A DNA stretch of 64,000 bases from Deltaproteobacteria bacterium (GTDB lineage: Bacteria; Myxococcota; Kuafuiibacteriia; Kuafuiibacteriales; Kuafuiibacteriaceae): the NCBI GenBank assembly GCA_040218735.1, contig JAVJQW010000017.1, positions 352,001 through 416,000 of the forward strand, read 5' to 3'. A model generated the notes under the pieces. The model was given only the letters and a program-made list of their open reading frames with translations, did no database searches and had not been told where the DNA came from. A program made the position numbers and the translations under genes. Numbering within the stretch: position 1 is the first letter of the stretch; each line of letters opens with the position of its first letter. Shown here piece by piece: positions 1 to 64,000 of the stretch.

Positions 1-1
1 G

Positions 2-907
2 ATGCTGGAGGGGCTCGACCTCGACGTCGACGAGCTGGCGGATCCGCGCACCTTCATCCCGCTCCCGACCGCGCGTACGTTGGTCGAGCGTGCGTACGCA
101 TTGACCGACGAGCCGGCGCTCGGGTTCTTCATGGGGACGGCGCTGCGGCTGTCGGCGCACGGTTACCTCGGCTTCGCAGCGCTCGCGGCGAAGGACGTCT
201 CCGGTGCGCTCGCCGTCGCGGAGCGGTTCGTCTCCACGCGGACCGACGCGATTCGTTTTGTCTCCAAGCGGACCGACGGGCGTGTGGCGCTGACGGTCGA
301 GCTGAACCCGGCGCTCGGCGATGCGTTCACGACGTTCCTCGTGGGCACGGTGTTCGTGACGATCGCGTTTGCGGCCGAGTTCATCACGCAACAGAAGCTC
401 GACGGCGTCGCGGAGGTGACCTTCGCCGAGCGGCCGGAGTTCGCGCGCTTCGCAGACGTGCTGCACGGGACGGTGCGCTACGGGCAGCCGAAGAACCGGC
501 TCCTCTTCGACGCCGAGATCCTCGAGCTGCCGCTCGTCATGGCGGACGACGCCGCATCGCGGCTCGCGGTCGAGCAGTGCGAGGCGGAGCTGTCGCGCAT
601 GTCGGATCTCGAGCCGGCGGTCGCGGAGGTCCGGCGGCACCTGCCGACCGCCGGGGGCTTTCGATCCCTGGAGTCCGTCGCCGAGCGCATGCACGTCTCG
701 CCGCGAACGTTGAAGCGCAAGCTGGCGAGCGCGGGGACCTCGTTCTCGCAGCTCCTCGACGAGATGCGACGCGCGCAGGCCGAATCGTTGCTGGAGGACC
801 CCGCGCTCGGGTTGGACGACATCGCGGCGCGTCTGGGCTACGCCAACGCCGCGAACTTCTCGCGCGCGTTCCGCCGGTGGACCGGACGAACCCCGCGCGG
901 CGGCTGA
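2..907 (+). CDS. AraC-family transcriptional regulator (Arabinose_bd_2 + HTH); may be 5'-truncated by the window edge
   Basis: C-terminal AraC HTH motifs SLESVAERMHVSPRTLKRKL and IAARLGYANAANFSRAFRRWTGRTP; N-terminal HGYLGFAAL ligand-domain motif. Confidence 0.93.
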   Translation: MLEGLDLDVDELADPRTFIPLPTARTLVERAYALTDEPALGFFMGTALRLSAHGYLGFAALAAKDVSGALAVAERFVSTRTDAIRFVSKRTDGRVALTVELNPALGDAFTTFLVGTVFVTIAFAAEFITQQKLDGVAEVTFAERPEFARFADVLHGTVRYGQPKNRLLFDAEILELPLVMADDAASRLAVEQCEAELSRMSDLEPAVAEVRRHLPTAGGFRSLESVAERMHVSPRTLKRKLASAGTSFSQLLDEMRRAQAESLLEDPALGLDDIAARLGYANAANFSRAFRRWTGRTPRGG

Positions 908-949
908 ACCGCGTTGCGTCGCGGTGAGCGGCGCGCCACAGTGGCGGCC

Positions 950-1747
950 ATGAGCACGTTTTCGCCGAGCGGAGTCATCACGCTGACCACGGACTTCGGG
1001 CACAAGGGCCCGTTCGTGGCGTCGATGAAGGGCGTGATGATGACGCGTTTCCCGAACGTGCGGATCGTCGACCTCACGCACGAGATCGTGGAGCACTGGC
1101 CGGCCGAGGCGGGCTTCTGGCTGGAGCGCTCGTACCGCTACTTCCCGCAGGGCACGGTGCACATGGCGGTCGTGGACCCGGGCGTCGGGACTTCGCGGCA
1201 CATCATCGCCGCCGAGCACGACGGTCACGTGTTCATCGCGCCGGACAACGGGCTGCTCACACCGATGCTCGACCTGGACGCGGAGTTCGTCCGCGCGATC
1301 GACATCGCGCGCATCGGCAAGCTCGTCCCCGACACCCCCAGCGCCACCTTCCACGGCCGCGACATCTTCGCGCCGGTGGCGGCGGAGATCGCCGCGGGCC
1401 GACTGCGCGTGACCGACGTCGGCTTCGTGGTGCGCGAGCTCGTCCCTTCGTGGGTCGAGCCGGCGGAGATCGTGGGCGACGAGATCCGCGGCATGGTCAT
1501 CGCGGTCGACAACTTCGGCAACCTGATGACCAACGTCGGGGCCGAGCTGCTGAAGGACTTCGGCGGGACGGCGGTGCACGTCGGCGGCATCGACGCGCCC
1601 ATTCACCGGACGTATGCGGACAAGAAGCCCGGGGAGTACCTCGCGCTGTTGAACTCGTTCGACGTCCTCGAGGTCGCGCGCGCCGAGAAAAGCGCATCCG
1701 ACGATCTCGGGGTGTCGCGCGGCGCGCCGGTGGTGGTGAAGCGCTGA
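950..1747 (+). CDS. SAM hydroxide adenosyltransferase / chlorinase-fluorinase family (DUF62)
   Basis: ITLTTDFG, VVDPGVGT, APDNGLL, SATFHGRDIFAP and VDNFGNLMTN motifs; ATG at 950 preferred over 914. Confidence 0.93.
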   Translation: MSTFSPSGVITLTTDFGHKGPFVASMKGVMMTRFPNVRIVDLTHEIVEHWPAEAGFWLERSYRYFPQGTVHMAVVDPGVGTSRHIIAAEHDGHVFIAPDNGLLTPMLDLDAEFVRAIDIARIGKLVPDTPSATFHGRDIFAPVAAEIAAGRLRVTDVGFVVRELVPSWVEPAEIVGDEIRGMVIAVDNFGNLMTNVGAELLKDFGGTAVHVGGIDAPIHRTYADKKPGEYLALLNSFDVLEVARAEKSASDDLGVSRGAPVVVKR

Positions 1748-1750
1748 CGC

Positions 1751-4189
1751 TCAGGGCGCCGGGGGGATCGGCTCCGCGACGTCCTTGCACTGGTACCGCT
1801 CGGTGAAGTCCGCCTGCTCGAAGTCCGGGTCGAGCGGCGCGGGCTCCGCGTACGCAAACTCCTGGCCGTTGATCGACACGACACCGCGGATGAAGTTCGT
1901 CTGACCGGTGCCGACGTACGAGCCATTGAAGGCCTCGATCCGAACGTAGTCGATCTGCACGTCGAACTGTTTGCCGTCGAAGAAGATCGTCGCGGGGGTG
2001 CTGGAGAGCTCGACGTCCGTCATGTGCGCGATGTTGGTCTGCGTGCCGAAGTAACCCGGCTCGCTCGCCCTCTCCGCGAGGATCGGCTTCACGTGCGCGC
2101 GCACGGTCGCCGACTCGATGAACATCGCACGCGACGACTCCATCGCGCCGGGTTCGAGGTCGTACGCGACGAACCGATCGAGGGCCACGGCGTGCATCGT
2201 GATGTCGACCGGCTCGTTGCCCTTCGGGATGATCGAATCGAAGAGGAAGTACTCCGTGTCGCGCAGCCCGCTCACGGTGCGCGTCACGTTGAAGTCCGCG
2301 GTACCGCCGTAGTTCTTCGTGCGACCCTTGCAGTCTTCGTCGTACTGCGTCCCGTTGCGCCCGTTCAGGCGGCAGCCGTCGATCGTCCAGGTCATCGACC
2401 CCATCTCGCCGTCGTCGCCGACGACCTCGTCCGGGAACGCCTTCACGCGTAGCGCCTCGAAGCCACAGTCGTCGTCGTTGTTGATCAAGGTGCCGAGCGC
2501 GCCGACGGTCTGAACGACCAGGCGCCCCGCCCCCTCGGCGAGCGCCTGCTGCATGTCGCACTCGCTGTCGTCCTTCGGGATGCGAAGGTCCGCGTCGCAG
2601 GTGTAGCTGCTGTCGAACGCCGCCGCGTCGAAGCCGGGGTCGAGGATCGGCGCGTCGGAGATCGGGATGTCGAACACGTCACCGTCGACGACCATCTGCC
2701 CCGCGAGGTAGTTCTCGCGATCGCCCTTCCGGCCGTTCTGCGCTTCGAGGTTGGAGGTGTCGAGCCCGACACCGAACGTGAGGCCGCCGCTCGCGACCTC
2801 CACGACGGCGTTCGACCACCGCACTTCTTCGAAGCTCGTCACCGGCGTCTGTTTGCTGCACGCGCCGGTGACGACGTCGATGGCTACGCGCGGGAGCACG
2901 CGCCCCGACAGCTCACCGGACTCCACGCTGAGCACGTTCTCACCCGGGTCGGTCCAGACCGAGAAGCCCTCGAAGGCCGCGGTGATCTCCACCGCCGCGG
3001 GGTCGCGCGTGGTCGGGACGATCGCGTCCTCCGGGTCGCCGGAGACGTATCCGCGCACCGTCTTCGTCCCGCGGACGTGGATGGTGCCCGTGGCGTAGGT
3101 GTTCTTGCCGTTGCAGTCGGTGTCGATGACGGTGCCCGCGTCGAAGCGCATCGTGCACGACGGCATCGTGTACGTCGCGGCGCCGCCCGGCTCGCCGACG
3201 TTGCCTTGGACGATGGGGTTGTACTTCACGTCGGCGCTCGAGAAGCCGCAGCTCTCGTCGGCCTCGGCGAGTTTGGCGAGCATGCCGAGCGTTTGGATCG
3301 TCAGCTGCGATGCGCCCTGCGCGACGATCGGGCGGATGTCGGTCTGGCAGTCGTAGCGGACGGGGACGGCGAGCTCCGGTTTACACGCGTACGCTTCGAT
3401 CTGCTTGGCGCGATCGTAGTCGGGGTTGAGGGCGTGCTCGTCGTCGCTGGTCGGGATCGCCTCTTCCGAGCCCCACACGTTGATCGTACCCCACAGCTCG
3501 TTCTCGCGGTCCTCGAACCTGCCGTTCACCGCGGAGAGGTTGGAGCCGTTCACCTCCACCTCGAAGTCGCGGTCCTCCGTGACGATGCGGACGCGCGAGG
3601 GCGCGTACTGGATCGCTTCGAGCGTGGCGTCGCCGGTCGCTACCGAGCACACGCCGCGGTCGCGGTCGGCGGCGACGCGCGGTTTCACGATCGCGGCGAC
3701 GGAGCCGGTGATCATCGTTAGGGACGCGTCGCTGTCGGAGCTGGCGACCTTGAAGTGGTCGTACTCGGCGCGCTCGATGTGGACGGTGACCGCGGTCGGT
3801 CCGGCGGGGACGACGGGGGTGCCGCGGTCGCCGGTGATGTACCCTTCGATGGTCCGCGTCGCGGTGACCTTCACGTGGCCGCTCATCTCGGAGGCGACGT
3901 CGTTGCAGTCGGTGCTCACCTCGGGTGTGCCGAAGTCGAGCTCGCAGCCCTCCACGCGCCACGTGACGCTGCCGGTCTGCCCGGGCTCCGCGGAGGCGAC
4001 CCAGCTGTCCTTCGCGGCTTCACTCTCGAAGCCGCACACCGCGTCGTCGTTGATCGCGCTGGCGATCGCGCCGACGTTCCGGATCGTGAGCCGCGCGAGC
4101 CCCTGACCCACACGACCCGGAGCGCACTTCTCACAAGCGACCAACGACAGCGCGAGGAAGATGACGGCGTAAGGCTTCCGCTCGACCAT
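1751..4189 (-). CDS. Cys-rich lipoprotein made of three ~255-aa tandem repeats, function unknown
   Basis: Lipobox LSLVAC; three copies of GxxxLxxxxxGxxxxxxxxDxxCGF followed by DC and YxC motifs. Confidence 0.8.
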   Translation of the reverse strand: MVERKPYAVIFLALSLVACEKCAPGRVGQGLARLTIRNVGAIASAINDDAVCGFESEAAKDSWVASAEPGQTGSVTWRVEGCELDFGTPEVSTDCNDVASEMSGHVKVTATRTIEGYITGDRGTPVVPAGPTAVTVHIERAEYDHFKVASSDSDASLTMITGSVAAIVKPRVAADRDRGVCSVATGDATLEAIQYAPSRVRIVTEDRDFEVEVNGSNLSAVNGRFEDRENELWGTINVWGSEEAIPTSDDEHALNPDYDRAKQIEAYACKPELAVPVRYDCQTDIRPIVAQGASQLTIQTLGMLAKLAEADESCGFSSADVKYNPIVQGNVGEPGGAATYTMPSCTMRFDAGTVIDTDCNGKNTYATGTIHVRGTKTVRGYVSGDPEDAIVPTTRDPAAVEITAAFEGFSVWTDPGENVLSVESGELSGRVLPRVAIDVVTGACSKQTPVTSFEEVRWSNAVVEVASGGLTFGVGLDTSNLEAQNGRKGDRENYLAGQMVVDGDVFDIPISDAPILDPGFDAAAFDSSYTCDADLRIPKDDSECDMQQALAEGAGRLVVQTVGALGTLINNDDDCGFEALRVKAFPDEVVGDDGEMGSMTWTIDGCRLNGRNGTQYDEDCKGRTKNYGGTADFNVTRTVSGLRDTEYFLFDSIIPKGNEPVDITMHAVALDRFVAYDLEPGAMESSRAMFIESATVRAHVKPILAERASEPGYFGTQTNIAHMTDVELSSTPATIFFDGKQFDVQIDYVRIEAFNGSYVGTGQTNFIRGVVSINGQEFAYAEPAPLDPDFEQADFTERYQCKDVAEPIPPAP

Positions 4190-4236
4190 GGAGCGAGTGA
4201 AGCACAAAGTATGTAGTAGCACTCAATGCTACTAGG

Positions 4237-5388
4237 TCATTCGTCGTACTCCGGCTTCTGGACCGGATAGTCCAGCTCGTCGCCACGGAGCGCGCGTTCG
4301 ACCCGATCGAGCAAGATGTCCAGCTGGTGGAGCGTCGCCGCCGGACGCGTCGCGTCGAGGTGGCCGAGCGCGAGCTCCGTCTCGCCGGTCCTCGCGTAAG
4401 CCTCCGCGAGGAAGAGTCTGACGACGACGAGCATCCCGGCGTAGATGGCGCGCGGCTTCAGGTTGGCGACCTCCGCAACGGCCCCTTCGAGGCGCGCTCG
4501 GGCCTCCGCGTAGCGCTTGCGCTCCAACGCGTGGACGCCTTCGACCCACGCCACGGAGAACCGCATCGGGGGCATGAGGGACGCACGATCCAGACGCGCG
4601 AGATAGGCCTCTGCGCCCGCGAGGTCACCAGCGAGGACCGCCCGCTTCTGCGCAAGCTCGAGGAGGAGCATTGGGTTGTCAGGCTGCGCTGCGAGGGCGC
4701 GCTCCGACCAACGCAGCGCACCGTCGTAGTCGTGGGCTCGGTCGAGGATCGTCGCGACCTGGCTCGCGTAGGCCACGTCGGGCACGACCCCCTCGTACGG
4801 CTCGATGGTGCGGAGGGCCTCGGCGTGGGCCCCCTGGCTACCGAGGACCTTCGCGCGCATGTGCGCGAGCGTGAAGTCATCGAGGTGGGCGCTCAGCGCG
4901 TCGAGGTGGTGAAGCGCGTCGTCCCAACGACCTTCGAAGTGCGCCAGGTGAAAGGCCTCGTGTGCTCGCGTGGGTCCGAACCACGTCACGAAGGTCGCCC
5001 CCGCCAACGGCGTCAGCGCGAGCCCCAACGCGGCGACGCTGATCCACCCGAACGCACCGCCCATGACGTACTCGCCCACGGCAGCGACGGCAGCGAGGGC
5101 GATCAACCAACGCAACCGACGCGCGATCTCGAGCGCGGCCAAGAGCCACAAGGAGCCGCCCCCTTCGCCAAGTCGAACGCGGTCCTCGGCGGACATGTTC
5201 TCGAGGAGCTCGCGCGCATCGACATCGCGTAGCACGATGCCGCCGGTCAGCGAGTCGTCGGTACGCAGCGCGATGACGCGGTGCCCCGCCTTCTTCGCCT
5301 CCTCGACGGCGAGGGCGCCACTGGCGGCCTCGATGCGGACGAAGTCACTACGGCCCGCGTCCCCCTCGACCTCCACGATGAACTGCAC
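4237..5388 (-). CDS. Membrane protein with C-terminal TPR-like repeats
   Basis: Two hydrophobic segments near aa 90-135; TPR-like helices (DYDGALRWSERALAAQPDNP, RYAEARARLEGA). Confidence 0.7.
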   Translation of the reverse strand: MQFIVEVEGDAGRSDFVRIEAASGALAVEEAKKAGHRVIALRTDDSLTGGIVLRDVDARELLENMSAEDRVRLGEGGGSLWLLAALEIARRLRWLIALAAVAAVGEYVMGGAFGWISVAALGLALTPLAGATFVTWFGPTRAHEAFHLAHFEGRWDDALHHLDALSAHLDDFTLAHMRAKVLGSQGAHAEALRTIEPYEGVVPDVAYASQVATILDRAHDYDGALRWSERALAAQPDNPMLLLELAQKRAVLAGDLAGAEAYLARLDRASLMPPMRFSVAWVEGVHALERKRYAEARARLEGAVAEVANLKPRAIYAGMLVVVRLFLAEAYARTGETELALGHLDATRPAATLHQLDILLDRVERALRGDELDYPVQKPEYDE

Positions 5389-5471
5389 GGCTCGACTATC
5401 CGTCGCCAGCGCGCTTTCGAGAAGGGCCTGCGTTGCGTCCCACGCTCTCGGGTGTTTCGATTCGAAGCGCC

Positions 5472-5882
5472 GTGGCCGGGTACTCGGGGACGCCGCTCGT
5501 CAAGAAGCTCGGGATCAAGGAGGGGCACGCCGTCCTCCTCCTCGACGCGCCCGACGGCTTCGACGCGACGCTCGGCGCGCTCCCGCTGGGCGTCGACGTC
5601 CGCACCACCCTCCGAAGCCGAGGGCCGTTCGACGTCATCGTCTGCTTCACGAAGTCCCGCGCGAAGATCCTCGCGTCCTTCGACAAACTCCACGCGCGCA
5701 TGAAACCGGCGTGCGGCCTGTGGTTCTGCTGGCCGAAGAAGGCCTCGAAGGTTCCGACCGACGTCACCGAGGACGTCATCCGAAACATCGCCCTCGAGAA
5801 GGGCCTCGTCGACAACAAGGTCTGCGCGGTCGATCAGGTCTGGTCAGGGCTGCGCGTCGTCATCCGTCGCGAGAACCGATGA
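5472..5882 (+). CDS. DUF3052-family protein
   Basis: AGYSGTPLVKKLGIK, WFCWPKKAS and GLVDNKVCAVDQVWSGLR motifs; GTG start at 5472. Confidence 0.88.
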   Translation: MAGYSGTPLVKKLGIKEGHAVLLLDAPDGFDATLGALPLGVDVRTTLRSRGPFDVIVCFTKSRAKILASFDKLHARMKPACGLWFCWPKKASKVPTDVTEDVIRNIALEKGLVDNKVCAVDQVWSGLRVVIRRENR

Positions 5883-5919
5883 CACGTTTGCGAGGCGCGC
5901 GCGCTCCGGGCACGCTGCG

Positions 5920-7344
5920 GTGATGCGACGCCTCGCCTGGACCGCCGTCTTCCTCGCTGCGTGCAGCGGCAACGATCGTGAGCCCGGCCCGCCCGTCGTC
6001 ATCGTCGACGCGGGCAGCTCGAGAGACGCCGGCACCGACGAGCCCCCGCGCGACGCCGGCACCACCGACGCCGGCTCCCGCGACGGCGGCACACGCGACG
6101 GCGGACCCCACGACGGCGGGGCACGCGACGGCGGCCCGCGCGACGGCGGAACACGCGACGGCGGGAGCACCCCGGCGTGCGCGTGGCCCCTCGGCGCTCC
6201 GCTCGGCAACGGCGTGAACCCACCGCCGCGTCGCGACCACGCGATCGCCGCGGATCCCGAGTGCCGACGTGTGCTGATCTTCGGCGGCAACGACGCGGTC
6301 CCGAACAATTGCGCGCCGACCGCCGCGAACTACCTCGGCGACTTCTACACCTACGACCTCGCGACCAACGCCTGGTACACGCAGCCCGTCGCGTCCGGCG
6401 TCGCGCCGGGCCCCCGCGCGCGCGCCGGCGCCGTTTGGGATCCGATGCGGCGCCGCTTCGTGATGTTCGGCGGCCGCTACCGCGCCGGCACCACCGGCAA
6501 CTACACGCACTACGACGAGCTGTGGGCGTACGACGTCACGACGCAGACCTGGAGCCCGCTCGTCTCCGGCGCCCCGACCTCGCCCTCACCGCGGATGGGC
6601 TTGGTCATGGAGGCCGACCCGACGCGCGACCGCTTCGTCCTGCACGGCGGCGGCGAAGCGACCAGCCTCGAGTTCATCCCGCGGAACGACACGTGGGCGT
6701 ACAGCTACGCCCTCGCCGACTGGTCACGCATCGGCCTCATCAGCGCACCACCCGGACGCCTCCTGCACGCCGGCGCGCTCGACTCCGCGGCGGGGCACCT
6801 CGACATCTTCGGCGGCGGCGACGAAAACGCGTTCTTCGGCTTCCGCGCCGAGGCGTGGCGCCTCGACTTCGGCACCGACACCTGGACACAACACCCGATG
6901 GGCCCGGGCGAACGCGCCTTCACGCACATGGTCCACGACGCCGACTCGGGCGCCTCCGTCGTGTTCGGCGGCAACACGGCCGAGCAGATCGGCATCGACA
7001 ACGATCTGTGGCGCCTCGCCGGTTCGCCGCCCACCTGGACGCGCGTGCGCCAGGGCGACGTCTACGCAAACCCGGCGCGCGGCTTCTGTGACTTCCCCGG
7101 CGACTTCACGACCGCCGACCTCGCGAGCCCCGAGCGCCGCGACGGCGCGGGCTTCGTCGCGGTGTCCTCGTCGGAGGCAATCCTCTTCGGCGGTCGCAGC
7201 GACTGCGGCGTCCTCAACGACACCTGGCACCTCGACCTGAGCACGAACACCTGGACCGAGCAGATCGTCTCCGACGCCGGGCTCACCTGTCCGCGCCGCG
7301 CGGGCGCGAGCTGCGCTGGAGCCAACTCGAACCTCTGCGAATAG
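5920..7344 (+). CDS. Kelch-repeat beta-propeller lipoprotein
   Basis: Lipobox FLAAC, DAG/RDGG linker, repeated FGG...ND/DE-W-x-Y-D...W Kelch units. Confidence 0.88.
   Translation: MMRRLAWTAVFLAACSGNDREPGPPVVIVDAGSSRDAGTDEPPRDAGTTDAGSRDGGTRDGGPHDGGARDGGPRDGGTRDGGSTPACAWPLGAPLGNGVNPPPRRDHAIAADPECRRVLIFGGNDAVPNNCAPTAANYLGDFYTYDLATNAWYTQPVASGVAPGPRARAGAVWDPMRRRFVMFGGRYRAGTTGNYTHYDELWAYDVTTQTWSPLVSGAPTSPSPRMGLVMEADPTRDRFVLHGGGEATSLEFIPRNDTWAYSYALADWSRIGLISAPPGRLLHAGALDSAAGHLDIFGGGDENAFFGFRAEAWRLDFGTDTWTQHPMGPGERAFTHMVHDADSGASVVFGGNTAEQIGIDNDLWRLAGSPPTWTRVRQGDVYANPARGFCDFPGDFTTADLASPERRDGAGFVAVSSSEAILFGGRSDCGVLNDTWHLDLSTNTWTEQIVSDAGLTCPRRAGASCAGANSNLCE
6007..6165 (+). repeat. Imperfect ~15-bp coding repeat (RDAG/RDGGx linker)
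   Basis: Repeated cgcgacggcggc units encoding RDGGT, RDGGP, HDGGA and similar. Confidence 0.75.
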
Positions 7345-7346
7345 GT

Positions 7347-7901
7347 CTAGCGCTCCGGCGTCCGACGCAGATCCCAGAATACCACCGCGAACAGCGCGCT
7401 CGGCCAAACGAACGCCACCGCGATCCGCGTCGCGAGCACCCAATCGCGACCGGTCATCGAGTTGTTCGGCGTCCACCACTGCCCGACGCCGTACGCGCGC
7501 ATCGCGACGCCGATCGCCGCGAGCAAGAGGAACGGCACGAGCATGAACGCACACGCGTCGACCGCGCCCTCGAAGGTGACGCGCTGCGCTTCGTCGACTC
7601 CGCGGAGCCGGTCGAACAGGTACAGCACCGACGCCGCGACTAGCACGCCGATCAGCGGCGCGATCATCCGGTCGGCGAACATCCGCGCTACCGCGTTGAA
7701 GCCGTCGAACAGCGAGAGCCGCCCGATCAGCAGCGCCTGCCCGGCGCGCGTGGGCTGCGCCATCGCCGCGACGATCAACATCCACGGCAGCACCTCGAAC
7801 AGACCGCCGCGCCCCGCGCGTAACACACCCGTGAGCGTCGAGCGCGGCGCGATGATCACGCCGCCCAATCTCCCGAAGTGATCGAGGAGGCGCTGGATCA
7901 T
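7347..7901 (-). CDS. Multi-TM membrane protein (Yip1-like)
   Basis: N-terminal GVIIAPRSTL motif and 4-5 hydrophobic helices; ATGA overlap with the stop of the upstream gene. Confidence 0.65.
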   Translation of the reverse strand: MIQRLLDHFGRLGGVIIAPRSTLTGVLRAGRGGLFEVLPWMLIVAAMAQPTRAGQALLIGRLSLFDGFNAVARMFADRMIAPLIGVLVAASVLYLFDRLRGVDEAQRVTFEGAVDACAFMLVPFLLLAAIGVAMRAYGVGQWWTPNNSMTGRDWVLATRIAVAFVWPSALFAVVFWDLRRTPER

Positions 7902-10132
7902 GCGCGTCGGCGGCGACCGAGCATCGCCAACGCGAGGACCGCGAAGGCCGCCCACCACGAGGTCGACCCGCCCGCGTCCTGGCAGCCGCAACCGCCGCCG
8001 TCGTCACCACCACCGCCGCCGCTGCTCACGCCGGCGTCCGGCGTCTCGACGTCCATGCTGCACTCGGCGAGGAAGTTCACGATCGACAGGTCGTCGATGC
8101 CGGCCTCGATCGTCCCGCGACCGCCTTGGCTCTCGTCCGCGATCTCGAAGCGGAAGCGCATCCGGTTCGTCAGCGCCACGGCGTCGCGGATCCTGAAGCT
8201 CACGCGCGTCCAATCCTCGGTGTTCTCGTCGAAGCTGCCGAGCTCCTCGTAGGTCGTTCCGCCGTCGTTCGACACGTACACGATCAGCGGCGCCGACAGC
8301 GCCGTCGGCTCCGGCGTCGAGAAGTCGTACGCGGTGCGCCACACGTAGAACACGAGCGAAGGATCGACCGCGTCTCCGATCGCAAAGACCGGCGACTCCA
8401 GCGTCGTCCGCCCACCGTCGAGATCGTTCGTCGACACGAAGCCCTGGAGCTCGGGCCCCGTCATGAACGCGAGCTTCGCGTCACCCGGGGTGTGGTCGGC
8501 GCCCGGCTGCGTCATGACGCCGTTCACGCCGCCCATCTCGGGCTCGCCGAGCGCCCACAGGCCGCCCGTCGCGTTGTCGGTGCCGTCTGGGTTCACGCGC
8601 CAGTCGGGCGCCTCGTTCAGCGGATCGAAGCGCAGCTCGCGGCTCCCGACGCCGAGCTCGATCGACTCCTCGAACACCGGCCCCTGCGTCGTCGTGAAGC
8701 GGACCGCGAGCGGGAGGCCCACGTCGCAGGAGATCGTGCTCGACGCCGTCACCATGAACGTGCCGATCTCGATGACCTCGCCGAAGGGCAGCGGCGGCGC
8801 GTTCTGCGCGCCGGTCTGCACCGACGTCGCGGCGTTCTCCGCCACCACCTCGACCACGACGCCCTCGGCGGTCCCGATGCCGATGTTCTGGCCGAAGACC
8901 TTCACCGAGAACTGTTCGCCCGGCGCGATGATGCCGTCGCCGTCGTCGATGATCTCGTAGTTCCCGAGGACGATCTCCGGCTCGGGGCAGAGCTCGGAGA
9001 CCTTCGTGCACATCGATCCGCCGGTCCAGTTGTTCCAGGTCGTCGGGAAGTCCTCGGCGACGTCCTGCAGCACGTTCAGGTGTTGCTCCCAGCTCGACCG
9101 CGGCTCACCCGGCTCCGTCACCAGAATGAACGCCGCGCGGTAGTACGGGGCCTCGGTCAGCGGCGGCGGGATGCGCGGCATGAGATCGTCGAGGACCATC
9201 TGCATCGTCACGTTGACGCGCTCGCCGGAGACGACGTCACCCGTGCGCACGTTCGACGTTCGCTCGAGTGGATCGCCCGCTTCGTCCGTCGCGTTGCGAA
9301 TGAAGTAGAAGTCGTCGACGTCGTCCGCCGACAGCCGCCCCATCGCGTACAGCTCCAGCGGCGAGAAGCCCATGTCCGTCCCCTGGTTCGTGAACGTGTC
9401 GTCGCCGTTGTCCCGGTAGAGCCGACCGTCGTGCACCGAACCAAACGCCTGCGCGAGCGTGCTCCAGTGCGCGTTGTCGCGCCCGAGGAGCGAGAAGTTC
9501 TTCATGTTGTTCGCGTCGCGGAACGTGATGTTGAAGAGCCACCGGTGCGACAGCTCGTGCGCGATGACGCCGTGGTAGTAACCTTCGACTTCGTTCAGCC
9601 CGGAGAAGGAACCGTTCCCCCACATGAGCATGCTGTTCATGTTGGAGAAGCCCGAGAGACGACCGCCGACGGCCGGCAGCCCCCACGCGGGGCGGCTGTT
9701 GAACTGCATCTTCCCGATGCCGCTCACTTCGTTCTTGATGCCCTGGTAGTACGCGAAGCCCGCGTGCGCCTGGTCTTCGAACGTCGTGTAGATCTGAATC
9801 GTGTCGAAGACGTCGGGATACATCGCCAGGACCTGCGCGACGATCGCGCGCTGGTTGTCCTCCGAGATGCCGAACCGCCCGAGCCCGTTCTGCGACACCG
9901 TCATCGCGTCGCCCTCGAGCACGAGGATCTCCCCCTCCAGGCTCAGCGCGGATCGTTTGATCGCGATCTCTTGCTGTATGGGGTGGAAGTCGGGGTTGGG
10001 TTTGAAGCCCTGGGACATGTCGCCGTCGAGGAAGCTCGGGTGAATCTCCGGGACGGAGACGTCGGACCCGGCGGGGCCACAGGCGAAGGCGGGCAAAAGA
10101 GCGAGCCCGAGGATCCAGTAGGTATGTTGCAT
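7898..10132 (-). CDS. Secreted zinc metallopeptidase-like protein with beta-sandwich domains and MYXO-CTERM tail
   Basis: Lipobox-like PAFAC, HELSH zincin motif, FSPLELYAMG, C-terminal GGGCGC + hydrophobic helix + RRRR; the ORF-track extension to 11032 is a shadow of the opposite-strand gene. Confidence 0.82.
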   Translation of the reverse strand: MQHTYWILGLALLPAFACGPAGSDVSVPEIHPSFLDGDMSQGFKPNPDFHPIQQEIAIKRSALSLEGEILVLEGDAMTVSQNGLGRFGISEDNQRAIVAQVLAMYPDVFDTIQIYTTFEDQAHAGFAYYQGIKNEVSGIGKMQFNSRPAWGLPAVGGRLSGFSNMNSMLMWGNGSFSGLNEVEGYYHGVIAHELSHRWLFNITFRDANNMKNFSLLGRDNAHWSTLAQAFGSVHDGRLYRDNGDDTFTNQGTDMGFSPLELYAMGRLSADDVDDFYFIRNATDEAGDPLERTSNVRTGDVVSGERVNVTMQMVLDDLMPRIPPPLTEAPYYRAAFILVTEPGEPRSSWEQHLNVLQDVAEDFPTTWNNWTGGSMCTKVSELCPEPEIVLGNYEIIDDGDGIIAPGEQFSVKVFGQNIGIGTAEGVVVEVVAENAATSVQTGAQNAPPLPFGEVIEIGTFMVTASSTISCDVGLPLAVRFTTTQGPVFEESIELGVGSRELRFDPLNEAPDWRVNPDGTDNATGGLWALGEPEMGGVNGVMTQPGADHTPGDAKLAFMTGPELQGFVSTNDLDGGRTTLESPVFAIGDAVDPSLVFYVWRTAYDFSTPEPTALSAPLIVYVSNDGGTTYEELGSFDENTEDWTRVSFRIRDAVALTNRMRFRFEIADESQGGRGTIEAGIDDLSIVNFLAECSMDVETPDAGVSSGGGGGDDGGGCGCQDAGGSTSWWAAFAVLALAMLGRRRRA

Positions 10133-10303
10133 GACGGCGACCGGCATCCTGCCATACCGCGAAGCACGGGGTCTCGCCCTCGAAAACACCGCCCGGGGCA
10201 CAACGCGACGCGTCAACACCGCTCGCCCGACCCCTATCGCGATCGCCCCGCCCCCCGACTGACCGATGGCCGGTTTTGGGTGCGCACAAGGTAGGATGCA
10301 CAC

Positions 10304-10951
10304 ATGCCTGCATCTCGCGTTGCCGCGCGAGCCCTCGCCACATCGGCGTTGGCTCTGGCCGCGGCCTGGTCGAGCCCCGCTTCCGCGACCGTCGTGAAGG
10401 CGATGAGCCTCATGGACAAAGCCCAAGAGGCGCCCGTCATCTTGCACGCGGTCGTCCAGGGTACCGAGACCCGATGGATGGTCCCGGGCGCACGCGTCGA
10501 GACCGTCGTGACCTTGGAGGTCATCGAGTCGATCAAGGGCGGCTTCACGCGAGGTGAGCGCGTCACCTTCCGCCGCGGCGGCGGGCGCATCGGCGACTTC
10601 GAGCAGACGGCCCCTGGCCTGTCGCAGTACGAGGCCGGCGAAGAGGTCATCATGTTCCTCGAACCCTTCGGCGCGACGCTCGTCGCGATCGGGATCGGCA
10701 TCGGCAAGTACGAGGTGGAGCAGCGCCAGAACGGACGGTTCGTGGAGCACCACCCGGACGTCGCCGTCCTGAGGTACCACGGCGACAAGGCTTCTCCCGA
10801 CGACATCCAGCCGCACGAGGCGATGACCCCCGAGCCCCTCCCCGACTTCCTGAAACGTTTGCGCAGCTACGTCCGTGGCTTCGGCGTGAAGAAGGTCGCC
10901 GAACCCGGCGCCGTGTTCGAGAAGCGCCCCGCGCTGAAGAAGGCCAACTGA
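10304..10951 (+). CDS. Secreted hypothetical protein (family typically found upstream of or fused to matrixin proteases)
   Basis: Signal peptide ending PASA; AMSLMDKAQEAPVILHAVV, ETVVTLEVIESIKG, GGRIG and GEEVIMFL motifs. Confidence 0.75.
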   Translation: MPASRVAARALATSALALAAAWSSPASATVVKAMSLMDKAQEAPVILHAVVQGTETRWMVPGARVETVVTLEVIESIKGGFTRGERVTFRRGGGRIGDFEQTAPGLSQYEAGEEVIMFLEPFGATLVAIGIGIGKYEVEQRQNGRFVEHHPDVAVLRYHGDKASPDDIQPHEAMTPEPLPDFLKRLRSYVRGFGVKKVAEPGAVFEKRPALKKAN

Positions 10952-10952
10952 C

Positions 10953-12812
10953 ATGCCCGGTCTCGCTGCAGTCACCACCGCGACGCTCCTCACCACGATC
11001 GGCTGGCTCCCGACCGGCCTGCGCTGGCGCACGAGCGATCAGCCCGTCCCGTTCTGCATCTCCGCGAACGCGACGAGCACGAACGTCAACGCCACCGCGC
11101 AGCAGAACGCGGTGCTCCAGGGCATCGGCGTCTGGGTCAGCACCGCCGGCGGCGGCTCGCTGTCCTGCTCGACGTACACCGTGCAGACGTCGAATCAGTG
11201 CTCGGTCGGCGTGAACACGAGCGACCAGAACCCGAACATCTTCTGGGAGAGCAACTGGTCGAACGGCAGCGGCACCATCGGCGTGACGTGGTCGACCGGC
11301 TACGGCCAGCCCGGCGGCCCGTGCGGCTCCGTCTCGGACGACACCGGCTCGAACCACAACCTGTCCTGCAAGTACGACTCGGACATCGAGTTCAACGACG
11401 TGCACTACACCTGGCGCACGAACGGCAGCAGCACCGACATCGCGTCGATCGCCGCGCACGAGTACGGGCACTTCATCGGCCTCGACCACTGCAACGTCAA
11501 CGGCACCTGCACGTTCGGCAACGCGGTGATGTTCGCGTCGTACGGCGGCGGCGCAGTCCGCACGCCCTACGCGGACGACGTCCAGGGCGCGTGCGCGCTG
11601 TACCCCGGGACGCAGGGCGGCATCGGTTGGCCCTGCACGTCGAACAACCAGTGCAACAGCAACGTCTGCGTCGACCCCGGCGCGAACGGGTACTGCTCGC
11701 AGACCTGCGGCACGTGCCCGACCGGCTACGTCTGCGGCAACGCCGCGTTCCCCGGCGTGTGTGTCCGCGACGACGGCACCAACCGCGGCACCTGCGAGAC
11801 CTGCCAAGGCATCCCGAACGCGTGCGCCAACGGCGGCATCTGCGTGGGCGGCATCCCGGAGGCCAACGGCGGGCGCTGCATCGCGCCGTGCGGCGCCGGC
11901 GGTACGTGTGACCCGCTGTTCCGCTGCGTCACGTACACCGACGGTAACAACCAGGTGATCGGCGACTTCTGCTACCCGCGCTCCAGCGACTGCACCGACC
12001 TGAACAACATCATGGAGCTGGGCATCGGGCAGCGCTGCGCGAACGACACGCCGCCGTGCGCCGACCCGCTCACCTGCATCTCCGCGGGCGGCGACGGTAT
12101 CTGCTCCCAAGAATGCACCGGCCCCGGGCAGTGCCCGAACGGGTTCGCGTGTGAGCTGTTCGACGTCAACGACGGGTGGTGCCTCCCGGCCGTGTACGAG
12201 GGTGACAGCTGCGAGGATCTGTTCGTGTCCTGCGCGGACGGGTACTGCTTGCGCAACCCGGCCGACCAGCGGCTCACCTGTTACAAGGACTGCGAGAACA
12301 TGGCCGGCGCGTGCAACAACGCGCAGGTCTGTCGCCTCGTGAACCTCTCCGGCGGCGGCGCGATCGAGGTCTGCGACCCGCCGGGCGTCCCGCCCAACCC
12401 GCGCGACGCGGGTGTGACCCCGCAGCGCGACGGCGGTTCGACGAACCCGAACCGGGACGGTGGAACCACCAACCCCAACCGCGACGCGGGCATGTCGGTG
12501 ATGCCGACCCGCGACGGGGGCGTGGGCAACACGCCGCGGGACGCCGGGGTCATCAGCACCTTCTGCGGGTGCGACTTCACGTACTCGTGCGACCCCGACC
12601 AGATCAACGGCGGGGACTGCCAGTGCGACCCGGAGTGCATCTGCCTGTGCGACGAGACCTATTCCTGCGACCCGGGCTGCGACAACTGCGACCCCGAGTG
12701 TGCAGCCCGGTGCGCGTGCCAGTCGGTACCGACGGGGGGCGCGACGGCGGCCTCCCTGGCCCTCTTGGCGCTCCTCGGGGGATTGCTCGCCCTCCGACGA
12801 CGAAGTTGCTAG
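10953..12812 (+). CDS. Matrixin (M10/metzincin) metalloprotease with Cys-rich repeats and MYXO-CTERM tail
   Basis: HEYGHFIGLDH, Met-turn AVM, DDVQGACALYP; Cys-rich region; CAC + TM + RRR tail. Confidence 0.9.
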   Translation: MPGLAAVTTATLLTTIGWLPTGLRWRTSDQPVPFCISANATSTNVNATAQQNAVLQGIGVWVSTAGGGSLSCSTYTVQTSNQCSVGVNTSDQNPNIFWESNWSNGSGTIGVTWSTGYGQPGGPCGSVSDDTGSNHNLSCKYDSDIEFNDVHYTWRTNGSSTDIASIAAHEYGHFIGLDHCNVNGTCTFGNAVMFASYGGGAVRTPYADDVQGACALYPGTQGGIGWPCTSNNQCNSNVCVDPGANGYCSQTCGTCPTGYVCGNAAFPGVCVRDDGTNRGTCETCQGIPNACANGGICVGGIPEANGGRCIAPCGAGGTCDPLFRCVTYTDGNNQVIGDFCYPRSSDCTDLNNIMELGIGQRCANDTPPCADPLTCISAGGDGICSQECTGPGQCPNGFACELFDVNDGWCLPAVYEGDSCEDLFVSCADGYCLRNPADQRLTCYKDCENMAGACNNAQVCRLVNLSGGGAIEVCDPPGVPPNPRDAGVTPQRDGGSTNPNRDGGTTNPNRDAGMSVMPTRDGGVGNTPRDAGVISTFCGCDFTYSCDPDQINGGDCQCDPECICLCDETYSCDPGCDNCDPECAARCACQSVPTGGATAASLALLALLGGLLALRRRSC

Positions 12813-12840
12813 ATTCGCTGGCGTGTCCTCGCCGGCGGAG

Positions 12841-14196
12841 ATGCCGCATGCAGACGAGGCGCTGAAAGCTCTCGTCGCCCGCTTCAAGGAGGCGCCGGGC
12901 TCGTCTGCGTGTACGGAGCTGGCCTCTGCGCTGCTGGCGCGGGGGCATGCGTCCGAAGCGCTCCGCGTCGCGGAGCACGGGCTCCAACTCGTCCCCGGAC
13001 AGGTGGACGGTCGCGTCGAGCGCGCGGCTGCGCTCCTCGCGTTGGGGCGGCCGCGCGTCGCGTACGTCGAGCTCCGTCGTGCGCTCGCGATCGATCCCAC
13101 CCACCGCCGCGGGATGCGGCTCCTCGGCAAGGCGTACCGCGACGCGGGCGCGCCGGGGCGGGCCGCCGCGCTCCTCGCGAAGCGGTCGATGGACCCGGAC
13201 TACGAAGCGCCGCCTCCGCCCAAGCCGACCAAGAAGAAGAAGAAGGAGCAGTGGCGTCAGCGTCCGGCGATCGACAACGATCCGACGGTGCCGGTGTCGC
13301 CTTCGGACGGCGCGATCCCCGAGCTGTTCTCCGCGCTGACGAAGGACCTCGGGCTCGGCGCGGCGGTGCCCGAGACGACGGCGCCGCGGCGGGTCGAGGT
13401 CACGCAGATCATTCGGCGCAAGGGCCTGCTTCGTCCGCCGCGCTCGGCGAGTGAGCTCGCGGAGATCGACGGTCCGATCGTCGACACCACACAGCCGGGG
13501 CACATCCTCGACTCGGAGATCGACGAGCTCGCGCAGGAGGTCACCACGCGTGAGCCCGCGCCGCTGTTCTCGGCGGGGAGCGGCGCTGGCCTGAACGCCT
13601 TCGCGCTCGACGACGAGCCGCTATTCCAGGAGGACATGCCGTTCGCGGTGCGTCCGGTGGACGGCGCCTCGACGGACATCGAGCCGGTGCTCGACGACGA
13701 CGATCCGGTCGACGCGCCCACGGATCAGATCCAGGCGTTCGACGAAGACCGCGACCGCGCGGCGACGAAGCCCGGCGACACGCTGGTCGACGATCTCGAG
13801 GAAGGCACGGACCCGCTGGAGGCGCTCCAGCCTGCGCCGACGTCCCCGCTCGTGCCCGACGGCGAGCCGAACCCGCGCATCCGTCGGTTCGTCGCGGGGA
13901 AAGAGAAACGTCGGCCCGAGGGCGACGCGCCCGCGTTCGAAGGGGGCGCCCCGGTGGTGGAGCGCCGCGGGCCGAAGCAGCAGCGGCTGGAGATCGTCGA
14001 TCCGCCGGCCAACCGCACGCACCTGCTCCTCGCCGTCGCGTGTGCGATCGCGATGCTCGTCTACTTCGTCGGCCTCGGATTCTATCTGCAGGACGGCATC
14101 CGGCCGTGGTTCGGCGGCGCAGCGGACAAGGGACGAACCGAAGCCCCTGCGCGCGTTGACGACGAGCCGGCGAAGAGCGCGCGCGTCGCGCCCTGA
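12841..14196 (+). CDS. N-terminal TPR protein with acidic disordered linker and C-terminal TM helix
   Basis: TPR-like helices ([23 protein letters not shown]); [24 protein letters not shown]. Confidence 0.75.
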
Positions 14197-14209
14197 CGCC
14201 AATCAGACC

Positions 14210-15418
14210 GTGGGCATCATCGTTCAGAAGTACGGCGGCAGCAGCGTCGCCACCACCGAGAAGATCCGCGCGATCGCGGAGCGCGTCGTCGAGACGAAGC
14301 GCGAGGGGCACGAGGTCGTCGTCGTCGTCTCCGCGATGGGCGACGCCACCGACGAGCTCCTCGCGAAAGCGCACGAGGTCGCCGCGGCGCCCGACCGGCG
14401 GGAGCTCGACATGTTGCTCTCCGTCGGCGAGCGGATCTCGATGGCGCTGCTCGCGATGGCGATCCGCGAGCGCGGCGCCGAGGCGGTGTCGCTCACCGGG
14501 AGCCAGTCCGGGATCATCACCACCGCGAGCCACACCAACGCGCGCATCATGGAGGTGCGTCCGTTCCGCGTGCAGGACGAGCTCGACGCGGGGCGCGTGG
14601 TGATCGTCGCGGGGTACCAGGGCGTCAGCTACAAACGCGACATCACGACGCTCGGGCGCGGCGGTTCGGACACCACCGCCGTCGCGCTGGCCGCGGCGCT
14701 GGAGGCCGAGGCGTGTGAGATCTACTCGGACGTCGACGGCGTCTTCACGGCGGACCCGCGGGTGGCGCCGAACGCGTCGAACCTCCCCGAGATCGGGTAC
14801 GCCGAGATGCAGGAGCTCGCGGAGGCCGGCGCCAAGGTGCTGTGCGCGCAGGCCGTCGAATTCGCGAAGCGGAAGAACATCGCGATCTACGCCCGAAAGA
14901 CCGGGGCAAAGACGCCGGGCACCGTCGTGCGGACGAACGCCCCCTCGGCGCCGAACGGCGTGCGGGGGGTAGCGCACGAACGTCAGGTGGCGGCGATTGC
15001 GGCCGAGACCACGCTCCCGGTCGTCCGTACTTTTGTGCGGGCGGTCGACGACCTCGGCGTCGGGCTGAAGCAGCAGACCCTCACGCTGCACGGCGAGCGC
15101 GCGTCGTTCTCGGCCGTGGTGTCGATGGACGAATACGGGCCGGGGCTGGTGTCGCGGATCGCGGAGCACTTCGGGTCCGAGGCGGTGCGGCTGGACTGCG
15201 GAGCGGTGTCGTTGGTCGGCGAGGGGATCATGCAGACGCAAGACGTCCTGCTGCGTGCGCTCGGCGTGCTCGACGCGCTTGGGGCCGAGGTCGCAGGAAT
15301 GTCGACATCGTCGTTCCGGCTGACGTTGCTGGTGGCCTCGGAGCACGTGACCGAGGTGGTGGGCGCGCTGCACGAAGCGCTCGTCCGTGGTGGGCGCGCC
15401 GTGGCGGTGATCGGCTGA
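14210..15418 (+). CDS. lysC: Aspartate kinase
   Basis: [35 protein letters not shown] and [11 protein letters not shown] motifs; divergent C-terminal ACT region. Confidence 0.95.
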
Positions 15419-15419
15419 C

Positions 15420-15521
15420 GGACGGATGCCGGACGGCGGACCGTGCGTGCGGCTGGACTTCAGGAGCAAAAGGGGCGATGCAGGGGGTCGTTTTTCGGCT
15501 TCCAGGAGGTAGCCCCCTCAA
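15420..15521 (+). promoter_or_regulatory. GGA-rich leader with an SD-enclosing hairpin upstream of csrA (putative CsrA-binding region)
   Basis: Seven GGA motifs (15420, 15424, 15431, 15438, 15455, 15463, 15505); AGGGGG 15482-15487 can pair with CCCCCT 15513-15518 around AGGAGG. Confidence 0.45.
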
Positions 15522-15758
15522 GTGCTCTCCCTCGCGCGACGTCCCGGCCAAAAGATCCGCATCGGCGAAGACATCATCCTGGTGGTTCGTGAGATTCGCG
15601 GCCGGCAGGTGAAGCTCGGCATCGAGGCCCCGCCGCACGTGCGGGTGCTGCGCGAAGAGATCTACGAGGAGATGTGCGCCGCGAACCAGGAGGCTCGTTC
15701 GGGCGGTGACATTCGGGCGGCGCTCACGAAGATTCCGAAGCCGTCCGAAACGAAGTGA
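15522..15758 (+). CDS. csrA: Carbon storage regulator CsrA
   Basis: MLSLARRPGQKIRIGEDI...QVKLGIEAPPHVRVLREEIY. Confidence 0.93.
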   Translation: MLSLARRPGQKIRIGEDIILVVREIRGRQVKLGIEAPPHVRVLREEIYEEMCAANQEARSGGDIRAALTKIPKPSETK

Positions 15759-15768
15759 GGGCGTTGGC

Positions 15769-16227
15769 GTGAAAGTCGAGAACACGCGCTTCGGCTCGCT
15801 CGATATCGCGGACGACAAGATCATTACGTTCCCGGAAGGGCTCCCCGGCTTCGAGGGCAAGCGCTACGCGTTCGTCCACGACGTGGAGCACCCGGTCGTG
15901 CAGTGGCTGCAGTCGATCGACGAGCCCGATGTGGCGTTGATGACGATCGACCCCGTGGACCTCGGTGTCGTCTACGAGCCCAAGCCCAAACCCGGCGAGA
16001 CGCGCCTGATCCGCTCCGGTGACAAGGACGACGAGATCATCTACCGCGTCATCATCCGGGTCCCGGAAGAGCACCCCGATCACCTGTATCTGAACCTGTT
16101 CGCCCCGGTGTACATCAACGTGGATCGGCGCCTGGGGATGCAGGTTCCGCTGGTCGGCAGCGGCTACAACGTTCGGGAGCTGTGGCCCCCCGAGGAGCTG
16201 AGCCAGACCGCTGGTAAGGATCCGTGA
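15769..16227 (+). CDS. fliW: Flagellar assembly factor FliW (CsrA antagonist)
   Basis: TRFG...IITFPEGLPGFE, WLQS and NLFAPVYIN...GMQV motifs; adjacent to csrA. Confidence 0.92.
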   Translation: MKVENTRFGSLDIADDKIITFPEGLPGFEGKRYAFVHDVEHPVVQWLQSIDEPDVALMTIDPVDLGVVYEPKPKPGETRLIRSGDKDDEIIYRVIIRVPEEHPDHLYLNLFAPVYINVDRRLGMQVPLVGSGYNVRELWPPEELSQTAGKDP

Positions 16228-16250
16228 TCGGCTGCTAACTTCGGCGGGCC

Positions 16251-16760
16251 GTGATCGAGCTGTTCACTTTTCTCGAGAAGAACAAGCAGGAGATCATCGA
16301 GGACCTCATGGAGCGTATCCCGGCCACCGTGCCGGCGTACCTCAAGGTCCCGAAGCCCGAGCTCCGCCAGACGCTCGAGCACCTCCTCGAAGCGTACGGT
16401 GACTACCTCGTCACCGGCGAGCCCGACACGCTGACGTCGGTGCTGCGTTACATCACGAAGGTGCGCGCGCAGCAGAGCTTCAAGCTGTCGGACGTCCTGC
16501 GTTCGTTGCTCCTCATCCCGCCGGTGATGCGCGAGCGCCTCCAGGAAGAGTTCCGCGACAACGACTCGGCCGACGCACGCGTGCAGTTCAACGACGCGAT
16601 CGAGAAGTTCGAAGAGACGACCTACAACGCGGTCTGTCTGTTCGTGGACATCTTCCAGGAGTACCTGATGAACATGATGAACGAACATCAGGACTACTTG
16701 AAGAAGACGAACCAGAAGTTCGGCGTCGACCTGTCCAAGTTCATCCTCTTCAAGGGCTGA
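16251..16760 (+). CDS. Stand-alone RsbRD_N-like helical (globin-like) domain protein
   Basis: FLEKNKQEIIE N-terminus and RAQQSFKLSDV motif resemble the RsbR co-antagonist N-terminal domain; no STAS domain. Confidence 0.6.
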   Translation: MIELFTFLEKNKQEIIEDLMERIPATVPAYLKVPKPELRQTLEHLLEAYGDYLVTGEPDTLTSVLRYITKVRAQQSFKLSDVLRSLLLIPPVMRERLQEEFRDNDSADARVQFNDAIEKFEETTYNAVCLFVDIFQEYLMNMMNEHQDYLKKTNQKFGVDLSKFILFKG

Positions 16761-17491
16761 TGACCGGACCCAAACCCAAGCCGACGACCGCCGCGCACCT
16801 CGTGCACGACGCGAACTACCACAAGAGCAAGTGGGAGGGCGGCGATGCGGGCGGCGACGTCGAGGACGACGACTTCTTCTCGGACGAAGGCGGCGCCGAC
16901 TCCGGCTTGTTGCTCCCCAGCGCGAAGGCGCTGGGGCACCCCGCCCTACCGGAGGCCGAGATGCGGCCGCCGGAGTTCCTTCAGCCGCTCGAGGCGATGA
17001 AGGACATCTACATGAAGGTGAAGGGGCGGATGTCCCGGCGCACGCAGGAGCTGATCGAGGGCGTGGACCTCGAGGACATGCTCGACATGCTGCGCGCGCT
17101 CTTCAAGGACGAAAAACTCGTGCGTAGCGGCGAGGCGCGGCTCATCGGGAAGGTGCAGGCGCTGCTGAAAGAAGACCCGGGGCCGCTGCTCCTGGGGCTG
17201 CACGACCCGCGGCTCACCGAGCTGTGGCGGTTGTTCCTCGACGACTGGGACATCTGGGTGCCGGGCGCCGAGAACGGGACCGCTGAAGACGAGGAAGGCG
17301 TCGAGCTGTTCTGGGAGGGCGAGGCGGAGGACGACGACGGCGAAGTCATCGAGATGATGCAGGCGCTCGCGTTCAAACACGGCGAGATCAGCCTCCACGT
17401 GAAGCTCGGTGACATCGAGGACCGCGTCGTCTTCGACGGCGAGACGTTCTACCGACTGAAGTCGGACAAGCAGGAGGACGCCCGCCCGTGA
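16760..17491 (+). CDS. Acidic hypothetical protein
   Basis: Good codon bias; coupled to neighbours by TGATG and GTGA overlaps. Confidence 0.7.
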   Translation: MTGPKPKPTTAAHLVHDANYHKSKWEGGDAGGDVEDDDFFSDEGGADSGLLLPSAKALGHPALPEAEMRPPEFLQPLEAMKDIYMKVKGRMSRRTQELIEGVDLEDMLDMLRALFKDEKLVRSGEARLIGKVQALLKEDPGPLLLGLHDPRLTELWRLFLDDWDIWVPGAENGTAEDEEGVELFWEGEAEDDDGEVIEMMQALAFKHGEISLHVKLGDIEDRVVFDGETFYRLKSDKQEDARP

Positions 17492-19755
17492 GCTGCCCCG
17501 CCTGCGGAAGCCCGACGAAGGACACCGACTGGATCTGCGCGTTCTGCGACCACATCCTCGATCCTTCGGTGCTCGACGAGACGGCGACCGGCGACCTCGA
17601 CGACGCCGGGCGTGAGGAGCGCACGCACGTGATCGCGTGGGACGATCACAAGAACAGCCAACAGATGCCGGAGGCGGTGATGCTCGGCGACGTCAGCGTC
17701 GCGGAGCAGGAGTTCGGCGTGATGCACGGCGCCGGCTCGGACGACAAAGGCGGGACGTCGACGTTCCTGTATTACACGTCCGGCTCCACGACGCGGGTCA
17801 TCCACCCGGACGCGATCCCGCGCAAGGCGAAGGCGGACGCGACGATCCCGCGGACGCCGTACGAAGACTTCATCCTCTCCTGCATCGACGGTCAGCGATC
17901 GGTCCGCGCGATTCAGCGTGCGTCGGGGCTCGCGCCGCAGGAGGTCGTGGTCACGCTGCTCACCCTGCTCGACAAGGGCGCGGTGGAGATCGAGACGTCG
18001 GACGGGAGCGCCGGTTCCTCGGATCTGGATCCGCCGAAGCCTCGCCCCCGCTCCCGACGGGTGACGCCGCAGCCGAGCTCCCCCGGGCGTCCGCGGAGAC
18101 GTTCACGCGCGGCGCGAGGGAACAGCGACGCGACGGAGATGATGCCGAAGAGCGCGCCCGTCGCGCAGCCGCGCGCGCAGTCGCTGCCGGAGGACTTCGA
18201 GGACCTGCCGAGCGTCTCCGACTTCGAGGAGATCGTCGACGAGCTCGAAGCGCGCGAGACCACGCGCCGGGCGAGCTCGATGTCGGACGTCTGGGCTTCC
18301 ACCAACTCCGCGGTGAAGGTCGTGGAGCCCACGCCGCTCGAAGAGGACGCGGCGGAGGAGGTCACCAAGGCCGTCCAGATCCCGGAGAAACCGAAGAAGC
18401 GGAAGAAGTCGAAGAAGAAGGGGCGCGCGAAGAGCAGCAAGGCCGCGAAGAAGGCGCGCCGTACCTCGAAGCGCGGGACGAGCACGACGCCACCGCTCGC
18501 GTCGGGGCCGATCCCGAAGGTGCCGCCGCCGGTGCCGGAGGCGTCCAAGGTCAAACGACGCGCGCCGCCGCCCGTGCCGGATCCGTCGGAGATCATACGA
18601 CGCGCGCCGCCGCCCGTGCCGGATCCGTCGGAGGTCAAACGCCGCGCGCCGCCGCCCGTGCCGGATCCTTCCGAGGTCAAACGTCGCGGGCCGCCGCCCG
18701 TACCGGACCCTTCGGAGGTGAGTCCGCGGTTGTCGTCGTCGCGCGATGCGCTCGTGAACCCGCGGCAGACCACGGAGGAAGAGCTCGAAAACGCATTGCT
18801 CGCGCCGACGCCGCCGCCGTTGGTGATCCCGGCCGACGACCCGACGCCGCCGCCGCGTCCGCGCGTCGCGAGTGTGAAGCCGATCCCCTTGGACCCGTCG
18901 TTCCTCGTCGAGGTGCCGCCGTCCGGCACCGGCCCGCTCCCGCAGGGCCGCGCGATCGACGACGACGACGACGACGAGTCCCCGGTCATCGCGCCGCTGG
19001 GAGCGCCGGCGCGCAAGGCGTCGGACGCGGAGGACATCAAGGAGAAGCGCAAACGTGCGCTCGCCGCCGCGGTGAAGCGGGGGCCCATTCAAGAGCGCGT
19101 GCGCGGTCGCGACGGCAAGCCATCTCGCGCGAAGAAGGAAGAAGCCCCCGCGTCGGCGCCGGCGGCTGCTCCCGTCGCGGCGCCGGCCGACGAGCCCGCC
19201 GCGCCCCCGGCGGAGCGCCCGGAGATCGACAACGCGCGCATGGTCAAAGCGCAGAAGCTCTTCGATCAGGCGCTGGTCGACAAAGCCGACGGCAACCTGG
19301 TGTCGGCGCGCATGAACATGAAGCTCGCGCTGACCTTCGACCCGACGAACGAGCTGTACACGCAGGCGTTCGAGGACCTGTCGAAGAACCCGGACGCAGT
19401 GCCGGGCGGGACACCGGCCGGGCGCTCTCGCGCGCGCGAGCTCTACGACGAAGCGACCGAGGCCGAGAACCACGGCAACGTCGACCGGGCGATCGAGCTG
19501 CTCGAGAAGGCGCTCGCGGAGTCGAAGCAGGCGCCGTTCTACAACCGGCTCGGCGTCATCCTCGCCACGAAGAAGGGTGAGTACGTTCGTGCGCAAAAAC
19601 TGATCGAGCAGGCGTTGGAGCTCGCGCCGGGAAACACGCTCTACGAGAAGAACCTGTCGAAGGTGCTGTCTAAGGCGGCGACCGCCGGGATGAAGAGCGA
19701 GCGGGCGGGCGAGAAGAAGGGCGGCTTGCTCGGCTTCCTCGGGCGACGCAAGTGA
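17488..19755 (+). CDS. Zn-ribbon + winged-helix-like + Pro-rich repeat + TPR protein
   Basis: CPAC...CAFC; IDGQRSVRAIQRASGL (DUF4388/wHTH-like); Pro-rich middle; C-terminal TPRs (YNRLGVILA...LIEQALELAPGN). Confidence 0.75.
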   Translation: MSCPACGSPTKDTDWICAFCDHILDPSVLDETATGDLDDAGREERTHVIAWDDHKNSQQMPEAVMLGDVSVAEQEFGVMHGAGSDDKGGTSTFLYYTSGSTTRVIHPDAIPRKAKADATIPRTPYEDFILSCIDGQRSVRAIQRASGLAPQEVVVTLLTLLDKGAVEIETSDGSAGSSDLDPPKPRPRSRRVTPQPSSPGRPRRRSRAARGNSDATEMMPKSAPVAQPRAQSLPEDFEDLPSVSDFEEIVDELEARETTRRASSMSDVWASTNSAVKVVEPTPLEEDAAEEVTKAVQIPEKPKKRKKSKKKGRAKSSKAAKKARRTSKRGTSTTPPLASGPIPKVPPPVPEASKVKRRAPPPVPDPSEIIRRAPPPVPDPSEVKRRAPPPVPDPSEVKRRGPPPVPDPSEVSPRLSSSRDALVNPRQTTEEELENALLAPTPPPLVIPADDPTPPPRPRVASVKPIPLDPSFLVEVPPSGTGPLPQGRAIDDDDDDESPVIAPLGAPARKASDAEDIKEKRKRALAAAVKRGPIQERVRGRDGKPSRAKKEEAPASAPAAAPVAAPADEPAAPPAERPEIDNARMVKAQKLFDQALVDKADGNLVSARMNMKLALTFDPTNELYTQAFEDLSKNPDAVPGGTPAGRSRARELYDEATEAENHGNVDRAIELLEKALAESKQAPFYNRLGVILATKKGEYVRAQKLIEQALELAPGNTLYEKNLSKVLSKAATAGMKSERAGEKKGGLLGFLGRRK
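18523..18720 (+). repeat. 42-bp coding tandem repeat (RRAPPPVPDPSEVK x4 plus one degenerate copy)
   Basis: Units start at 18556, 18598, 18640 and 18682. Confidence 0.9.
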
Positions 19756-21206
19756 TCGGTCTCGTGCTCGTTCTGGCGGCGGCGTCGCCGGACGTCGCGT
19801 CGCTGGAGCCCGCCGTCGAAGCGTTGATGCGCGAGCTGCCCAAGGGTTGGGTGCTCGAGCGCAAGGGGTTGCCAGCGGGGATGCGCGGCGCGGCGATCGG
19901 ACCGGACGGCGAGCGGGTGTCGGTCTCGATCCTCTCGGCAGCCGTGACGGCGGATCTGGTCGCCTCGTCCGAGGCGCGGGCGTGGCTGATCGACGCCCTC
20001 GGCGTGAAGGGGGGCGAGGTCGAGACGGGCGGGCCGCTGGGGGCGGTCGTCGTGTCGGGGCGCCTGGACGGCGGCCGGACGTTGTTGGCGTGGATCTTGG
20101 CGCCGCGGTACCTGGTGACCTGGATCGGCCCTCCGAGGCGGGCGGGGGCGGCCAAGAAGCGCGCGTACCGGCTCGCGGAGCGTCTTCGCGGGCGGGGATC
20201 CAAGAGGTCGGTCAGCGATGGTAGGCTGACGGGAGCCGTTTTGAGTGACCGCGACCGAAAGCGACGTAAGCGCCCCGCCGGAAACGAGCAGCTGCCGCAG
20301 GAGACGATGCCTGCGCAGGGCTCGCAGATGTTCTCCGGGAAAGCGGGCATGATGCGCCTGCCCGACACGATCGAGTCGGGACGTCGCGCCGCGCCGGAGG
20401 GCGCGCGCACGCCGAAGAGCGCGCGACAGTCGTGGTCGCCGCCGGCCGGTTCTTCGCCGGCGCCGACGTCGACGCCTCAGAACCGCGCGCTGGTGAAGGG
20501 CCAGACGATCTCGCTGACGGACACCGCGATCAGCGCGATGCCGTCGGACTCGAAGGACCTCGTGTTGCTGCACGAGCGCGACGGGACGTTTGCTTCGGAG
20601 CTTCGGATCCTCGCGACGCGGATGGAGGACCTGAAGAACCGGCTCGGCTACAAGTCGTTCCTCGTGACGTCGGTGGGTGACGGGGACGGCAAAACCGTCG
20701 CGGCCTCGAACCTGGCGCTCGCGATGAGCGAGGACTCGGACCGAAAGATCGCGCTGGTCGACGCCAACTTCCGGAACCCGCGCGCCGCGGATCTGTTCAA
20801 CCTCGACAAGCGGCGTGGCCTGCTCGGCGCGCTGAAAGGTGAGTACCCGCTCTCGCAGTGTGTGGCGCGGGTGCTCGGTCGTAACCTGATCGTGCTGCAC
20901 GCGGGCGGCAACCACGACAACCCGGCGTCGATCCTGTCATCGCCGAAGTTCAAGTCGCTCCTCGCGGAGCTGTATCAGGCGGTGGACTTCATGATCGTGG
21001 ACGCGCCGTCGGCGATTCCGTACGCGGACGTCCCGTTGCTCACGCAGCACGTGGACGCCGTGTTGATGGTGGGTGCGGCGCACCGCACGCGTCGGGCGAA
21101 GCTCGACGAAGCGCTCGAGACGGTCGGTCGCGCGCGTGTGGTGGGGAGCATCTTCATGGAGCGCTCCAAGAAGGACGCGAAGAAGGCGAGTGCTGGGGCT
21201 TCTTGA
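19752..21206 (+). CDS. CpsD/CapB (BY-kinase/Wzc C-terminal) family P-loop protein with unusual N-terminal extension
   Basis: LVTSVGDGDGKTVAASNLA (Walker A), ALVDANFRNP (A'), FMIVDAPS (B). Confidence 0.8.
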   Translation: MIGLVLVLAAASPDVASLEPAVEALMRELPKGWVLERKGLPAGMRGAAIGPDGERVSVSILSAAVTADLVASSEARAWLIDALGVKGGEVETGGPLGAVVVSGRLDGGRTLLAWILAPRYLVTWIGPPRRAGAAKKRAYRLAERLRGRGSKRSVSDGRLTGAVLSDRDRKRRKRPAGNEQLPQETMPAQGSQMFSGKAGMMRLPDTIESGRRAAPEGARTPKSARQSWSPPAGSSPAPTSTPQNRALVKGQTISLTDTAISAMPSDSKDLVLLHERDGTFASELRILATRMEDLKNRLGYKSFLVTSVGDGDGKTVAASNLALAMSEDSDRKIALVDANFRNPRAADLFNLDKRRGLLGALKGEYPLSQCVARVLGRNLIVLHAGGNHDNPASILSSPKFKSLLAELYQAVDFMIVDAPSAIPYADVPLLTQHVDAVLMVGAAHRTRRAKLDEALETVGRARVVGSIFMERSKKDAKKASAGAS

Positions 21207-22077
21207 ACGAACGCGCGCGCTCGCACGCGGGGACGGCAAACTCTCGACCGTCGTCAACGCGATGACCGTCGACGTCGAAGAGTATTTCACGGTCCAGAAC
21301 CTCGACGAGCTCGTGCCGCGCGACCGCTGGTCGGCGCAGCCGCTGCGGAGTGATCTGCAGACGGGGCGTCTGTTGGATCTGTTCGACGAACACGGCGTGA
21401 AGGCGACGTTCTTCTGCCTCGGGTGGGTCGTGGAGCGGCAGCCGGCGTTGGTGCGTGAGATCCACGAGCGCGGCCACGAAGTCGCGTCGCACTCACACTG
21501 GCACCGGTTGGTGTTCGACCTGAAGCCGGAGGAGTTCCGCGAGGACACGAAGCGGAACAAGGCGTTCCTCGAAGACACGATCGGCGCCGAGGTGATCGGC
21601 TATCGTGCGCCGACGTACTCGGTGACGCGCGAGTCGCTGTGGGCGCACGAGATCTTGGTGGAGCTGGGGTTCCGGTACTCGTCGTCGATCTTCCCGATCG
21701 TGCACGACCGCTACGGCATCCCGGACTACCCGCGGTTCCCGATCGAGCTGGACGTCGGCGGCGCGAAGCTCTGGGAGTTCCCGCTGACGACGCTCCGGGT
21801 GTTGGGCCGGAACCTCCCGGTCGCGGGCGGCGGTTATCTGCGTTTGTTGCCGGCACGCAGCGTCGCCGCGGCGCTCGCGCGCGTGAACAATGCGGAGGGG
21901 CACCCGGCGATCCTGTATCTGCACCCGTGGGAGATCGACCCGGAGATCCCGAAGTTCCGGCAGGGGTTGTTGAAGGACACGCGCGGCTACATCGGCCTCG
22001 ACGGGATGCTCGACAAACTCGACTTGCTCATGTCGGTGCTGGAGTTCACGACGACGCGCCGGGTGCTCGGCCTGTGA
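21190..22077 (+). CDS. Polysaccharide deacetylase, XrtA/PEP-CTERM-system type (DUF3473)
   Basis: NAMTVDVEEYF, KATFFCLGWV, GHEVASHS, GYRAPTYS, GGGYLRL and YLHPWEIDP motifs. Confidence 0.92.
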   Translation: MLGLLERTRALARGDGKLSTVVNAMTVDVEEYFTVQNLDELVPRDRWSAQPLRSDLQTGRLLDLFDEHGVKATFFCLGWVVERQPALVREIHERGHEVASHSHWHRLVFDLKPEEFREDTKRNKAFLEDTIGAEVIGYRAPTYSVTRESLWAHEILVELGFRYSSSIFPIVHDRYGIPDYPRFPIELDVGGAKLWEFPLTTLRVLGRNLPVAGGGYLRLLPARSVAAALARVNNAEGHPAILYLHPWEIDPEIPKFRQGLLKDTRGYIGLDGMLDKLDLLMSVLEFTTTRRVLGL

Positions 22078-22454
22078 AGAAGTCGCTCGACGCGCTCCTC
22101 GCCGCGGTCGAATTCCTCCCGAACCGCACCCCCGAGATGGCGTTCGAAGGCGGCGCCGAGGACGCCTTCGCCGAGGTCTCGGCGTATCGGGACGGCGCGA
22201 TCTACGTCGGGCATTACTCCGGCTCGAGCGAGTGGGAGCGGCACAACAACGGCGACGAGATCGTCATGGCGCTCGAGGGGCGAACGACGGTGGTGTTGTG
22301 GATCGACGGCGCCGAACAGCGCGTCGCGCTCGGCGCACGAGAGCTGGTCGTCGTGCCCGCGGGCGTGTGGCACCGGTTCGAGGGCTCGGAGGATCTGAAG
22401 GTCCTGACGGTGACGCCCCAGCCGACGGATCACCGGCTGGAGCGCCCGACTTAG
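22074..22454 (+). CDS. Cupin domain protein
   Basis: WERHNNGDE and VVPAGVWHRF motifs; GTGA overlap with the upstream gene. Confidence 0.88.
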   Translation: MKKSLDALLAAVEFLPNRTPEMAFEGGAEDAFAEVSAYRDGAIYVGHYSGSSEWERHNNGDEIVMALEGRTTVVLWIDGAEQRVALGARELVVVPAGVWHRFEGSEDLKVLTVTPQPTDHRLERPT

Positions 22455-22579
22455 CGCAGCTCGATCTCCACTTCGACCTCGTCCCCGTCGCCCTTCTCCC
22501 CGCGGATCTTCTTCGGCACCGCCAAGAGCGTCCGCCCCGACTTGTCGCGCCAGACGCTCGTCTCCCAGCGGCGGCCGTT
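22451..22579 (-). pseudogene. C-terminal remnant of a DUF1905-family gene
   Basis: Minus frame reads NGRRWETSVWRDKSGRTLLAVPKKIRGEKGDGDEVEVEIELR*; no start codon, and the 5' part is replaced by the end of the 22578-24644 gene. Confidence 0.6.
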
Positions 22580-24644
22580 AGATACCGCCGCAGGTGCCTC
22601 CGATACAGAGCTCGCCGTCGCAGCACTGCTCGTTGTTGGAGCAGGGGTCGCCGAGCTCGCCGCAGGCGCCCTCCGGTTGGCAGACCGAGTCGCCCATCGG
22701 GCCGGGCGCGCAGTCGCCGCTGCAGCACTCGGCGTCGACGCCGCAGGCTTCGTCTTCCATGCGGCACGCCTGCGGCGCCCAGTACGCGGAGATGTTCAGC
22801 GAGCCGGTGTTCTGCCCCGGGAGCCAGTACGGGACCTGGCTCGGGTCACTGCCCGACGTGGCGTTCAGGTCGATTGCCGTGACCCAGATCTGCTGCCGCC
22901 GCGTCCCGCGCGTGCCGGCGACGTTGTTGCCGTAGTCGCGCCGCGACAGGAACGTCATCCACAGGTAGCCGTCCTGCACGAACGGCGAGAAGTTCGGCTG
23001 GAAGTTGTCGGTGCCCGCGCCGCACGCGTTGTCGAGGCGGACGAGGCCCGAGCCGTCCGGACGGATCATGTAGAGCGCGCTCTGCCCCGACTCACTGCGC
23101 GACGAGTTGCCGTGCGCAAACGCGAGCCACTGCGAGTCCGGCGACCACGTCGGGTACGACGCCGCGAGGCCGGCGGGCGGTCCGGCCGGCACCGTCCCAG
23201 TCATCACGAGCATCGGCTCGCCGAAGCTGTCCATCCCCGTCACCGGCACCACGAACAGGTCGCTCACCGTGTTCGCGCCGCCCCAGTTGTTGGCGTTGCC
23301 GGTGTACGCGATCATCGAGCCGTCCGGCGACCACGACGGGTGGGTCACCGGCCCCGTCGGCAGCGATCCACCGAGCGGCGGGATGAGCTGGCCGGTGAAC
23401 GGATCGAGCAGCTCGAGCGCGCGCGGACCGCCCTGCTCCCACGTCGAAACGATGACGCGTGTGTCGGTCGGATCCCACGACGAGAACCACCAGTGCGTCG
23501 TCGTGCTCGTCACCGGGAACAACGTCGGCGGCGGAGCCGTAGTCAGATCCTCCGTCAGGTCGAACACCGCGCCGACGTTTTCACCGCCGCCGAGGCGACC
23601 GGCCATGTAGCGACCGTTGTTGGAGACGCTGTGGCAACCCACACAGCCCTGCTGCGGGCTCGGCATGAACTCGTCGCGCATCCCCGTGTCGTCGTCGATG
23701 CGGACGATGCGCCCTCGCGCGATGTCCCAGTAGTACACCGAGCCCTGGAGCGCAGCGCGCGCGAAGCGGACCTGCACCGGCGTGCCCGCGATGATCTCAC
23801 CGGTCGTCGCGTCGTAGCGCTCGACGACGATCGTCGCCCACTCGTCCGGCTCGCTCTGCGCGATGCGGCGCCACGCAGCGAGATCGACCGTCCAGTTGTT
23901 CTGCCCCACCGCGTAGAACGCGAGCACACTCACGTTCGGCTTCGACAGCGTGATCCGGAACGCGTCCTGCGCACCACCGCGGAGCCACTGCACGTTGGCC
24001 GGGCTCACGTTCTGCGGCATCACCGCGCCGTCGAGCGGGTACACGATCTGCGCCTCGCGGTTCGGGTCGTTCACCCGCGGCGCGTTCTCGAAGAGCGGCG
24101 GCACCGTCGTCGACGTGCCCGGCACGAGGATCGTCGTCTCCAGCAAGATGCGGAGGTCCGCCTCCCCTTCGATGCCGTCGACGTTCGCGACGACGCGCCC
24201 TTCCCCACCGACGCGCCCGTTCGCCGTGAAAACGAGCGTCGAGGGATCGATCGTCCCGAGCACCGCCGGGTCGACCGTCATCTGCGGCATCGCCACCGCG
24301 AGCGTGCTTCCGTCCGCGCGCATGGCCGATACGGAGAACGCCTGCGTGGGTTGGTCGCCGTCGCGCGACAACAACGTCGCGGTCGTCGGCGTCACCGTGA
24401 CTTCGACGATCGGGAAACCGCCGTCGCGCTCGGGGCCCCCGTCGCGACCGGGACCGCCGTCGCGCGGCGGATCTCCCGCGTCGCGCGCGGTGTCGTCGCC
24501 GGCGTCGCGAACCCCGGTGTCCTTCGTCGTGCTCGAGCCGGCGTCGCGGGAGGTGCCGTCGTCGTCGCCCGTTCCGTCATCGTCGCCTCCGCTACAGGCG
24601 AAGCAGAGGGCGGCGAGCGTCGACACGAGGAAGCGCGTATTCAC
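22578..24644 (-). CDS. Lipoprotein with Ig-like domain, TolB/PD40 beta-propeller and Cys-rich tail
   Basis: Lipobox LCFAC; HPSWSPDGSMIAY, YPTWSPDSQWLAF and QPNFSP repeats; CVGCH; DPS-x-VPYWLPGQ. Confidence 0.85.
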   Translation of the reverse strand: MNTRFLVSTLAALCFACSGGDDDGTGDDDGTSRDAGSSTTKDTGVRDAGDDTARDAGDPPRDGGPGRDGGPERDGGFPIVEVTVTPTTATLLSRDGDQPTQAFSVSAMRADGSTLAVAMPQMTVDPAVLGTIDPSTLVFTANGRVGGEGRVVANVDGIEGEADLRILLETTILVPGTSTTVPPLFENAPRVNDPNREAQIVYPLDGAVMPQNVSPANVQWLRGGAQDAFRITLSKPNVSVLAFYAVGQNNWTVDLAAWRRIAQSEPDEWATIVVERYDATTGEIIAGTPVQVRFARAALQGSVYYWDIARGRIVRIDDDTGMRDEFMPSPQQGCVGCHSVSNNGRYMAGRLGGGENVGAVFDLTEDLTTAPPPTLFPVTSTTTHWWFSSWDPTDTRVIVSTWEQGGPRALELLDPFTGQLIPPLGGSLPTGPVTHPSWSPDGSMIAYTGNANNWGGANTVSDLFVVPVTGMDSFGEPMLVMTGTVPAGPPAGLAASYPTWSPDSQWLAFAHGNSSRSESGQSALYMIRPDGSGLVRLDNACGAGTDNFQPNFSPFVQDGYLWMTFLSRRDYGNNVAGTRGTRRQQIWVTAIDLNATSGSDPSQVPYWLPGQNTGSLNISAYWAPQACRMEDEACGVDAECCSGDCAPGPMGDSVCQPEGACGELGDPCSNNEQCCDGELCIGGTCGGI

Positions 24645-24713
24645 GGGTTCAACGCTAGCGGAATCCCGACGTCGTTAGAACGGGCGCACATGTGCGATGC
24701 GTCTACCGGCCGA

Positions 24714-26807
24714 TCACGGCGCCGCGCACGCCCCCGTCGCACCCTGTTTCGCGGACTCGGAGAGCGCCCCCGGGAAGCCTTGGGACAGGTCGGTGAGCGT
24801 GCGGGTCCCGGGGAGCTCCTCCGCCGGGAAGTAGACATCGGGCGGGATGGAAGCGTTGCGCGGATCGACGACACCGCTGCCGTGGTTGAGGCTCCGAACG
24901 GCCGCCCAGGGAAGCGCAGTCTCCCACGCCGCGAACGCGTGGACCTCGTACCCTCCGTAGACGAACGGCGCGGCGCTCGTCGACAGGCGCCGGGGGAACG
25001 GGACCTCGCGGTCGTCGGCCACGCCGACGTCCTCGAGCCCGCGCGAGGACACCTTCGGCCACCGGTAGATCGTGACGCGATCGGCGTTGCTCGGCTGAGT
25101 GCCGTCGTACACGAAGACCCACTGGGCGTCGTTCAGCGGGACGTTCGCCGCCGACGCGGTCCGCCACGCGCCGTCGTCGAAGATCGACACGACGACGCGC
25201 GCCCCCTTCAACTCGGCACGTATCACCCCGGCCTGCTCGAACAGCAGCACGTGGTCGAAGCGCGGGATCGCGGTGTGCAGCATCACCGTCGCCTTCTCGA
25301 GGCCCGACAGCGCCGGCCCCGACGGGTTGTTCCAGCCGCCCCCGATCGTCACCGTGCCTTCGCGGGTCGTGTAGCAGTTTGCGTACGGCAGCAGCCCGCC
25401 GTCGCGCAGCGCAGCGAGCTCCTCCACGGAAGCATCCCGCGGCGACGCGCCCTCCAAGCGGCGCGACACCGGCCAGCACCACTGGTCGCCGAGCGGGAGC
25501 CCCGCGTCATCGACGTTGCCCATCGCCCAGGGAGCATCCACTGAAGGGAATCGCTTGAATGGACTCCGCCAGTTGCACCCCGGATACGTCCGCCCCGTCC
25601 CGTACGGCCCCGCGTCGCCCTTGTCCGCGACTCCGACCCACGCGCGGTCGGAGGGGGTGCGGTCGAGCTTCAGCCGAAGCCGACACTCCACCCCCGCGTC
25701 ACACGGCTCGGCCGTCACCGCTTCGATCCGCGGCGTCTCGAAGTCTCCGTAGACGCGAAAGCCGCCTTGCGGCTGAGGCTCCGTCGCCACCACGTCACGA
25801 ACGATCGGCGGATCGAAGCGACACCCGTCCGGGCTCCCTCGCTCGTCGCTCCCGTACGCGCGGCACGGAACGAAGAACGTGCAGTCGACGTCCTGCTCCG
25901 TCACGAGCCGACACGACTGCATCAACAGCGGCGTCCACGACCCGCTCCCGAACACCACCTCGTAACCGGCGCGCGCCATCCCGCCCGCCATGATGATCTG
26001 CCCCGTCCCCGAGTTGTGGAGGTTGTCGACCGGGTTCACCGGGACGTGCGCGCCCTGGTTGGCGCCGAGGTACACGTGCGGCAACCGCTCGGCGCATGCG
26101 ACCATCGCGTTCGTGAACGGCGTCTCGTCGATCGTGCCCGCGCGAACCCAGCGCTGCTCACCCATGATGATCATCGCGAGCGCATCGCCGCCGTCGTCGT
26201 AGCCGGGGATGCGCCGCCAGTGGGTCTCGAGGTCCGAGCGCAGCCGCTCGAGCCCGTCGCACCAGACCTCCGGGTCCCCGAGCTTGAGGATGTCCGCGTA
26301 GCCCTGCAGGTAGAAGACGACCGGGATGCGCTCGACCCCCGCGAGGCGCACCGCGGTCGCCGCGTTGTCGAGCATGCCCTGGCAGACCGGCGAAGGTTTG
26401 AACGCCCCTTCGTCGTCGCGGCAGTCGATCTGATCCAACCGCGCGCCCCCCTCCGCCGCCCACACACTCACCGCCGGCGGACGCTCGGAATCAGGATCCG
26501 CATCGAGGTGAAGGCTCCACAGGTTGTGAATCAGCGGCGGCCCGATGCGCTCTTCGATCTGCCCGCTGTGTCGGTTGTCGAGCGGGAAGAGATCCCCGCG
26601 CAAGGCCTCTTGCAGCCCGTAGCTCGCCTCGTCGGTGATGCGCGGGAAGTGGTTCGCCTGGTCGTTCGCCCAGCTCTGCCCCATCACGCCGATCCCCAGC
26701 GTGCCAGGGCGCTTCTCCTCGCGCGCGCCCTGCCCGTCACCACGTTTGCAGAGACGCGCGCACGACATCAGCGCGAGGAGCGCGACGAACCCGACCCAGC
26801 GGCGCAC
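24714..26807 (-). CDS. SGNH/sialate O-acetylesterase-like lipoprotein with C-terminal LamG-like domain
   Basis: GVMGQSW, EGGA, YLQGYAD and DNLHNS block motifs; QWVFVYDG...VTIY LamG-like strands. Confidence 0.65.
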   Translation of the reverse strand: MRRWVGFVALLALMSCARLCKRGDGQGAREEKRPGTLGIGVMGQSWANDQANHFPRITDEASYGLQEALRGDLFPLDNRHSGQIEERIGPPLIHNLWSLHLDADPDSERPPAVSVWAAEGGARLDQIDCRDDEGAFKPSPVCQGMLDNAATAVRLAGVERIPVVFYLQGYADILKLGDPEVWCDGLERLRSDLETHWRRIPGYDDGGDALAMIIMGEQRWVRAGTIDETPFTNAMVACAERLPHVYLGANQGAHVPVNPVDNLHNSGTGQIIMAGGMARAGYEVVFGSGSWTPLLMQSCRLVTEQDVDCTFFVPCRAYGSDERGSPDGCRFDPPIVRDVVATEPQPQGGFRVYGDFETPRIEAVTAEPCDAGVECRLRLKLDRTPSDRAWVGVADKGDAGPYGTGRTYPGCNWRSPFKRFPSVDAPWAMGNVDDAGLPLGDQWCWPVSRRLEGASPRDASVEELAALRDGGLLPYANCYTTREGTVTIGGGWNNPSGPALSGLEKATVMLHTAIPRFDHVLLFEQAGVIRAELKGARVVVSIFDDGAWRTASAANVPLNDAQWVFVYDGTQPSNADRVTIYRWPKVSSRGLEDVGVADDREVPFPRRLSTSAAPFVYGGYEVHAFAAWETALPWAAVRSLNHGSGVVDPRNASIPPDVYFPAEELPGTRTLTDLSQGFPGALSESAKQGATGACAAP

Positions 26808-26821
26808 GGCCGCATCGTACG

Positions 26822-28255
26822 TCAGTTACCGCACGAGTACTCACCGAACGGCGGGTAGTGCGCGATGAAGAGGTAACACATCTCGTCGGTCGTCCCCTCG
26901 CCGAAGCGCGTCGTGCCGGTACGCGGTGTCGTGTCCCAGATGCACGTCGCGCGGAGGGTGTCGCCCGCGTTGAAGTCCCAGTTGGCCGGGTACGAGACCT
27001 GCGACTCGAACGCAAACGTCGGCACGTCCGCAATCAGCTGCGGCGTCCCGTTGCGCACCACCTCCATGCGCGCGCCCTTCCCGAGCAGGTGCATGTGCGG
27101 GCTGTACGAGAAGACGTGCATCGGCCGCTCGAGCTGGCAGTCACCGCTGCGCTCCACGGCCGGCTGGCCCGGTGGCAGCGAGAAGTTCTCGAGGCCGACG
27201 CCGAGCACCGCCGCGTCGTTCGGTCGCAGCCGCCGCGTCGCCTTGAACATCATCCCCGACGCGTCGAGGTACGTGTCGTTCGTCGGGTTGTTGTAGTGCA
27301 CCTGCACGACGAGGTGATCGCCGTTCTCCAAACGCACGCCGGCCTCCGGCGGGAGCACCATCGTCTGACCGCCCGGCGCCCACCCGTGCAGCAGCTCCCA
27401 GTCGTTCTGGAGCACAGTGTCCGCCGCGCAGAGGAAGCCAGTGCGCTCCTCGGGATAGTTCCGCCCACCGTCGCGGAAGAGGAGGATGTGGTGGAGCACC
27501 GTCGGCTCGTCGATCACCGGCGTGATCTCCACGGCGTGCAGCGGCACGTTGGTGTCGATGACGGTTCGGAAGCAGCCGTACTCGTCCGTGGCTCCGCCGC
27601 GCACCGCGGCGTTCGGGGCGACGACCGGGATCATCTCGAACGGCGCCTCCGGATCGGGACCCGGCTCCACGCCGGAGTCGGGCGGCGACGAACCGCCGTC
27701 GACGATCACCCCCGCGTCCGGCTTGGGCTCTTCGCTCGGCGGCGTCCCCTCCGGAGCACCCGCGGCGGACCACGCCTGGATCAGCGCGATCTCTTCGTCG
27801 GTGAGGTGGCCGTTCGCGACGGGCGGCATCGGCGGCCGGCCGGTGTTGCGCGCGATGCGCTCCGCGACGACCTCGTGCACCCGCTTCGACGGGTCCGACC
27901 GCGCCGGCGCGTGCACCTCGGCGTAGGTCGCCAGCGGCATCGGCGCCCCGTAGAGGGGCATCGAACCGTGGCATAGATGACACTGACCGCGGATCAAAGG
28001 CTCCACATCCTGCCACCAGGTCGGCGTCGGCCCGGTCGGCCCGGGGGGAGGATCCTGACCGGGCAGCCCCGCGTCGTGGGTGGGCGTCGGGCCGTCGTCG
28101 AGGATCCGTGGCGGTCGCTCCCCGTACTCGTAGTCGGGGACACACGCGAACACCAATGCGAAAACGGGCGCAAACAGGCCGATCCGAGCGAACGAACGTG
28201 TCGAACGCCCAGGTGAGGCGGGGTGGGGTCGGGTCGGGTCTCGAGTCACCAGCAC
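26822..28255 (-). CDS. Copper type II (PHM/DBH-like) monooxygenase fused to a c-type cytochrome domain, lipoprotein (start uncertain)
   Basis: LVFAC lipobox, CHLCH, VLHHILLF, WAPG, QVHYNN, PHMHLLG and DEMC motifs. Confidence 0.88.
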   Translation of the reverse strand: MLVTRDPTRPHPASPGRSTRSFARIGLFAPVFALVFACVPDYEYGERPPRILDDGPTPTHDAGLPGQDPPPGPTGPTPTWWQDVEPLIRGQCHLCHGSMPLYGAPMPLATYAEVHAPARSDPSKRVHEVVAERIARNTGRPPMPPVANGHLTDEEIALIQAWSAAGAPEGTPPSEEPKPDAGVIVDGGSSPPDSGVEPGPDPEAPFEMIPVVAPNAAVRGGATDEYGCFRTVIDTNVPLHAVEITPVIDEPTVLHHILLFRDGGRNYPEERTGFLCAADTVLQNDWELLHGWAPGGQTMVLPPEAGVRLENGDHLVVQVHYNNPTNDTYLDASGMMFKATRRLRPNDAAVLGVGLENFSLPPGQPAVERSGDCQLERPMHVFSYSPHMHLLGKGARMEVVRNGTPQLIADVPTFAFESQVSYPANWDFNAGDTLRATCIWDTTPRTGTTRFGEGTTDEMCYLFIAHYPPFGEYSCGN

Positions 28256-28370
28256 GAAGAGCGCTCCTCATCGTCGGGTGTCCTTGTGCCCGGGCGTTCT
28301 CCGCCCCGGCTTCGTTGGACACGCGACGCGGTAGAAAGAAGCAATCCGCGCGCCGGTCGGGTTCAGCGAT

Positions 28371-28889
28371 TCACTGACCGCGGCGTGCGCTCATCTCGTG
28401 GGCGATGTCGTTTCGCGCGGCGTCGTCGAGCAAACGTTCGACCGCCGGGAAGATCACGTTCTCCTCCCGCGCGAGGTGCACGCCGAGGTCGGCGTCGACC
28501 GTCGACGCGACGCGCGCGAGGTCGGCGCGAAGATCGCCGAGCCGCTCCGGCGCGTCCGCGAGCGCGCGACACAACGTGATGAGCTCGGCCACCGGTCCTT
28601 CGTGCGCGCGGTGCTCCTTCTCCATCTCGGCGAGCTCTGCATCCACCGCCGCGTCGCGCCCCTTCAGGCGCGGGAGCAGCGACTCGTCCTCGTCGGCGGT
28701 GTGCCTAGGCAGCGCTTGCGTGAAGTACTTCACGACACCCGACGCCGCCTCGCGGACGTCGTCCGGCGTTGCGTCCTGCGACTCGGCGAGCCGCACCGCC
28801 GTAGCGGAGAACTTCCTGAGTTTGTCGTGGCACTCCCGCAGTCGCCCCACGGGATCCGTCGCCGCCGCCTTCTTGCCGATGCCGATCAT
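28371..28889 (-). CDS. Hemerythrin (HHE) domain protein
   Basis: LRECHDKL, HTADEDESLLP, EHRAH and HLAREENVIFP motifs. Confidence 0.9.
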   Translation of the reverse strand: MIGIGKKAAATDPVGRLRECHDKLRKFSATAVRLAESQDATPDDVREAASGVVKYFTQALPRHTADEDESLLPRLKGRDAAVDAELAEMEKEHRAHEGPVAELITLCRALADAPERLGDLRADLARVASTVDADLGVHLAREENVIFPAVERLLDDAARNDIAHEMSARRGQ

Positions 28890-28914
28890 CGCGGACCACG
28901 TTCGCGCCAACGCT

Positions 28915-29430
28915 TCACGAGGACAAGGGGGACAGGTACCGCGCGCCGTCGAAACCGAAGCGTTGCACGGGGGCGTCGGGTCCTGCGGCGGGATCCAGCG
29001 TCATGACCCGGCACGTCGCGACCTCGTCGACGGCCGCGAGGAGCGCGGCTTCGAACGCCTCGACGACCGCCGCATCCGCGGTCACGCCGAGGAGCGCGAC
29101 GCCGATCGTCCCGCCCTGGAGCTGGATCTTCGCGACCGGCGTCTCGCCGCGGCGGACGACGAAGTCGACGACGAACAACGCATCGTCCACGTGTTCGACC
29201 GTGTCCGGATCCAGCGCGAGGCGACGGGTAGCGTCCTCCCCCCCGACCAGCGCACCGAGGCGCGCGAACACCCAGGACGCGACGGGCGCACCGTTCAGCT
29301 CCGGGAGGTGGGGGGTGAAGCGTTCGTCGAGATCCTCGACGGCGACGTCTTGTGGATCGTCGAGCTCGACCGCCGTGAACCCATCGTCCACGGCGAACGT
29401 GTAACCGCGCGCCTCGAAGAGGCCGAACAT
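28915..29430 (-). CDS. Hypothetical protein
   Basis: ATG at 29430 coupled to the stop of the S1-like gene; coding-like composition. Confidence 0.6.
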   Translation of the reverse strand: MFGLFEARGYTFAVDDGFTAVELDDPQDVAVEDLDERFTPHLPELNGAPVASWVFARLGALVGGEDATRRLALDPDTVEHVDDALFVVDFVVRRGETPVAKIQLQGGTIGVALLGVTADAAVVEAFEAALLAAVDEVATCRVMTLDPAAGPDAPVQRFGFDGARYLSPLSS

Positions 29431-30458
29431 CAGTCTTCGATCAGCTGGAGCGAGAGGCGCTTCTGCGTCAGGTCGAGGTCGAGGACCTTCGCCTTCAGGT
29501 CGTCTCCGATGTCGGCCTTCTTGAGCTTCGACTTCGCGGTGTCCGTCGCGAGCGCGCCGGTCGCGTGCACGAGGCCTTCGACGCCCGGCTCGACCTGGAT
29601 GAAACAACCGTAGTCGGTCTTGCTGACGACCATCCCGTTGACGATCGTCCCGGCGGCGTAACGCTGCGGCGCGGTCGCCCACGGGTCGTCCTGCACCTGC
29701 TTGAGTCCGAGGGAGAGACGTTTGTTCTTCCTGTCGAACTTGAGCACCTTCACCAGGAGCTCCTGCCCGACCTCGACGACCTCCGACGGGTGCTTCACGG
29801 ACTTCCACGTCAGATCCGAGACGTGCAGCAGCCCCTCCGAGTTGCCGATGTCCACGAACACGCCGTACTCGGCGATGCTGCGAACGACGCCCTGCACGAT
29901 CGCGCCGACCTTCAGCGCGGAGAACACCTTCTCGCGCTCGCCCTCCAGCAGGGCGCGCCGCGACAGCACCACGTTCTGACGACGACGCTCGAAGCGGATG
30001 ACGCGGAACGAGAAGCGCTGTCCGAGCACCTCGTCCGCGTTCGCGATCGGCCGCAAGGCAACTTGCGAGCCGGGCAGGAACGCCTTCATCCCGACGTCGA
30101 CCGTATAGCCACCGTCGGTCTCGGCGACGACCTCACCTTCGAGCGTCTCCTTGGACTGGAACGCGGCGTCGATGCGGTCGAGCGTCGCGAGGCGGTCGGC
30201 CTTGTCCTTCGATACCGACCAGCGCTCCCGGTCGGGCGCGCGCTGCTCGACGTAGACGTCGAGGCGGTCGCCGACCACCAGGCCGTGCTCCTGCCCTGCG
30301 CGGGTGAAGTCACTCGCCGCGAGCTGGCCGACGCCTTCGTCGTCGCCGAGCTTCAGCACGAGCTGGTCATCGGAGACCTCCGTGACCTCGGCGTGCATCA
30401 CACGCCCGATCAGGTTCGCGGGCACGACCTCTTCGACGACTTCTGCGGTCTGGCTCAT
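29430..30458 (-). CDS. Short ribosomal protein S1-like protein (four S1 domains, ~342 aa)
   Basis: GGYTVDVGMKAFLPGSQV, NVVLSRRALLE, YGVFVDIG..EGLLHVSDL, LSLGLKQ...DPW and YGCFIQVEPGVEGLVH motifs. Confidence 0.88.
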   Translation of the reverse strand: MSQTAEVVEEVVPANLIGRVMHAEVTEVSDDQLVLKLGDDEGVGQLAASDFTRAGQEHGLVVGDRLDVYVEQRAPDRERWSVSKDKADRLATLDRIDAAFQSKETLEGEVVAETDGGYTVDVGMKAFLPGSQVALRPIANADEVLGQRFSFRVIRFERRRQNVVLSRRALLEGEREKVFSALKVGAIVQGVVRSIAEYGVFVDIGNSEGLLHVSDLTWKSVKHPSEVVEVGQELLVKVLKFDRKNKRLSLGLKQVQDDPWATAPQRYAAGTIVNGMVVSKTDYGCFIQVEPGVEGLVHATGALATDTAKSKLKKADIGDDLKAKVLDLDLTQKRLSLQLIED

Positions 30459-30533
30459 GGGGCGATAGGCATCGCCCCGATCCCGCGCGCGCGCAACCCT
30501 CAAAAAGGGGGGCCGATTTCCCTCGGCCGACAA

Positions 30534-30589
30534 CGGCCAGGACCGGCCGATCGGAAGCCCCCAAGCGTCCGATCGACCGGTCCCTGCCG
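30534..30589 (-). terminator. Long imperfect hairpin just downstream of the 30598-32694 gene
   Basis: cggccaggaccggccgatcgga pairs with tccgatcgaccggtccctgccg; no clear U-tract. Confidence 0.5.
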
Positions 30590-30597
30590 ACCGGGGC

Positions 30598-32694
30598 TCA
30601 GCGAGCCGCGGCTTCCATCAACATCTCGCCGGGGATGAAGAACTCGGCGTAGGCGGCCACGCCGCGCGGGAGGAGCGCGCGGTCGATGTCCACGGTCGGC
30701 GCGAATCCATTCAGGAGAACCGCGTCGACCACCTCGGCCTCGGTCGAGGCGCGCAGCCCGCGCACGCCGGGCACGTCGATGAGGAGCTCCTGCTGCATCA
30801 GCCCGCCGGACTTGAACTCCGAGTGCAGGACGCCGGAGATCGTCACGGTGTCGACCAGCCCACGGACCCAGGTCACGTGGATGTCCACGTCGCGGACGAT
30901 CGCCAGGTCGAACGGGTTACCGGCGTACTCGAAGATCTCGGCGGCGACGTCGATGTAGGGATCGATCAACCAGTCGCTCTTCCAACGGTCGTACGGATTC
31001 TCCCAGACCGGCGGCTTCGTCTCGATGCAGTGGATGATCTGCAGAATCTTGTAGAACCCACAGAGCTGGGCCTTGTCCGCGTCGGTGAGGAGCACCGGCT
31101 GCACCGCGTACGTGTTCGCGCCCGCGGTGGTCACGACCTTCGCGTGCAGCGGGTACGGCGCGCTGTTGTACGCGAGGATCTGCGCGTCGGTGACGCCCGG
31201 CTTCAGCTTGATCTCGATGTCGGCCGGGAGCTTCAGATCCGTCGGGATCGTGACGTCGAAGAGATTATCGATGTCGCCGGTGAGCCCGAGCTCGCAGATC
31301 TTCGCGTCGCCCTTCACGTACACCCCGCCCTCCGTGGAGCAGGTCGCGCTGTTGCAGTTGCCGCGCAGGCCGACCTTCGGATCGTGCACCAGCACCTGCG
31401 TGCTCGGCGCGGCGGGGCCGTAGACCGCGAGCGGCCCCGACATGAACAGGCCGCCGCCGTCACCGATCACAGAGGTGAGCGTCGCCACTGCCATGTGCCC
31501 GAAGCCGAAGTTCATCGTCTGCGGGTGCGTCTTCAGGTTGCAGTCGAGGGCGCCGTTCGACGTCGTGGAGCAGGCGCCGTTCTGACTCGCCAAGTCGATG
31601 TCGATGAACTGCCCGGCGATCAGCGTAACAAGGCCGGCGAACAAGTCACCCGTCTGCGCGCCGCACGCGAACAGGTCCCAGTCACTCGCGTCGTAGTTGA
31701 TCTGACCGCTGAGCTGCAGGCCGTTGCTGTCGTTGTTCTTGGCGATCGTCAACGGGACCTCGAGTTCGACGTCGATCTCACACGGCCCCGCGTGAACCAC
31801 GAGGTCCGAAGTCACCGTCGCACCGGCACCCGCCGTCCCGAGCGGGAGCCAGAACAGCTGCGCCGCGCTCGCGGAGAGCATGCTGCTGTCACTCGCGACG
31901 AAGTCATCGATGATCTGCTCGAACTTCTCCTCGAGGAGCTCCTTGTGGAGGAATCCACGCCAGTCGCCCGTACCCACCGCGGGGGCGAGCGAGCCGTCGA
32001 TGAAGCTCTGCCACGCGTTCACGCGCGCCTGGTCGAAGAACATGTGCGTTGGCTGGTAGAACGCGCTGGGGATCGCGACCTCGGTGCGGAGCGCGATGCG
32101 GTCCCCCGAGCTGCTCAGCGAGAACGCCGAACCCGACACCTGCACGTTCGACATGTCGAGCGAGTCGAGGATCGAGCTACCGCTCAGCCCCACGCACGCA
32201 TTGATGTTCGGCGCGGGGACGTTCGGCGGTGCGCCCTGGAACGAGTCGACCTCGACGCACAGCTCGTCGTTGGCGAGCGTGACGTGCCCCTCGAGCGTCA
32301 CCGGAACCGCGACCGTGGTGGAGCAGCCGGGGGTGTCCGCGCACTCCACGGTCTTGAGGTGGACCTGGAGCCCCTGCGTGAACAGGACCCGCTGCGAAGA
32401 CAGCGTGAGCTCGTTGTTGATGACCTGCGCGTCCATCGCCGACCCGCGACTGAAGTTACCGGGGGTCGGGACGTCGTAGTGATCGACGTAGCACGTGTTC
32501 GACGGGCTCCAACCGCACGGCACGGTGAACGGGCACTGACTCTGGTCCGAGTTGAGTCGCTTCTGCACGACGGTCGCGACGGAGCTCGAGCTGAATTGCA
32601 GCTCGAGGAAGTGACTGGTCGACGCCAACGCCGTCGCGGGGGCGAGCGCGCCGAGGGCCAGCAGGCCCGCGGTGAGGTGAGTTCGAAGTTTCAT
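30598..32694 (-). CDS. Secreted hypothetical protein (698 aa, Cys pairs, beta-rich)
   Basis: Signal peptide ending ALA; strong RBS gaggag; no family recognised. Confidence 0.8.
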   Translation of the reverse strand: MKLRTHLTAGLLALGALAPATALASTSHFLELQFSSSSVATVVQKRLNSDQSQCPFTVPCGWSPSNTCYVDHYDVPTPGNFSRGSAMDAQVINNELTLSSQRVLFTQGLQVHLKTVECADTPGCSTTVAVPVTLEGHVTLANDELCVEVDSFQGAPPNVPAPNINACVGLSGSSILDSLDMSNVQVSGSAFSLSSSGDRIALRTEVAIPSAFYQPTHMFFDQARVNAWQSFIDGSLAPAVGTGDWRGFLHKELLEEKFEQIIDDFVASDSSMLSASAAQLFWLPLGTAGAGATVTSDLVVHAGPCEIDVELEVPLTIAKNNDSNGLQLSGQINYDASDWDLFACGAQTGDLFAGLVTLIAGQFIDIDLASQNGACSTTSNGALDCNLKTHPQTMNFGFGHMAVATLTSVIGDGGGLFMSGPLAVYGPAAPSTQVLVHDPKVGLRGNCNSATCSTEGGVYVKGDAKICELGLTGDIDNLFDVTIPTDLKLPADIEIKLKPGVTDAQILAYNSAPYPLHAKVVTTAGANTYAVQPVLLTDADKAQLCGFYKILQIIHCIETKPPVWENPYDRWKSDWLIDPYIDVAAEIFEYAGNPFDLAIVRDVDIHVTWVRGLVDTVTISGVLHSEFKSGGLMQQELLIDVPGVRGLRASTEAEVVDAVLLNGFAPTVDIDRALLPRGVAAYAEFFIPGEMLMEAAAR

Positions 32695-32721
32695 GATTTG
32701 GTCTCCTCGTTTCGCCGATAC

Positions 32722-33156
32722 TCAGGGGAGCGTGACCTTGAAGGTCGCTGACTTGGACGAGCCGTTGTCACCCAGGTAGATGCCTTCGCGTTTGGTGCAC
32801 AGCCCGTCCGGATCACTCGAGTCACACGAGCTGTTGAAGTCGATGACGACGGCGCGGACGAGGTGCTCGCCGTCGCCGATGTCCGCCGTGATGGCGTTCG
32901 CCATCGCGTTGGATTCGTCGCACTTGCCGTTGCTGAGCTGGAACGTGCCGATCGACCCGTGCTCGCTCCAGGGCCCACCGCCGTTCGTCGCTTTGCGCGA
33001 GAAGACGTTGATGGCCTTGTCGGAACAGTTGACGACTTCGACGGTGTCGTAGCCCGTCGGCGTCGAGCCACCGCCGCCCCCGCCCGAGGACGTCGAAATG
33101 TTGCAGGCGAAACCCATCATCGCAGTCACGAGGACCGCGGCTTGGTACAGACGCAT
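32722..33156 (-). CDS. Small Cys-containing lipoprotein
   Basis: Lipobox MGFAC, Gly-rich linker, RBS gggagg. Confidence 0.8.
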   Translation of the reverse strand: MRLYQAAVLVTAMMGFACNISTSSGGGGGGSTPTGYDTVEVVNCSDKAINVFSRKATNGGGPWSEHGSIGTFQLSNGKCDESNAMANAITADIGDGEHLVRAVVIDFNSSCDSSDPDGLCTKREGIYLGDNGSSKSATFKVTLP

Positions 33157-33180
33157 GTCTGCCTCCCTTTCGGATGTTGC

Positions 33181-33205
33181 CGACCGGCGCGACGTGCGCC
33201 GGTCG
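33181..33205. promoter_or_regulatory. Perfect 10-bp inverted repeat (hairpin or operator) between the nuclease gene and the lipoprotein gene
   Basis: cgaccggcgc-gacgt-gcgccggtcg. Confidence 0.4.
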
Positions 33206-33263
33206 TGGTTCGCCGTAGGACTAACGAGAAAGGGCGCGGACTTTTTTTACAACGTTCGCAACG

Positions 33264-34940
33264 TCAAACCGTCCGCAGTACGCGCTCCAGCGCGACACCC
33301 TCGAGCTCGGGCGCCGCACCGAAACGAATCCGCACCGTGCCGCCGTCTCGAACGACTCGCTTCAGCTCCGTGGTGAGCACGCGCAGCCGATCGTAGCGGA
33401 CCACGTCGAAGTCGCGCTGACGCACCGCCCGCGGGCGCGCGCTGAACGGCGGCTCCGGCAGGGGCCCCTCCCACGCCCCCCCAAGCGTGACCTCGGCCTT
33501 CGCGACCGAGAGTGCGTACGTCGATCCGCCGGGCTCGCAGTACGCGATCTCACAGTCCGACAGATGGCAGAGCCACCGCGCGCGAGAGACGAGCTGAGGC
33601 GCACGGGCGAGGGCCTCCTCGAAGTGCTCGACGACCCGGTCCACGTCCCAGACCAGCTCCTCCTCGTCGCGGCGCACGCGCGGCGTCACTTCGAGCTTCC
33701 GCGCGATCACCCGCGCCGCGCGCTCCAGCCGCGTCAGCGAGGTCCGCTCCGACAACCCGTATTGCGCACGAAACAAACCCCACGCCTCCCAGAAACACGC
33801 CGCGTCCGGCGCGCTCACCGGCATGATCCCGAGCGCACGCGACATCACCCACGCGGGCACGTTCGGCGTCGGCGTCGCGCGCAACAGCCTGAAGATCGTC
33901 TCCACCCCCGACAACGCCCACCGCGAAGGCAACGGACCGATCGGGTGCGCATCGTCCGGCACCTCCACGAACGACGCGAGGTCGCGCGAAGAAAACCCGA
34001 TCGCCCGGCCCTCCTCCACCAACGCGACGTTGTACGGCGGCGCGTGGGTCTTGATCGCGTCCGACTCCAGCAACGCCGCCTCCAACGCGGTGCGCGTCTC
34101 GACGAACGCGAGGTCCCGCGCCTGCGTCAGCATCTCCAACGTGCGCTCGGAGAGCTTCGATTTCTTCGAGAAGTGGCTGTTCACCCGCTTCTTCAGCGAC
34201 GTCGCCTTCCCGACGTAGAGCAGGTCACCGTTGCTGCGGAGGAAGCGATAGACGCCGGGCGCATCCGGCAACGCCAACCGCTTCTCGCGTGGCATCGGAT
34301 AACGGCGCCCCGGCCGCTTCGCGCGCGACTCGGCGAGCCACGTCGCGAGCTCCTCCCATGTGCACACGTCGTGCTCGCGCTCGAGGAGCTCGACGAGGTG
34401 CCGCCAGACAAAACACGTCGCCTCCACATGGTCGCGGCTCCGCCGCAGCTGCGCCGACGAGAACCCGAAGTACCCGGCGAGCGCCCGCAGGCTGCGCCGC
34501 GGGAGATCCGGGAGGAGCCGCTGCGCGATCGCGTGCGTGCAGACGATGTCGTAGCGAAACCAAGGCGCTTGGTCGTGACGGGAGTAGAGGTCCTCGAGGA
34601 ACTTCTCTTCGAACTGCTTGAAGTGAATGACCGTCGGCGTGAAGTCGAACGGGCTCTCGTGCCGCACCGCCGTCGCCGCACGATCCAACGCGCGCCACGC
34701 GGCCTCGACCGACACCCCCGCCTCCACGTCGCGCCGCCCGATCCCCGTGATGCGCGAGACCATCCGCGGCAACGACGCCCCCTCGGGGAGCGCGACGATG
34801 TGCCCCGCGACGTCGTAGTCCTCGACGTCACACGCGAACCGCGCCCACCCGAGCTCGATCAGGTGCCCGTGCTGCGGCGTGCTCCCGGTGCTCTGGCAGT
34901 CGACCACCAGCACCTGCGACGCCGTCAGCCGACTCGACAT
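33264..34940 (-). CDS. DEDD (epsilon-like) exonuclease-domain + GIY-YIG (UvrC/Cho-like) protein
   Basis: LPDAPGVYRF...LLYVGKATSLKKRVNSHF...ALEAALLESDAIK...PPYN; N-terminal DnaQ-like domain with altered motifs. Confidence 0.88.
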   Translation of the reverse strand: MSSRLTASQVLVVDCQSTGSTPQHGHLIELGWARFACDVEDYDVAGHIVALPEGASLPRMVSRITGIGRRDVEAGVSVEAAWRALDRAATAVRHESPFDFTPTVIHFKQFEEKFLEDLYSRHDQAPWFRYDIVCTHAIAQRLLPDLPRRSLRALAGYFGFSSAQLRRSRDHVEATCFVWRHLVELLEREHDVCTWEELATWLAESRAKRPGRRYPMPREKRLALPDAPGVYRFLRSNGDLLYVGKATSLKKRVNSHFSKKSKLSERTLEMLTQARDLAFVETRTALEAALLESDAIKTHAPPYNVALVEEGRAIGFSSRDLASFVEVPDDAHPIGPLPSRWALSGVETIFRLLRATPTPNVPAWVMSRALGIMPVSAPDAACFWEAWGLFRAQYGLSERTSLTRLERAARVIARKLEVTPRVRRDEEELVWDVDRVVEHFEEALARAPQLVSRARWLCHLSDCEIAYCEPGGSTYALSVAKAEVTLGGAWEGPLPEPPFSARPRAVRQRDFDVVRYDRLRVLTTELKRVVRDGGTVRIRFGAAPELEGVALERVLRTV

Positions 34941-34977
34941 GCGCTACAGGAAAACGAACTCGATCCGCGAGGGCAAG

Positions 34978-35748
34978 TCACACCCAGTACAGGCGCTCCG
35001 GGACCCCTAGACGCGCGAGCGGCACGCGAAGATCGTCCGGCATCGGCGCCACGATCTCCAACGCAGCGCCGGTCCGCGGGTGCACGAACCGAAGCGACCG
35101 CGCGTGCAGCGCGAGCCGATGCAGCCCGTAGTGCTCGCGAAAGAACCGGTTGTGATCGCCTTTGCCGTAGCGCACGTCGCCGATCAGCGGGTGGCCAAGG
35201 TGTTTCATGTGCCGCCGCACCTGATGCCGTCGCCCGGAGTGCGGCCGCACACGAACGAACGCGTACCGGCCGTGCACCCACAGGCGCTCCCAGCTGCTCG
35301 ACGCCGGCACCCGCGGACCGTCCTCACTCCGAGGGATCGCGTGATCGATCGTCCCGTTCGGCGGCGGCGCACCGCGCACCAGCGCGAGGTACGTCTTCTC
35401 GGCCCGCCCCTCCGCGAGCGCTCCATTCAGTAGACCGGCTGTCTCGCCGTCGAAGCCGAACAGGAGCACTCCGCTCGTCGCCCGGTCGAGGCGGTGCGCC
35501 GGATACACCCACCGGCCCAGCCGATCCCGGACCTCCGGGAGCAGCGCGGGCCCCGAGTCCGGGACCCTCCGAGGCGGCCAACGGCCACGCCGTTGGCCGT
35601 CCGAAGGAACGTGCCCTCGGCCCGAGCGAAGCGAGGTCCGAAAATGGGGTGAGCCCGGGTGGACGGAACAACCGCTCGGCTTGCCGACCGCCACGAGGTG
35701 GTCGTCGGCGTACAACACGTCGAATGGCGGGCACTTGGGGGCGGTCAC
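34978..35748 (-). CDS. RluA/TruC-family pseudouridine synthase with an in-frame ~30-aa insertion
   Basis: KPSG..VH, HRLDRATSGVLL, KTYLALVRG, GRRHQVRRH, GHPLIGDVRYG and LALHA motifs. Confidence 0.92.
   Translation of the reverse strand: MTAPKCPPFDVLYADDHLVAVGKPSGCSVHPGSPHFRTSLRSGRGHVPSDGQRRGRWPPRRVPDSGPALLPEVRDRLGRWVYPAHRLDRATSGVLLFGFDGETAGLLNGALAEGRAEKTYLALVRGAPPPNGTIDHAIPRSEDGPRVPASSSWERLWVHGRYAFVRVRPHSGRRHQVRRHMKHLGHPLIGDVRYGKGDHNRFFREHYGLHRLALHARSLRFVHPRTGAALEIVAPMPDDLRVPLARLGVPERLYWV
35559..35659. repeat. Palindromic in-frame insertion element (RPE/MITE-like)
   Basis: Bounded by ccggg at 35559 and 35655 (96 bp apart); internal hairpin cggccaacggc-cac-gccgttggccg; gagcgaagcgag motif. Confidence 0.6.
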
Positions 35749-35810
35749 GGTTTTTTTCGAACGCCTGTTACGGAAAGGATCCGAGTCGCCGAACCGCTCG
35801 GTCGGCTAGG

Positions 35811-36818
35811 ATGAACCCGTTGAAAGCGCTGTCCTTCGCCGACCTCGTCGAATCGCCCACCGCGTTCCGCAGGAAAGCCGGCTCCGTCATGGTGGAGGCC
35901 TTCTTTCGCGGGCTGTCGGGCGCGGGGCGGCTGCACCCACGTTCGCGTCCCGAAGCGCACGGCCTCGAGCTGCTCACCGACATCCCGTACCTGCCCACCG
36001 GCGAGAAACATCACCTCCTCGACGTGTACCGCCCGAAGCAGCGCTCGGGGAAGCTCCCCGTTTGCCTCTACGTCCACGGCGGCGGGTTCCGCATCCTCTC
36101 GAAGGAGACCCACTGGCTGATGGGCCTGATGTTCGCGCGCCGCGACATGGTGGTCTTCAGTATCAACTACCGCCTCGCGCCGAAGCATCCGTTCCCGGCG
36201 GCGCACGAGGACGCCTTCGCCGCGTTGCGGTGGGTGCTCGACAACGCCGAACAGTACGGCGGTGACACGAGTCGGCTCGTGCTCGCGGGTGAGTCGGCGG
36301 GTGGGAACATCGTGTCGTCGATGGCGATCGCGCTCAGCGCGGAGCGGCCCGAGCCGTGGGCGCAGTCGCTCTACGCGACGGGTGCGCGTCCGCTCGCGGT
36401 GCTGCCCGCGTGTGGGATCTTCGAAGTTTCGAATCCGGAGCGGTTCGCGGATCTGCGGATGCCGAAGCTGGTGCGGGATCGTCTGACCGAGGTTTCGCGC
36501 GGTTACCTGCCCGACGACATCCCCGCGGAGCGTCGCACCCTCGCGGACCCGCTGACCTGGTACGAGAGCGACGCCGCCACGACCCGCGACCTGCCTCCGT
36601 TCTTCCTCCCGGTGGGGACCGGCGACTTCCTCTACAAGGACACCGAGCGCATGACCAAGGCGCTCGAAAGGCGAGGTATTCCGGTAGAGGCCAAGTACTA
36701 CGACAAGGAGATTCACGCCTTCCACGCCCTGTACTGGCGGAAGGCGGCCAAGGCCTGTTGGCGTGACCACTACGCGTTCTTGGATCGCTACGTCCCGCGT
36801 GATAGCTCGGCAGCGTGA
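35811..36818 (+). CDS. Alpha/beta hydrolase (HSL-family esterase)
   Basis: HGGGF, INYRLAP..PFPA, GESAGG and HAFH motifs; ATG at 35811. Confidence 0.93.
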   Translation: MNPLKALSFADLVESPTAFRRKAGSVMVEAFFRGLSGAGRLHPRSRPEAHGLELLTDIPYLPTGEKHHLLDVYRPKQRSGKLPVCLYVHGGGFRILSKETHWLMGLMFARRDMVVFSINYRLAPKHPFPAAHEDAFAALRWVLDNAEQYGGDTSRLVLAGESAGGNIVSSMAIALSAERPEPWAQSLYATGARPLAVLPACGIFEVSNPERFADLRMPKLVRDRLTEVSRGYLPDDIPAERRTLADPLTWYESDAATTRDLPPFFLPVGTGDFLYKDTERMTKALERRGIPVEAKYYDKEIHAFHALYWRKAAKACWRDHYAFLDRYVPRDSSAA

Positions 36819-37636
36819 CGGGACTTCAGGGCAAAACCATGTTCATAACCGGCGCGAGCCGGGGCATCGGACTCGCGATCGCGCTGCGCGCGGCGCGGGA
36901 CGGCGCCAACGTCGCGGTCGCCGCCAAGACGGTCGAACCGCACCCCAAACTTCCGGGGACGATCTTCACGGCGGCCGAAGCGATCGAGAAGGCGGGCGGA
37001 AAAGCGCTCCCGATCGTCGTCGACGTCCGTAACGAGGAGATGGTGGAGGAGGCCGTCGCGAAGACGGTCGAGACGTTCGGCGGGCTCGACATCCTGGTGA
37101 ACAACGCCAGCGCGATCATGTTGACCGGCACCGAGTACACGCCGATGAAGCGCTACGACCTGATGAACCAGGTCAACGCGCGCGGCACGTTCCTGTGCTC
37201 GCAGAAGTGCATCCCGCACCTGAAGAAGGCCGACAACCCGCACATCATCAACAACGCGCCGCCGCTCAACATGAAGGCGAAGTGGTTCAAGAACCACGTG
37301 GCCTACACGATGGCGAAGTACGGCATGAGCATGTGCACGCTCGGGATGGCGGCGGAGCTCGAGGACGACGGCATCGCGGTGAACTCGCTGTGGCCGGCGA
37401 CGGCGATCGCGACGTCCGCGGTCGAGATGCTCGGCGGCGATGCGATGATGAAGACGAGCCGCAAGCCGGAGATCATGGCGGACGCTGCGTACGCCATCCT
37501 CACCAAGAACAGCCGGGAGTGCACCGGCAACTTCTTCATCGACGAGGAGCTGTTGAAGAGCGAGGGCGTGACGGACCTCGACGCGTACGCGTACGCGCCC
37601 GGCACACCGCTGGCGCCCGACTTCTTCCTCGACTGA
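36815..37636 (+). CDS. Short-chain dehydrogenase (HSDL2-like)
   Basis: TGASRGIG, PHPKLPGTI, NNASAI, YTMAKYGMS and GNFFIDE motifs. Confidence 0.95.
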   Translation: MTGLQGKTMFITGASRGIGLAIALRAARDGANVAVAAKTVEPHPKLPGTIFTAAEAIEKAGGKALPIVVDVRNEEMVEEAVAKTVETFGGLDILVNNASAIMLTGTEYTPMKRYDLMNQVNARGTFLCSQKCIPHLKKADNPHIINNAPPLNMKAKWFKNHVAYTMAKYGMSMCTLGMAAELEDDGIAVNSLWPATAIATSAVEMLGGDAMMKTSRKPEIMADAAYAILTKNSRECTGNFFIDEELLKSEGVTDLDAYAYAPGTPLAPDFFLD

Positions 37637-37646
37637 GGTACGAACC

Positions 37647-39251
37647 ATGCGCGTCGCCGTTTTCACGTTCCTCGCCTCGGTCCTGGCGTGCACGGCGGCG
37701 TGCCGTGACAACGAGCGGGTGCCGATCAACCGCCGCGACGCCGGCCCGGTCACACCCGACCGCGACGGCGGCGACGTCCAGACGCCCCGGGACGGCGGCC
37801 GCGACGGCGGTCAACGCCCCGCGTCCGCGCAGATCCAGATGGTGCTCGACGCGCCGACCGGCACGCTCGCGTCGCCGCAGCTCGTGGAAGGGGCAATCGT
37901 CACGGACGTCCGCCCGGCGCTCGGCGACGACCCGGAGGGCTTCTTCTGCCAAGCCGACGTCGCGGGGCCTGCGCTGTTCGTTTCGATCGCGAACCTCGTG
38001 CCCGCGGTCGGCGACATCATCACGTTCGAGGTGACTGAGACCGCGATGATCGGCGAGCAGCACGCGGTGACGGCGATCGGGACGTACCGCGTCGACAGCA
38101 GCGGCTACAACGTGACGCTCCTCCTCCAGGACATCAGCGGCGCGACCGACGTCGCCGACAACCCGAGCGCGTACGACGGCGAGCTGGTCTCGTTCTTCGG
38201 CACCGCGGGGCCGATGTTCACTCCACTGAATGGATCGCAGCAGCGCATCAGCGTCGGCACCACGGGTGTCCCGAACGACGCGCGCTTCTCGCTTCGCGTC
38301 GCAGACGCGGTCATCGACGCGGAGGGCCTCGCGCCCGGGTGCAGCGTGACGATCGGACCGGCGCCGTTGCTCGCGCGCTCCGGCGGTCCGGAGATCTTCC
38401 TGTGGTCGGGCGCGGACATCGTGGTGACGGACTGCGACGGACCGTTCCGGGTCGGCGCGGCGCGTTCGTCCGGGCCGGCGTCGGTGGTGATCGACTTCAA
38501 TCGCCCCGTGCTCGCGTCGAGTGTGATGGCGTCGGCGTTTACGTTCTCGCCGGCTCTCAATGTCACGGCGGCGGCCGCGAGCGAGCGCCGCGTCACGCTC
38601 ACCACGGACGCGCTCACCAACGACACGACCTACACGGTGACCGTCGACGGCACCGTGATGGACATCGACAACCAGTCGCTCGAAGCCGGGAGCAACATGG
38701 CCACGTTCACGACGGGCGGCGCGCCGGGGGGTGGCCTGGTGATCAACGAGGTCGACTACGACCAGCCGGGCAGCGACACGACGGAGTTCGTGGAGCTGTA
38801 CAACGGCACGGCCTCGGCGGTGTCCCTCGCGAACCTCGCGTTGGTCTTCGTGAACGGCAACACCGACGCCGAGTACCTGCGCGTGGATCTCTCGCAGGCA
38901 GGCTCCCTCGAAGCCGGCGGTTACCTCGTCCTCGGCAACGCGACGATCGCCTCGGCGAGCTTCGTGCTCGAAGACTCCACCGTACAGAACGGCGCCCCCG
39001 ACGGCATCGCGCTGGTGAACACCCAGACGCAGGAGATCATCGACGCCGTCAGCTACGAGGGCCGCATCGAGAGCGCCGCCCTCGACGGCTTCGGCCGCTC
39101 GGTCGACCTGACCAGCGGCACCACGCTCAGCGCCCGCGACAACGGCGACGGCAGCATCGCGCGCCTCCCGAACGGCGCCGACTCGGGCGACGACGACGTG
39201 GACTGGGGCGAGACGGCGACGCCCACCCCCGGCGGCCCGAACGTGCCGTAG
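37647..39251 (+). CDS. Lipoprotein with OB-like, Big_5 and lamin-tail domains
   Basis: Lipobox; LVINEVDYDQPGSDTTEFVELYN, QNGAPDGIAL and TPTPGGPN motifs. Confidence 0.85.
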   Translation: MRVAVFTFLASVLACTAACRDNERVPINRRDAGPVTPDRDGGDVQTPRDGGRDGGQRPASAQIQMVLDAPTGTLASPQLVEGAIVTDVRPALGDDPEGFFCQADVAGPALFVSIANLVPAVGDIITFEVTETAMIGEQHAVTAIGTYRVDSSGYNVTLLLQDISGATDVADNPSAYDGELVSFFGTAGPMFTPLNGSQQRISVGTTGVPNDARFSLRVADAVIDAEGLAPGCSVTIGPAPLLARSGGPEIFLWSGADIVVTDCDGPFRVGAARSSGPASVVIDFNRPVLASSVMASAFTFSPALNVTAAAASERRVTLTTDALTNDTTYTVTVDGTVMDIDNQSLEAGSNMATFTTGGAPGGGLVINEVDYDQPGSDTTEFVELYNGTASAVSLANLALVFVNGNTDAEYLRVDLSQAGSLEAGGYLVLGNATIASASFVLEDSTVQNGAPDGIALVNTQTQEIIDAVSYEGRIESAALDGFGRSVDLTSGTTLSARDNGDGSIARLPNGADSGDDDVDWGETATPTPGGPNVP

Positions 39252-39289
39252 GACAGCTCGCGGCTGTCATCGTCTTTCCGCGGGCGGAG

Positions 39290-41551
39290 CTACTGCCGCC
39301 AGCTCCCGACGCGGTAACCCACCGTCAGCCCGAAGCCGGCGAGCTCTTCGTCGACGTCCGGCGTGCTCCCCAGGCCGTAGAACCCGCCTTCGACGCGCAG
39401 CTCGCCGTGCGCGCCGACCGCGTACCCGAGGCCGCCGAACGCTGCGAACGCCGGGGCGGTGTCGGACGGTGACGCGAAGCGGACACCTCCGCCGACGCCC
39501 GCGAACAAGCGCGCGGCGCCGAACACGTAGCTGAGCGCCGCGCGGCCGAGGATCGGGAAGGCGTGCACGTCTTCGCTACGCGAGGTCCACCCGGCGGAGG
39601 CCAACAGATCAAGGTCACCCGACTCCGCGAGGCGCCACCGGGCGCCGGCTTCGAGCCACACCAGCGGCGACGGCGCATCGGCGTGGCCGAGCGTCGCGCC
39701 GCCCGACGCGCCGATGAACAGGCCATCGCGTCGGGGGGGCGGCGGCGCGACCGCGACCACCCGCGGCGGCGGGATCGGGACCTCCATGCCGACCGGCCCG
39801 CGCGGCTCGACGATGCGGAGGATCGTCTCGCTGCGACGCGACGTCGGGAGCGAAACCTCCGCGCGATACACACCGCGCCCCTCCTCCACCAACGCGAGCG
39901 CCCCCTCGGGCGCGCCGCAGACACACGCCGCGAGCGTCGACGTCGCGCCCATCGGGACCCGCAGCGACGCCGTCGGCGCGGCGACCGGCGCCGCGACGAA
40001 GCGCAGGCCCTCCACCGGCGTCCCCGCGGAGGACACTTCGAGGCGAACGACGTGTCGCTCGACCTTACCGACTGGCTGCGCCTCGGCCTGCAAGCTGACC
40101 TGCATCGGCGCGACGTCGAACGTGTACTTTCCCGTCGCGACGTCGCCAGCCGTCGCGGTGATCGTGTAGTGGAGCACGTGCCGTCCCGGACGGATCAGCA
40201 CACGCTCGACCGCCACCGACGAAGTCTCGGCGCCGACCTTCAGCGCAGCGCCCTTCGGCGCCACGAGGCGCACCCGCCGCGGACCCGACTTCGCACCGTC
40301 TCCGCTCAACGCATCCGCCCGAGGTCGCTCGAGGACGACGACTCGACGCGCCACGGACGGAGCGCCACGAACCCCGCGATCGTCGATCCCGGCGAGCCGC
40401 ACGTAATAGATACCGCTCCGCTGGAACTTGGTCTTCTTCCGGTCGCCGGTCACTTCGTCGAGCTGCACCGGTCGCGCGGCGTCCGGATCCCCTTGCAAGC
40501 CAACTTGCACCTCGGCCCCGGTCACACCCGACGCGTTGGTCCACGCCAGCTCGACCTCGTCACCCGCGAAGACCTCCAAGGGCGTCACCGCCGACCACTC
40601 GGGCGGGAGCGGCAACGGCCTCGGTGGCTCGGGCGGGCGCCCCTCCTCCACGCGTGTGCCGTAGCCCTCCTTCACGAGGACCGTGCGGCCGCTGTTCGTC
40701 ACGCTGGAGCGCCCCGCGAACACGGACACCGTGCTCGCCCGCTTCTTCTTCTTGCGCCGACGCACGTCGATGCGCGCCTTCTTGGACTGCACGGCGTAGC
40801 GTCCGGCGCCCGTCTCGACCCCGAGCGTTCGACCCTCACGCTCCGCGAGCGAGGCGAAGATCGACCCTCGCTTCACCTCGACGTCCTTCACGCTGCGCCG
40901 CGACCGTTGGGTCTTGGTCGGCGAGCCGAAGATCACCACGAGCGCCTCGGGCCCGAGCGCGATGTGGTCCCTTCGCTCGAAGCGAATCTCACTCGACGAC
41001 TGTTTCAACGTCCGCACCTGCGCCAGCCGCCTCAGCGGCATGTCGACGCGTGCGTCGCGCCACACGGGCGCGGCCGCCTCCTTGGACAACACCTTGCGCT
41101 CGACCTTCGAGACACGCGCCACCGCGCCCTGCGGCGTCACCCACACCTCGACGCGCCGGTTCGTACGCCGCGCCTCGTCCGTGCTTCCGGACACCAGCGG
41201 GTCGGCGCTCCCCAGTCCCTCCGTCAGCAGCCGCGTGCGACGAATCCCCAACCGCACGAGGTGCTCCCGCACCGAGTCGGCGCGCCGCTTCGACAGGACG
41301 ACGTTGGTCGCTTCCGCGCCTCGGTCGTCGGCGTGCCCGACGAGCAGCACCGGATCGAGCTCGGGCCGCTGCCGCAGCAGCGCGGACAACCGCTGGAGTG
41401 TGTCGACCGACTCCGGCGTGAGCTCGGCCGAGCCCGACAAGAAACGCACCGTCCCGTCGGGGAGCGCGCGACGCCCCGCGAGCTGCGGCGCGGCGAACGC
41501 GGTCCCACCGACCGCGGCGACCAGCGCTACGCTCGCGATCCACCGCGTCAC
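39290..41551 (-). CDS. Secreted OmpA-like (PG-binding) + FecR + Ig-like + C-terminal beta-barrel-like protein
   Basis: VGHADDRG...NVVLSKRRADSV...NRRVEV; FecR-like VRTLKQSSSEIRF...VSVFAGRSSV...V.VKEGYGT; alternating C-terminal strands ending GLTVGYR. Confidence 0.8.
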   Translation of the reverse strand: MTRWIASVALVAAVGGTAFAAPQLAGRRALPDGTVRFLSGSAELTPESVDTLQRLSALLRQRPELDPVLLVGHADDRGAEATNVVLSKRRADSVREHLVRLGIRRTRLLTEGLGSADPLVSGSTDEARRTNRRVEVWVTPQGAVARVSKVERKVLSKEAAAPVWRDARVDMPLRRLAQVRTLKQSSSEIRFERRDHIALGPEALVVIFGSPTKTQRSRRSVKDVEVKRGSIFASLAEREGRTLGVETGAGRYAVQSKKARIDVRRRKKKKRASTVSVFAGRSSVTNSGRTVLVKEGYGTRVEEGRPPEPPRPLPLPPEWSAVTPLEVFAGDEVELAWTNASGVTGAEVQVGLQGDPDAARPVQLDEVTGDRKKTKFQRSGIYYVRLAGIDDRGVRGAPSVARRVVVLERPRADALSGDGAKSGPRRVRLVAPKGAALKVGAETSSVAVERVLIRPGRHVLHYTITATAGDVATGKYTFDVAPMQVSLQAEAQPVGKVERHVVRLEVSSAGTPVEGLRFVAAPVAAPTASLRVPMGATSTLAACVCGAPEGALALVEEGRGVYRAEVSLPTSRRSETILRIVEPRGPVGMEVPIPPPRVVAVAPPPPRRDGLFIGASGGATLGHADAPSPLVWLEAGARWRLAESGDLDLLASAGWTSRSEDVHAFPILGRAALSYVFGAARLFAGVGGGVRFASPSDTAPAFAAFGGLGYAVGAHGELRVEGGFYGLGSTPDVDEELAGFGLTVGYRVGSWRQ

Positions 41552-41792
41552 GGCCCCCAAAAGAGCAGGATCCGAGGATCGGGACAACGCGGCCGGCCCA
41601 ATCGGTGCGCAACCCGGTATCGAAGGGCACGCCGCCTTCATAAAAGGCGCGGCGGATCCCAACTCAGTCCCCGTCGATGCCCCCGTGACGTCCTTCGACC
41701 GCATACCGCTCTCGTGGCCGCGATCACGGGTTTCGCGGCCTCCTGGCCCCGCGTTGTCTCCTATCCGTGAACGTGCAATCTCGGGGGCCACG

Positions 41793-42593
41793 GTGAACCG
41801 CGCGGCGCAGCACGTGTTGCCCTGGGCCCTCGCGCTGCTCGTCTGCTCGAGCGGCTGCGTCGCGGTCTACCAGCCGCTGTCCGGGATGCACGACCCGGTC
41901 GTCGTCGACCCGACGCTCGGCAACCTCCACGACGTCCGGATCCTCGTCCACTGCGTTCCCCAGGAGATCCTCGACGGCGAGGCCGGCCTCCTGTGCCAGC
42001 GCATCAAGACGCTGTTCGAGAACCAGGGCGCCGAAGTCCGCACCGTCACCTCCATCGGACGTAGCGCCGAAGACGAGACGTTCGAAGCCCCCGTCGAGCT
42101 CGAGCCCGCGAAGCCGGAGCCGGCCGAGCCCGGGAGCGCGGCCAAGACGGAGGGCGCCAAGGAGGAGAAGGCGCCGCCGCCGCGCATACGCCCGCACCTG
42201 ATCGTCGAGCTCCGCGCCCGCCACCTCCACGAACACGTCGACTACCCGATGTGGACCCTCAGCTGGTTCACCGGGACGCTCGCCCCCGGGATCTCCGAGA
42301 ACACCTTCGTCCAGGAGGTCGTCATCCGCGGCCCGCGCGGATCGCTGCTCGGCCAGGGTGAGCTCAAGGGGCGCATCGTCCGCTACTTCGGCCTGGGCTA
42401 CTGGGCGGTGAACGGCCTCCTCGACCTCCTCTTCCGCGACGACGACGACGAGCTCTCCGACGCGAACCTCTCGGAGCAGCTGAGCACCGATCTCTACGGG
42501 CAGCTCAGCCAGATGGTCTTCAACGCCAACATGCGCCGGCGGGTCCTCGATCCCGAGCCGTCTCCCACGAAGAAGAAGGATGACGCCTCGTGA
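41793..42593 (+). CDS. Lipoprotein, gene 1 of the motor operon
   Basis: GTG at 41793; lipobox LVCSSGC; alpha/beta domain with hydrophobic hairpins. Confidence 0.75.
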   Translation: MNRAAQHVLPWALALLVCSSGCVAVYQPLSGMHDPVVVDPTLGNLHDVRILVHCVPQEILDGEAGLLCQRIKTLFENQGAEVRTVTSIGRSAEDETFEAPVELEPAKPEPAEPGSAAKTEGAKEEKAPPPRIRPHLIVELRARHLHEHVDYPMWTLSWFTGTLAPGISENTFVQEVVIRGPRGSLLGQGELKGRIVRYFGLGYWAVNGLLDLLFRDDDDELSDANLSEQLSTDLYGQLSQMVFNANMRRRVLDPEPSPTKKKDDAS

Positions 42594-43228
42594 TCATCTT
42601 CTTCTTCCTCGGGCTCCTCACGTTGCCGTCGATGATCACGCTGTGGAACGACCCAGCGCCGGGGCTCATCACGAGCTACGAATCGTCGCGGCGCTACAAC
42701 TGCGAACGCGCCACGTTGGAATCCGCCCGCCGCGCGTACCCGGGGCTCCTCGAAGATCAGTACCCGCGCGGTGACTTCATCGAGCGTTCGGCGGTCCTGT
42801 GTACCGAACCCATCGTCGGCGTGGATGTCCGCCACAAACGCGACGCCGCCATCCTCGGCGGGCTCACGCCGACCGTACGGAGCGTCGCTTCGCGGATCGC
42901 GGCCGAGCAGCCCGAGAAGACGTGGCTCGTCGAGGTGCACTACCCGAACGCCGCGGTCGTCGCGAAGGTCGCGTTCGCCGCGAAGGCCGCGCTCGTCGAG
43001 TCTGGCGTCCCCGTCACGGATCGCCTGCCGACGCTCGCGACGGGCGACGTCGACGTCCTCTCGCGCACCCCCGCCTTGAAAGCGCACGCGCTCGCGTGTC
43101 GGCGTTACTTCGCGACCGGCCGCCTCGAAGGCGACGACGCCGTCCTGAGCCTCCTCGTCCTCGACAGCCGCGAGACCGCGCTGCACGCGGGGATCTGCAT
43201 CAACGGAGCGTGGACGTGGCTGCAGTGA
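42590..43228 (+). CDS. N-terminally anchored periplasmic protein, gene 2
   Basis: Hydrophobic N-terminus, four Cys, GTGA overlaps at both ends. Confidence 0.72.
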   Translation: MIIFFFLGLLTLPSMITLWNDPAPGLITSYESSRRYNCERATLESARRAYPGLLEDQYPRGDFIERSAVLCTEPIVGVDVRHKRDAAILGGLTPTVRSVASRIAAEQPEKTWLVEVHYPNAAVVAKVAFAAKAALVESGVPVTDRLPTLATGDVDVLSRTPALKAHALACRRYFATGRLEGDDAVLSLLVLDSRETALHAGICINGAWTWLQ

Positions 43229-44397
43229 GGCTCACCGCGCTCGTGATGGCGCTGCTGGTCCCCGGGGTCGCCGTCGCCGACGAGGTCGACGACGCGACGC
43301 TCGCCAAGTTGGACGAGCTCCGCAGAGCCAAGGCCAATGAGATCCAACTCAGCGCCTACAACCTGGTCGACGAGCTGGTGTACGGCTGGACGAAGACCCC
43401 AGTGTTCCAGCAGGAGACCGACGTCGTCCTTGCGGGCGTGACGGTCCCGGTGGGTTTGGGCACGGCGCTGTCGAGCCTCGTCGAAAATCATATCAACGAC
43501 GTACTCATCAAGAACCCATCCACGCGGATGACGTTGACCCACTGCCCGGCCTGCACCGCGATGATCGTGCACTCCGGGCGCGACGGTACGGTGATATCGC
43601 GCGGGGTCGACAACCCCGAAGCCTTCGACCGCCTACGGCGCGACACCAGCACGAAGTACGCGCTGTTCGTCGACATCGAAGCGGAGGGCACCTCGCTCGT
43701 CCTGCGCGCGCGCATCACCAAACTCGACACGAGCCTCTCCATCGTCTGGGCCCGAACGATCGCGAGCGCGAGTGACACCCGCTCGATGCTCCGCGAGGCC
43801 GACGACATCAAGTCGGTCGAGGAGGCTCGGCAAGAGCTCATGGCCGCGGTCGAGGACCGCTGGCCGCTCGTCGTCCCGGCGCGCATCTCCGTACGGTTCT
43901 TCTCCGACGGCGGCAGCACCGGCGTGAACCCACCGCCCTTCGTGTGGATCCAGTCCGGCGTGGAGCTCGCGCTCAGTCAGGAGCGCGCTTGGACCGCGAG
44001 TTTCCTCCTCGGCTACGGCTGGGTCCCGAGCTCCTACGACGGGTTCATGGCGCAAGTGCGCATCCACCGCCTCCTCACGGGTGAGTCGCGTTCGTACGTG
44101 CGGCCCGACGCCTACGCATTCCTCGGTGCATCGCTGTTCGCCGTGCAGGGGCCCTCGGCGCTGATCTTCCAGCGCGACCAACTCACGACCGAAGACATCC
44201 TCGCGATCGCGCAGGGCAACGACCAACCCATCCAGATCGTCAGCACCGTTCACGCCGGTCTCGAGCTGAGGATCGGCAACCGCATGGGCCTCAACGTTTT
44301 TGCCGAGCTGCTCCCGGCCCACATCGGCTCCAACAACCTCGGGCTCTTCCTGGATCTCTTCCACTCCTTGGGCACGGAGGTGAGCGTTTGGTTCTGA
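43225..44397 (+). CDS. Exported protein: alpha/beta domain + predicted beta-barrel, gene 3
   Basis: Signal peptide ending AVA; CPAC; amphipathic strands; C-terminus GTEVSVWF (beta-signal-like). Confidence 0.75.
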   Translation: MRLTALVMALLVPGVAVADEVDDATLAKLDELRRAKANEIQLSAYNLVDELVYGWTKTPVFQQETDVVLAGVTVPVGLGTALSSLVENHINDVLIKNPSTRMTLTHCPACTAMIVHSGRDGTVISRGVDNPEAFDRLRRDTSTKYALFVDIEAEGTSLVLRARITKLDTSLSIVWARTIASASDTRSMLREADDIKSVEEARQELMAAVEDRWPLVVPARISVRFFSDGGSTGVNPPPFVWIQSGVELALSQERAWTASFLLGYGWVPSSYDGFMAQVRIHRLLTGESRSYVRPDAYAFLGASLFAVQGPSALIFQRDQLTTEDILAIAQGNDQPIQIVSTVHAGLELRIGNRMGLNVFAELLPAHIGSNNLGLFLDLFHSLGTEVSVWF

Positions 44398-45383
44398 AGC
44401 GACACCTCGCGCTGACCGCCGCGCTCGTCGTCGGGTCGACCAGCCCGGCGTACGCCGATCGTTCCACGACACAGGACGCCCTCGACCGCATGGTGGAGGT
44501 GCTCCAGCTCCGTATCGACGACGGCACGTTGCGGAAGCCGGAGATGACGCCCGCGCTCGTGGTGCGGACGGAGACCCGGTACGAGGAGTCGAAGGATTGG
44601 TTCCCGAACGAAGCGCTCAATCGGTTGATCGAGGTCCTCGGCGCGAAGGACCTCCGGCTCTGCGAGGCGTGTATGACGCCGCGGGTGTTCACGGGTGACG
44701 GGCGCCTCGAGCACAGCTCCGGGCCGATCACTTTGGAGGAGATCGTTCGCCTCGACACGATGGCGCGCGGCGACGCCGAGGCCGCCAAGACCGCGATCTG
44801 GGTCGACGAGCAGGCGACCGGGGTGTCGGTCAAGATCGTCGAGCTCGCGACTGCGCGGGTGCTCTTCGCGCAGAACATCGACCCGATGCTGCGAGAGCAG
44901 GAGAACACCGAGGGCCTCATGCGCCTCAGCGCCGAGCTGGAGCGGCGTGCCCGCGGCGACAGCCTCACGCACGCCTTCGTGGATCTCGCGCTGCTTCCGA
45001 GCCAACACATCTCGTTCGACTGGACGGACCAGTGGGGCGAGGAGAACAAGAACTTCACGGGCATCACGATCTCCGCGTTCGATCCGGTCTTCGGCGTCGG
45101 CGTCGCGTACTACCGGGTGTTCGGCGTCTTCCACATCGCCGACATCCCCTTCGCTCCGCAGTTCGGCGGGAAGGTCGTGGTGAGTCTACCGACGGCCATC
45201 GTGAACGCCGTCGCGCCCGACGACGCGGGGGACCTCATCGACCCGATCCTCACGGGGGTCGGTGTCATACGCGTGCCTTTCGGCACGTCCAACTATGCGC
45301 TGGTCGCGACGCTCTCCACGAACGCGCGTTTTGCGATCGGCATCTCACTGCTGAACATCAGCTTCCTCCCGGTGATCCCATGA
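44388..45383 (+). CDS. Exported protein: alpha/beta (CsgG/FlgO-like) domain + beta-rich C-terminus, gene 4
   Basis: Signal peptide ending AYA; CEAC; KIVELATARVLFA motif; amphipathic strands. Confidence 0.75.
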   Translation: MVLKRHLALTAALVVGSTSPAYADRSTTQDALDRMVEVLQLRIDDGTLRKPEMTPALVVRTETRYEESKDWFPNEALNRLIEVLGAKDLRLCEACMTPRVFTGDGRLEHSSGPITLEEIVRLDTMARGDAEAAKTAIWVDEQATGVSVKIVELATARVLFAQNIDPMLREQENTEGLMRLSAELERRARGDSLTHAFVDLALLPSQHISFDWTDQWGEENKNFTGITISAFDPVFGVGVAYYRVFGVFHIADIPFAPQFGGKVVVSLPTAIVNAVAPDDAGDLIDPILTGVGVIRVPFGTSNYALVATLSTNARFAIGISLLNISFLPVIP

Positions 45384-46012
45384 AAAGAACCGTACTCATC
45401 GTCGTCGGTCTCATGAGCTCCGCGTGCGCAGCGCGAAGTTATACCCACTACCTCGTAGCGCCCGCGCCCAAGAAGGCGCCGCCGATGGAGGAGGAAGGCA
45501 CCCTCGTACGTCCGCTCGCGTACGGCTCGACGACGGTGATGAAGGTGCGGTGGAACGACGGCAACACGATGACGGAGGTGCACGTCCCTCTTCTCGCGAG
45601 CGGACAGCGCATCGTCATCGAACACGAGAAGAAGCCCGAGGGCGTCGACACCATCCCTTCCACACGCCTCGTACCGCCGCGCCCGACGCCGGCGGACGAC
45701 TCACTCGTCGAGGCGTACCGCGAACGCGGCCTCGCGATCGACGAGGAGGCCCCGGAGGTCTCGATCTCCCGCGCACGCACCGCGATGAACGACGCCATCG
45801 CCCAGGGCAGCTATGCGATCGCGCTGGAGTGGGCCGAGATGGTCCTCGCTCGCTACAAGTCACATCCGGAGTTCCTTCGCGCGAAGGCATCCATCCTCTT
45901 GCTGATGGGTGAACGCGACAAGGCGATTCAAATCTACGAGAAGGCCGAGGAGATCGAGAGTGATCCCGCGGTCCGCAAGAAGTTGGAAGAGCTGCAGAAG
46001 CAGACGCAATAG
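45380..46012 (+). CDS. TPR lipoprotein, gene 5
   Basis: Lipobox MSSAC; TPR FLRAKASILLLMGERDKAIQIYEKAEEI. Confidence 0.82.
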   Translation: MKRTVLIVVGLMSSACAARSYTHYLVAPAPKKAPPMEEEGTLVRPLAYGSTTVMKVRWNDGNTMTEVHVPLLASGQRIVIEHEKKPEGVDTIPSTRLVPPRPTPADDSLVEAYRERGLAIDEEAPEVSISRARTAMNDAIAQGSYAIALEWAEMVLARYKSHPEFLRAKASILLLMGERDKAIQIYEKAEEIESDPAVRKKLEELQKQTQ

Positions 46013-46024
46013 GAAAACGATCGA

Positions 46025-46744
46025 ATGCAACTCATTGGCCTGTCCCTCGTTGGTTTCGTCGTCTGGTACGGCTTCGCCGATCGCGACATGACGCGCATCT
46101 CCCCCTTCGATGCGCACGCGCTCGTGATGGTGTTGGTGGGCTCGCTCGCCGCCGTCCTGACTTCGTCCTCGCGCCTGACTACGGTGCGAACGTTCCTCTT
46201 CCTCCGGGAGCTCGTCCCCGGCCTCGCGCGGTTCTCGCCGGACACCGACTCACTCGAGGCGGAGCGCAAACAGGTCGGCGCGCTGTGGCGTGAAGGCAAC
46301 CGCGCTCAGGCCGTCGCCCTCGCGGAGCGAAGCAACTTCCCGGCAATCAAACGCATGCTCGAGCTCCTCCTGGGACGTGCACCGCGTGCCGCGACGGAGA
46401 CCGCGTTCACGGAGCTGAAACACGCCGAGCTGGGGAGCTGGCAGCCCGCGGTGTCGAACTGGGAGATGCTGGCGAAGCTCGGGCCGTCGTTCGGGATGGT
46501 CGGAACCATCACCGGCATGATCCAGCTGTTCCGCAACATGGGCGCCGACAACCTCAACATCGGCGCAGCGATGTCGCTCGCGTTGCTCGCCACGCTGTAC
46601 GGCGTCGCGTTCGGCGCAGGCATCGCAGGCCCCATCGGACACTACCTGCGCACCCTGTTGGACGAGCGCCTCGGCGCCATCGAACGCTGTGAGCAGAGTG
46701 TGTACGAGCTCGTCGCGCTCTCCGTGGGCGAGGCACGGAGGTAG
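46025..46744 (+). CDS. motA: MotA-family stator subunit
   Basis: Four hydrophobic segments; ALVMVLVGSLAA, GPSFGMVGTITGMIQ and AMSLALLATLYGVA...P motifs; flagellar MotA-like length. Confidence 0.88.
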   Translation: MQLIGLSLVGFVVWYGFADRDMTRISPFDAHALVMVLVGSLAAVLTSSSRLTTVRTFLFLRELVPGLARFSPDTDSLEAERKQVGALWREGNRAQAVALAERSNFPAIKRMLELLLGRAPRAATETAFTELKHAELGSWQPAVSNWEMLAKLGPSFGMVGTITGMIQLFRNMGADNLNIGAAMSLALLATLYGVAFGAGIAGPIGHYLRTLLDERLGAIERCEQSVYELVALSVGEARR

Positions 46745-46747
46745 GTC

Positions 46748-47374
46748 GTGCAGCGGAGGGTCTTCGGAAGTGAGGAGGGGTGGCTACTCTCGTACGCCGA
46801 CCTCATCACGAACTTACTCATCTTCTTCGTGATGCTGCTCGCCGCCGCGAACATCAGCCGCACGAAGATGCAGCAGATCTCTCAGAGCCTCTCGGGGATC
46901 GAGAGCAAGCAGAGCCTCTCTTCGATCAAGCAGGAGATCGACGAGCGCATCCACAAAGAGGGGATGGAAGGTCTGGTTCAAACGAAACTCACCGACGACG
47001 GCCTGGAGCTGTCGCTGAACTCGGGGTTGGTGTTCGACTCCGGGCGCGCCGACATCCGAGCGGAGATGACGACGGCGCTCGGCGGCATGCTGAACACGCT
47101 CGTCCCGTACAGTGAGAAGTACGCGTTCGCGGTCGAAGGCCACACCGACTCCAAACCCATCATCAACGGCACGCTGTTCAAGTCGAACTGGGAGTTGTCG
47201 ACGGAGCGCGCCAACGCGGTGCGCGGGAAGCTCGAGGACGTGGGCGTGGACCGCACGCGGATTCGCGTCGAAGGTTACGCGGACACACGACCCCTGCCGG
47301 CGAAGGAGCTGGAAGGCCTCGACGAAGAGGAGCGACTCGCGCGCCACAGGCGTGTGATCGTGCGGGTGTACTGA
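46748..47374 (+). CDS. motB: MotB-family stator subunit (TM Asp + OmpA-like PG-binding domain)
   Basis: WLLSYADLITNLLIFFVML; EGHTD, SNWELSTERANAV, GYADTRP and RRVIV motifs. Confidence 0.93.
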   Translation: MQRRVFGSEEGWLLSYADLITNLLIFFVMLLAAANISRTKMQQISQSLSGIESKQSLSSIKQEIDERIHKEGMEGLVQTKLTDDGLELSLNSGLVFDSGRADIRAEMTTALGGMLNTLVPYSEKYAFAVEGHTDSKPIINGTLFKSNWELSTERANAVRGKLEDVGVDRTRIRVEGYADTRPLPAKELEGLDEEERLARHRRVIVRVY

Positions 47375-49167
47375 TGAAGCGCCTCGCAACGTTCCTCCTC
47401 GTGTCGCTGTCGGCGTCGACCGCGATCGCCCAGAACCCCTCGATTCCGGACCGGCGCATTCCGCCGTCCGTGCTCGCCGAGCTCCGCGTCCTGCAGGACC
47501 GGTTCGACGAGGCGCTCGCGCAGGACTGCGCTTCGGTGCGGTGTTTCTCGAAGGGTTGTACTTACCTCGATCACACGGTCTCGGATCGTCCGCGCGCGAC
47601 CGCCCTGCCCGGTCTCGCCGAGGATCAGGGCCCCGGCGCCGAGCCGGCTCAGGAGTACCTGACCCTCGCGCGCTGCGCCTTCGCCTATGAGCAGGACATG
47701 GAGGCGAAGGACGCGACGGCGTTGGCGCGTCGCCTGCGGACCAAGCTGTCGAACGGCTGGACGACGGTGGAGATCGGTCGGCAGCGCCTCCAACCCATCC
47801 CCGCGGAGCTCCGTGAGCCGCCGGCCCCTCCCGAGCCCGAAGAAGAGGTCGTCGAAGAACCGCCGGCCCCGGTGGTCACGCCTCCCAAGGAGCCCGAGTG
47901 GGGGTTCAACATCGCGGTGCGCGAGCTCTGGGTGAACCTTCTCCCGCATTTCGCCTGGATGATCGCGCTCGTGATGCTGACGTTTGCGGCGCTCATCCTC
48001 ATCTGGGGCTGGCGTCGCCTCGGGCGAATATCACCCGAGGAGCAGGCGCTGCTCGCGCAGATGGGTGCGTCCGACAAACCAGACGAGGCGGCGCTCGAGC
48101 CCGAGGTCGCGGACGAAGAACCCGAGGAGACCGAAGAGGTCTTCGTCGGCAAACAGAGCGCGTACTGGACGGAGCGGCTGTCGCAAAACGGCCACCCCGA
48201 CCCGGACGTGCAGGCGCTGATTGCGCAGTGGCTGAAGGAACGTGAGATGGGTTTGCTCGCGAAGGCCGTGTTGACGTTCCCCGAGGCGTTCCCGCGAGCG
48301 TTCCCGGACGGCGGTGAGTTCGCAGAGTCGAAGCTCCACTTCTCCGAGTACCTCCGCGAAGTGAAGCAGCCCGAGCTGCCGACGGACGAGGTCTTCTACA
48401 AGCAGCTCAAACAACACGCGCTGTCGGCCTCCCTCGCGCGGCAGGAAGACGTGACTTCGATGGCGACGCTGCGCGATGAGTTCGGTGCGTCCGGGCTGGT
48501 CCGCTTCATCCAGAAGCTCCCGCCTCGGTTCGGGGCGCTGTTGTTCGCGCACGCTTCCACGAGCGACCAGCTCGAGGCCGCGCGGCTGTTGTCCTCCGGA
48601 CAGGTCACGACGCTCGCAGAGCAGCTGCTCCAGTCCAACCGGATGAGTCGCGCGGAGAGTAGGTACGTCATGGAGCTGCTGTCGGCGAGCCGTACGGACC
48701 AGACGCTCCCGCCGCCGCCCGACGTCACCGAGGTGACGGACCTCGGGCGGACCTTCGACGCCGCCTCGGCGCTGTCGATCCTGCTGCCACGGGCCGAGCC
48801 GCACGATCGGAACCTGCTGCTGACCAACGCGAAGATCCGCTTCGGCGGTGGGTTTCCGAGTTGGTACGAGCAGATCCTCTTCCCGGAGATGGTGCTGGCG
48901 CTCGACGAGGAAACACGCGCGAACGTCTTGCTCGCCGTCGACGCCAACGCGCTCTCGGGTTGGATTTCGGTGCTCTCGGAGCAGAGCCGCGCGGCGCTCC
49001 TCGGAAGCATGTCGCCGACGCTCCGGGCGGCGGTGTCGTCCGGCGCGCGGTTCGAGTCGCGCGCCGAGCAGCTCGAGCGGTTCCGCGAAGGTCGGGAACA
49101 GACGGCGGCGGCGCTTCAGCAGCAGCTCGCGCGTACCGGCACGCCGTTCGAGAGTGTGATGGCCTGA
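47374..49167 (+). CDS. Single-pass membrane protein, putative mini-FliF/FliG-like rotor fusion
   Basis: Signal peptide, ~120-aa periplasmic domain, Pro/Glu linker, TM aa ~189-213; cytoplasmic part aligns by eye to the FliF C-terminus (DPDVQALIAQWL), FliG_M and FliG_C. Confidence 0.65.
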   Translation: MKRLATFLLVSLSASTAIAQNPSIPDRRIPPSVLAELRVLQDRFDEALAQDCASVRCFSKGCTYLDHTVSDRPRATALPGLAEDQGPGAEPAQEYLTLARCAFAYEQDMEAKDATALARRLRTKLSNGWTTVEIGRQRLQPIPAELREPPAPPEPEEEVVEEPPAPVVTPPKEPEWGFNIAVRELWVNLLPHFAWMIALVMLTFAALILIWGWRRLGRISPEEQALLAQMGASDKPDEAALEPEVADEEPEETEEVFVGKQSAYWTERLSQNGHPDPDVQALIAQWLKEREMGLLAKAVLTFPEAFPRAFPDGGEFAESKLHFSEYLREVKQPELPTDEVFYKQLKQHALSASLARQEDVTSMATLRDEFGASGLVRFIQKLPPRFGALLFAHASTSDQLEAARLLSSGQVTTLAEQLLQSNRMSRAESRYVMELLSASRTDQTLPPPPDVTEVTDLGRTFDAASALSILLPRAEPHDRNLLLTNAKIRFGGGFPSWYEQILFPEMVLALDEETRANVLLAVDANALSGWISVLSEQSRAALLGSMSPTLRAAVSSGARFESRAEQLERFREGREQTAAALQQQLARTGTPFESVMA

Positions 49168-49170
49168 GTC

Positions 49171-51213
49171 ATGCGGCGCGTCCTCGCAATATCGATGTTG
49201 CTGACCGCGGCTTGTCTGAAGCTGCCGGTCTCCGACGTCAATGCGGGGTTCGATCTCGCGGATGCGTCCTGGTTCCAGGACGAGGAGACGCTGTTCTTCT
49301 TCTACGAGGTCTCCGCCGAGCAAGGTCTCAACGAGGCGAGTGTCATCGAAGTCACCTACCGGACCGACACCGAGACGGTGCCGTGGACGCGCATCGATCA
49401 GCTCGAGTACGTGCACCCTCACCTTCCGGTCGACTGTGGGTTCACGCGTCGCTGTGGGAGCCTGAGTTTGCACGTCCCCGATCGACCGCGCGAAGTCGGG
49501 ATCCGGTTGCGCTATCACGAGGACGGCGAGCTCGCGCTCACCACGGAGACGGTCTTCAACGCGATAGGGTCGGGCCCGGCGCACTCGAACCGCAGCTTCC
49601 TCGTGTACGGCGTGTTCACTGCGAACAATCAGCGCGTGCAGTGGCGCGGTCGCCACCGCTTCCCGACATTGCGCAACGAACAGGTCCAGGAGCTCGGCCT
49701 GCGACGACGCTTCCAGGTCGATGCGCACGCGTACGGCTCCGCCGACTTCCCGCGGTTCGCCAACCCATATGGCTACGGCGTGGCGTGTCCCTCGTCCTTC
49801 GTGCCGCTCGGCTTCTCGGCGATCAGTACCCAGGACCGCGCGGTGTTCGACACGCAGGACCTCCCGCAGGAGGCGGCGACGTCGGCGCAGGTTTGTGCGC
49901 GCGCGACGGTGCTCGAGCCGAGGGCGCCGTTTGTCACGTCGGCGCTCGCGCAGAAGAACCCCGAGGTGGAGCCGGCGTTCCCGGTGCTGCGGACGCCGAT
50001 TCACGAGGCGACGCCGATCAAGTTCTTCCTCGCGCCGTGTGACCGCACGATCGACGCGGACCACGAGGAGATGCAGCGGCAGCGCATCCTCTACGACGGC
50101 CCGGCCACGTGTGTGGAGGATTGGCGGGCGCCGGACTTCGTGGACCGGCTGGTGGGACGGCTCGAGGAAGCGATCGAAGCGACGCGTCCCGCGGGTGAGG
50201 ACATGGTGCTCGTGATGGCGCTGCACCGCGAGAACTCGGAGGACGAGCTCGCGGACCAGCTCGAGGAGGTGCTCTCTCAGATCCTCCCGTCCGAGCGAGA
50301 CCGCGCGACGCCGCGGGTCGTGGGTGCGTTTGTCTTCGACAGTGAGATTCGCGACGTCCGCGACCCCGTGCTCAACCGGCTGATCCTGTGGTGCCCGGCG
50401 AGCATCGTCGACGACGAAGAGGTGGAGCCCGGTCCGTCGAACGCGAACTGCGCGATCACGCCGGACAACGTGAACCTATCGCTCGGACCGTTCTCACTGT
50501 CGTTCCTCCCGATCCTGCCGTCGCGCAACCGGTACCTGGACTTCATCGACCGGTACTCCAAAGCGCAGGCCGGCGAAGTGAAGGAGCTGACGTTCCTTGT
50601 CCCGGAGTTCACGCCGACCACGGACAACACGCAGGTCGGTGGGTTGGTCGCGACGTTCTTCAATCAGGAGATCATTTCGGCACAACCCGAGGACGCGTTT
50701 TCGTTCTGCCCGTCGGAGGAGCCGCAGCCGTTTGTCTTCCGCACGGAGATCTCCAAGTCGGACGACCTCGATTGTCCACCCGGCCAAGAACCCACCGAGG
50801 ACGACTTCTGCCTCCCGCCGCCTCAGGACTTCCTGCCAATCGAATTCCTTCCGATGTGGCACGACGTCCTGCAGGAGCAGACCTACGAGCTGGGGCTCCT
50901 GTGGGACTTCCCGTGGCTGATGCGTGCGACCTACGAGGTCGTCGCCGCGGCGAGCGCGAGTGCCTTCGGGCTCAGCGTCCCGTTCGGCTTCGGAGCGGAG
51001 CAGATGGAACAGCTCGGCGCGCCGCAGTGGCTTCGCGGTGAGTTCCCGCTCGCGGAGCGCCTCGCGCACTGCAAGCGGTTCTGCGACCACCCGACGTTCG
51101 ACTCCGCTGGGATCTACAACGTGACGCGTTCCTTCCGGTCGACGTACCTCGACGGTTGTTACCGCCCCTCGTACCCGGCGCTGGGAGATTCGAGCTTCCC
51201 ACGTGATCCCTAG
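49171..51213 (+). CDS. Large Cys-containing lipoprotein, gene 9
   Basis: Lipobox LTAAC; 680 aa; no family recognised. Confidence 0.8.
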   Translation: MRRVLAISMLLTAACLKLPVSDVNAGFDLADASWFQDEETLFFFYEVSAEQGLNEASVIEVTYRTDTETVPWTRIDQLEYVHPHLPVDCGFTRRCGSLSLHVPDRPREVGIRLRYHEDGELALTTETVFNAIGSGPAHSNRSFLVYGVFTANNQRVQWRGRHRFPTLRNEQVQELGLRRRFQVDAHAYGSADFPRFANPYGYGVACPSSFVPLGFSAISTQDRAVFDTQDLPQEAATSAQVCARATVLEPRAPFVTSALAQKNPEVEPAFPVLRTPIHEATPIKFFLAPCDRTIDADHEEMQRQRILYDGPATCVEDWRAPDFVDRLVGRLEEAIEATRPAGEDMVLVMALHRENSEDELADQLEEVLSQILPSERDRATPRVVGAFVFDSEIRDVRDPVLNRLILWCPASIVDDEEVEPGPSNANCAITPDNVNLSLGPFSLSFLPILPSRNRYLDFIDRYSKAQAGEVKELTFLVPEFTPTTDNTQVGGLVATFFNQEIISAQPEDAFSFCPSEEPQPFVFRTEISKSDDLDCPPGQEPTEDDFCLPPPQDFLPIEFLPMWHDVLQEQTYELGLLWDFPWLMRATYEVVAAASASAFGLSVPFGFGAEQMEQLGAPQWLRGEFPLAERLAHCKRFCDHPTFDSAGIYNVTRSFRSTYLDGCYRPSYPALGDSSFPRDP

Positions 51214-51976
51214 CGTCCTCGCTGCGCTCGTGCTCATGAGCCCGGGCGCGACAACGACGTCCTCCGACGCCCCGACCCTCTCGCGGTTCAAGCTGCCGTG
51301 GGAGATCTTGGTCGACAAGACGGTGGGGACGACCACGAAACCCGTGCGGTTCGACTGGCGGCGCACGAGCGTGCACGTCGGCGCATTTGCCGCGCAGCCG
51401 GCCGAGTTCAACAACTACAACTCGTTTCGCTCCGGCGTGCTCGCGCGGATCCCATCCGACGCCCTGATGTACGAGCTGGGCCTGAGCTACGTCTGGGTGT
51501 TCGAGACGGAAGCGAGCAAACGGCTCGCGCTCACGCCGTACCGTCAGCCGGGTCGACCGCAGCGCTTCGAGATCGACTTCTCGGTGGGTGTGCCCCTGGC
51601 GGAGGGTGTCGTGACCGTGTGGCCTTCGTGGTTCCCGGCGGCCGAGCTGGTGTTCAGCGCGTACTTCAACCTCCGCTATTTGATCTATCCGAGTGGGTTC
51701 GAAGGGCTGAGCTTCCGGAATATCCTCGGCTCTTCGTTGTCACCGAAGATCAGCGACGACGAAATCGAGAACCTCGACGACAACCGCCTCCCCGGGATGG
51801 AGGTCGACCGCACCCGGTACTCGCTCTACGCGGGGCTGGGGACGGACATCTACTTCGACTTCGGGCTCTTCGTCGCGCCGCGCATCATGCTCGCGGTGCC
51901 GCTGCTCGCGGGGATCGCGGAGTCCGAGATGGGCTTCTCGATGGAGTTCTCCCTCGCGTTGGGAGCAGCGTTTTGA
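51203..51976 (+). CDS. Predicted small outer-membrane beta-barrel protein, gene 10
   Basis: Hydrophobic N-terminus, alternating strands (YELGLSYVW, YAGLGTDIYF), C-terminus FSLALGAAF. Confidence 0.72.
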   Translation: MIPSVLAALVLMSPGATTTSSDAPTLSRFKLPWEILVDKTVGTTTKPVRFDWRRTSVHVGAFAAQPAEFNNYNSFRSGVLARIPSDALMYELGLSYVWVFETEASKRLALTPYRQPGRPQRFEIDFSVGVPLAEGVVTVWPSWFPAAELVFSAYFNLRYLIYPSGFEGLSFRNILGSSLSPKISDDEIENLDDNRLPGMEVDRTRYSLYAGLGTDIYFDFGLFVAPRIMLAVPLLAGIAESEMGFSMEFSLALGAAF

Positions 51977-53817
51977 TCGGCGTCGTCGCCGCGCTCCTGA
52001 TCGCGGGCGTCGAGCCCGACCCGGCGACGCTCGTCTACTACAACGCAAGGATGCAGCTGAGGGAGCGCCGCTCCGAGGACGTGCTGCGCCTGTGGCTCCT
52101 GCGAAATTCCTTGGAGAGCCAAGAGCGTGCGCTGTCCGCGTACGACGAAGACTTCAAGAGCCTCGTGTGGGTCGCGCTCGGCGACCTCGGCTACTGCCAA
52201 GACGGCATCAGCTTCGACGACGACGGCGCCGGTTTATGGCCCCTCGCGCTCCACAACTGGTTCCTCCGCAACATGCGACGCGGCGAGGCGCCGGACCAGC
52301 CGGCGCCGTTCGACGCCTTCGACATCCCGCAGCAAGCGCGGTTCGTCACGCTCCAGGACGTGCTGAGCGTCGACGAGCTGAATTCCGTTCGGTTCTACCG
52401 GACCGATTGCTACCGCATGAAGGAGGTCCTCTCGGCGGGCGGCGTGAAAGGCGAGCCCAACGAGCGCAAGGTGCAGGTCGCCGTGTTGCGCTTCCTGCTG
52501 GAGGCCGCACGACACACCACGCAGCGTCCGCAGGTCCGCGGTCAGGCGACGATCGAAGCGCGGCTCCTCGACCTCCGCCTGAAGAAACTCGACCTCGTGG
52601 ACCGAGAGCAACGGAGCGCGGAGCGAGAACGTAAACGCCGCGTACGGGATCTCGGCGGCACGTTCGTCGAGGCCCCGAGCATCGCGCAGTCGGAAGAAGT
52701 CGCGGAGCTTCTGTCGGTCACCGACGGGTGGGTTGCGGACGACTGGCTCGCGCTAGAGCCGGGGCGACGCCTGTACCTCTACGACTGGGTTCTCAGGGCG
52801 AAGCGCGAGAACCCAGAAGTCACGCGCTCGATGATCGACCGGTTGATGACCAGCGAGGACACGTCGGAGGTCGGTGCGTGGATCGCGTTCACCGGTGACA
52901 GTGACACCGCGAAGGCGAGCATCTGGTCCGGCGAGCGCGGACGGCGGCTCCTCGCGCTCGATCCGAAGACCGGCTTCAGGGAGCGCGCGGCGATCGCATT
53001 GCACCGTGGCGTCGATGCCGTCGGCAAAGGTGACCTCCCCGAGGCGCTCCGATCTCTGGCCTACACGCTGAAGTACGCCGACGAGTCCACGCAGTCGGAG
53101 GCGGTGCGTCGCCTCGGCCTGCGGTGGATGTCGTTCGTCGCTGGTCGCTTCGCCGTTTCGGAGGCGCTGATGACGATGCTCGTCGAGCTCGTCCCGCGCG
53201 GTGACCTGTCGCAGGTCCTGGAGGGGCTGATCTGGGACGCCGCGATGTCGTCGGACCTCGAGTCGTTCGACCGGACCGTCAAAGCGCACCGCGGACGTGG
53301 CGCCCTCGCGCTGCGCATCGAACGGCTGCGCCCGCTCGCGGAAGGTGACGTCGGCGCGTTCCTGACGCGCATCCGTTCGGAGCTCCCCGAGTCCCCCCAC
53401 GCGACGCTCCGATTCCTCCGCCGGTTCCTGGAGCGGCTCGAAACCCAGGACGGCGACGTGCGCGCGATGCACCGCGCGACCCTGGAGGCGATCGATCGGG
53501 AGCTCGCCAAGGCCACGGAGATCCTGGAAGGCGGCCTGGGCCGAAACGCCCGTGAGTTGGAGCAGGTGACGAACGCGATGCTCGAAGGACTCGATGTGAT
53601 CGGTGACTCGGAGCGCGAGCGCGCCCGAGCGTTGTCACCGACGAGTGAGGTGTTCGCGGGGAGCATTCGCCTCGCGCCGACGGACGCGCTCCCGTGGCCG
53701 TTCGTGGTGCCGACGATTCGTCCGCCGTCGGTGTTCAGTCCGTTGAAGATCACGCCGGTCGAGTGGCCGGACGCGTCGGGCGAAGGGTTGGTGATGGGGT
53801 GGAAGCTCGGTCGCTGA
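51973..53817 (+). CDS. Exported alpha-helical (TPR-like) protein, gene 11
   Basis: TTG start overlapping the upstream stop; short hydrophobic N-terminus; helical repeats (LHRGVDAVGKGDLPEALRSL). Confidence 0.75.
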   Translation: MIGVVAALLIAGVEPDPATLVYYNARMQLRERRSEDVLRLWLLRNSLESQERALSAYDEDFKSLVWVALGDLGYCQDGISFDDDGAGLWPLALHNWFLRNMRRGEAPDQPAPFDAFDIPQQARFVTLQDVLSVDELNSVRFYRTDCYRMKEVLSAGGVKGEPNERKVQVAVLRFLLEAARHTTQRPQVRGQATIEARLLDLRLKKLDLVDREQRSAERERKRRVRDLGGTFVEAPSIAQSEEVAELLSVTDGWVADDWLALEPGRRLYLYDWVLRAKRENPEVTRSMIDRLMTSEDTSEVGAWIAFTGDSDTAKASIWSGERGRRLLALDPKTGFRERAAIALHRGVDAVGKGDLPEALRSLAYTLKYADESTQSEAVRRLGLRWMSFVAGRFAVSEALMTMLVELVPRGDLSQVLEGLIWDAAMSSDLESFDRTVKAHRGRGALALRIERLRPLAEGDVGAFLTRIRSELPESPHATLRFLRRFLERLETQDGDVRAMHRATLEAIDRELAKATEILEGGLGRNARELEQVTNAMLEGLDVIGDSERERARALSPTSEVFAGSIRLAPTDALPWPFVVPTIRPPSVFSPLKITPVEWPDASGEGLVMGWKLGR

Positions 53818-53828
53818 AGCGTCGCGCG

Positions 53829-54452
53829 ATGCGGCGCGAGCTGAGCGAGCGGCGACGCGCCATGCGCGCGGCGCTGAAGGCGCGGCGCCGGGCCCTGCAG
53901 GCGGAGCTGCGCGCGCGGCGCGGAAAGCTTCCGAAGACCTCGTCGTCGAAGTGGCGACGTCGGGTCGTCATGGCCCTGATCATCATCCTCTTGCTCCTGC
54001 TGCACCTGTGCACCGAAGAGCCGCCGCCCCAGGTCGGCAAACCCACGCCCCCCGCGCCGCTGGTGTTCGGCCCACCAGCCCCCCCGCCGACGCCGGAGCC
54101 ACCACCGATTCGTCGTCGGCTGAAGAAGCGCGAGCGCCCCGACTACACGAGCGCTCCGCCGCGAAAGAAGCCGTGGCTCGACGCCTACCGCCTGCAGGTC
54201 GCGGGACGCAGCGTCGTGCTCGCCACGTGTTTCGAGGGGGTCGAGCGCCCGGGCGCGGTGCGGTGGGTGGCGTCCGTCGACGTGAAGACCGGTCAGGTCG
54301 CCGAGCACGAGCTGGAGCCCGTCGCCAACGGTGTCGTGCTCAGCCAGGCGCACAAGAAGTGTCTGATCGCCGCGCTCTCGAAGCCGTATCGCCTGGAGGC
54401 GACTGAACCGAGCAGCACCCCCGAGCGCGTCGCGATGGTGCTCGAGTTCTAG
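53829..54452 (+). CDS. Basic N-terminus / TM / Pro-rich linker / TonB_C- or AgmX-like domain protein, gene 12 (alternative GTG start at 53799)
   Basis: Arg-rich helix, TM VVMALIIILLLLLHL, PPP linker, LATCFE...VRWVASVD..TGQV...KCLIAAL. Confidence 0.65.
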   Translation: MRRELSERRRAMRAALKARRRALQAELRARRGKLPKTSSSKWRRRVVMALIIILLLLLHLCTEEPPPQVGKPTPPAPLVFGPPAPPPTPEPPPIRRRLKKRERPDYTSAPPRKKPWLDAYRLQVAGRSVVLATCFEGVERPGAVRWVASVDVKTGQVAEHELEPVANGVVLSQAHKKCLIAALSKPYRLEATEPSSTPERVAMVLEF

Positions 54453-56587
54453 GAGGCCTGGCGCTCTTGCCGAATCGCCGCGTAGCGCTCGCGGTACCGC
54501 TCGTAGAACGGCCGGTACGCGTGTTTGTACTTGCAGTCCGCGAAGAGGTAGCGCCCGGAGATCGGCGGTTTGTGAAACTGCCGGAAGAGGAATGCGATGA
54601 ACGCCCACGACGCGAACAGCGCGGGGCACAGCGCCCACTGACCCGTCATCGCGATGTAGACCATTGCGATGGGTACGGTCGTCGCTTTCAACCCGAACAA
54701 CGGCACCGTCAGGCTGTACGTCGACAACATGATGAGTCGACGGTTCTTGTGGAACAACACGGCGAGCCCCGCGCATAACGTCGTCCACGCGACCATTCCG
54801 GCGATCTCTCCCGGCTGGAACCCACCCGCCGGGATGTTCAGGAGCGGCTCGACCACGAAGTCGAACATGAGGAGGACGACGAAGAGGTAGCCGAGCAACA
54901 CGTCCCACAGACACGACGCGAGCAGGAACATCAGGATGCTCCAGTGTTCGTTGTGCGCCGCGATCTTGCGACCGAGCGCCTCCGCACCTTCGACCGCGTA
55001 CTCACCCTCCATGCGGAACTTGAGCGCGTTGTTCGGATGAAGGAGCTCGAACCGCAGGTTGCGGAACGCCTTCAGCGGGTTCCAGGACAGACCCGACCAG
55101 AACTTACGCCCGATCCCCACGAACTCGGCCACGTCGGCCGTGTACAACCCATAGTTGACGAGGTGATCGGTGGGGGTCCGCGAAGAACCCACTGGATAGT
55201 AGTAGTCGTTGTAGTCCTCGATACGCTGGTGGATGTCTTCGTACAGTCCGGACCTTCGATCTTCGTCGGTCAGCAGCTTGTGGATCATCACCGCCTGCAT
55301 CTCGGTCATGTTCGCGAGACCCCCGGTGAACGGGCGGGTATAGCCGAGGAAGAAGACGTTGCGCAGATCCTCGGGGACCACGCCCAGGTACGTTCCGCGG
55401 TACGCGTAGGCGTACTGGTGTCGCGTGCCGTCCTCGCTGACGAAGTGAATTGGTGGGAGGCGTGGCTCCTCGGAGCCTCCGTCGATGAAGTGATCGAAGT
55501 GTTCGATGCGACCGTCGCAGCGGATGGTGCAGGTCTCCATGTCGACCGTCGTCCGATCCTTCGACCACGTCTCCACGAGCCCTTCCGTGTGGAAGAAGAT
55601 GAGGTCGTTCATCAGCACGCCGTTTCGAATGCGGTCGTCGACGTCGTCGCCGAAGCGCTGCTCGTACATGTCGATCGGCCAGTACTTGATGCCGCTCATC
55701 CCGTTCGCGTGACCGGCGCGCGCCTGCGCGTTCGCGCGAACGCGCCCGCGGCGGTAGGTCTCCGGACGCAGCACGTGGAACTTGTGGGGGAGCAGCGTCC
55801 TGGAGACGATCGACTCCGGCTCCGGCGGCCCGAGCGGGATCGCGAACAGGTCCTTGTAGAACCGCGGCCAGAACCGACCGACGTTGTGGAACTCGAGCTG
55901 CGCGAGATCCAGCGCGTAGCGCTTGCCCGTTCGAACGCCGAAGATGGGTAGGTACCACTGTGACTTCGGCCCCGGCGTCTCGAAGGTGACGTACTTGTCG
56001 AGGTTCACGAAGCCATCGTTGAGGAGGATGACTTTGTTCCCCTGGGGCACGGCCTTCGCCACCATCATGTTCGCGGTGTCGCCGATCGTGTTGAAGACCA
56101 AGGTCTGCCCTTCGATCTTCTGGATATCGAGCTCCTTGATCGTCTCGTTCTGCGGGCGCCCGAGCCCCGTCGCGAAGACGAGGTTCTTGGTCTCGTAGAC
56201 CTTCCCGCTCTCGGTACGGACGACGCTGCGGTCGCTGTAATTGTCGACCGCGACCACCCGGTCTTCGATCACCTTGTCGCGGTACGGCGCGAAGATGCGT
56301 TCGTGATACTCGAAGAACTCACGCGCCGTCGGGTAGTAGTTGTCGATGACGTTCGCCTCGACCTGATCCTCGACGTAGAACGACGCGTGAAACGAGCTGA
56401 CGAGGTCGAAGTCGAGGCGGTCGTTCGCTGCGAGCTGCTGCCAGATCGGCGTCCCGTGCGAGAGCACCGTGTACGCCTGCCCGCGGGCATCGAGCTCGCG
56501 TAGCAGCGGGATCGCCGAGAAGCCGAATCCGACGATCAGGATCTCGACACGTTCTGCAATGGGAGCGGAGTCCGGAGCGGCGTCCAT
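54449..56587 (-). CDS. Flavoprotein (FMO/pyridine nucleotide-disulfide-like) with multi-TM C-terminal extension
   Basis: ILIVGFGFSA, LVFATG and NVFFLGYTRP...EMQA motifs; hydrophobic C-terminal ~150 aa. Confidence 0.75.
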   Translation of the reverse strand: MDAAPDSAPIAERVEILIVGFGFSAIPLLRELDARGQAYTVLSHGTPIWQQLAANDRLDFDLVSSFHASFYVEDQVEANVIDNYYPTAREFFEYHERIFAPYRDKVIEDRVVAVDNYSDRSVVRTESGKVYETKNLVFATGLGRPQNETIKELDIQKIEGQTLVFNTIGDTANMMVAKAVPQGNKVILLNDGFVNLDKYVTFETPGPKSQWYLPIFGVRTGKRYALDLAQLEFHNVGRFWPRFYKDLFAIPLGPPEPESIVSRTLLPHKFHVLRPETYRRGRVRANAQARAGHANGMSGIKYWPIDMYEQRFGDDVDDRIRNGVLMNDLIFFHTEGLVETWSKDRTTVDMETCTIRCDGRIEHFDHFIDGGSEEPRLPPIHFVSEDGTRHQYAYAYRGTYLGVVPEDLRNVFFLGYTRPFTGGLANMTEMQAVMIHKLLTDEDRRSGLYEDIHQRIEDYNDYYYPVGSSRTPTDHLVNYGLYTADVAEFVGIGRKFWSGLSWNPLKAFRNLRFELLHPNNALKFRMEGEYAVEGAEALGRKIAAHNEHWSILMFLLASCLWDVLLGYLFVVLLMFDFVVEPLLNIPAGGFQPGEIAGMVAWTTLCAGLAVLFHKNRRLIMLSTYSLTVPLFGLKATTVPIAMVYIAMTGQWALCPALFASWAFIAFLFRQFHKPPISGRYLFADCKYKHAYRPFYERYRERYAAIRQERQAS

Positions 56588-56621
56588 GAAACGCCGGCAC
56601 TCTACCAACGTCGGCGCCGCC

Positions 56622-57926
56622 TCAGTACTGCTCGGACTCCGCGAACAGCGCGCCGAACAGCGCGTCCGCCTCCGGCGAATCGTCGGAGTCCCACCACCAA
56701 TCCGCGTTCGCGACGAGCAACACCCCGGCGCCGTCCGTCGGATCGAAGAACATGTACGACGCCGCGCCGTCGTCGCTGCCGTCGTGACCGACGACGTTCG
56801 GTCGCCCGGGGAATGCCTGATAGAACCAGACGAGGCCCTGCACGTCGTCCATCTGTGCGTCCTGAATACGCAGCATCTCGTCGACCGACGCCTGGCTCAC
56901 GATGCGCACGCCGTCGAGCATGCCGCCTTGCATGATCATCGCGAGGAACCGCGCGAGCTCCGGGACGCTGCTCCGCAACCCGCCGTCCGGGTACGTCGGC
57001 CACCCCGGCTGCCCGATCGAGCGGAAGCCCCCACCCGACGGGACGTGGGAATCCGCCACGCGACTCAGGTCGAGGTTCGCGATGCGCATCGACGTGTTCG
57101 ACATGCCGAGCGGGCCGAAGATCCGCGCGCGACAGAACGCGTCGAAGTCCTCGCCCGCCACGACCTCGACGATGTACGCGCCGAGCGCGACGGCGATGTT
57201 CGAATACTCCGCGTACTCACCGGGGCACTCGTAGTCGAAGTTTCCGTCCGCGTCGTAATAACGCCCGCCCGCGACGAGGTACTCACGCATGAACTCACCG
57301 AGCGGCACCGGTGAATCGCCCATCGAGTACGACGCTCCGTACGTGTCCTCTTCGTCGATGATCGACGACACGTGCGTGAGCAGCTGGCGAACCGTGATCG
57401 CCTCTCCTGAGCACTCGGGGTTGGTCACGTTGAACGGGAGGTGCTGATTGACGCGGTCGTCCAGCCGCAACGCGCCCGACTCGACCAACATCATGATCGC
57501 CGTCGCCACCACCGTCTTCGAGACCGACGCCCACAGAAAACCCGTGTCCGGTACGACGGGGGTCTGCGCCGTATAGTTCGCGTGGCCCGCCACCGCGGTG
57601 CACACCAGCCGACCGTTCTTCACGATCCCGGCCGACAACCCAGGGACTCCGAGCGGCGCGAGGTGCGCCGACAGATCCGTGGCACACGTCGGCACCTCGG
57701 CGGTCATCGATCCCGCGTCCCGCTTCGCGCCCGCGCCCGCGCCCGCGTCGTGCACCCCCGCATCGGCGACGCCTGCGTCCGCGAACGTCGGCGGCTGACG
57801 CCCCTCCTCCCCGCCGTCCCGTGTAGCCACCGGCGTGTCCTGCGCCGGAATGATCTTGGTCTCCGAGCACCCTGCGACGAGGGCGAAGGTGACCATCAGC
57901 GTGCGTCCTGCACTCGTGGTCTTCAT
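56622..57926 (-). CDS. Serine hydrolase (beta-lactamase/AmpC-like family) lipoprotein
   Basis: Lipobox VAGC; ASVSK, LLTHVS, YSN, IFGPLGM and GHDG motifs. Confidence 0.92.
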   Translation of the reverse strand: MKTTSAGRTLMVTFALVAGCSETKIIPAQDTPVATRDGGEEGRQPPTFADAGVADAGVHDAGAGAGAKRDAGSMTAEVPTCATDLSAHLAPLGVPGLSAGIVKNGRLVCTAVAGHANYTAQTPVVPDTGFLWASVSKTVVATAIMMLVESGALRLDDRVNQHLPFNVTNPECSGEAITVRQLLTHVSSIIDEEDTYGASYSMGDSPVPLGEFMREYLVAGGRYYDADGNFDYECPGEYAEYSNIAVALGAYIVEVVAGEDFDAFCRARIFGPLGMSNTSMRIANLDLSRVADSHVPSGGGFRSIGQPGWPTYPDGGLRSSVPELARFLAMIMQGGMLDGVRIVSQASVDEMLRIQDAQMDDVQGLVWFYQAFPGRPNVVGHDGSDDGAASYMFFDPTDGAGVLLVANADWWWDSDDSPEADALFGALFAESEQY

Positions 57927-58006
57927 CCTGAACGACCAGTCGTGCAAACACCGGACCTACCCGTACCGTCGCGCGGTGAAGGCCGTCCGACTGTGGCGCC
58001 CGGCCC

Positions 58007-58939
58007 TCAATGCGGGGACGACGCCCCGCCCGCCTTGCGGATCCAGATGGAGCTGCCGTCGGCGCTGACCTCCGGCACGGCGTCGATCCAGTCGCGGTGG
58101 CAGCGGTACAGGTACGACGCCCAGAACTGAAGGCTCCACACCGCGTTGTTCGCGAGGAAGGCGCGGAGCACGTACGCCTCGTTCCACGCGCGCCCCTCCT
58201 CGACCCAGCGAAGCGGGTACTCGAACGGGTACAGCACGTCGTGGAAGTGCACGTAGACCCCCGCCGCGAGCGCCGGGAGGATCTCGAAGAACAGCGCGCA
58301 CAGATCGTTGCCCGTCTTGATCACGTGGCTGCTGTCGACGAACAGGATGTCGCCGTCCTCGAGCGCTTCGAACGGCGCGCGCGGCGCGAGCTCGAGTGGC
58401 TTCTCCACGATCGCGCACGCGTCCGACGCGCGCAGCAGGCCCCGTAGCCGATCGGGATACGGTTCGACGAACGTGAGGTCGTAGTCGGCGTCGAAGTGCT
58501 CGCGCGTATCGAGCATCACCGCGCTGCTGAACCCAGAACCCACCTCGACGATTCGGCGCGGACGCAACACCCGTAGCATCAGGTGCAAGGCGTTCGCGCT
58601 CTTCTGACCGAACATGTTGTTGCTGGAGTGATACCGAACGTCGCGGGCGTCCTCGCCGCGGTACAGGCGGTCGGCCCGGTACGGCTCGAACGCGGCGAGG
58701 AACCCACGCTGAGTTTCGGGCGCGAGATCGACGTCCAGCAGTGATGGCGGGCTCTGGTCGAACAACACGTCCGCCCGCGGCGCGAGCTCCTCCCACTTCG
58801 GAAGTGGTGAGTAGAAGTGCCCGGGCGCAACCCATGTCGTCTTGGCGACGGGTGCGGGCGGGTCGAGCCGACGCGCGACTTTCGAGAGCACACGTCCGGC
58901 GCGGCGGCCGATCTGGCGGCCGGTATCACGAAGGACCAC
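58007..58939 (-). CDS. Class I SAM-dependent methyltransferase (Methyltransf_24-like)
   Basis: PGHFYSP, IVEVGSGFSS, DILFVDSSH, VHFHDV and WNEAYVLRAFL motifs. Confidence 0.9.
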   Translation of the reverse strand: MVLRDTGRQIGRRAGRVLSKVARRLDPPAPVAKTTWVAPGHFYSPLPKWEELAPRADVLFDQSPPSLLDVDLAPETQRGFLAAFEPYRADRLYRGEDARDVRYHSSNNMFGQKSANALHLMLRVLRPRRIVEVGSGFSSAVMLDTREHFDADYDLTFVEPYPDRLRGLLRASDACAIVEKPLELAPRAPFEALEDGDILFVDSSHVIKTGNDLCALFFEILPALAAGVYVHFHDVLYPFEYPLRWVEEGRAWNEAYVLRAFLANNAVWSLQFWASYLYRCHRDWIDAVPEVSADGSSIWIRKAGGASSPH

Positions 58940-59006
58940 GGTCGCGTCGAACCATCGCGGGCCGCAAAAGGTCAACGCGGAGTCTCCCCCGTGGTAAATC
59001 GTCGGC

Positions 59007-60119
59007 GTGGACACGATCCCCGGGTTCGAGATCGACGACGTCCTCGGCAAGGGCGGCACCGGGACGGTCTACCGCGCCAAACGCACCGAGGACGGTCAGG
59101 TCGTCGCGCTCAAGGTGCTCCCGCTCGACGAAGATCCGACGCGCCGGGCGCGCTTCGAGGTCGAAGCCAAGCTCGGCGCGGTCCTCGAGCACCCCGACAT
59201 CATCCACATCTACGGGACCGGCTCCCGAGACAACGTCGGGTGGATCGCGATGGAGCTCCTCGACGGCTTCGAGCTCGCGCTCGCGATGCGGGACGATGCG
59301 TTCGGCGTCGACGATCGGATCCGCGTGTTGATGCGCGTCGCGCTCGCGCTTCACACCGCGCACGAGCAGGACGTCGTCCATCGCGACGTCAAACCTTCGA
59401 ACATCTTCCTCACCCGCGACGGCGGCGTGCGGCTCCTCGACTTCGGCATCGCGCGCCTCGCTGCCAACAAGATCACGAAGACCGGATTCATCGTGGGTAC
59501 GCCGCAGTTCATGTCACCCGAGCAGATCTCCGCGCTCGCGGTCGACGCGCGCACCGACGTGTTCTCACTCGGCGTCGTCGCGTACGAGCTGCTCTCGGGG
59601 AAGCTCCCGTGGCACGGCGAGAACCACACGCAGATCATGATGGCGGTCTGTTCGAAGCCACCGATCCCGCTGCGGAGTGTCTTCGACGGATCACGATTCG
59701 AGCTCGACGAAGCGCAGGTCGATCACCTCGTTCGCATCGTGCACCACGCGATTCGCCAGGAACCACAACACCGCTACGCGTCGGCGCTGGAGCTCGCCAA
59801 CGCGCTGGAAGCTTACCTGGAGCGCACCGAGGGCGCGCTGGACGGCGACGCGCCCCTCCCGTCGATCGACGTCGACCCCGACGAGTTCATGAAGCGGCGC
59901 ATCGACTGGGCCGTCGCGCGCGCGGCGCGACTGAAGGTGGAAGAAGCGATCCCGGCGCCGCGCTCGAACGCCAGCGCCCCGCTACCCCGCGCGGCGACGC
60001 GCGAGCTGGACATCGACGAGCAGGACGAAGCGACCCGCTCCAACGCGCTCTGGTTCGTCTTGCTCACCGTGTTCCTGGTCGGGCTCGGCGCGGCGTTGTT
60101 CCTGCTGAAGACGGCCTGA
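59007..60119 (+). CDS. Ser/Thr protein kinase with C-terminal TM anchor
   Basis: GKGGTG, VALK, HRDVKPSN, DFG, GTPQFMSPE and DVFSLG motifs. Confidence 0.95.
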   Translation: MDTIPGFEIDDVLGKGGTGTVYRAKRTEDGQVVALKVLPLDEDPTRRARFEVEAKLGAVLEHPDIIHIYGTGSRDNVGWIAMELLDGFELALAMRDDAFGVDDRIRVLMRVALALHTAHEQDVVHRDVKPSNIFLTRDGGVRLLDFGIARLAANKITKTGFIVGTPQFMSPEQISALAVDARTDVFSLGVVAYELLSGKLPWHGENHTQIMMAVCSKPPIPLRSVFDGSRFELDEAQVDHLVRIVHHAIRQEPQHRYASALELANALEAYLERTEGALDGDAPLPSIDVDPDEFMKRRIDWAVARAARLKVEEAIPAPRSNASAPLPRAATRELDIDEQDEATRSNALWFVLLTVFLVGLGAALFLLKTA

Positions 60120-60128
60120 CCCGTCGGC

Positions 60129-60446
60129 TCAGGCGACCTCTTCGGCCTCGGGCTCCGGCTCGGCCTTCGCGCGCTTGGGGAGGAACCGCGCGACCACCGG
60201 CGTCGCCGCGAGGACCACGACGATACGCACCGGCTTCGTCAGCTGCAGGATCGCGTAGGCGCCCGCACCCGTACCGAGGCCGCCGGCGACACCGTCGATC
60301 TCGAACCCGAGCTTCAGCGCGACGAACGCACCGCCGAACACGACCGCGGCCAACCCGAACCACATCGCGACCGCGACCATCCCGTATTCGGCCAGCAGCG
60401 CCTTGAGTCGCTCTCCGAGGGGCTTCTTTTCGGCCTCGTTCGCCAT
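60129..60446 (-). CDS. Small membrane protein (DUF1279/FAM210-like)
   Basis: LKALLAEYG..A and AYAILQLTKPVRI...TP motifs. Confidence 0.75.
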   Translation of the reverse strand: MANEAEKKPLGERLKALLAEYGMVAVAMWFGLAAVVFGGAFVALKLGFEIDGVAGGLGTGAGAYAILQLTKPVRIVVVLAATPVVARFLPKRAKAEPEPEAEEVA

Positions 60447-60533
60447 TCACCTCCATGGTCGCGAGCGGGGCGAGAAAAAGCCAGCGGCAAGCGGGTGGCC
60501 GGCGTCACGGATTCACCGTAGGGATCAGGGGCG

Positions 60534-62219
60534 ATGGCGTTTCTCGGACGACTCCTGAACCGCGCGATCCTGAGCCACCTGGTCGTGGCCGTGCCGCCGG
60601 CCGTGGCGCTGGGGTGGATGGTCATCGACATCAACGAGGACGCCATCGAGCTCGAGACCCAGCTCTTGAACCTCTCGCTCGCCACGCAGCTCCGCGACCG
60701 CATCTCGGCGCGGGTCGAGAGGTCCGCGGGCGCCCTCACCCACGCGGAGTCCGTGCTCGACCTCGAAGCGATCTCGATCGAAGCGCGGCAAGACATCTTG
60801 CGCGGCCTCGTCGCGGAAGGCGCGATCGACCACCTCACCATCCATGCTCCGAGCGGCGCGTTCGACACGTCGATCCAGATTCGCGAGGCCACGATCGACG
60901 AGTCGCCGCTCGCGGTGCCCACGGAGCGCCGGCTGGAGAAGGAGCGGTTCGCCGTCGAGACGCTGACGAACGGAGACGCACGTGTCGTCGTCGCGTGGCG
61001 CCGTGACGACGAGCTCCTCGGATTCCTCGCGACCACGTTGAGCGCGAAGCGAATCTCCGACGACGCGGAGCAGCTCGCACGAAGTTACCTGCCCGGAGGC
61101 GGCGAGGTGGAGGTCGTCGACTCGGAGCGCAACTACGTCGCTTCGTCGCGCCGCGAACGCGTCGGCAAACTCGCGGGGAGCGACTCTGCCTTTCAGGCCG
61201 TGCGCCTCGAGGGCGGCAGCCTGACGCAGATCGAGGCCGGCCTCTCCACGCGGTTCACGGAGAGCGGCGACACGTGGCTCGCGTCGATCATGTCGGCGCC
61301 GAAGCTCGGGTGGGTCGTCGGTGTGTCACGACCGGAGAAGGTCGCGTTCATTTCCATCGAACGCGTCAAAACGCGCACGATACTCATGGCGCTGATCGCC
61401 GCGCTCACCGCGGGCGTGGTGGGTTTGTTGATGGCGCGGCAGGTGACCGAACCCATCAGCCGCCTCGTCACGCAGGTCAAACGCGCCGCGCGACGCGGGT
61501 TCTCGGAGGACGCCAAGGTGCACGCGAAGGGTGAGCTCGGTCAGCTCGCGTCGGCGTTCAACGGTGCGCTCGACGAGCTTCAGGACCACCGCAAACAGCT
61601 CCGCCAGACCACGCAGATGCGCCTACGGCTGGGGCGGTTCGTCTCGAAGGGTGCGATGCACGGCCTCCTCGCGTCGTCCGAAACGCTGGAGACCGAGGGC
61701 CCCCCGCGACCGATCACGCTGTTGTACGCCGACGTCGTCCACGAACGACACGCGGACGGGAGCGGCGACGAAGGCAACGAACACCTCGTCACTCTGCTCG
61801 GTGAGTTCTTCTCCGCCGCGCACGAAGTACTCACCTCCAAGGGCGGGCGCATCGACCGCTACTCCGGGGACGCGGTCATCGGCATCTTCAACGACGAAGG
61901 CGCCGCCGCCCACGCGATCGAGGCGGCCCTCGCGTTGATCTCGGACGCCAACGCGATCGCCGATCGGTGGTCGGCGCTCGCGCACGTCGATCTGTCGGCG
62001 TCGGTGGGCGTGGTGTCGGGTGTCGCCGTGGTCGCGCGCGCCGAGGCGACCGGCAACGAGATCACGGTGTCGGGGGAGATCGTGGATCGCGCCGCCGCGT
62101 TCCAGCACGCAGCCCCTCCCGGCACGGTGTGGATCGACACGTCGACGAAGGACGCCGCGAACGCTTCACCGACCGGTGAGGCGCAGGTCGACGACGAAGC
62201 CGCGTTCGTCCTCGGCTGA
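60534..62219 (+). CDS. Cache-like / HAMP / class III nucleotide cyclase-like membrane protein
   Basis: Two TMs; HAMP (PISRL...ELGQLASAFN); LLYADV and DRYSGDAVIGIF motifs. Confidence 0.85.
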   Translation: MAFLGRLLNRAILSHLVVAVPPAVALGWMVIDINEDAIELETQLLNLSLATQLRDRISARVERSAGALTHAESVLDLEAISIEARQDILRGLVAEGAIDHLTIHAPSGAFDTSIQIREATIDESPLAVPTERRLEKERFAVETLTNGDARVVVAWRRDDELLGFLATTLSAKRISDDAEQLARSYLPGGGEVEVVDSERNYVASSRRERVGKLAGSDSAFQAVRLEGGSLTQIEAGLSTRFTESGDTWLASIMSAPKLGWVVGVSRPEKVAFISIERVKTRTILMALIAALTAGVVGLLMARQVTEPISRLVTQVKRAARRGFSEDAKVHAKGELGQLASAFNGALDELQDHRKQLRQTTQMRLRLGRFVSKGAMHGLLASSETLETEGPPRPITLLYADVVHERHADGSGDEGNEHLVTLLGEFFSAAHEVLTSKGGRIDRYSGDAVIGIFNDEGAAAHAIEAALALISDANAIADRWSALAHVDLSASVGVVSGVAVVARAEATGNEITVSGEIVDRAAAFQHAAPPGTVWIDTSTKDAANASPTGEAQVDDEAAFVLG

Positions 62220-62648
62220 TCAGGTCAACGCGAGGACGGCGACCACCGCCGCGACGACGACGGCGGCGCCCACCAGCATCCACGGGAACGGCTTCGCCTC
62301 GTCGGAAGCGTCGGGGCGCTCGATGACTTCTGACGACAGCGACGCCGCGGGGATCTCGCGCTCCGTCGGCACGTTGCTCACGCGATCCGTGAAACCGGGC
62401 AGCGGCTCCATCCGCTCCGTCGGCGCGGTCTCCTCGTCGACGCTCTCGTCGATGTTCAACTCGATGGTCCGCGCGGACGGCGCGAGGTAGTCCGGCAGCT
62501 CCATATTCGGCTTTTGGCTGTCCTCGACGGTCGGCGTGGACTCGACGGCCTCGGCGACCTCCAGCTTGCTGGGGAGGCGAATCTTCTGCGGATCCTCGTC
62601 GGTGTCGTCTTCGTTCGGGTCCGTCGGATTGCTGTCGTCGCGGCTCAT
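62220..62648 (-). CDS. Acidic hypothetical protein with C-terminal TM anchor
   Basis: Acidic disordered body; PWMLVGAAVVVAAVVAVLALT tail. Confidence 0.7.
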   Translation of the reverse strand: MSRDDSNPTDPNEDDTDEDPQKIRLPSKLEVAEAVESTPTVEDSQKPNMELPDYLAPSARTIELNIDESVDEETAPTERMEPLPGFTDRVSNVPTEREIPAASLSSEVIERPDASDEAKPFPWMLVGAAVVVAAVVAVLALT

Positions 62649-62721
62649 CGCACCGCTTTGGAGCATTAGCCCGAGGGTCAGGATGTGTCGAGGACCCCGG
62701 GTTCGGTGTTAGGAAGGGGGG

Positions 62722-64000
62722 GTGCGACGCGCCGCGATCATCGCGCTGCTCTCGGCATATCCCAGCCTGGCCGGCGCGCAGGTCGTGGAGCCGCGCGGCT
62801 TCTCGGCGGAGCGGTTTGCGCTGTCGTTCGACCGCTCGGGCCTGCTGAACGTCGAGTGGGCGGACATCCCGAGCGCGCCGATGGCGTTCGACGTGTCGCT
62901 GTGGTTCGGCGTCGCCGACGATCCGCTGACGTTCCAACGACGCGCACCGGACGGCACCACCCGCGTCGGTAGCCTCGTCGGCACGCGCGTCGGCGGCGGC
63001 TTGGCGCTCGCGCTCGCGTTCGACGACCGCGTGCAGCTCGGGCTCGAAGTCCCGCTCGTGTTCTACCAATCGCGACAGCGCGACGTCGCCGGGCTCGCCG
63101 GGCCCCTCGAGGACCTCACCGCCGGCGGCGTGGGCACGCCCCGCCTCGCGGCCAAGCTGCACCTCGTCCACCAACGCGACCTCGGCGTGCACGTCACCTT
63201 GATGCCGGCGTTCACGATCCCCGCGGGTCAGCGCGGCGCGTACCTCGGACAGGACGGTCTGGTGTTCGAGCCGGCGCTGCTCGTCGCGCGAACCCAAGGG
63301 CGCGCGCGCGTCGGGCTCAACGCGGGGGTGCGCGTTCGCCAGGAGGTGACGTACCTGGATCTCGAAGTCGATGACGAGATCTTCGCCGGCCTCGGCGCGG
63401 GGTATCGGCTGGAAGGAGCGCCGGTCGAGCTCGACGCCACGCTCGCGTTCGCCGTGTCCGCCGAAGCCCCCTTCGAGCGCTCCAACCAGGGGTACCTGGA
63501 GCTGATGGGCGGCGCGTCGCTCGAGCTCGGCGGACCGGTCCTCGCGTTCGCGGGCGCGGGGATCGGATTGAACGATGGGTTCGGCTCCCCGGACTGGCGC
63601 GTGCTGGGTGGTCTGCGCCTCACGGGCGGCGACACGGATCGGGACGGCGACGGACGCCCCGACGACGACGACCTCTGCCCCGACGAACCCGAGGATCTCG
63701 ACGGCGTCGACGACCTCGACGGCTGCCCCGACGGCGACGAAGCCCCCGCCGCCGATCCCGACGCGGACGACGACGGTGTGTTCGACTGGGACGACGCGTG
63801 TCCGAAGACCCCGGGTCCACGCGCGGCCGGCGGCTGCCCCGAACAGGATCAAGACGGCGACGGCATCGCGGACCACGCCGACCTCTGCCCGACGGACGCG
63901 GAGGACGCCGACCAGTTCGAGGACGACGACGGCTGCCCCGACCCCGACGACGACGGCGACGGAACCCTCGACGCGCAGGACCGGTGCCCGCGGTCGTCGG
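62722..64000 (+). CDS. TraB-like outer-membrane beta-barrel + thrombospondin type 3 repeat protein (3'-partial)
   Basis: Own translation from GTG 62722: MRRAAIIALLSAYPSLAGAQ...SAERF...ADDPL...LGLEVPLV...GFGSPDWRVLGG, then DRDGDGRPDDDDLCPDEPEDLDG repeats; runs off the window so it is absent from the ORF track. Confidence 0.85.
   Translation, partial: MRRAAIIALLSAYPSLAGAQVVEPRGFSAERFALSFDRSGLLNVEWADIPSAPMAFDVSLWFGVADDPLTFQRRAPDGTTRVGSLVGTRVGGGLALALAFDDRVQLGLEVPLVFYQSRQRDVAGLAGPLEDLTAGGVGTPRLAAKLHLVHQRDLGVHVTLMPAFTIPAGQRGAYLGQDGLVFEPALLVARTQGRARVGLNAGVRVRQEVTYLDLEVDDEIFAGLGAGYRLEGAPVELDATLAFAVSAEAPFERSNQGYLELMGGASLELGGPVLAFAGAGIGLNDGFGSPDWRVLGGLRLTGGDTDRDGDGRPDDDDLCPDEPEDLDGVDDLDGCPDGDEAPAADPDADDDGVFDWDDACPKTPGPRAAGGCPEQDQDGDGIADHADLCPTDAEDADQFEDDDGCPDPDDDGDGTLDAQDRCPRSS

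Follow-up and report, generated by a model that had tools for sequence, protein, structure and literature searches.

A candidate flagellum-independent rotary machine: a twelve-gene operon of Myxococcota with a MotA/MotB stator pair and a FliG-like protein

As far as we know, the flagellum is the only place where MotAB turns FliG; its motor comprises the FliF MS-ring, FliG and stators of the MotA5B2 or PomA5B2 kind. The charges of the FliG torque helix are R281, D288 and D289 in E. coli numbering (excerpts of PMC12505986). A protein uniting both rotor components has been described in the Chlamydiaceae, bacteria regarded as non-flagellated: the available part of its description gives two transmembrane (TM) helices, about 330 aa and a likeness to the M region of FliG only, and discusses a possible partnership with the injectisome (Bergeron 2016, PMC4768692). 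In the same excerpts, engineered FliF-FliG fusions in Salmonella retained assembly and rotation (PMC4768692), which favours the one-chain rotor proposed here. ExbBD-TonB, TolQRA-Pal, AglRQS-Glt (Myxococcus gliding), GldLM-T9SS and ZorAB, as the accessible sections of PMC9389320 and PMC12505986 present them, join an ion-driven inner-membrane motor of 5:2 type to periplasm-spanning and outer-membrane proteins, as the operon described here is proposed to do. Unlike the operon, they have no FliG-type partner, and their A subunits are of the non-flagellar clade, whereas that of the operon is of flagellar type.

The window in which this operon was found is a stretch of 64,000 nt from a genome of the Myxococcota. 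Its twelve genes (g01 to g12) share several features with the flagellar motor: the MotA (g06) belongs to the flagellar clade, the MotB (g07) has a plug, a channel Asp and an OmpA-like anchor, and the rotor-like protein g08 is predicted to have a three-domain FliG fold under the inner membrane and a periplasmic domain resembling a ring-building motif (RBM) at the position of the last RBM of FliF. Unlike in the flagellar motor, the FliF-like and FliG-like parts form one chain, g08 appears to keep neither the acidic pair of the torque helix nor an EHPQR-type motif, the operon has no genes for export gate, ATPase, FliM/FliN, rod, hook, filament or L/P rings, seven of its partner proteins have no known family, and it is present in closed genomes without rod or hook genes. 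Compared by description only, g08 resembles the chlamydial fusion (as portrayed in parts of PMC4768692) in combining, within a single chain, periplasmic domain(s) of RBM type with a membrane span and, in the cytoplasm, a FliG-like domain, and differs from it in having all three FliG-like domains and an adjoining MotA/MotB pair.

The operon and its envelope proteins

The operon covers positions 41793-54452 of the window, with twelve genes all on the + strand, of which neighbours overlap by 1-11 bp or lie 3-12 bp apart. The first-pass annotation had proposed twelve co-oriented genes with overlaps or gaps of at most 12 bp, and their placement by start-codon listing and codon-position GC bears this out; GC3 is of coding type (0.84-0.94) in all twelve. 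The automatic gene caller missed g01, whose frame has GC1/2/3 of 0.70/0.43/0.94.

In other Myxococcota, all 21 full-length loci (those fetched with full flanks, from at least 7 GTDB families) have these twelve genes in unchanged order, with orthologue identities of 29-70%. The 42 other called genes of the window are each common to at most 2 of 23 loci, and the flanks differ. Since the order is kept while the flanking genes are not shared, the arrangement is not due to chance, and the expectation of a conserved gene order holds. Of 401 Myxococcota genomes sampled, 56 have a member of the g08 family; they belong to at least 7 families, and the g08 matches are free of stops in 55 of them. An alternative to which we give hardly any credit is that the operon is what remains of a lost flagellum, without present function, or else an anti-phage system like Zorya. 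Its parts do derive from the flagellar motor, but twelve intact genes in constant order, diverged to this extent in several families and almost always without stops in g08, point to purifying selection and not to decay.

The expectation that the products are directed to the envelope also agrees with the N-terminal signal peptides, lipoboxes or TM segments of window proteins and orthologues. The cytoplasmic FliG-like region of g08 is the exception; the other operon partners are envelope proteins. The first gene, g01 (41793..42593), encodes a lipoprotein with a lipobox (...SSGC) and an acidic, Pro-rich middle; both the window protein and the orthologue N-termini listed show a lipobox-like Cys, and the gene comes first in all 21 full loci, with 30-42% identity. 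Small and with an N-terminal hydrophobic anchor, as judged from its N-terminus and comparison with orthologues, g02 (42590..43228) is found in 21/21 full loci (29-43% identity), with a lipobox-like Cys in some orthologues. The exported protein g03 (43225..44397) has an N-terminal domain in whose alignment H106, C107, P108 and C110 are invariant (H-C-P-x-C), and a C-terminal half that is rich in beta structure and has Phe as its last residue. It is probably an outer-membrane part, for which sequence suggests a barrel; no Pfam family was found in 22 members beyond chance matches. Next to it, g04 (44388..45383) is exported and has an invariant C-x-x-C (C92, C95 in the alignment). Comparison of g04 with g03 by hhalign aligned both Cys motifs with weak scores (E 0.019, prob 2%), so that g04 is possibly a distant paralogue of g03.

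Directly upstream of motA, g05 (45380..46012) is a TPR lipoprotein, as had been proposed: besides its lipobox, it matches TPR_14 at 3.5e-5 and 24.5 bits (cut-off 23.5). It is among the best conserved products (60-70% identity in the 21 loci). Downstream of g08, the large lipoprotein g09 (49171..51213) has a lipobox, ten invariant and two nearly invariant Cys and, in an AF2 model with pLDDT 81.6 and pTM 0.70, predicted beta-sandwich domains (Ig- or macroglobulin-like); Foldseek gave generic Ig/MG/beta-sandwich matches only (TM at most 0.14 by query), and no Pfam family was matched. The exported, beta-rich g10 (51203..51976; 21/21 full loci, 36-47% identity) may be a small outer-membrane barrel according to its alignment and sequence features. 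No Pfam or NCBIfam family was matched by g01, g02 or g10. The alignment of g11 (51973..53817) indicates an exported, all-helical repeat protein of TPR/solenoid-like kind with an invariant C-terminal motif, 'RLAP.D.LPWPF'; no family was matched, and its Atlas model is poor (pLDDT 0.47), with TPR/HEAT clusters as nearest neighbours (TM 0.28-0.39). The last gene, g12 (53829..54452, alternative start 53799), encodes a bitopic protein: as its alignment shows, an Arg-rich N-terminus in the cytoplasm is followed by a TM helix, a spacer rich in Pro and a C-terminal domain of about 90 aa with two invariant Cys. No TonB_C or other family was found in it (Pfam E ≤0.1, NCBIfam E ≤0.001). We have rejected g12 as a member of the TonB family, because only the layout is alike and the TonB C-terminal domain is not matched. 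The labels 'small barrel' for g10 and 'TonB-like' for g12 stand as descriptions of sequence features and not as family assignments; neither a barrel family nor TonB_C was matched. Seven of the twelve operon proteins have no described family.

The stator pair and the rotor-like protein

The stator A subunit g06 (46025..46744) has four TM helices and a cytoplasmic loop of about 100 aa. It matches MotA_ExbB of Pfam (PF01618) above the cut-off, at 1.8e-15, and its best NCBIfam matches are flagellar motor models (PRK09109, 1.8e-14; PomA, 1.2e-11), the TolQ model reaching an E of 0.096 only. P154 in TM3 and P203 in TM4 are invariant, and the loop charges E62, R81, E130, H133 and E135 are kept. In a tree, g06 and the PomA-like stator of its own genome form a group (100/99 support) from which the genome's 16 ExbB/TolQ-type paralogues are separate. 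Its partner g07 (46748..47374) exceeds the cut-offs of MotB_plug (PF13677, 1.7e-14) and OmpA (PF00691, 2e-13) in Pfam and matches MotD/MotB/MotS models at 1e-26 to 2e-34; D18 in its TM helix is the channel Asp, its other parts being a plug and a peptidoglycan-binding domain of OmpA-like kind, and the motif 'SYADLITNLL' with this Asp is present in 22/22 sequences (the window protein and 21 orthologues). On sequence grounds, g06 and g07 form an ion channel of the flagellar MotA/MotB type that has a plug, the channel Asp and an anchor for peptidoglycan, so that the motA and motB identities of the first-pass annotation are confirmed, as is its view that the stator is not of TolQR/AglRQS type. Membership in ExbBD-TonB, TolQR or AglRQS is ruled out by the flagellar-clade g06 and by the plug and OmpA domain of g07.

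The Zorya half of the scarcely credible alternative mentioned above draws on the match of g07 to ZorB models (9.7e-21). Such a match is expected of any MotB homologue. The PADLOC scan, which covered ten of the twelve proteins (g01, g03 to g09, g11 and g12), matched ZorB models only, on g07, with no ZorA, ZorC, ZorD or other match; moreover, g06 has 239 aa and no long tail, and the partners are envelope proteins, apart from the cytoplasmic region of g08. The earlier judgement that this is not Zorya is upheld.

The rotor-like protein g08 (47374..49167, 597 aa) consists of a signal peptide, a periplasmic domain (~30-140), a Pro/Glu linker, a TM helix (~183-213), an acidic linker and a cytoplasmic region (~255-597). 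Its AF2 model has a pLDDT of 85.8, and in it residues 31-138 have the order alpha-beta-beta-alpha-beta, which is RBM-like; this domain has four conserved Cys. When the cytoplasmic region was compared with the PDB by Foldseek, the 12 best matches listed (ranks 1-13) were all FliG (best E 4.5e-4), in alignments of 222-378 columns that took in all three domains (N, M and C) of full-length FliG. The N-domain of g08 gave lower matches to the FliF MS-ring and PrgK (prob 0.8-0.93, E 0.3-0.5). In the model, the single chain of g08 has an RBM-like domain on the periplasmic side and a region of FliG fold on the cytoplasmic side, with a TM helix between them.

Sequence comparison speaks more softly. MgtE_N of Pfam was found in 33 of 45 g08 homologues (best 2.1e-9) and FliG_C in one of the 45 only (E 0.043); the profile of these 45 homologues had no FliG match among PDB sequences, and hhalign against a FliG alignment was collinear over 288 columns with E 0.0037 and prob 9%. 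The link to a paralogue that is positive for Pfam FliG_C is closer (hhalign prob 93%, E 2.8e-7), and two g08 orthologues bear the UniRef name 'FliG C-terminal domain-containing'. The modelled likeness to FliG is therefore clear at the level of fold and weak at that of sequence. The FliG fold predicted for the protein starting at 47374 has stood up well in light of the Foldseek matches, MgtE_N and the FliG_C paralogue. The FliF likeness has been reduced to one RBM-like domain with one TM helix, as compared with the three RBMs and two TM helices of FliF, and g08 is probably not a FliF MS-ring protein. In the low-confidence register given by hhalign, g08 does not conserve the two acidic residues of the FliG torque helix, and from 'S-L-R' the Arg alone is aligned; between residues 455 and 597, the columns that are at least 80% charged are D456, D462, R479, R489, E505, E513, R515, D517, D523, R574 and R587.

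These features bear on a non-rotary reading, which we think unlikely though worth weighing: a force transducer of the Ton/Tol/Agl-Glt kind, in which MotAB would power a conformational pull, via g12 and/or single g08 molecules, on outer-membrane proteins, the FliG-like region being a docking adaptor without any large turning ring. The Glt complex is composed of a TPR protein, lipoproteins and outer-membrane-type proteins. A similar mixture in the operon (compare the portions of PMC3169522 and PMC11761067 on Agl-Glt), the layout of g12 (N-terminal TM helix, Pro-rich spacer, small C-terminal domain), the unconserved torque-helix charges and the lack of a rod or shaft gene all favour it. Against it, g06 falls in the MotA/PomA clade and not in that of ExbB/TolQ/AglR, g07 has plug and OmpA domain like a true MotB, g08 keeps three FliG-like domains besides the RBM-like one, which are features of ring builders, and g12, without a TonB_C match, lies outside the core that the operon has in common with a second locus.

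Flagella and secretion systems in carrier genomes

The window had been described as free of flagellar genes, and over all its 64,000 nt no match was found to any of the six families that the search covered (FHIPEP, FliP, FliMN_C, FliG_C, Flg_bb_rod and flagellin). Elsewhere, the same genome has a full flagellar cluster (contig C59, ~375-410 kb), flagellins (contig C41) and a T3SS-like cluster (contig C23, 304-325 kb, 27-48 kb before the window start). These genes favour the idea of an accessory to a flagellum or type III secretion system encoded elsewhere, with the operon as an extra stator set and scaffold like the MotXY/PflAB/FlgP-type rings. The motors of Vibrio and Campylobacter have TPR scaffolds beside their stators, and the TPR protein adjoining the stator is a likeness to some flagella that also fits; so does the canonical FliG of 29 of the 56 g08 carriers, the genome of the window included. 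Even so, we regard this idea as very improbable. The other 27 carriers have no canonical FliG (13 without a match, 14 with a weak one only, which in 5/5 cases checked lay in an ORF of 523-690 aa at another locus), a rod/hook gene (Flg_bb_rod) was found in 0/5 closed carrier genomes, and flagellar genes never flank the operon in 23 loci. The operon encodes a FliG-like protein of its own, and its genome has a separate, much more canonical PomA/PomB-like stator (270 bits with the PomA model, versus 44 bits for g06). Because of the 27 carriers, the closed genomes and the separate stator, the operon motAB does not depend on a flagellum, and the possibility that it serves a normal one elsewhere is disfavoured. 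Flagellum independence stands for carriers without canonical FliG or rod/hook genes; the genome of the window does have a flagellar cluster of its own.

The proposed machine and a paralogous five-gene core

We think it rather probable that the operon encodes a self-contained, flagellum-independent machine in which an ion-driven stator works on a ring like that of FliF/FliG, and that it does mechanical work on the envelope. That the ring forms and rotates, that MotA touches g08 and that an outer-membrane output is driven are what we infer for it. In such a machine, g08 would oligomerise into an inner-membrane ring, as FliF and FliG do, and MotA5B2 units would be held on peptidoglycan by MotB, with the TPR lipoprotein and the outer-membrane-side proteins g03 and g04 as a possible stator scaffold. 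Upon ion flow, MotA5B2 would push the FliG-like domain and the ring would turn. The motion might pass through the periplasmic parts (the g08 N-domain, the g11 solenoid, the spacer protein g12 and the lipoprotein g09) to g03, g04 and g10 in the outer membrane, where a surface complex would be moved or turned, or the membrane remodelled. As neither an ATPase, export gate or secretin nor a glycosyltransferase or hydrolase is encoded in the operon, mechanical work is likelier than export of a cytoplasmic substrate. Without FliM/FliN and any axial (rod-like) protein in the operon there is no obvious shaft, which counts against the proposed machine. The missing torque-helix acidic pair, the weak g08-FliG sequence scores and the carriers with canonical FliG also count against it.

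A stator-rotor machine outside the flagellum had been the initial reading, and it is supported after gene order, FliG fold and flagellum dependence were all put to the test and none refuted it. A search of full-text literature found no description of such a system, in agreement with the first-pass annotation, which knew of none. If the proposal is true, this conserved FliG-MotAB couple without secretion system, rod, hook or filament would define a new class among bacterial motors and provide a simple natural system for learning what a lone rotor-stator pair can do and how the flagellar motor evolved. If it did not derive from the flagellar motor but was its sister or forerunner, it would be an extant rotor-stator lacking a secretion system and would bear directly on the origin of that motor. 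Archangium and Hyalangium are non-flagellated gliders. Proteins identical to orthologues of the operon are on record under species names of both genera, which also favours independence from flagella; if the proposal is true, there is a new function to seek in well-studied gliding, predatory myxobacteria.

The core of the operon, in which g06, g07 and g08 are always accompanied by the TPR lipoprotein g05 and the CxxC protein g03, recurs as a paralogous second locus on another contig of the same genome (G000:C61:27503-32453), where an exported CxxC protein, a TPR lipoprotein, MotA, MotB and an RBM-TM-FliG-like protein follow one another in the order of the operon core. The identity between the two loci is 30% for MotA and 38% for MotB; g03 matches the 397-aa protein of the second locus (hhalign prob 90.5%, E 1.4e-6), g05 matches the TPR lipoprotein beside the paralogous MotA (BLASTP E 0.001), and the g08 paralogue passes both FliG_C (31.8 bits) and MgtE_N of Pfam. 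Partners of g09 and g11 type are not detectably shared. Within this lineage, the core is a fixed part of the twelve-gene operon, beside seven more envelope proteins. It is conceivable, at somewhat less than even chances, that the FliG-MotAB couple has here a second autonomous use as a stand-alone envelope rotary motor, in two paralogous versions in non-flagellated myxobacteria, the present one with twelve proteins. A closed genome that lacks rod and hook genes also has the paralogous core in collinear order, and relatives of the second locus are automatically annotated as 'FliG C-terminal domain-containing protein'. The neighbours of the second locus are a caspase-like C14 peptidase upstream and a DTW-domain protein downstream.

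Gene order and conservation of the operon

The twelve genes g01 to g12, all on the forward strand, were placed by listing start codons and by the G+C content at the three codon positions. The G+C content of the window is 65–72%, and therefore open frames alone carry little weight; GC3 is 0.84–0.94 in all twelve genes. The first gene, g01 (41793–42593; GC1/2/3 0.70/0.43/0.94), was missed by the automatic caller. It is followed by g02 (42590–43228), by g03 (43225–44397) and g04 (44388–45383), each with an invariant CxxC, and by the TPR lipoprotein gene g05 (45380–46012), with a TPR repeat above the Pfam cut-off. The MotA gene g06 (46025–46744; MotA_ExbB 1.8e-15) and the MotB gene g07 (46748–47374; MotB_plug 1.7e-14, OmpA 2e-13) come next, and then g08 (47374–49167), for a rotor-like protein of predicted FliG fold. 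The last four, g09 (49171–51213), g10 (51203–51976), g11 (51973–53817) and g12 (53829–54452), encode a Cys-rich protein of beta-sandwich domains, a putative barrel, a helical repeat protein and a protein laid out like TonB, respectively. Successive genes overlap by 1–11 bp or are separated by 3–12 bp. The operon is bounded at both ends, since the upstream gene is divergent (39290–41560, reverse strand; its large product has OmpA and FecR-like domains) and the downstream one convergent (54449–56608). The OmpA/FecR-like gene is not a conserved neighbour, being present in one of 23 loci. Other neighbours, at 33264–34940 (reverse strand) and 59007–62219 (forward strand), are unrelated (a GIY-YIG and exonuclease-domain protein, a Ser/Thr protein kinase and a dCache-HAMP sensor).

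With a profile of A1, an alignment of g08 homologues, 56 of the 401 Myxococcota genomes sampled were found to carry the g08 family, counting the window's own genome, G000; 43 of these carriers belong to the 316 high-quality genomes. They are spread over at least seven GTDB families, of which one, f9, dominates (39 of 172), the window's own family having one carrier in 19 genomes. The loci compared were 20 fetched together with flanks of about 10 kb and three from a single-protein locus search. All 12 genes stand on one strand in the window's order in each of the 21 loci of sufficient length, and the two shorter loci carry the parts of the operon that they have room for. In one locus, L077 (G348:C12), g08 and g11 are each split in two frames by a frameshift or an assembly error. 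The 42 other called genes of the window are each common to at most two of the 23 loci, and the operon's neighbours in the other loci are ordinary, unrelated genes. Thus, the constant order and the unshared flanks indicate that the 12 genes form one unit, moved and maintained as a whole. Identity to the window genes, excluding the near-identical L030, is 58–69% for MotA, 60–65% for MotB, 60–70% for the TPR lipoprotein g05, 41–51% for g09, 38–45% for g08 and 29–43% for g01 and g02.

The stator and the rotor-like protein

The operon encodes a stator of flagellar type. The NCBIfam models nearest to g06 are those of flagellar stators (PRK09109, 1.8e-14; PomA, 1.2e-11), with TolQ at just 0.096, and g07 matches the MotD, MotB and MotS models at 1e-26 to 2e-34, the scores of both proteins all lying under the equivalog cut-offs of the models. 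The motif SYADLITNLL, in which the MotB channel Asp has its usual context, is present in g07 and all 21 orthologues. In an alignment of 17 of the 22 MotA sequences (four near-duplicates were omitted, as was locus L074 with its overrun motA frame), the TM3 and TM4 prolines P154 and P203 are invariant, as are the loop charges E62, R81, E130, H133 and E135. The motA frame extracted from L074 (G260:C39) has 1055 codons, which might reflect a missing stop or a frame that the G+C-rich DNA leaves open. A tree was built from 19 of the 20 MotA_ExbB genes of G000, dropping a gene on contig C58 with a faulty ORF call, and from five g06 orthologues. It joins g06 to a paralogue on contig C61 and to a PomA-like gene of contig C66 in one clade (100/99), outside which fall 16 ExbB/TolQ-type genes of G000; long branches leave the branching within the clade uncertain.

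The protein g08 has in Pfam a sub-threshold MgtE_N match alone (0.0085). A search of 5.8 billion proteins gave 116 relatives, bearing 'hypothetical' as their sole name, of which 115 have 567–661 aa (the exception has 418 aa) and 115 are at least 40% identical. Those of named source are from Myxococcota, except two MAG records, Alphaproteobacteria bacterium and Proteobacteria bacterium. Among 1.84 billion cluster representatives, searched exhaustively by HMM, just 175 matched at E ≤1e-3 (95 at 1e-30), and therefore the family in the narrow sense is small. For A1, 45 of the 116 relatives were picked across the identity range, and among them the periplasmic domain has four Cys that vary hardly or not at all.

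The AlphaFold2 model of g08 calculated from A1 (pLDDT 85.8) has a signal peptide and a periplasmic part formed by helix 31–51, strands 57–70 and 93–105, helix 111–125 and strand 130–138. After a disordered linker of Pro and Glu come the long TM helix (178–217) and, at 254–596, a region made up of helices only. Helices and strands of the periplasmic domain follow an alpha-beta-beta-alpha-beta order, which we take to be that of the ring-building motif (RBM). This term is also used in passages of PMC4768692. When the model was compared by Foldseek with the PDB, the 12 entries listed at ranks 1–13 were all FliG chains (E 4.5e-4 to 6e-2, prob 0.90–1.00, 222–378 aligned columns), among them full-length Aquifex FliG and the FliG of Salmonella C-ring structures; below them came FliF MS-ring chains and PrgK (prob 0.82–0.93, E merely 0.3–0.5). 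On the basis of its model, g08 is thus taken as a membrane protein that combines a FliG fold with a periplasmic domain like the RBM.

At the level of sequence, MgtE_N is matched by 33 of the 45 homologues (best 2.1e-9) and FliG_C by one (0.043), and the A1 profile found no FliG among PDB sequences, the best match (E 0.89) being to unrelated chains. The hhalign comparison of A1 with eight true FliG of the phylum (from 13 loci examined, the other five giving no full ORF match on extraction) is collinear over 288 columns across nearly the whole FliG, and weak (E 0.0037, prob 9%). In the register of this weak alignment, the Arg of 'S-L-R' in g08 lies opposite the first torque-helix Arg, and the torque-helix acidic pair is not kept. 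The complex of MotA with g08 residues 455–597, predicted without controls, scored 0.17 at best, the mark being 0.32, and counts neither for nor against the working proposed below. A search for sequencing runs gave no RNA data, which likewise weighs on neither side.

Occurrence with and without flagella, and a second locus

The genome G000 is itself not devoid of flagella. Its complete-looking flagellar cluster on C59 (C59:375000–410000) includes fliF-fliG-fliH, FlhA, FliP, FliN and rod/hook genes, and apart from it there are two flagellin genes on C41:352764–356754. On the PomA model, a PomA/PomB-like pair encoded on C66 reaches 270 bits, compared with 44 bits for g06. A separate T3SS-like cluster (C23:304086–325271) ends 27 kb and starts 48 kb before the window. 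The same genome has seven FHIPEP (FlhA/SctV) matches, on C23, C59, C41, C70, C38, C9 and C16, six of them of full length (663–796 bits), and two FliP matches only, so that a full export gate seems to be lacking beside several FlhA/SctV-like genes.

By hand reading of the profile-search results, 29 of the 56 carriers were classed as having a canonical FliG_C match (E ≤7e-26), 14 as having a weak one only (1e-3 to 8e-7) and 13 as having none; all five weak matches that were checked lie away from the g08 locus, in an ORF of 523–690 aa. In the Myxococcota sample, canonical FliG is common, FliG_C being above the cut-off in 181 of 401 genomes, a count that includes FliG_C-bearing paralogues of 500–690 aa. 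Flg_bb_rod was found in none of five closed carrier genomes (12–13.8 Mb). Proteins identical to orthologues from the loci are recorded under Archangium minus, A. violaceum, A. lipolyticum, Archangium sp. and Hyalangium rubrum (in the A. lipolyticum cluster, one member, of 271 aa, carries the name A. gephyra), two of them with the UniRef title 'FliG C-terminal domain-containing protein', and the database match P0063 is from Hyalangium gracile. Archangium and Hyalangium are gliders, and to our knowledge they have no flagella. The stator and g08 are invariably linked to envelope partners and are present without flagella. Set against the flagellar and T3SS-like clusters of G000, these carriers make it very unlikely, in our opinion, that the operon is an accessory of either apparatus.

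A paralogous rotor-stator locus is found in G000 at C61:23163–39988 (core C61:27503–32453). Its order is a 397-aa CxxC protein, a TPR lipoprotein, MotA (PF01618, 2.1e-17), MotB (plug and OmpA) and a 561-aa protein that passes the Pfam thresholds for FliG_C (31.8 bits) and MgtE_N (32.9 bits), and some relatives of which are auto-named 'flagellar motor switch protein FliG'. Identity to the window proteins is 30% for MotA and 38% for MotB. By hhalign, g08 is related to the 561-aa protein with prob 93% (E 2.8e-7), and the CxxC domain ties g03 to the 397-aa protein (prob 90.5%); the comparisons of g11 and g09 with the C61 proteins of the same position are not significant (E 0.16 and 0.0085, respectively). 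The order of the five genes recurs in a closed genome (L096) that has neither rod nor hook genes. A CxxC exported protein, a TPR lipoprotein, MotA, MotB and an RBM-TM-FliG-like protein therefore make up the conserved core, to which the window operon adds seven lineage-specific genes. The C61 locus is flanked by a 689-aa caspase-like protein (Peptidase_C14) upstream and a DTW-domain protein downstream.

Proposed working and relation to known systems

No family was found in Pfam or NCBIfam for g01–g04 and g09–g12. The AlphaFold2 model of g09 (pLDDT 81.6) consists of beta-sandwich domains with 10 invariant Cys; it has generic Ig/macroglobulin-like beta-sandwich matches alone in the PDB, no enzyme fold among them, and no usable match in the Atlas. 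The helical repeat protein g11 has an invariant C-terminal motif and, from a poor model of its own, TPR/HEAT neighbours in the Atlas at low TM. A weak similarity links g03 and g04 (hhalign, E 0.019), and these two and g10 may, judging from sequence, be outer-membrane barrels.

We think it fairly probable that an ion-driven stator turns a ring of g08 and that the motion is passed to the periplasm and outer membrane. In such a machine, g08 would assemble into the ring, ion flow through peptidoglycan-anchored MotA5B2 units, scaffolded by g05 and g03/g04, would turn it, and its motion would be transmitted to the periplasmic and outer-membrane parts. The operon encodes no ATPase, export gate, secretin or enzyme, and thus mechanical work on the envelope or surface is to be expected, rather than export. 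The same parts might instead form a non-rotary transducer of Ton/Tol/Glt type, to which the layout of g12 is akin: its Arg-rich N-terminus leads into a TM helix, a Pro-rich spacer and a small Cys-pair domain, an arrangement like that of TonB. Matches of g12 to TonB_C models were not found, the stator is of flagellar type, and we consider this alternative rather unlikely. Another reading, a relic or a defence system, Zorya included, has on its side that the MotB protein g07 matches ZorB models, as any MotB homologue would. No other model was matched in a PADLOC scan of g01, g03–g09, g11 and g12, and beside the intact order of 21 loci, we give this reading hardly any credence.

The closest known thing to the rotary machine proposed here is the flagellar rotor-stator core. 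The operon differs from a flagellum in having no export apparatus, no axial parts and no conserved torque-helix charges, and since these other defining features fail, it would work like the rotor-stator core without being a flagellum. PMC4768692 describes, in the passages concerned, a natural FliF-FliG fusion in Chlamydiaceae and engineered FliF-FliG fusions that are functional in Salmonella; as far as those passages go, such fusions, unlike g08, come without a stator operon of their own. Passages of PMC12505986 split stators into flagellar and generic clades, mention homologues of unknown function and do not name this system; members of the family might be among the 379 stator homologues listed in its supplement. 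A full-text literature search found no paper on a non-flagellar operon of MotAB with a FliG-like protein, and we rate the operon as a categorically new machine, built from known flagellar parts. Regarding habitat, DNA nearly identical to 45380–49167 of the window (at least half of the sampled words) was matched in runs labelled sponge, aquaculture and biofloc metagenomes from three studies other than the possible source, which at most suggests a marine or aquatic environment.
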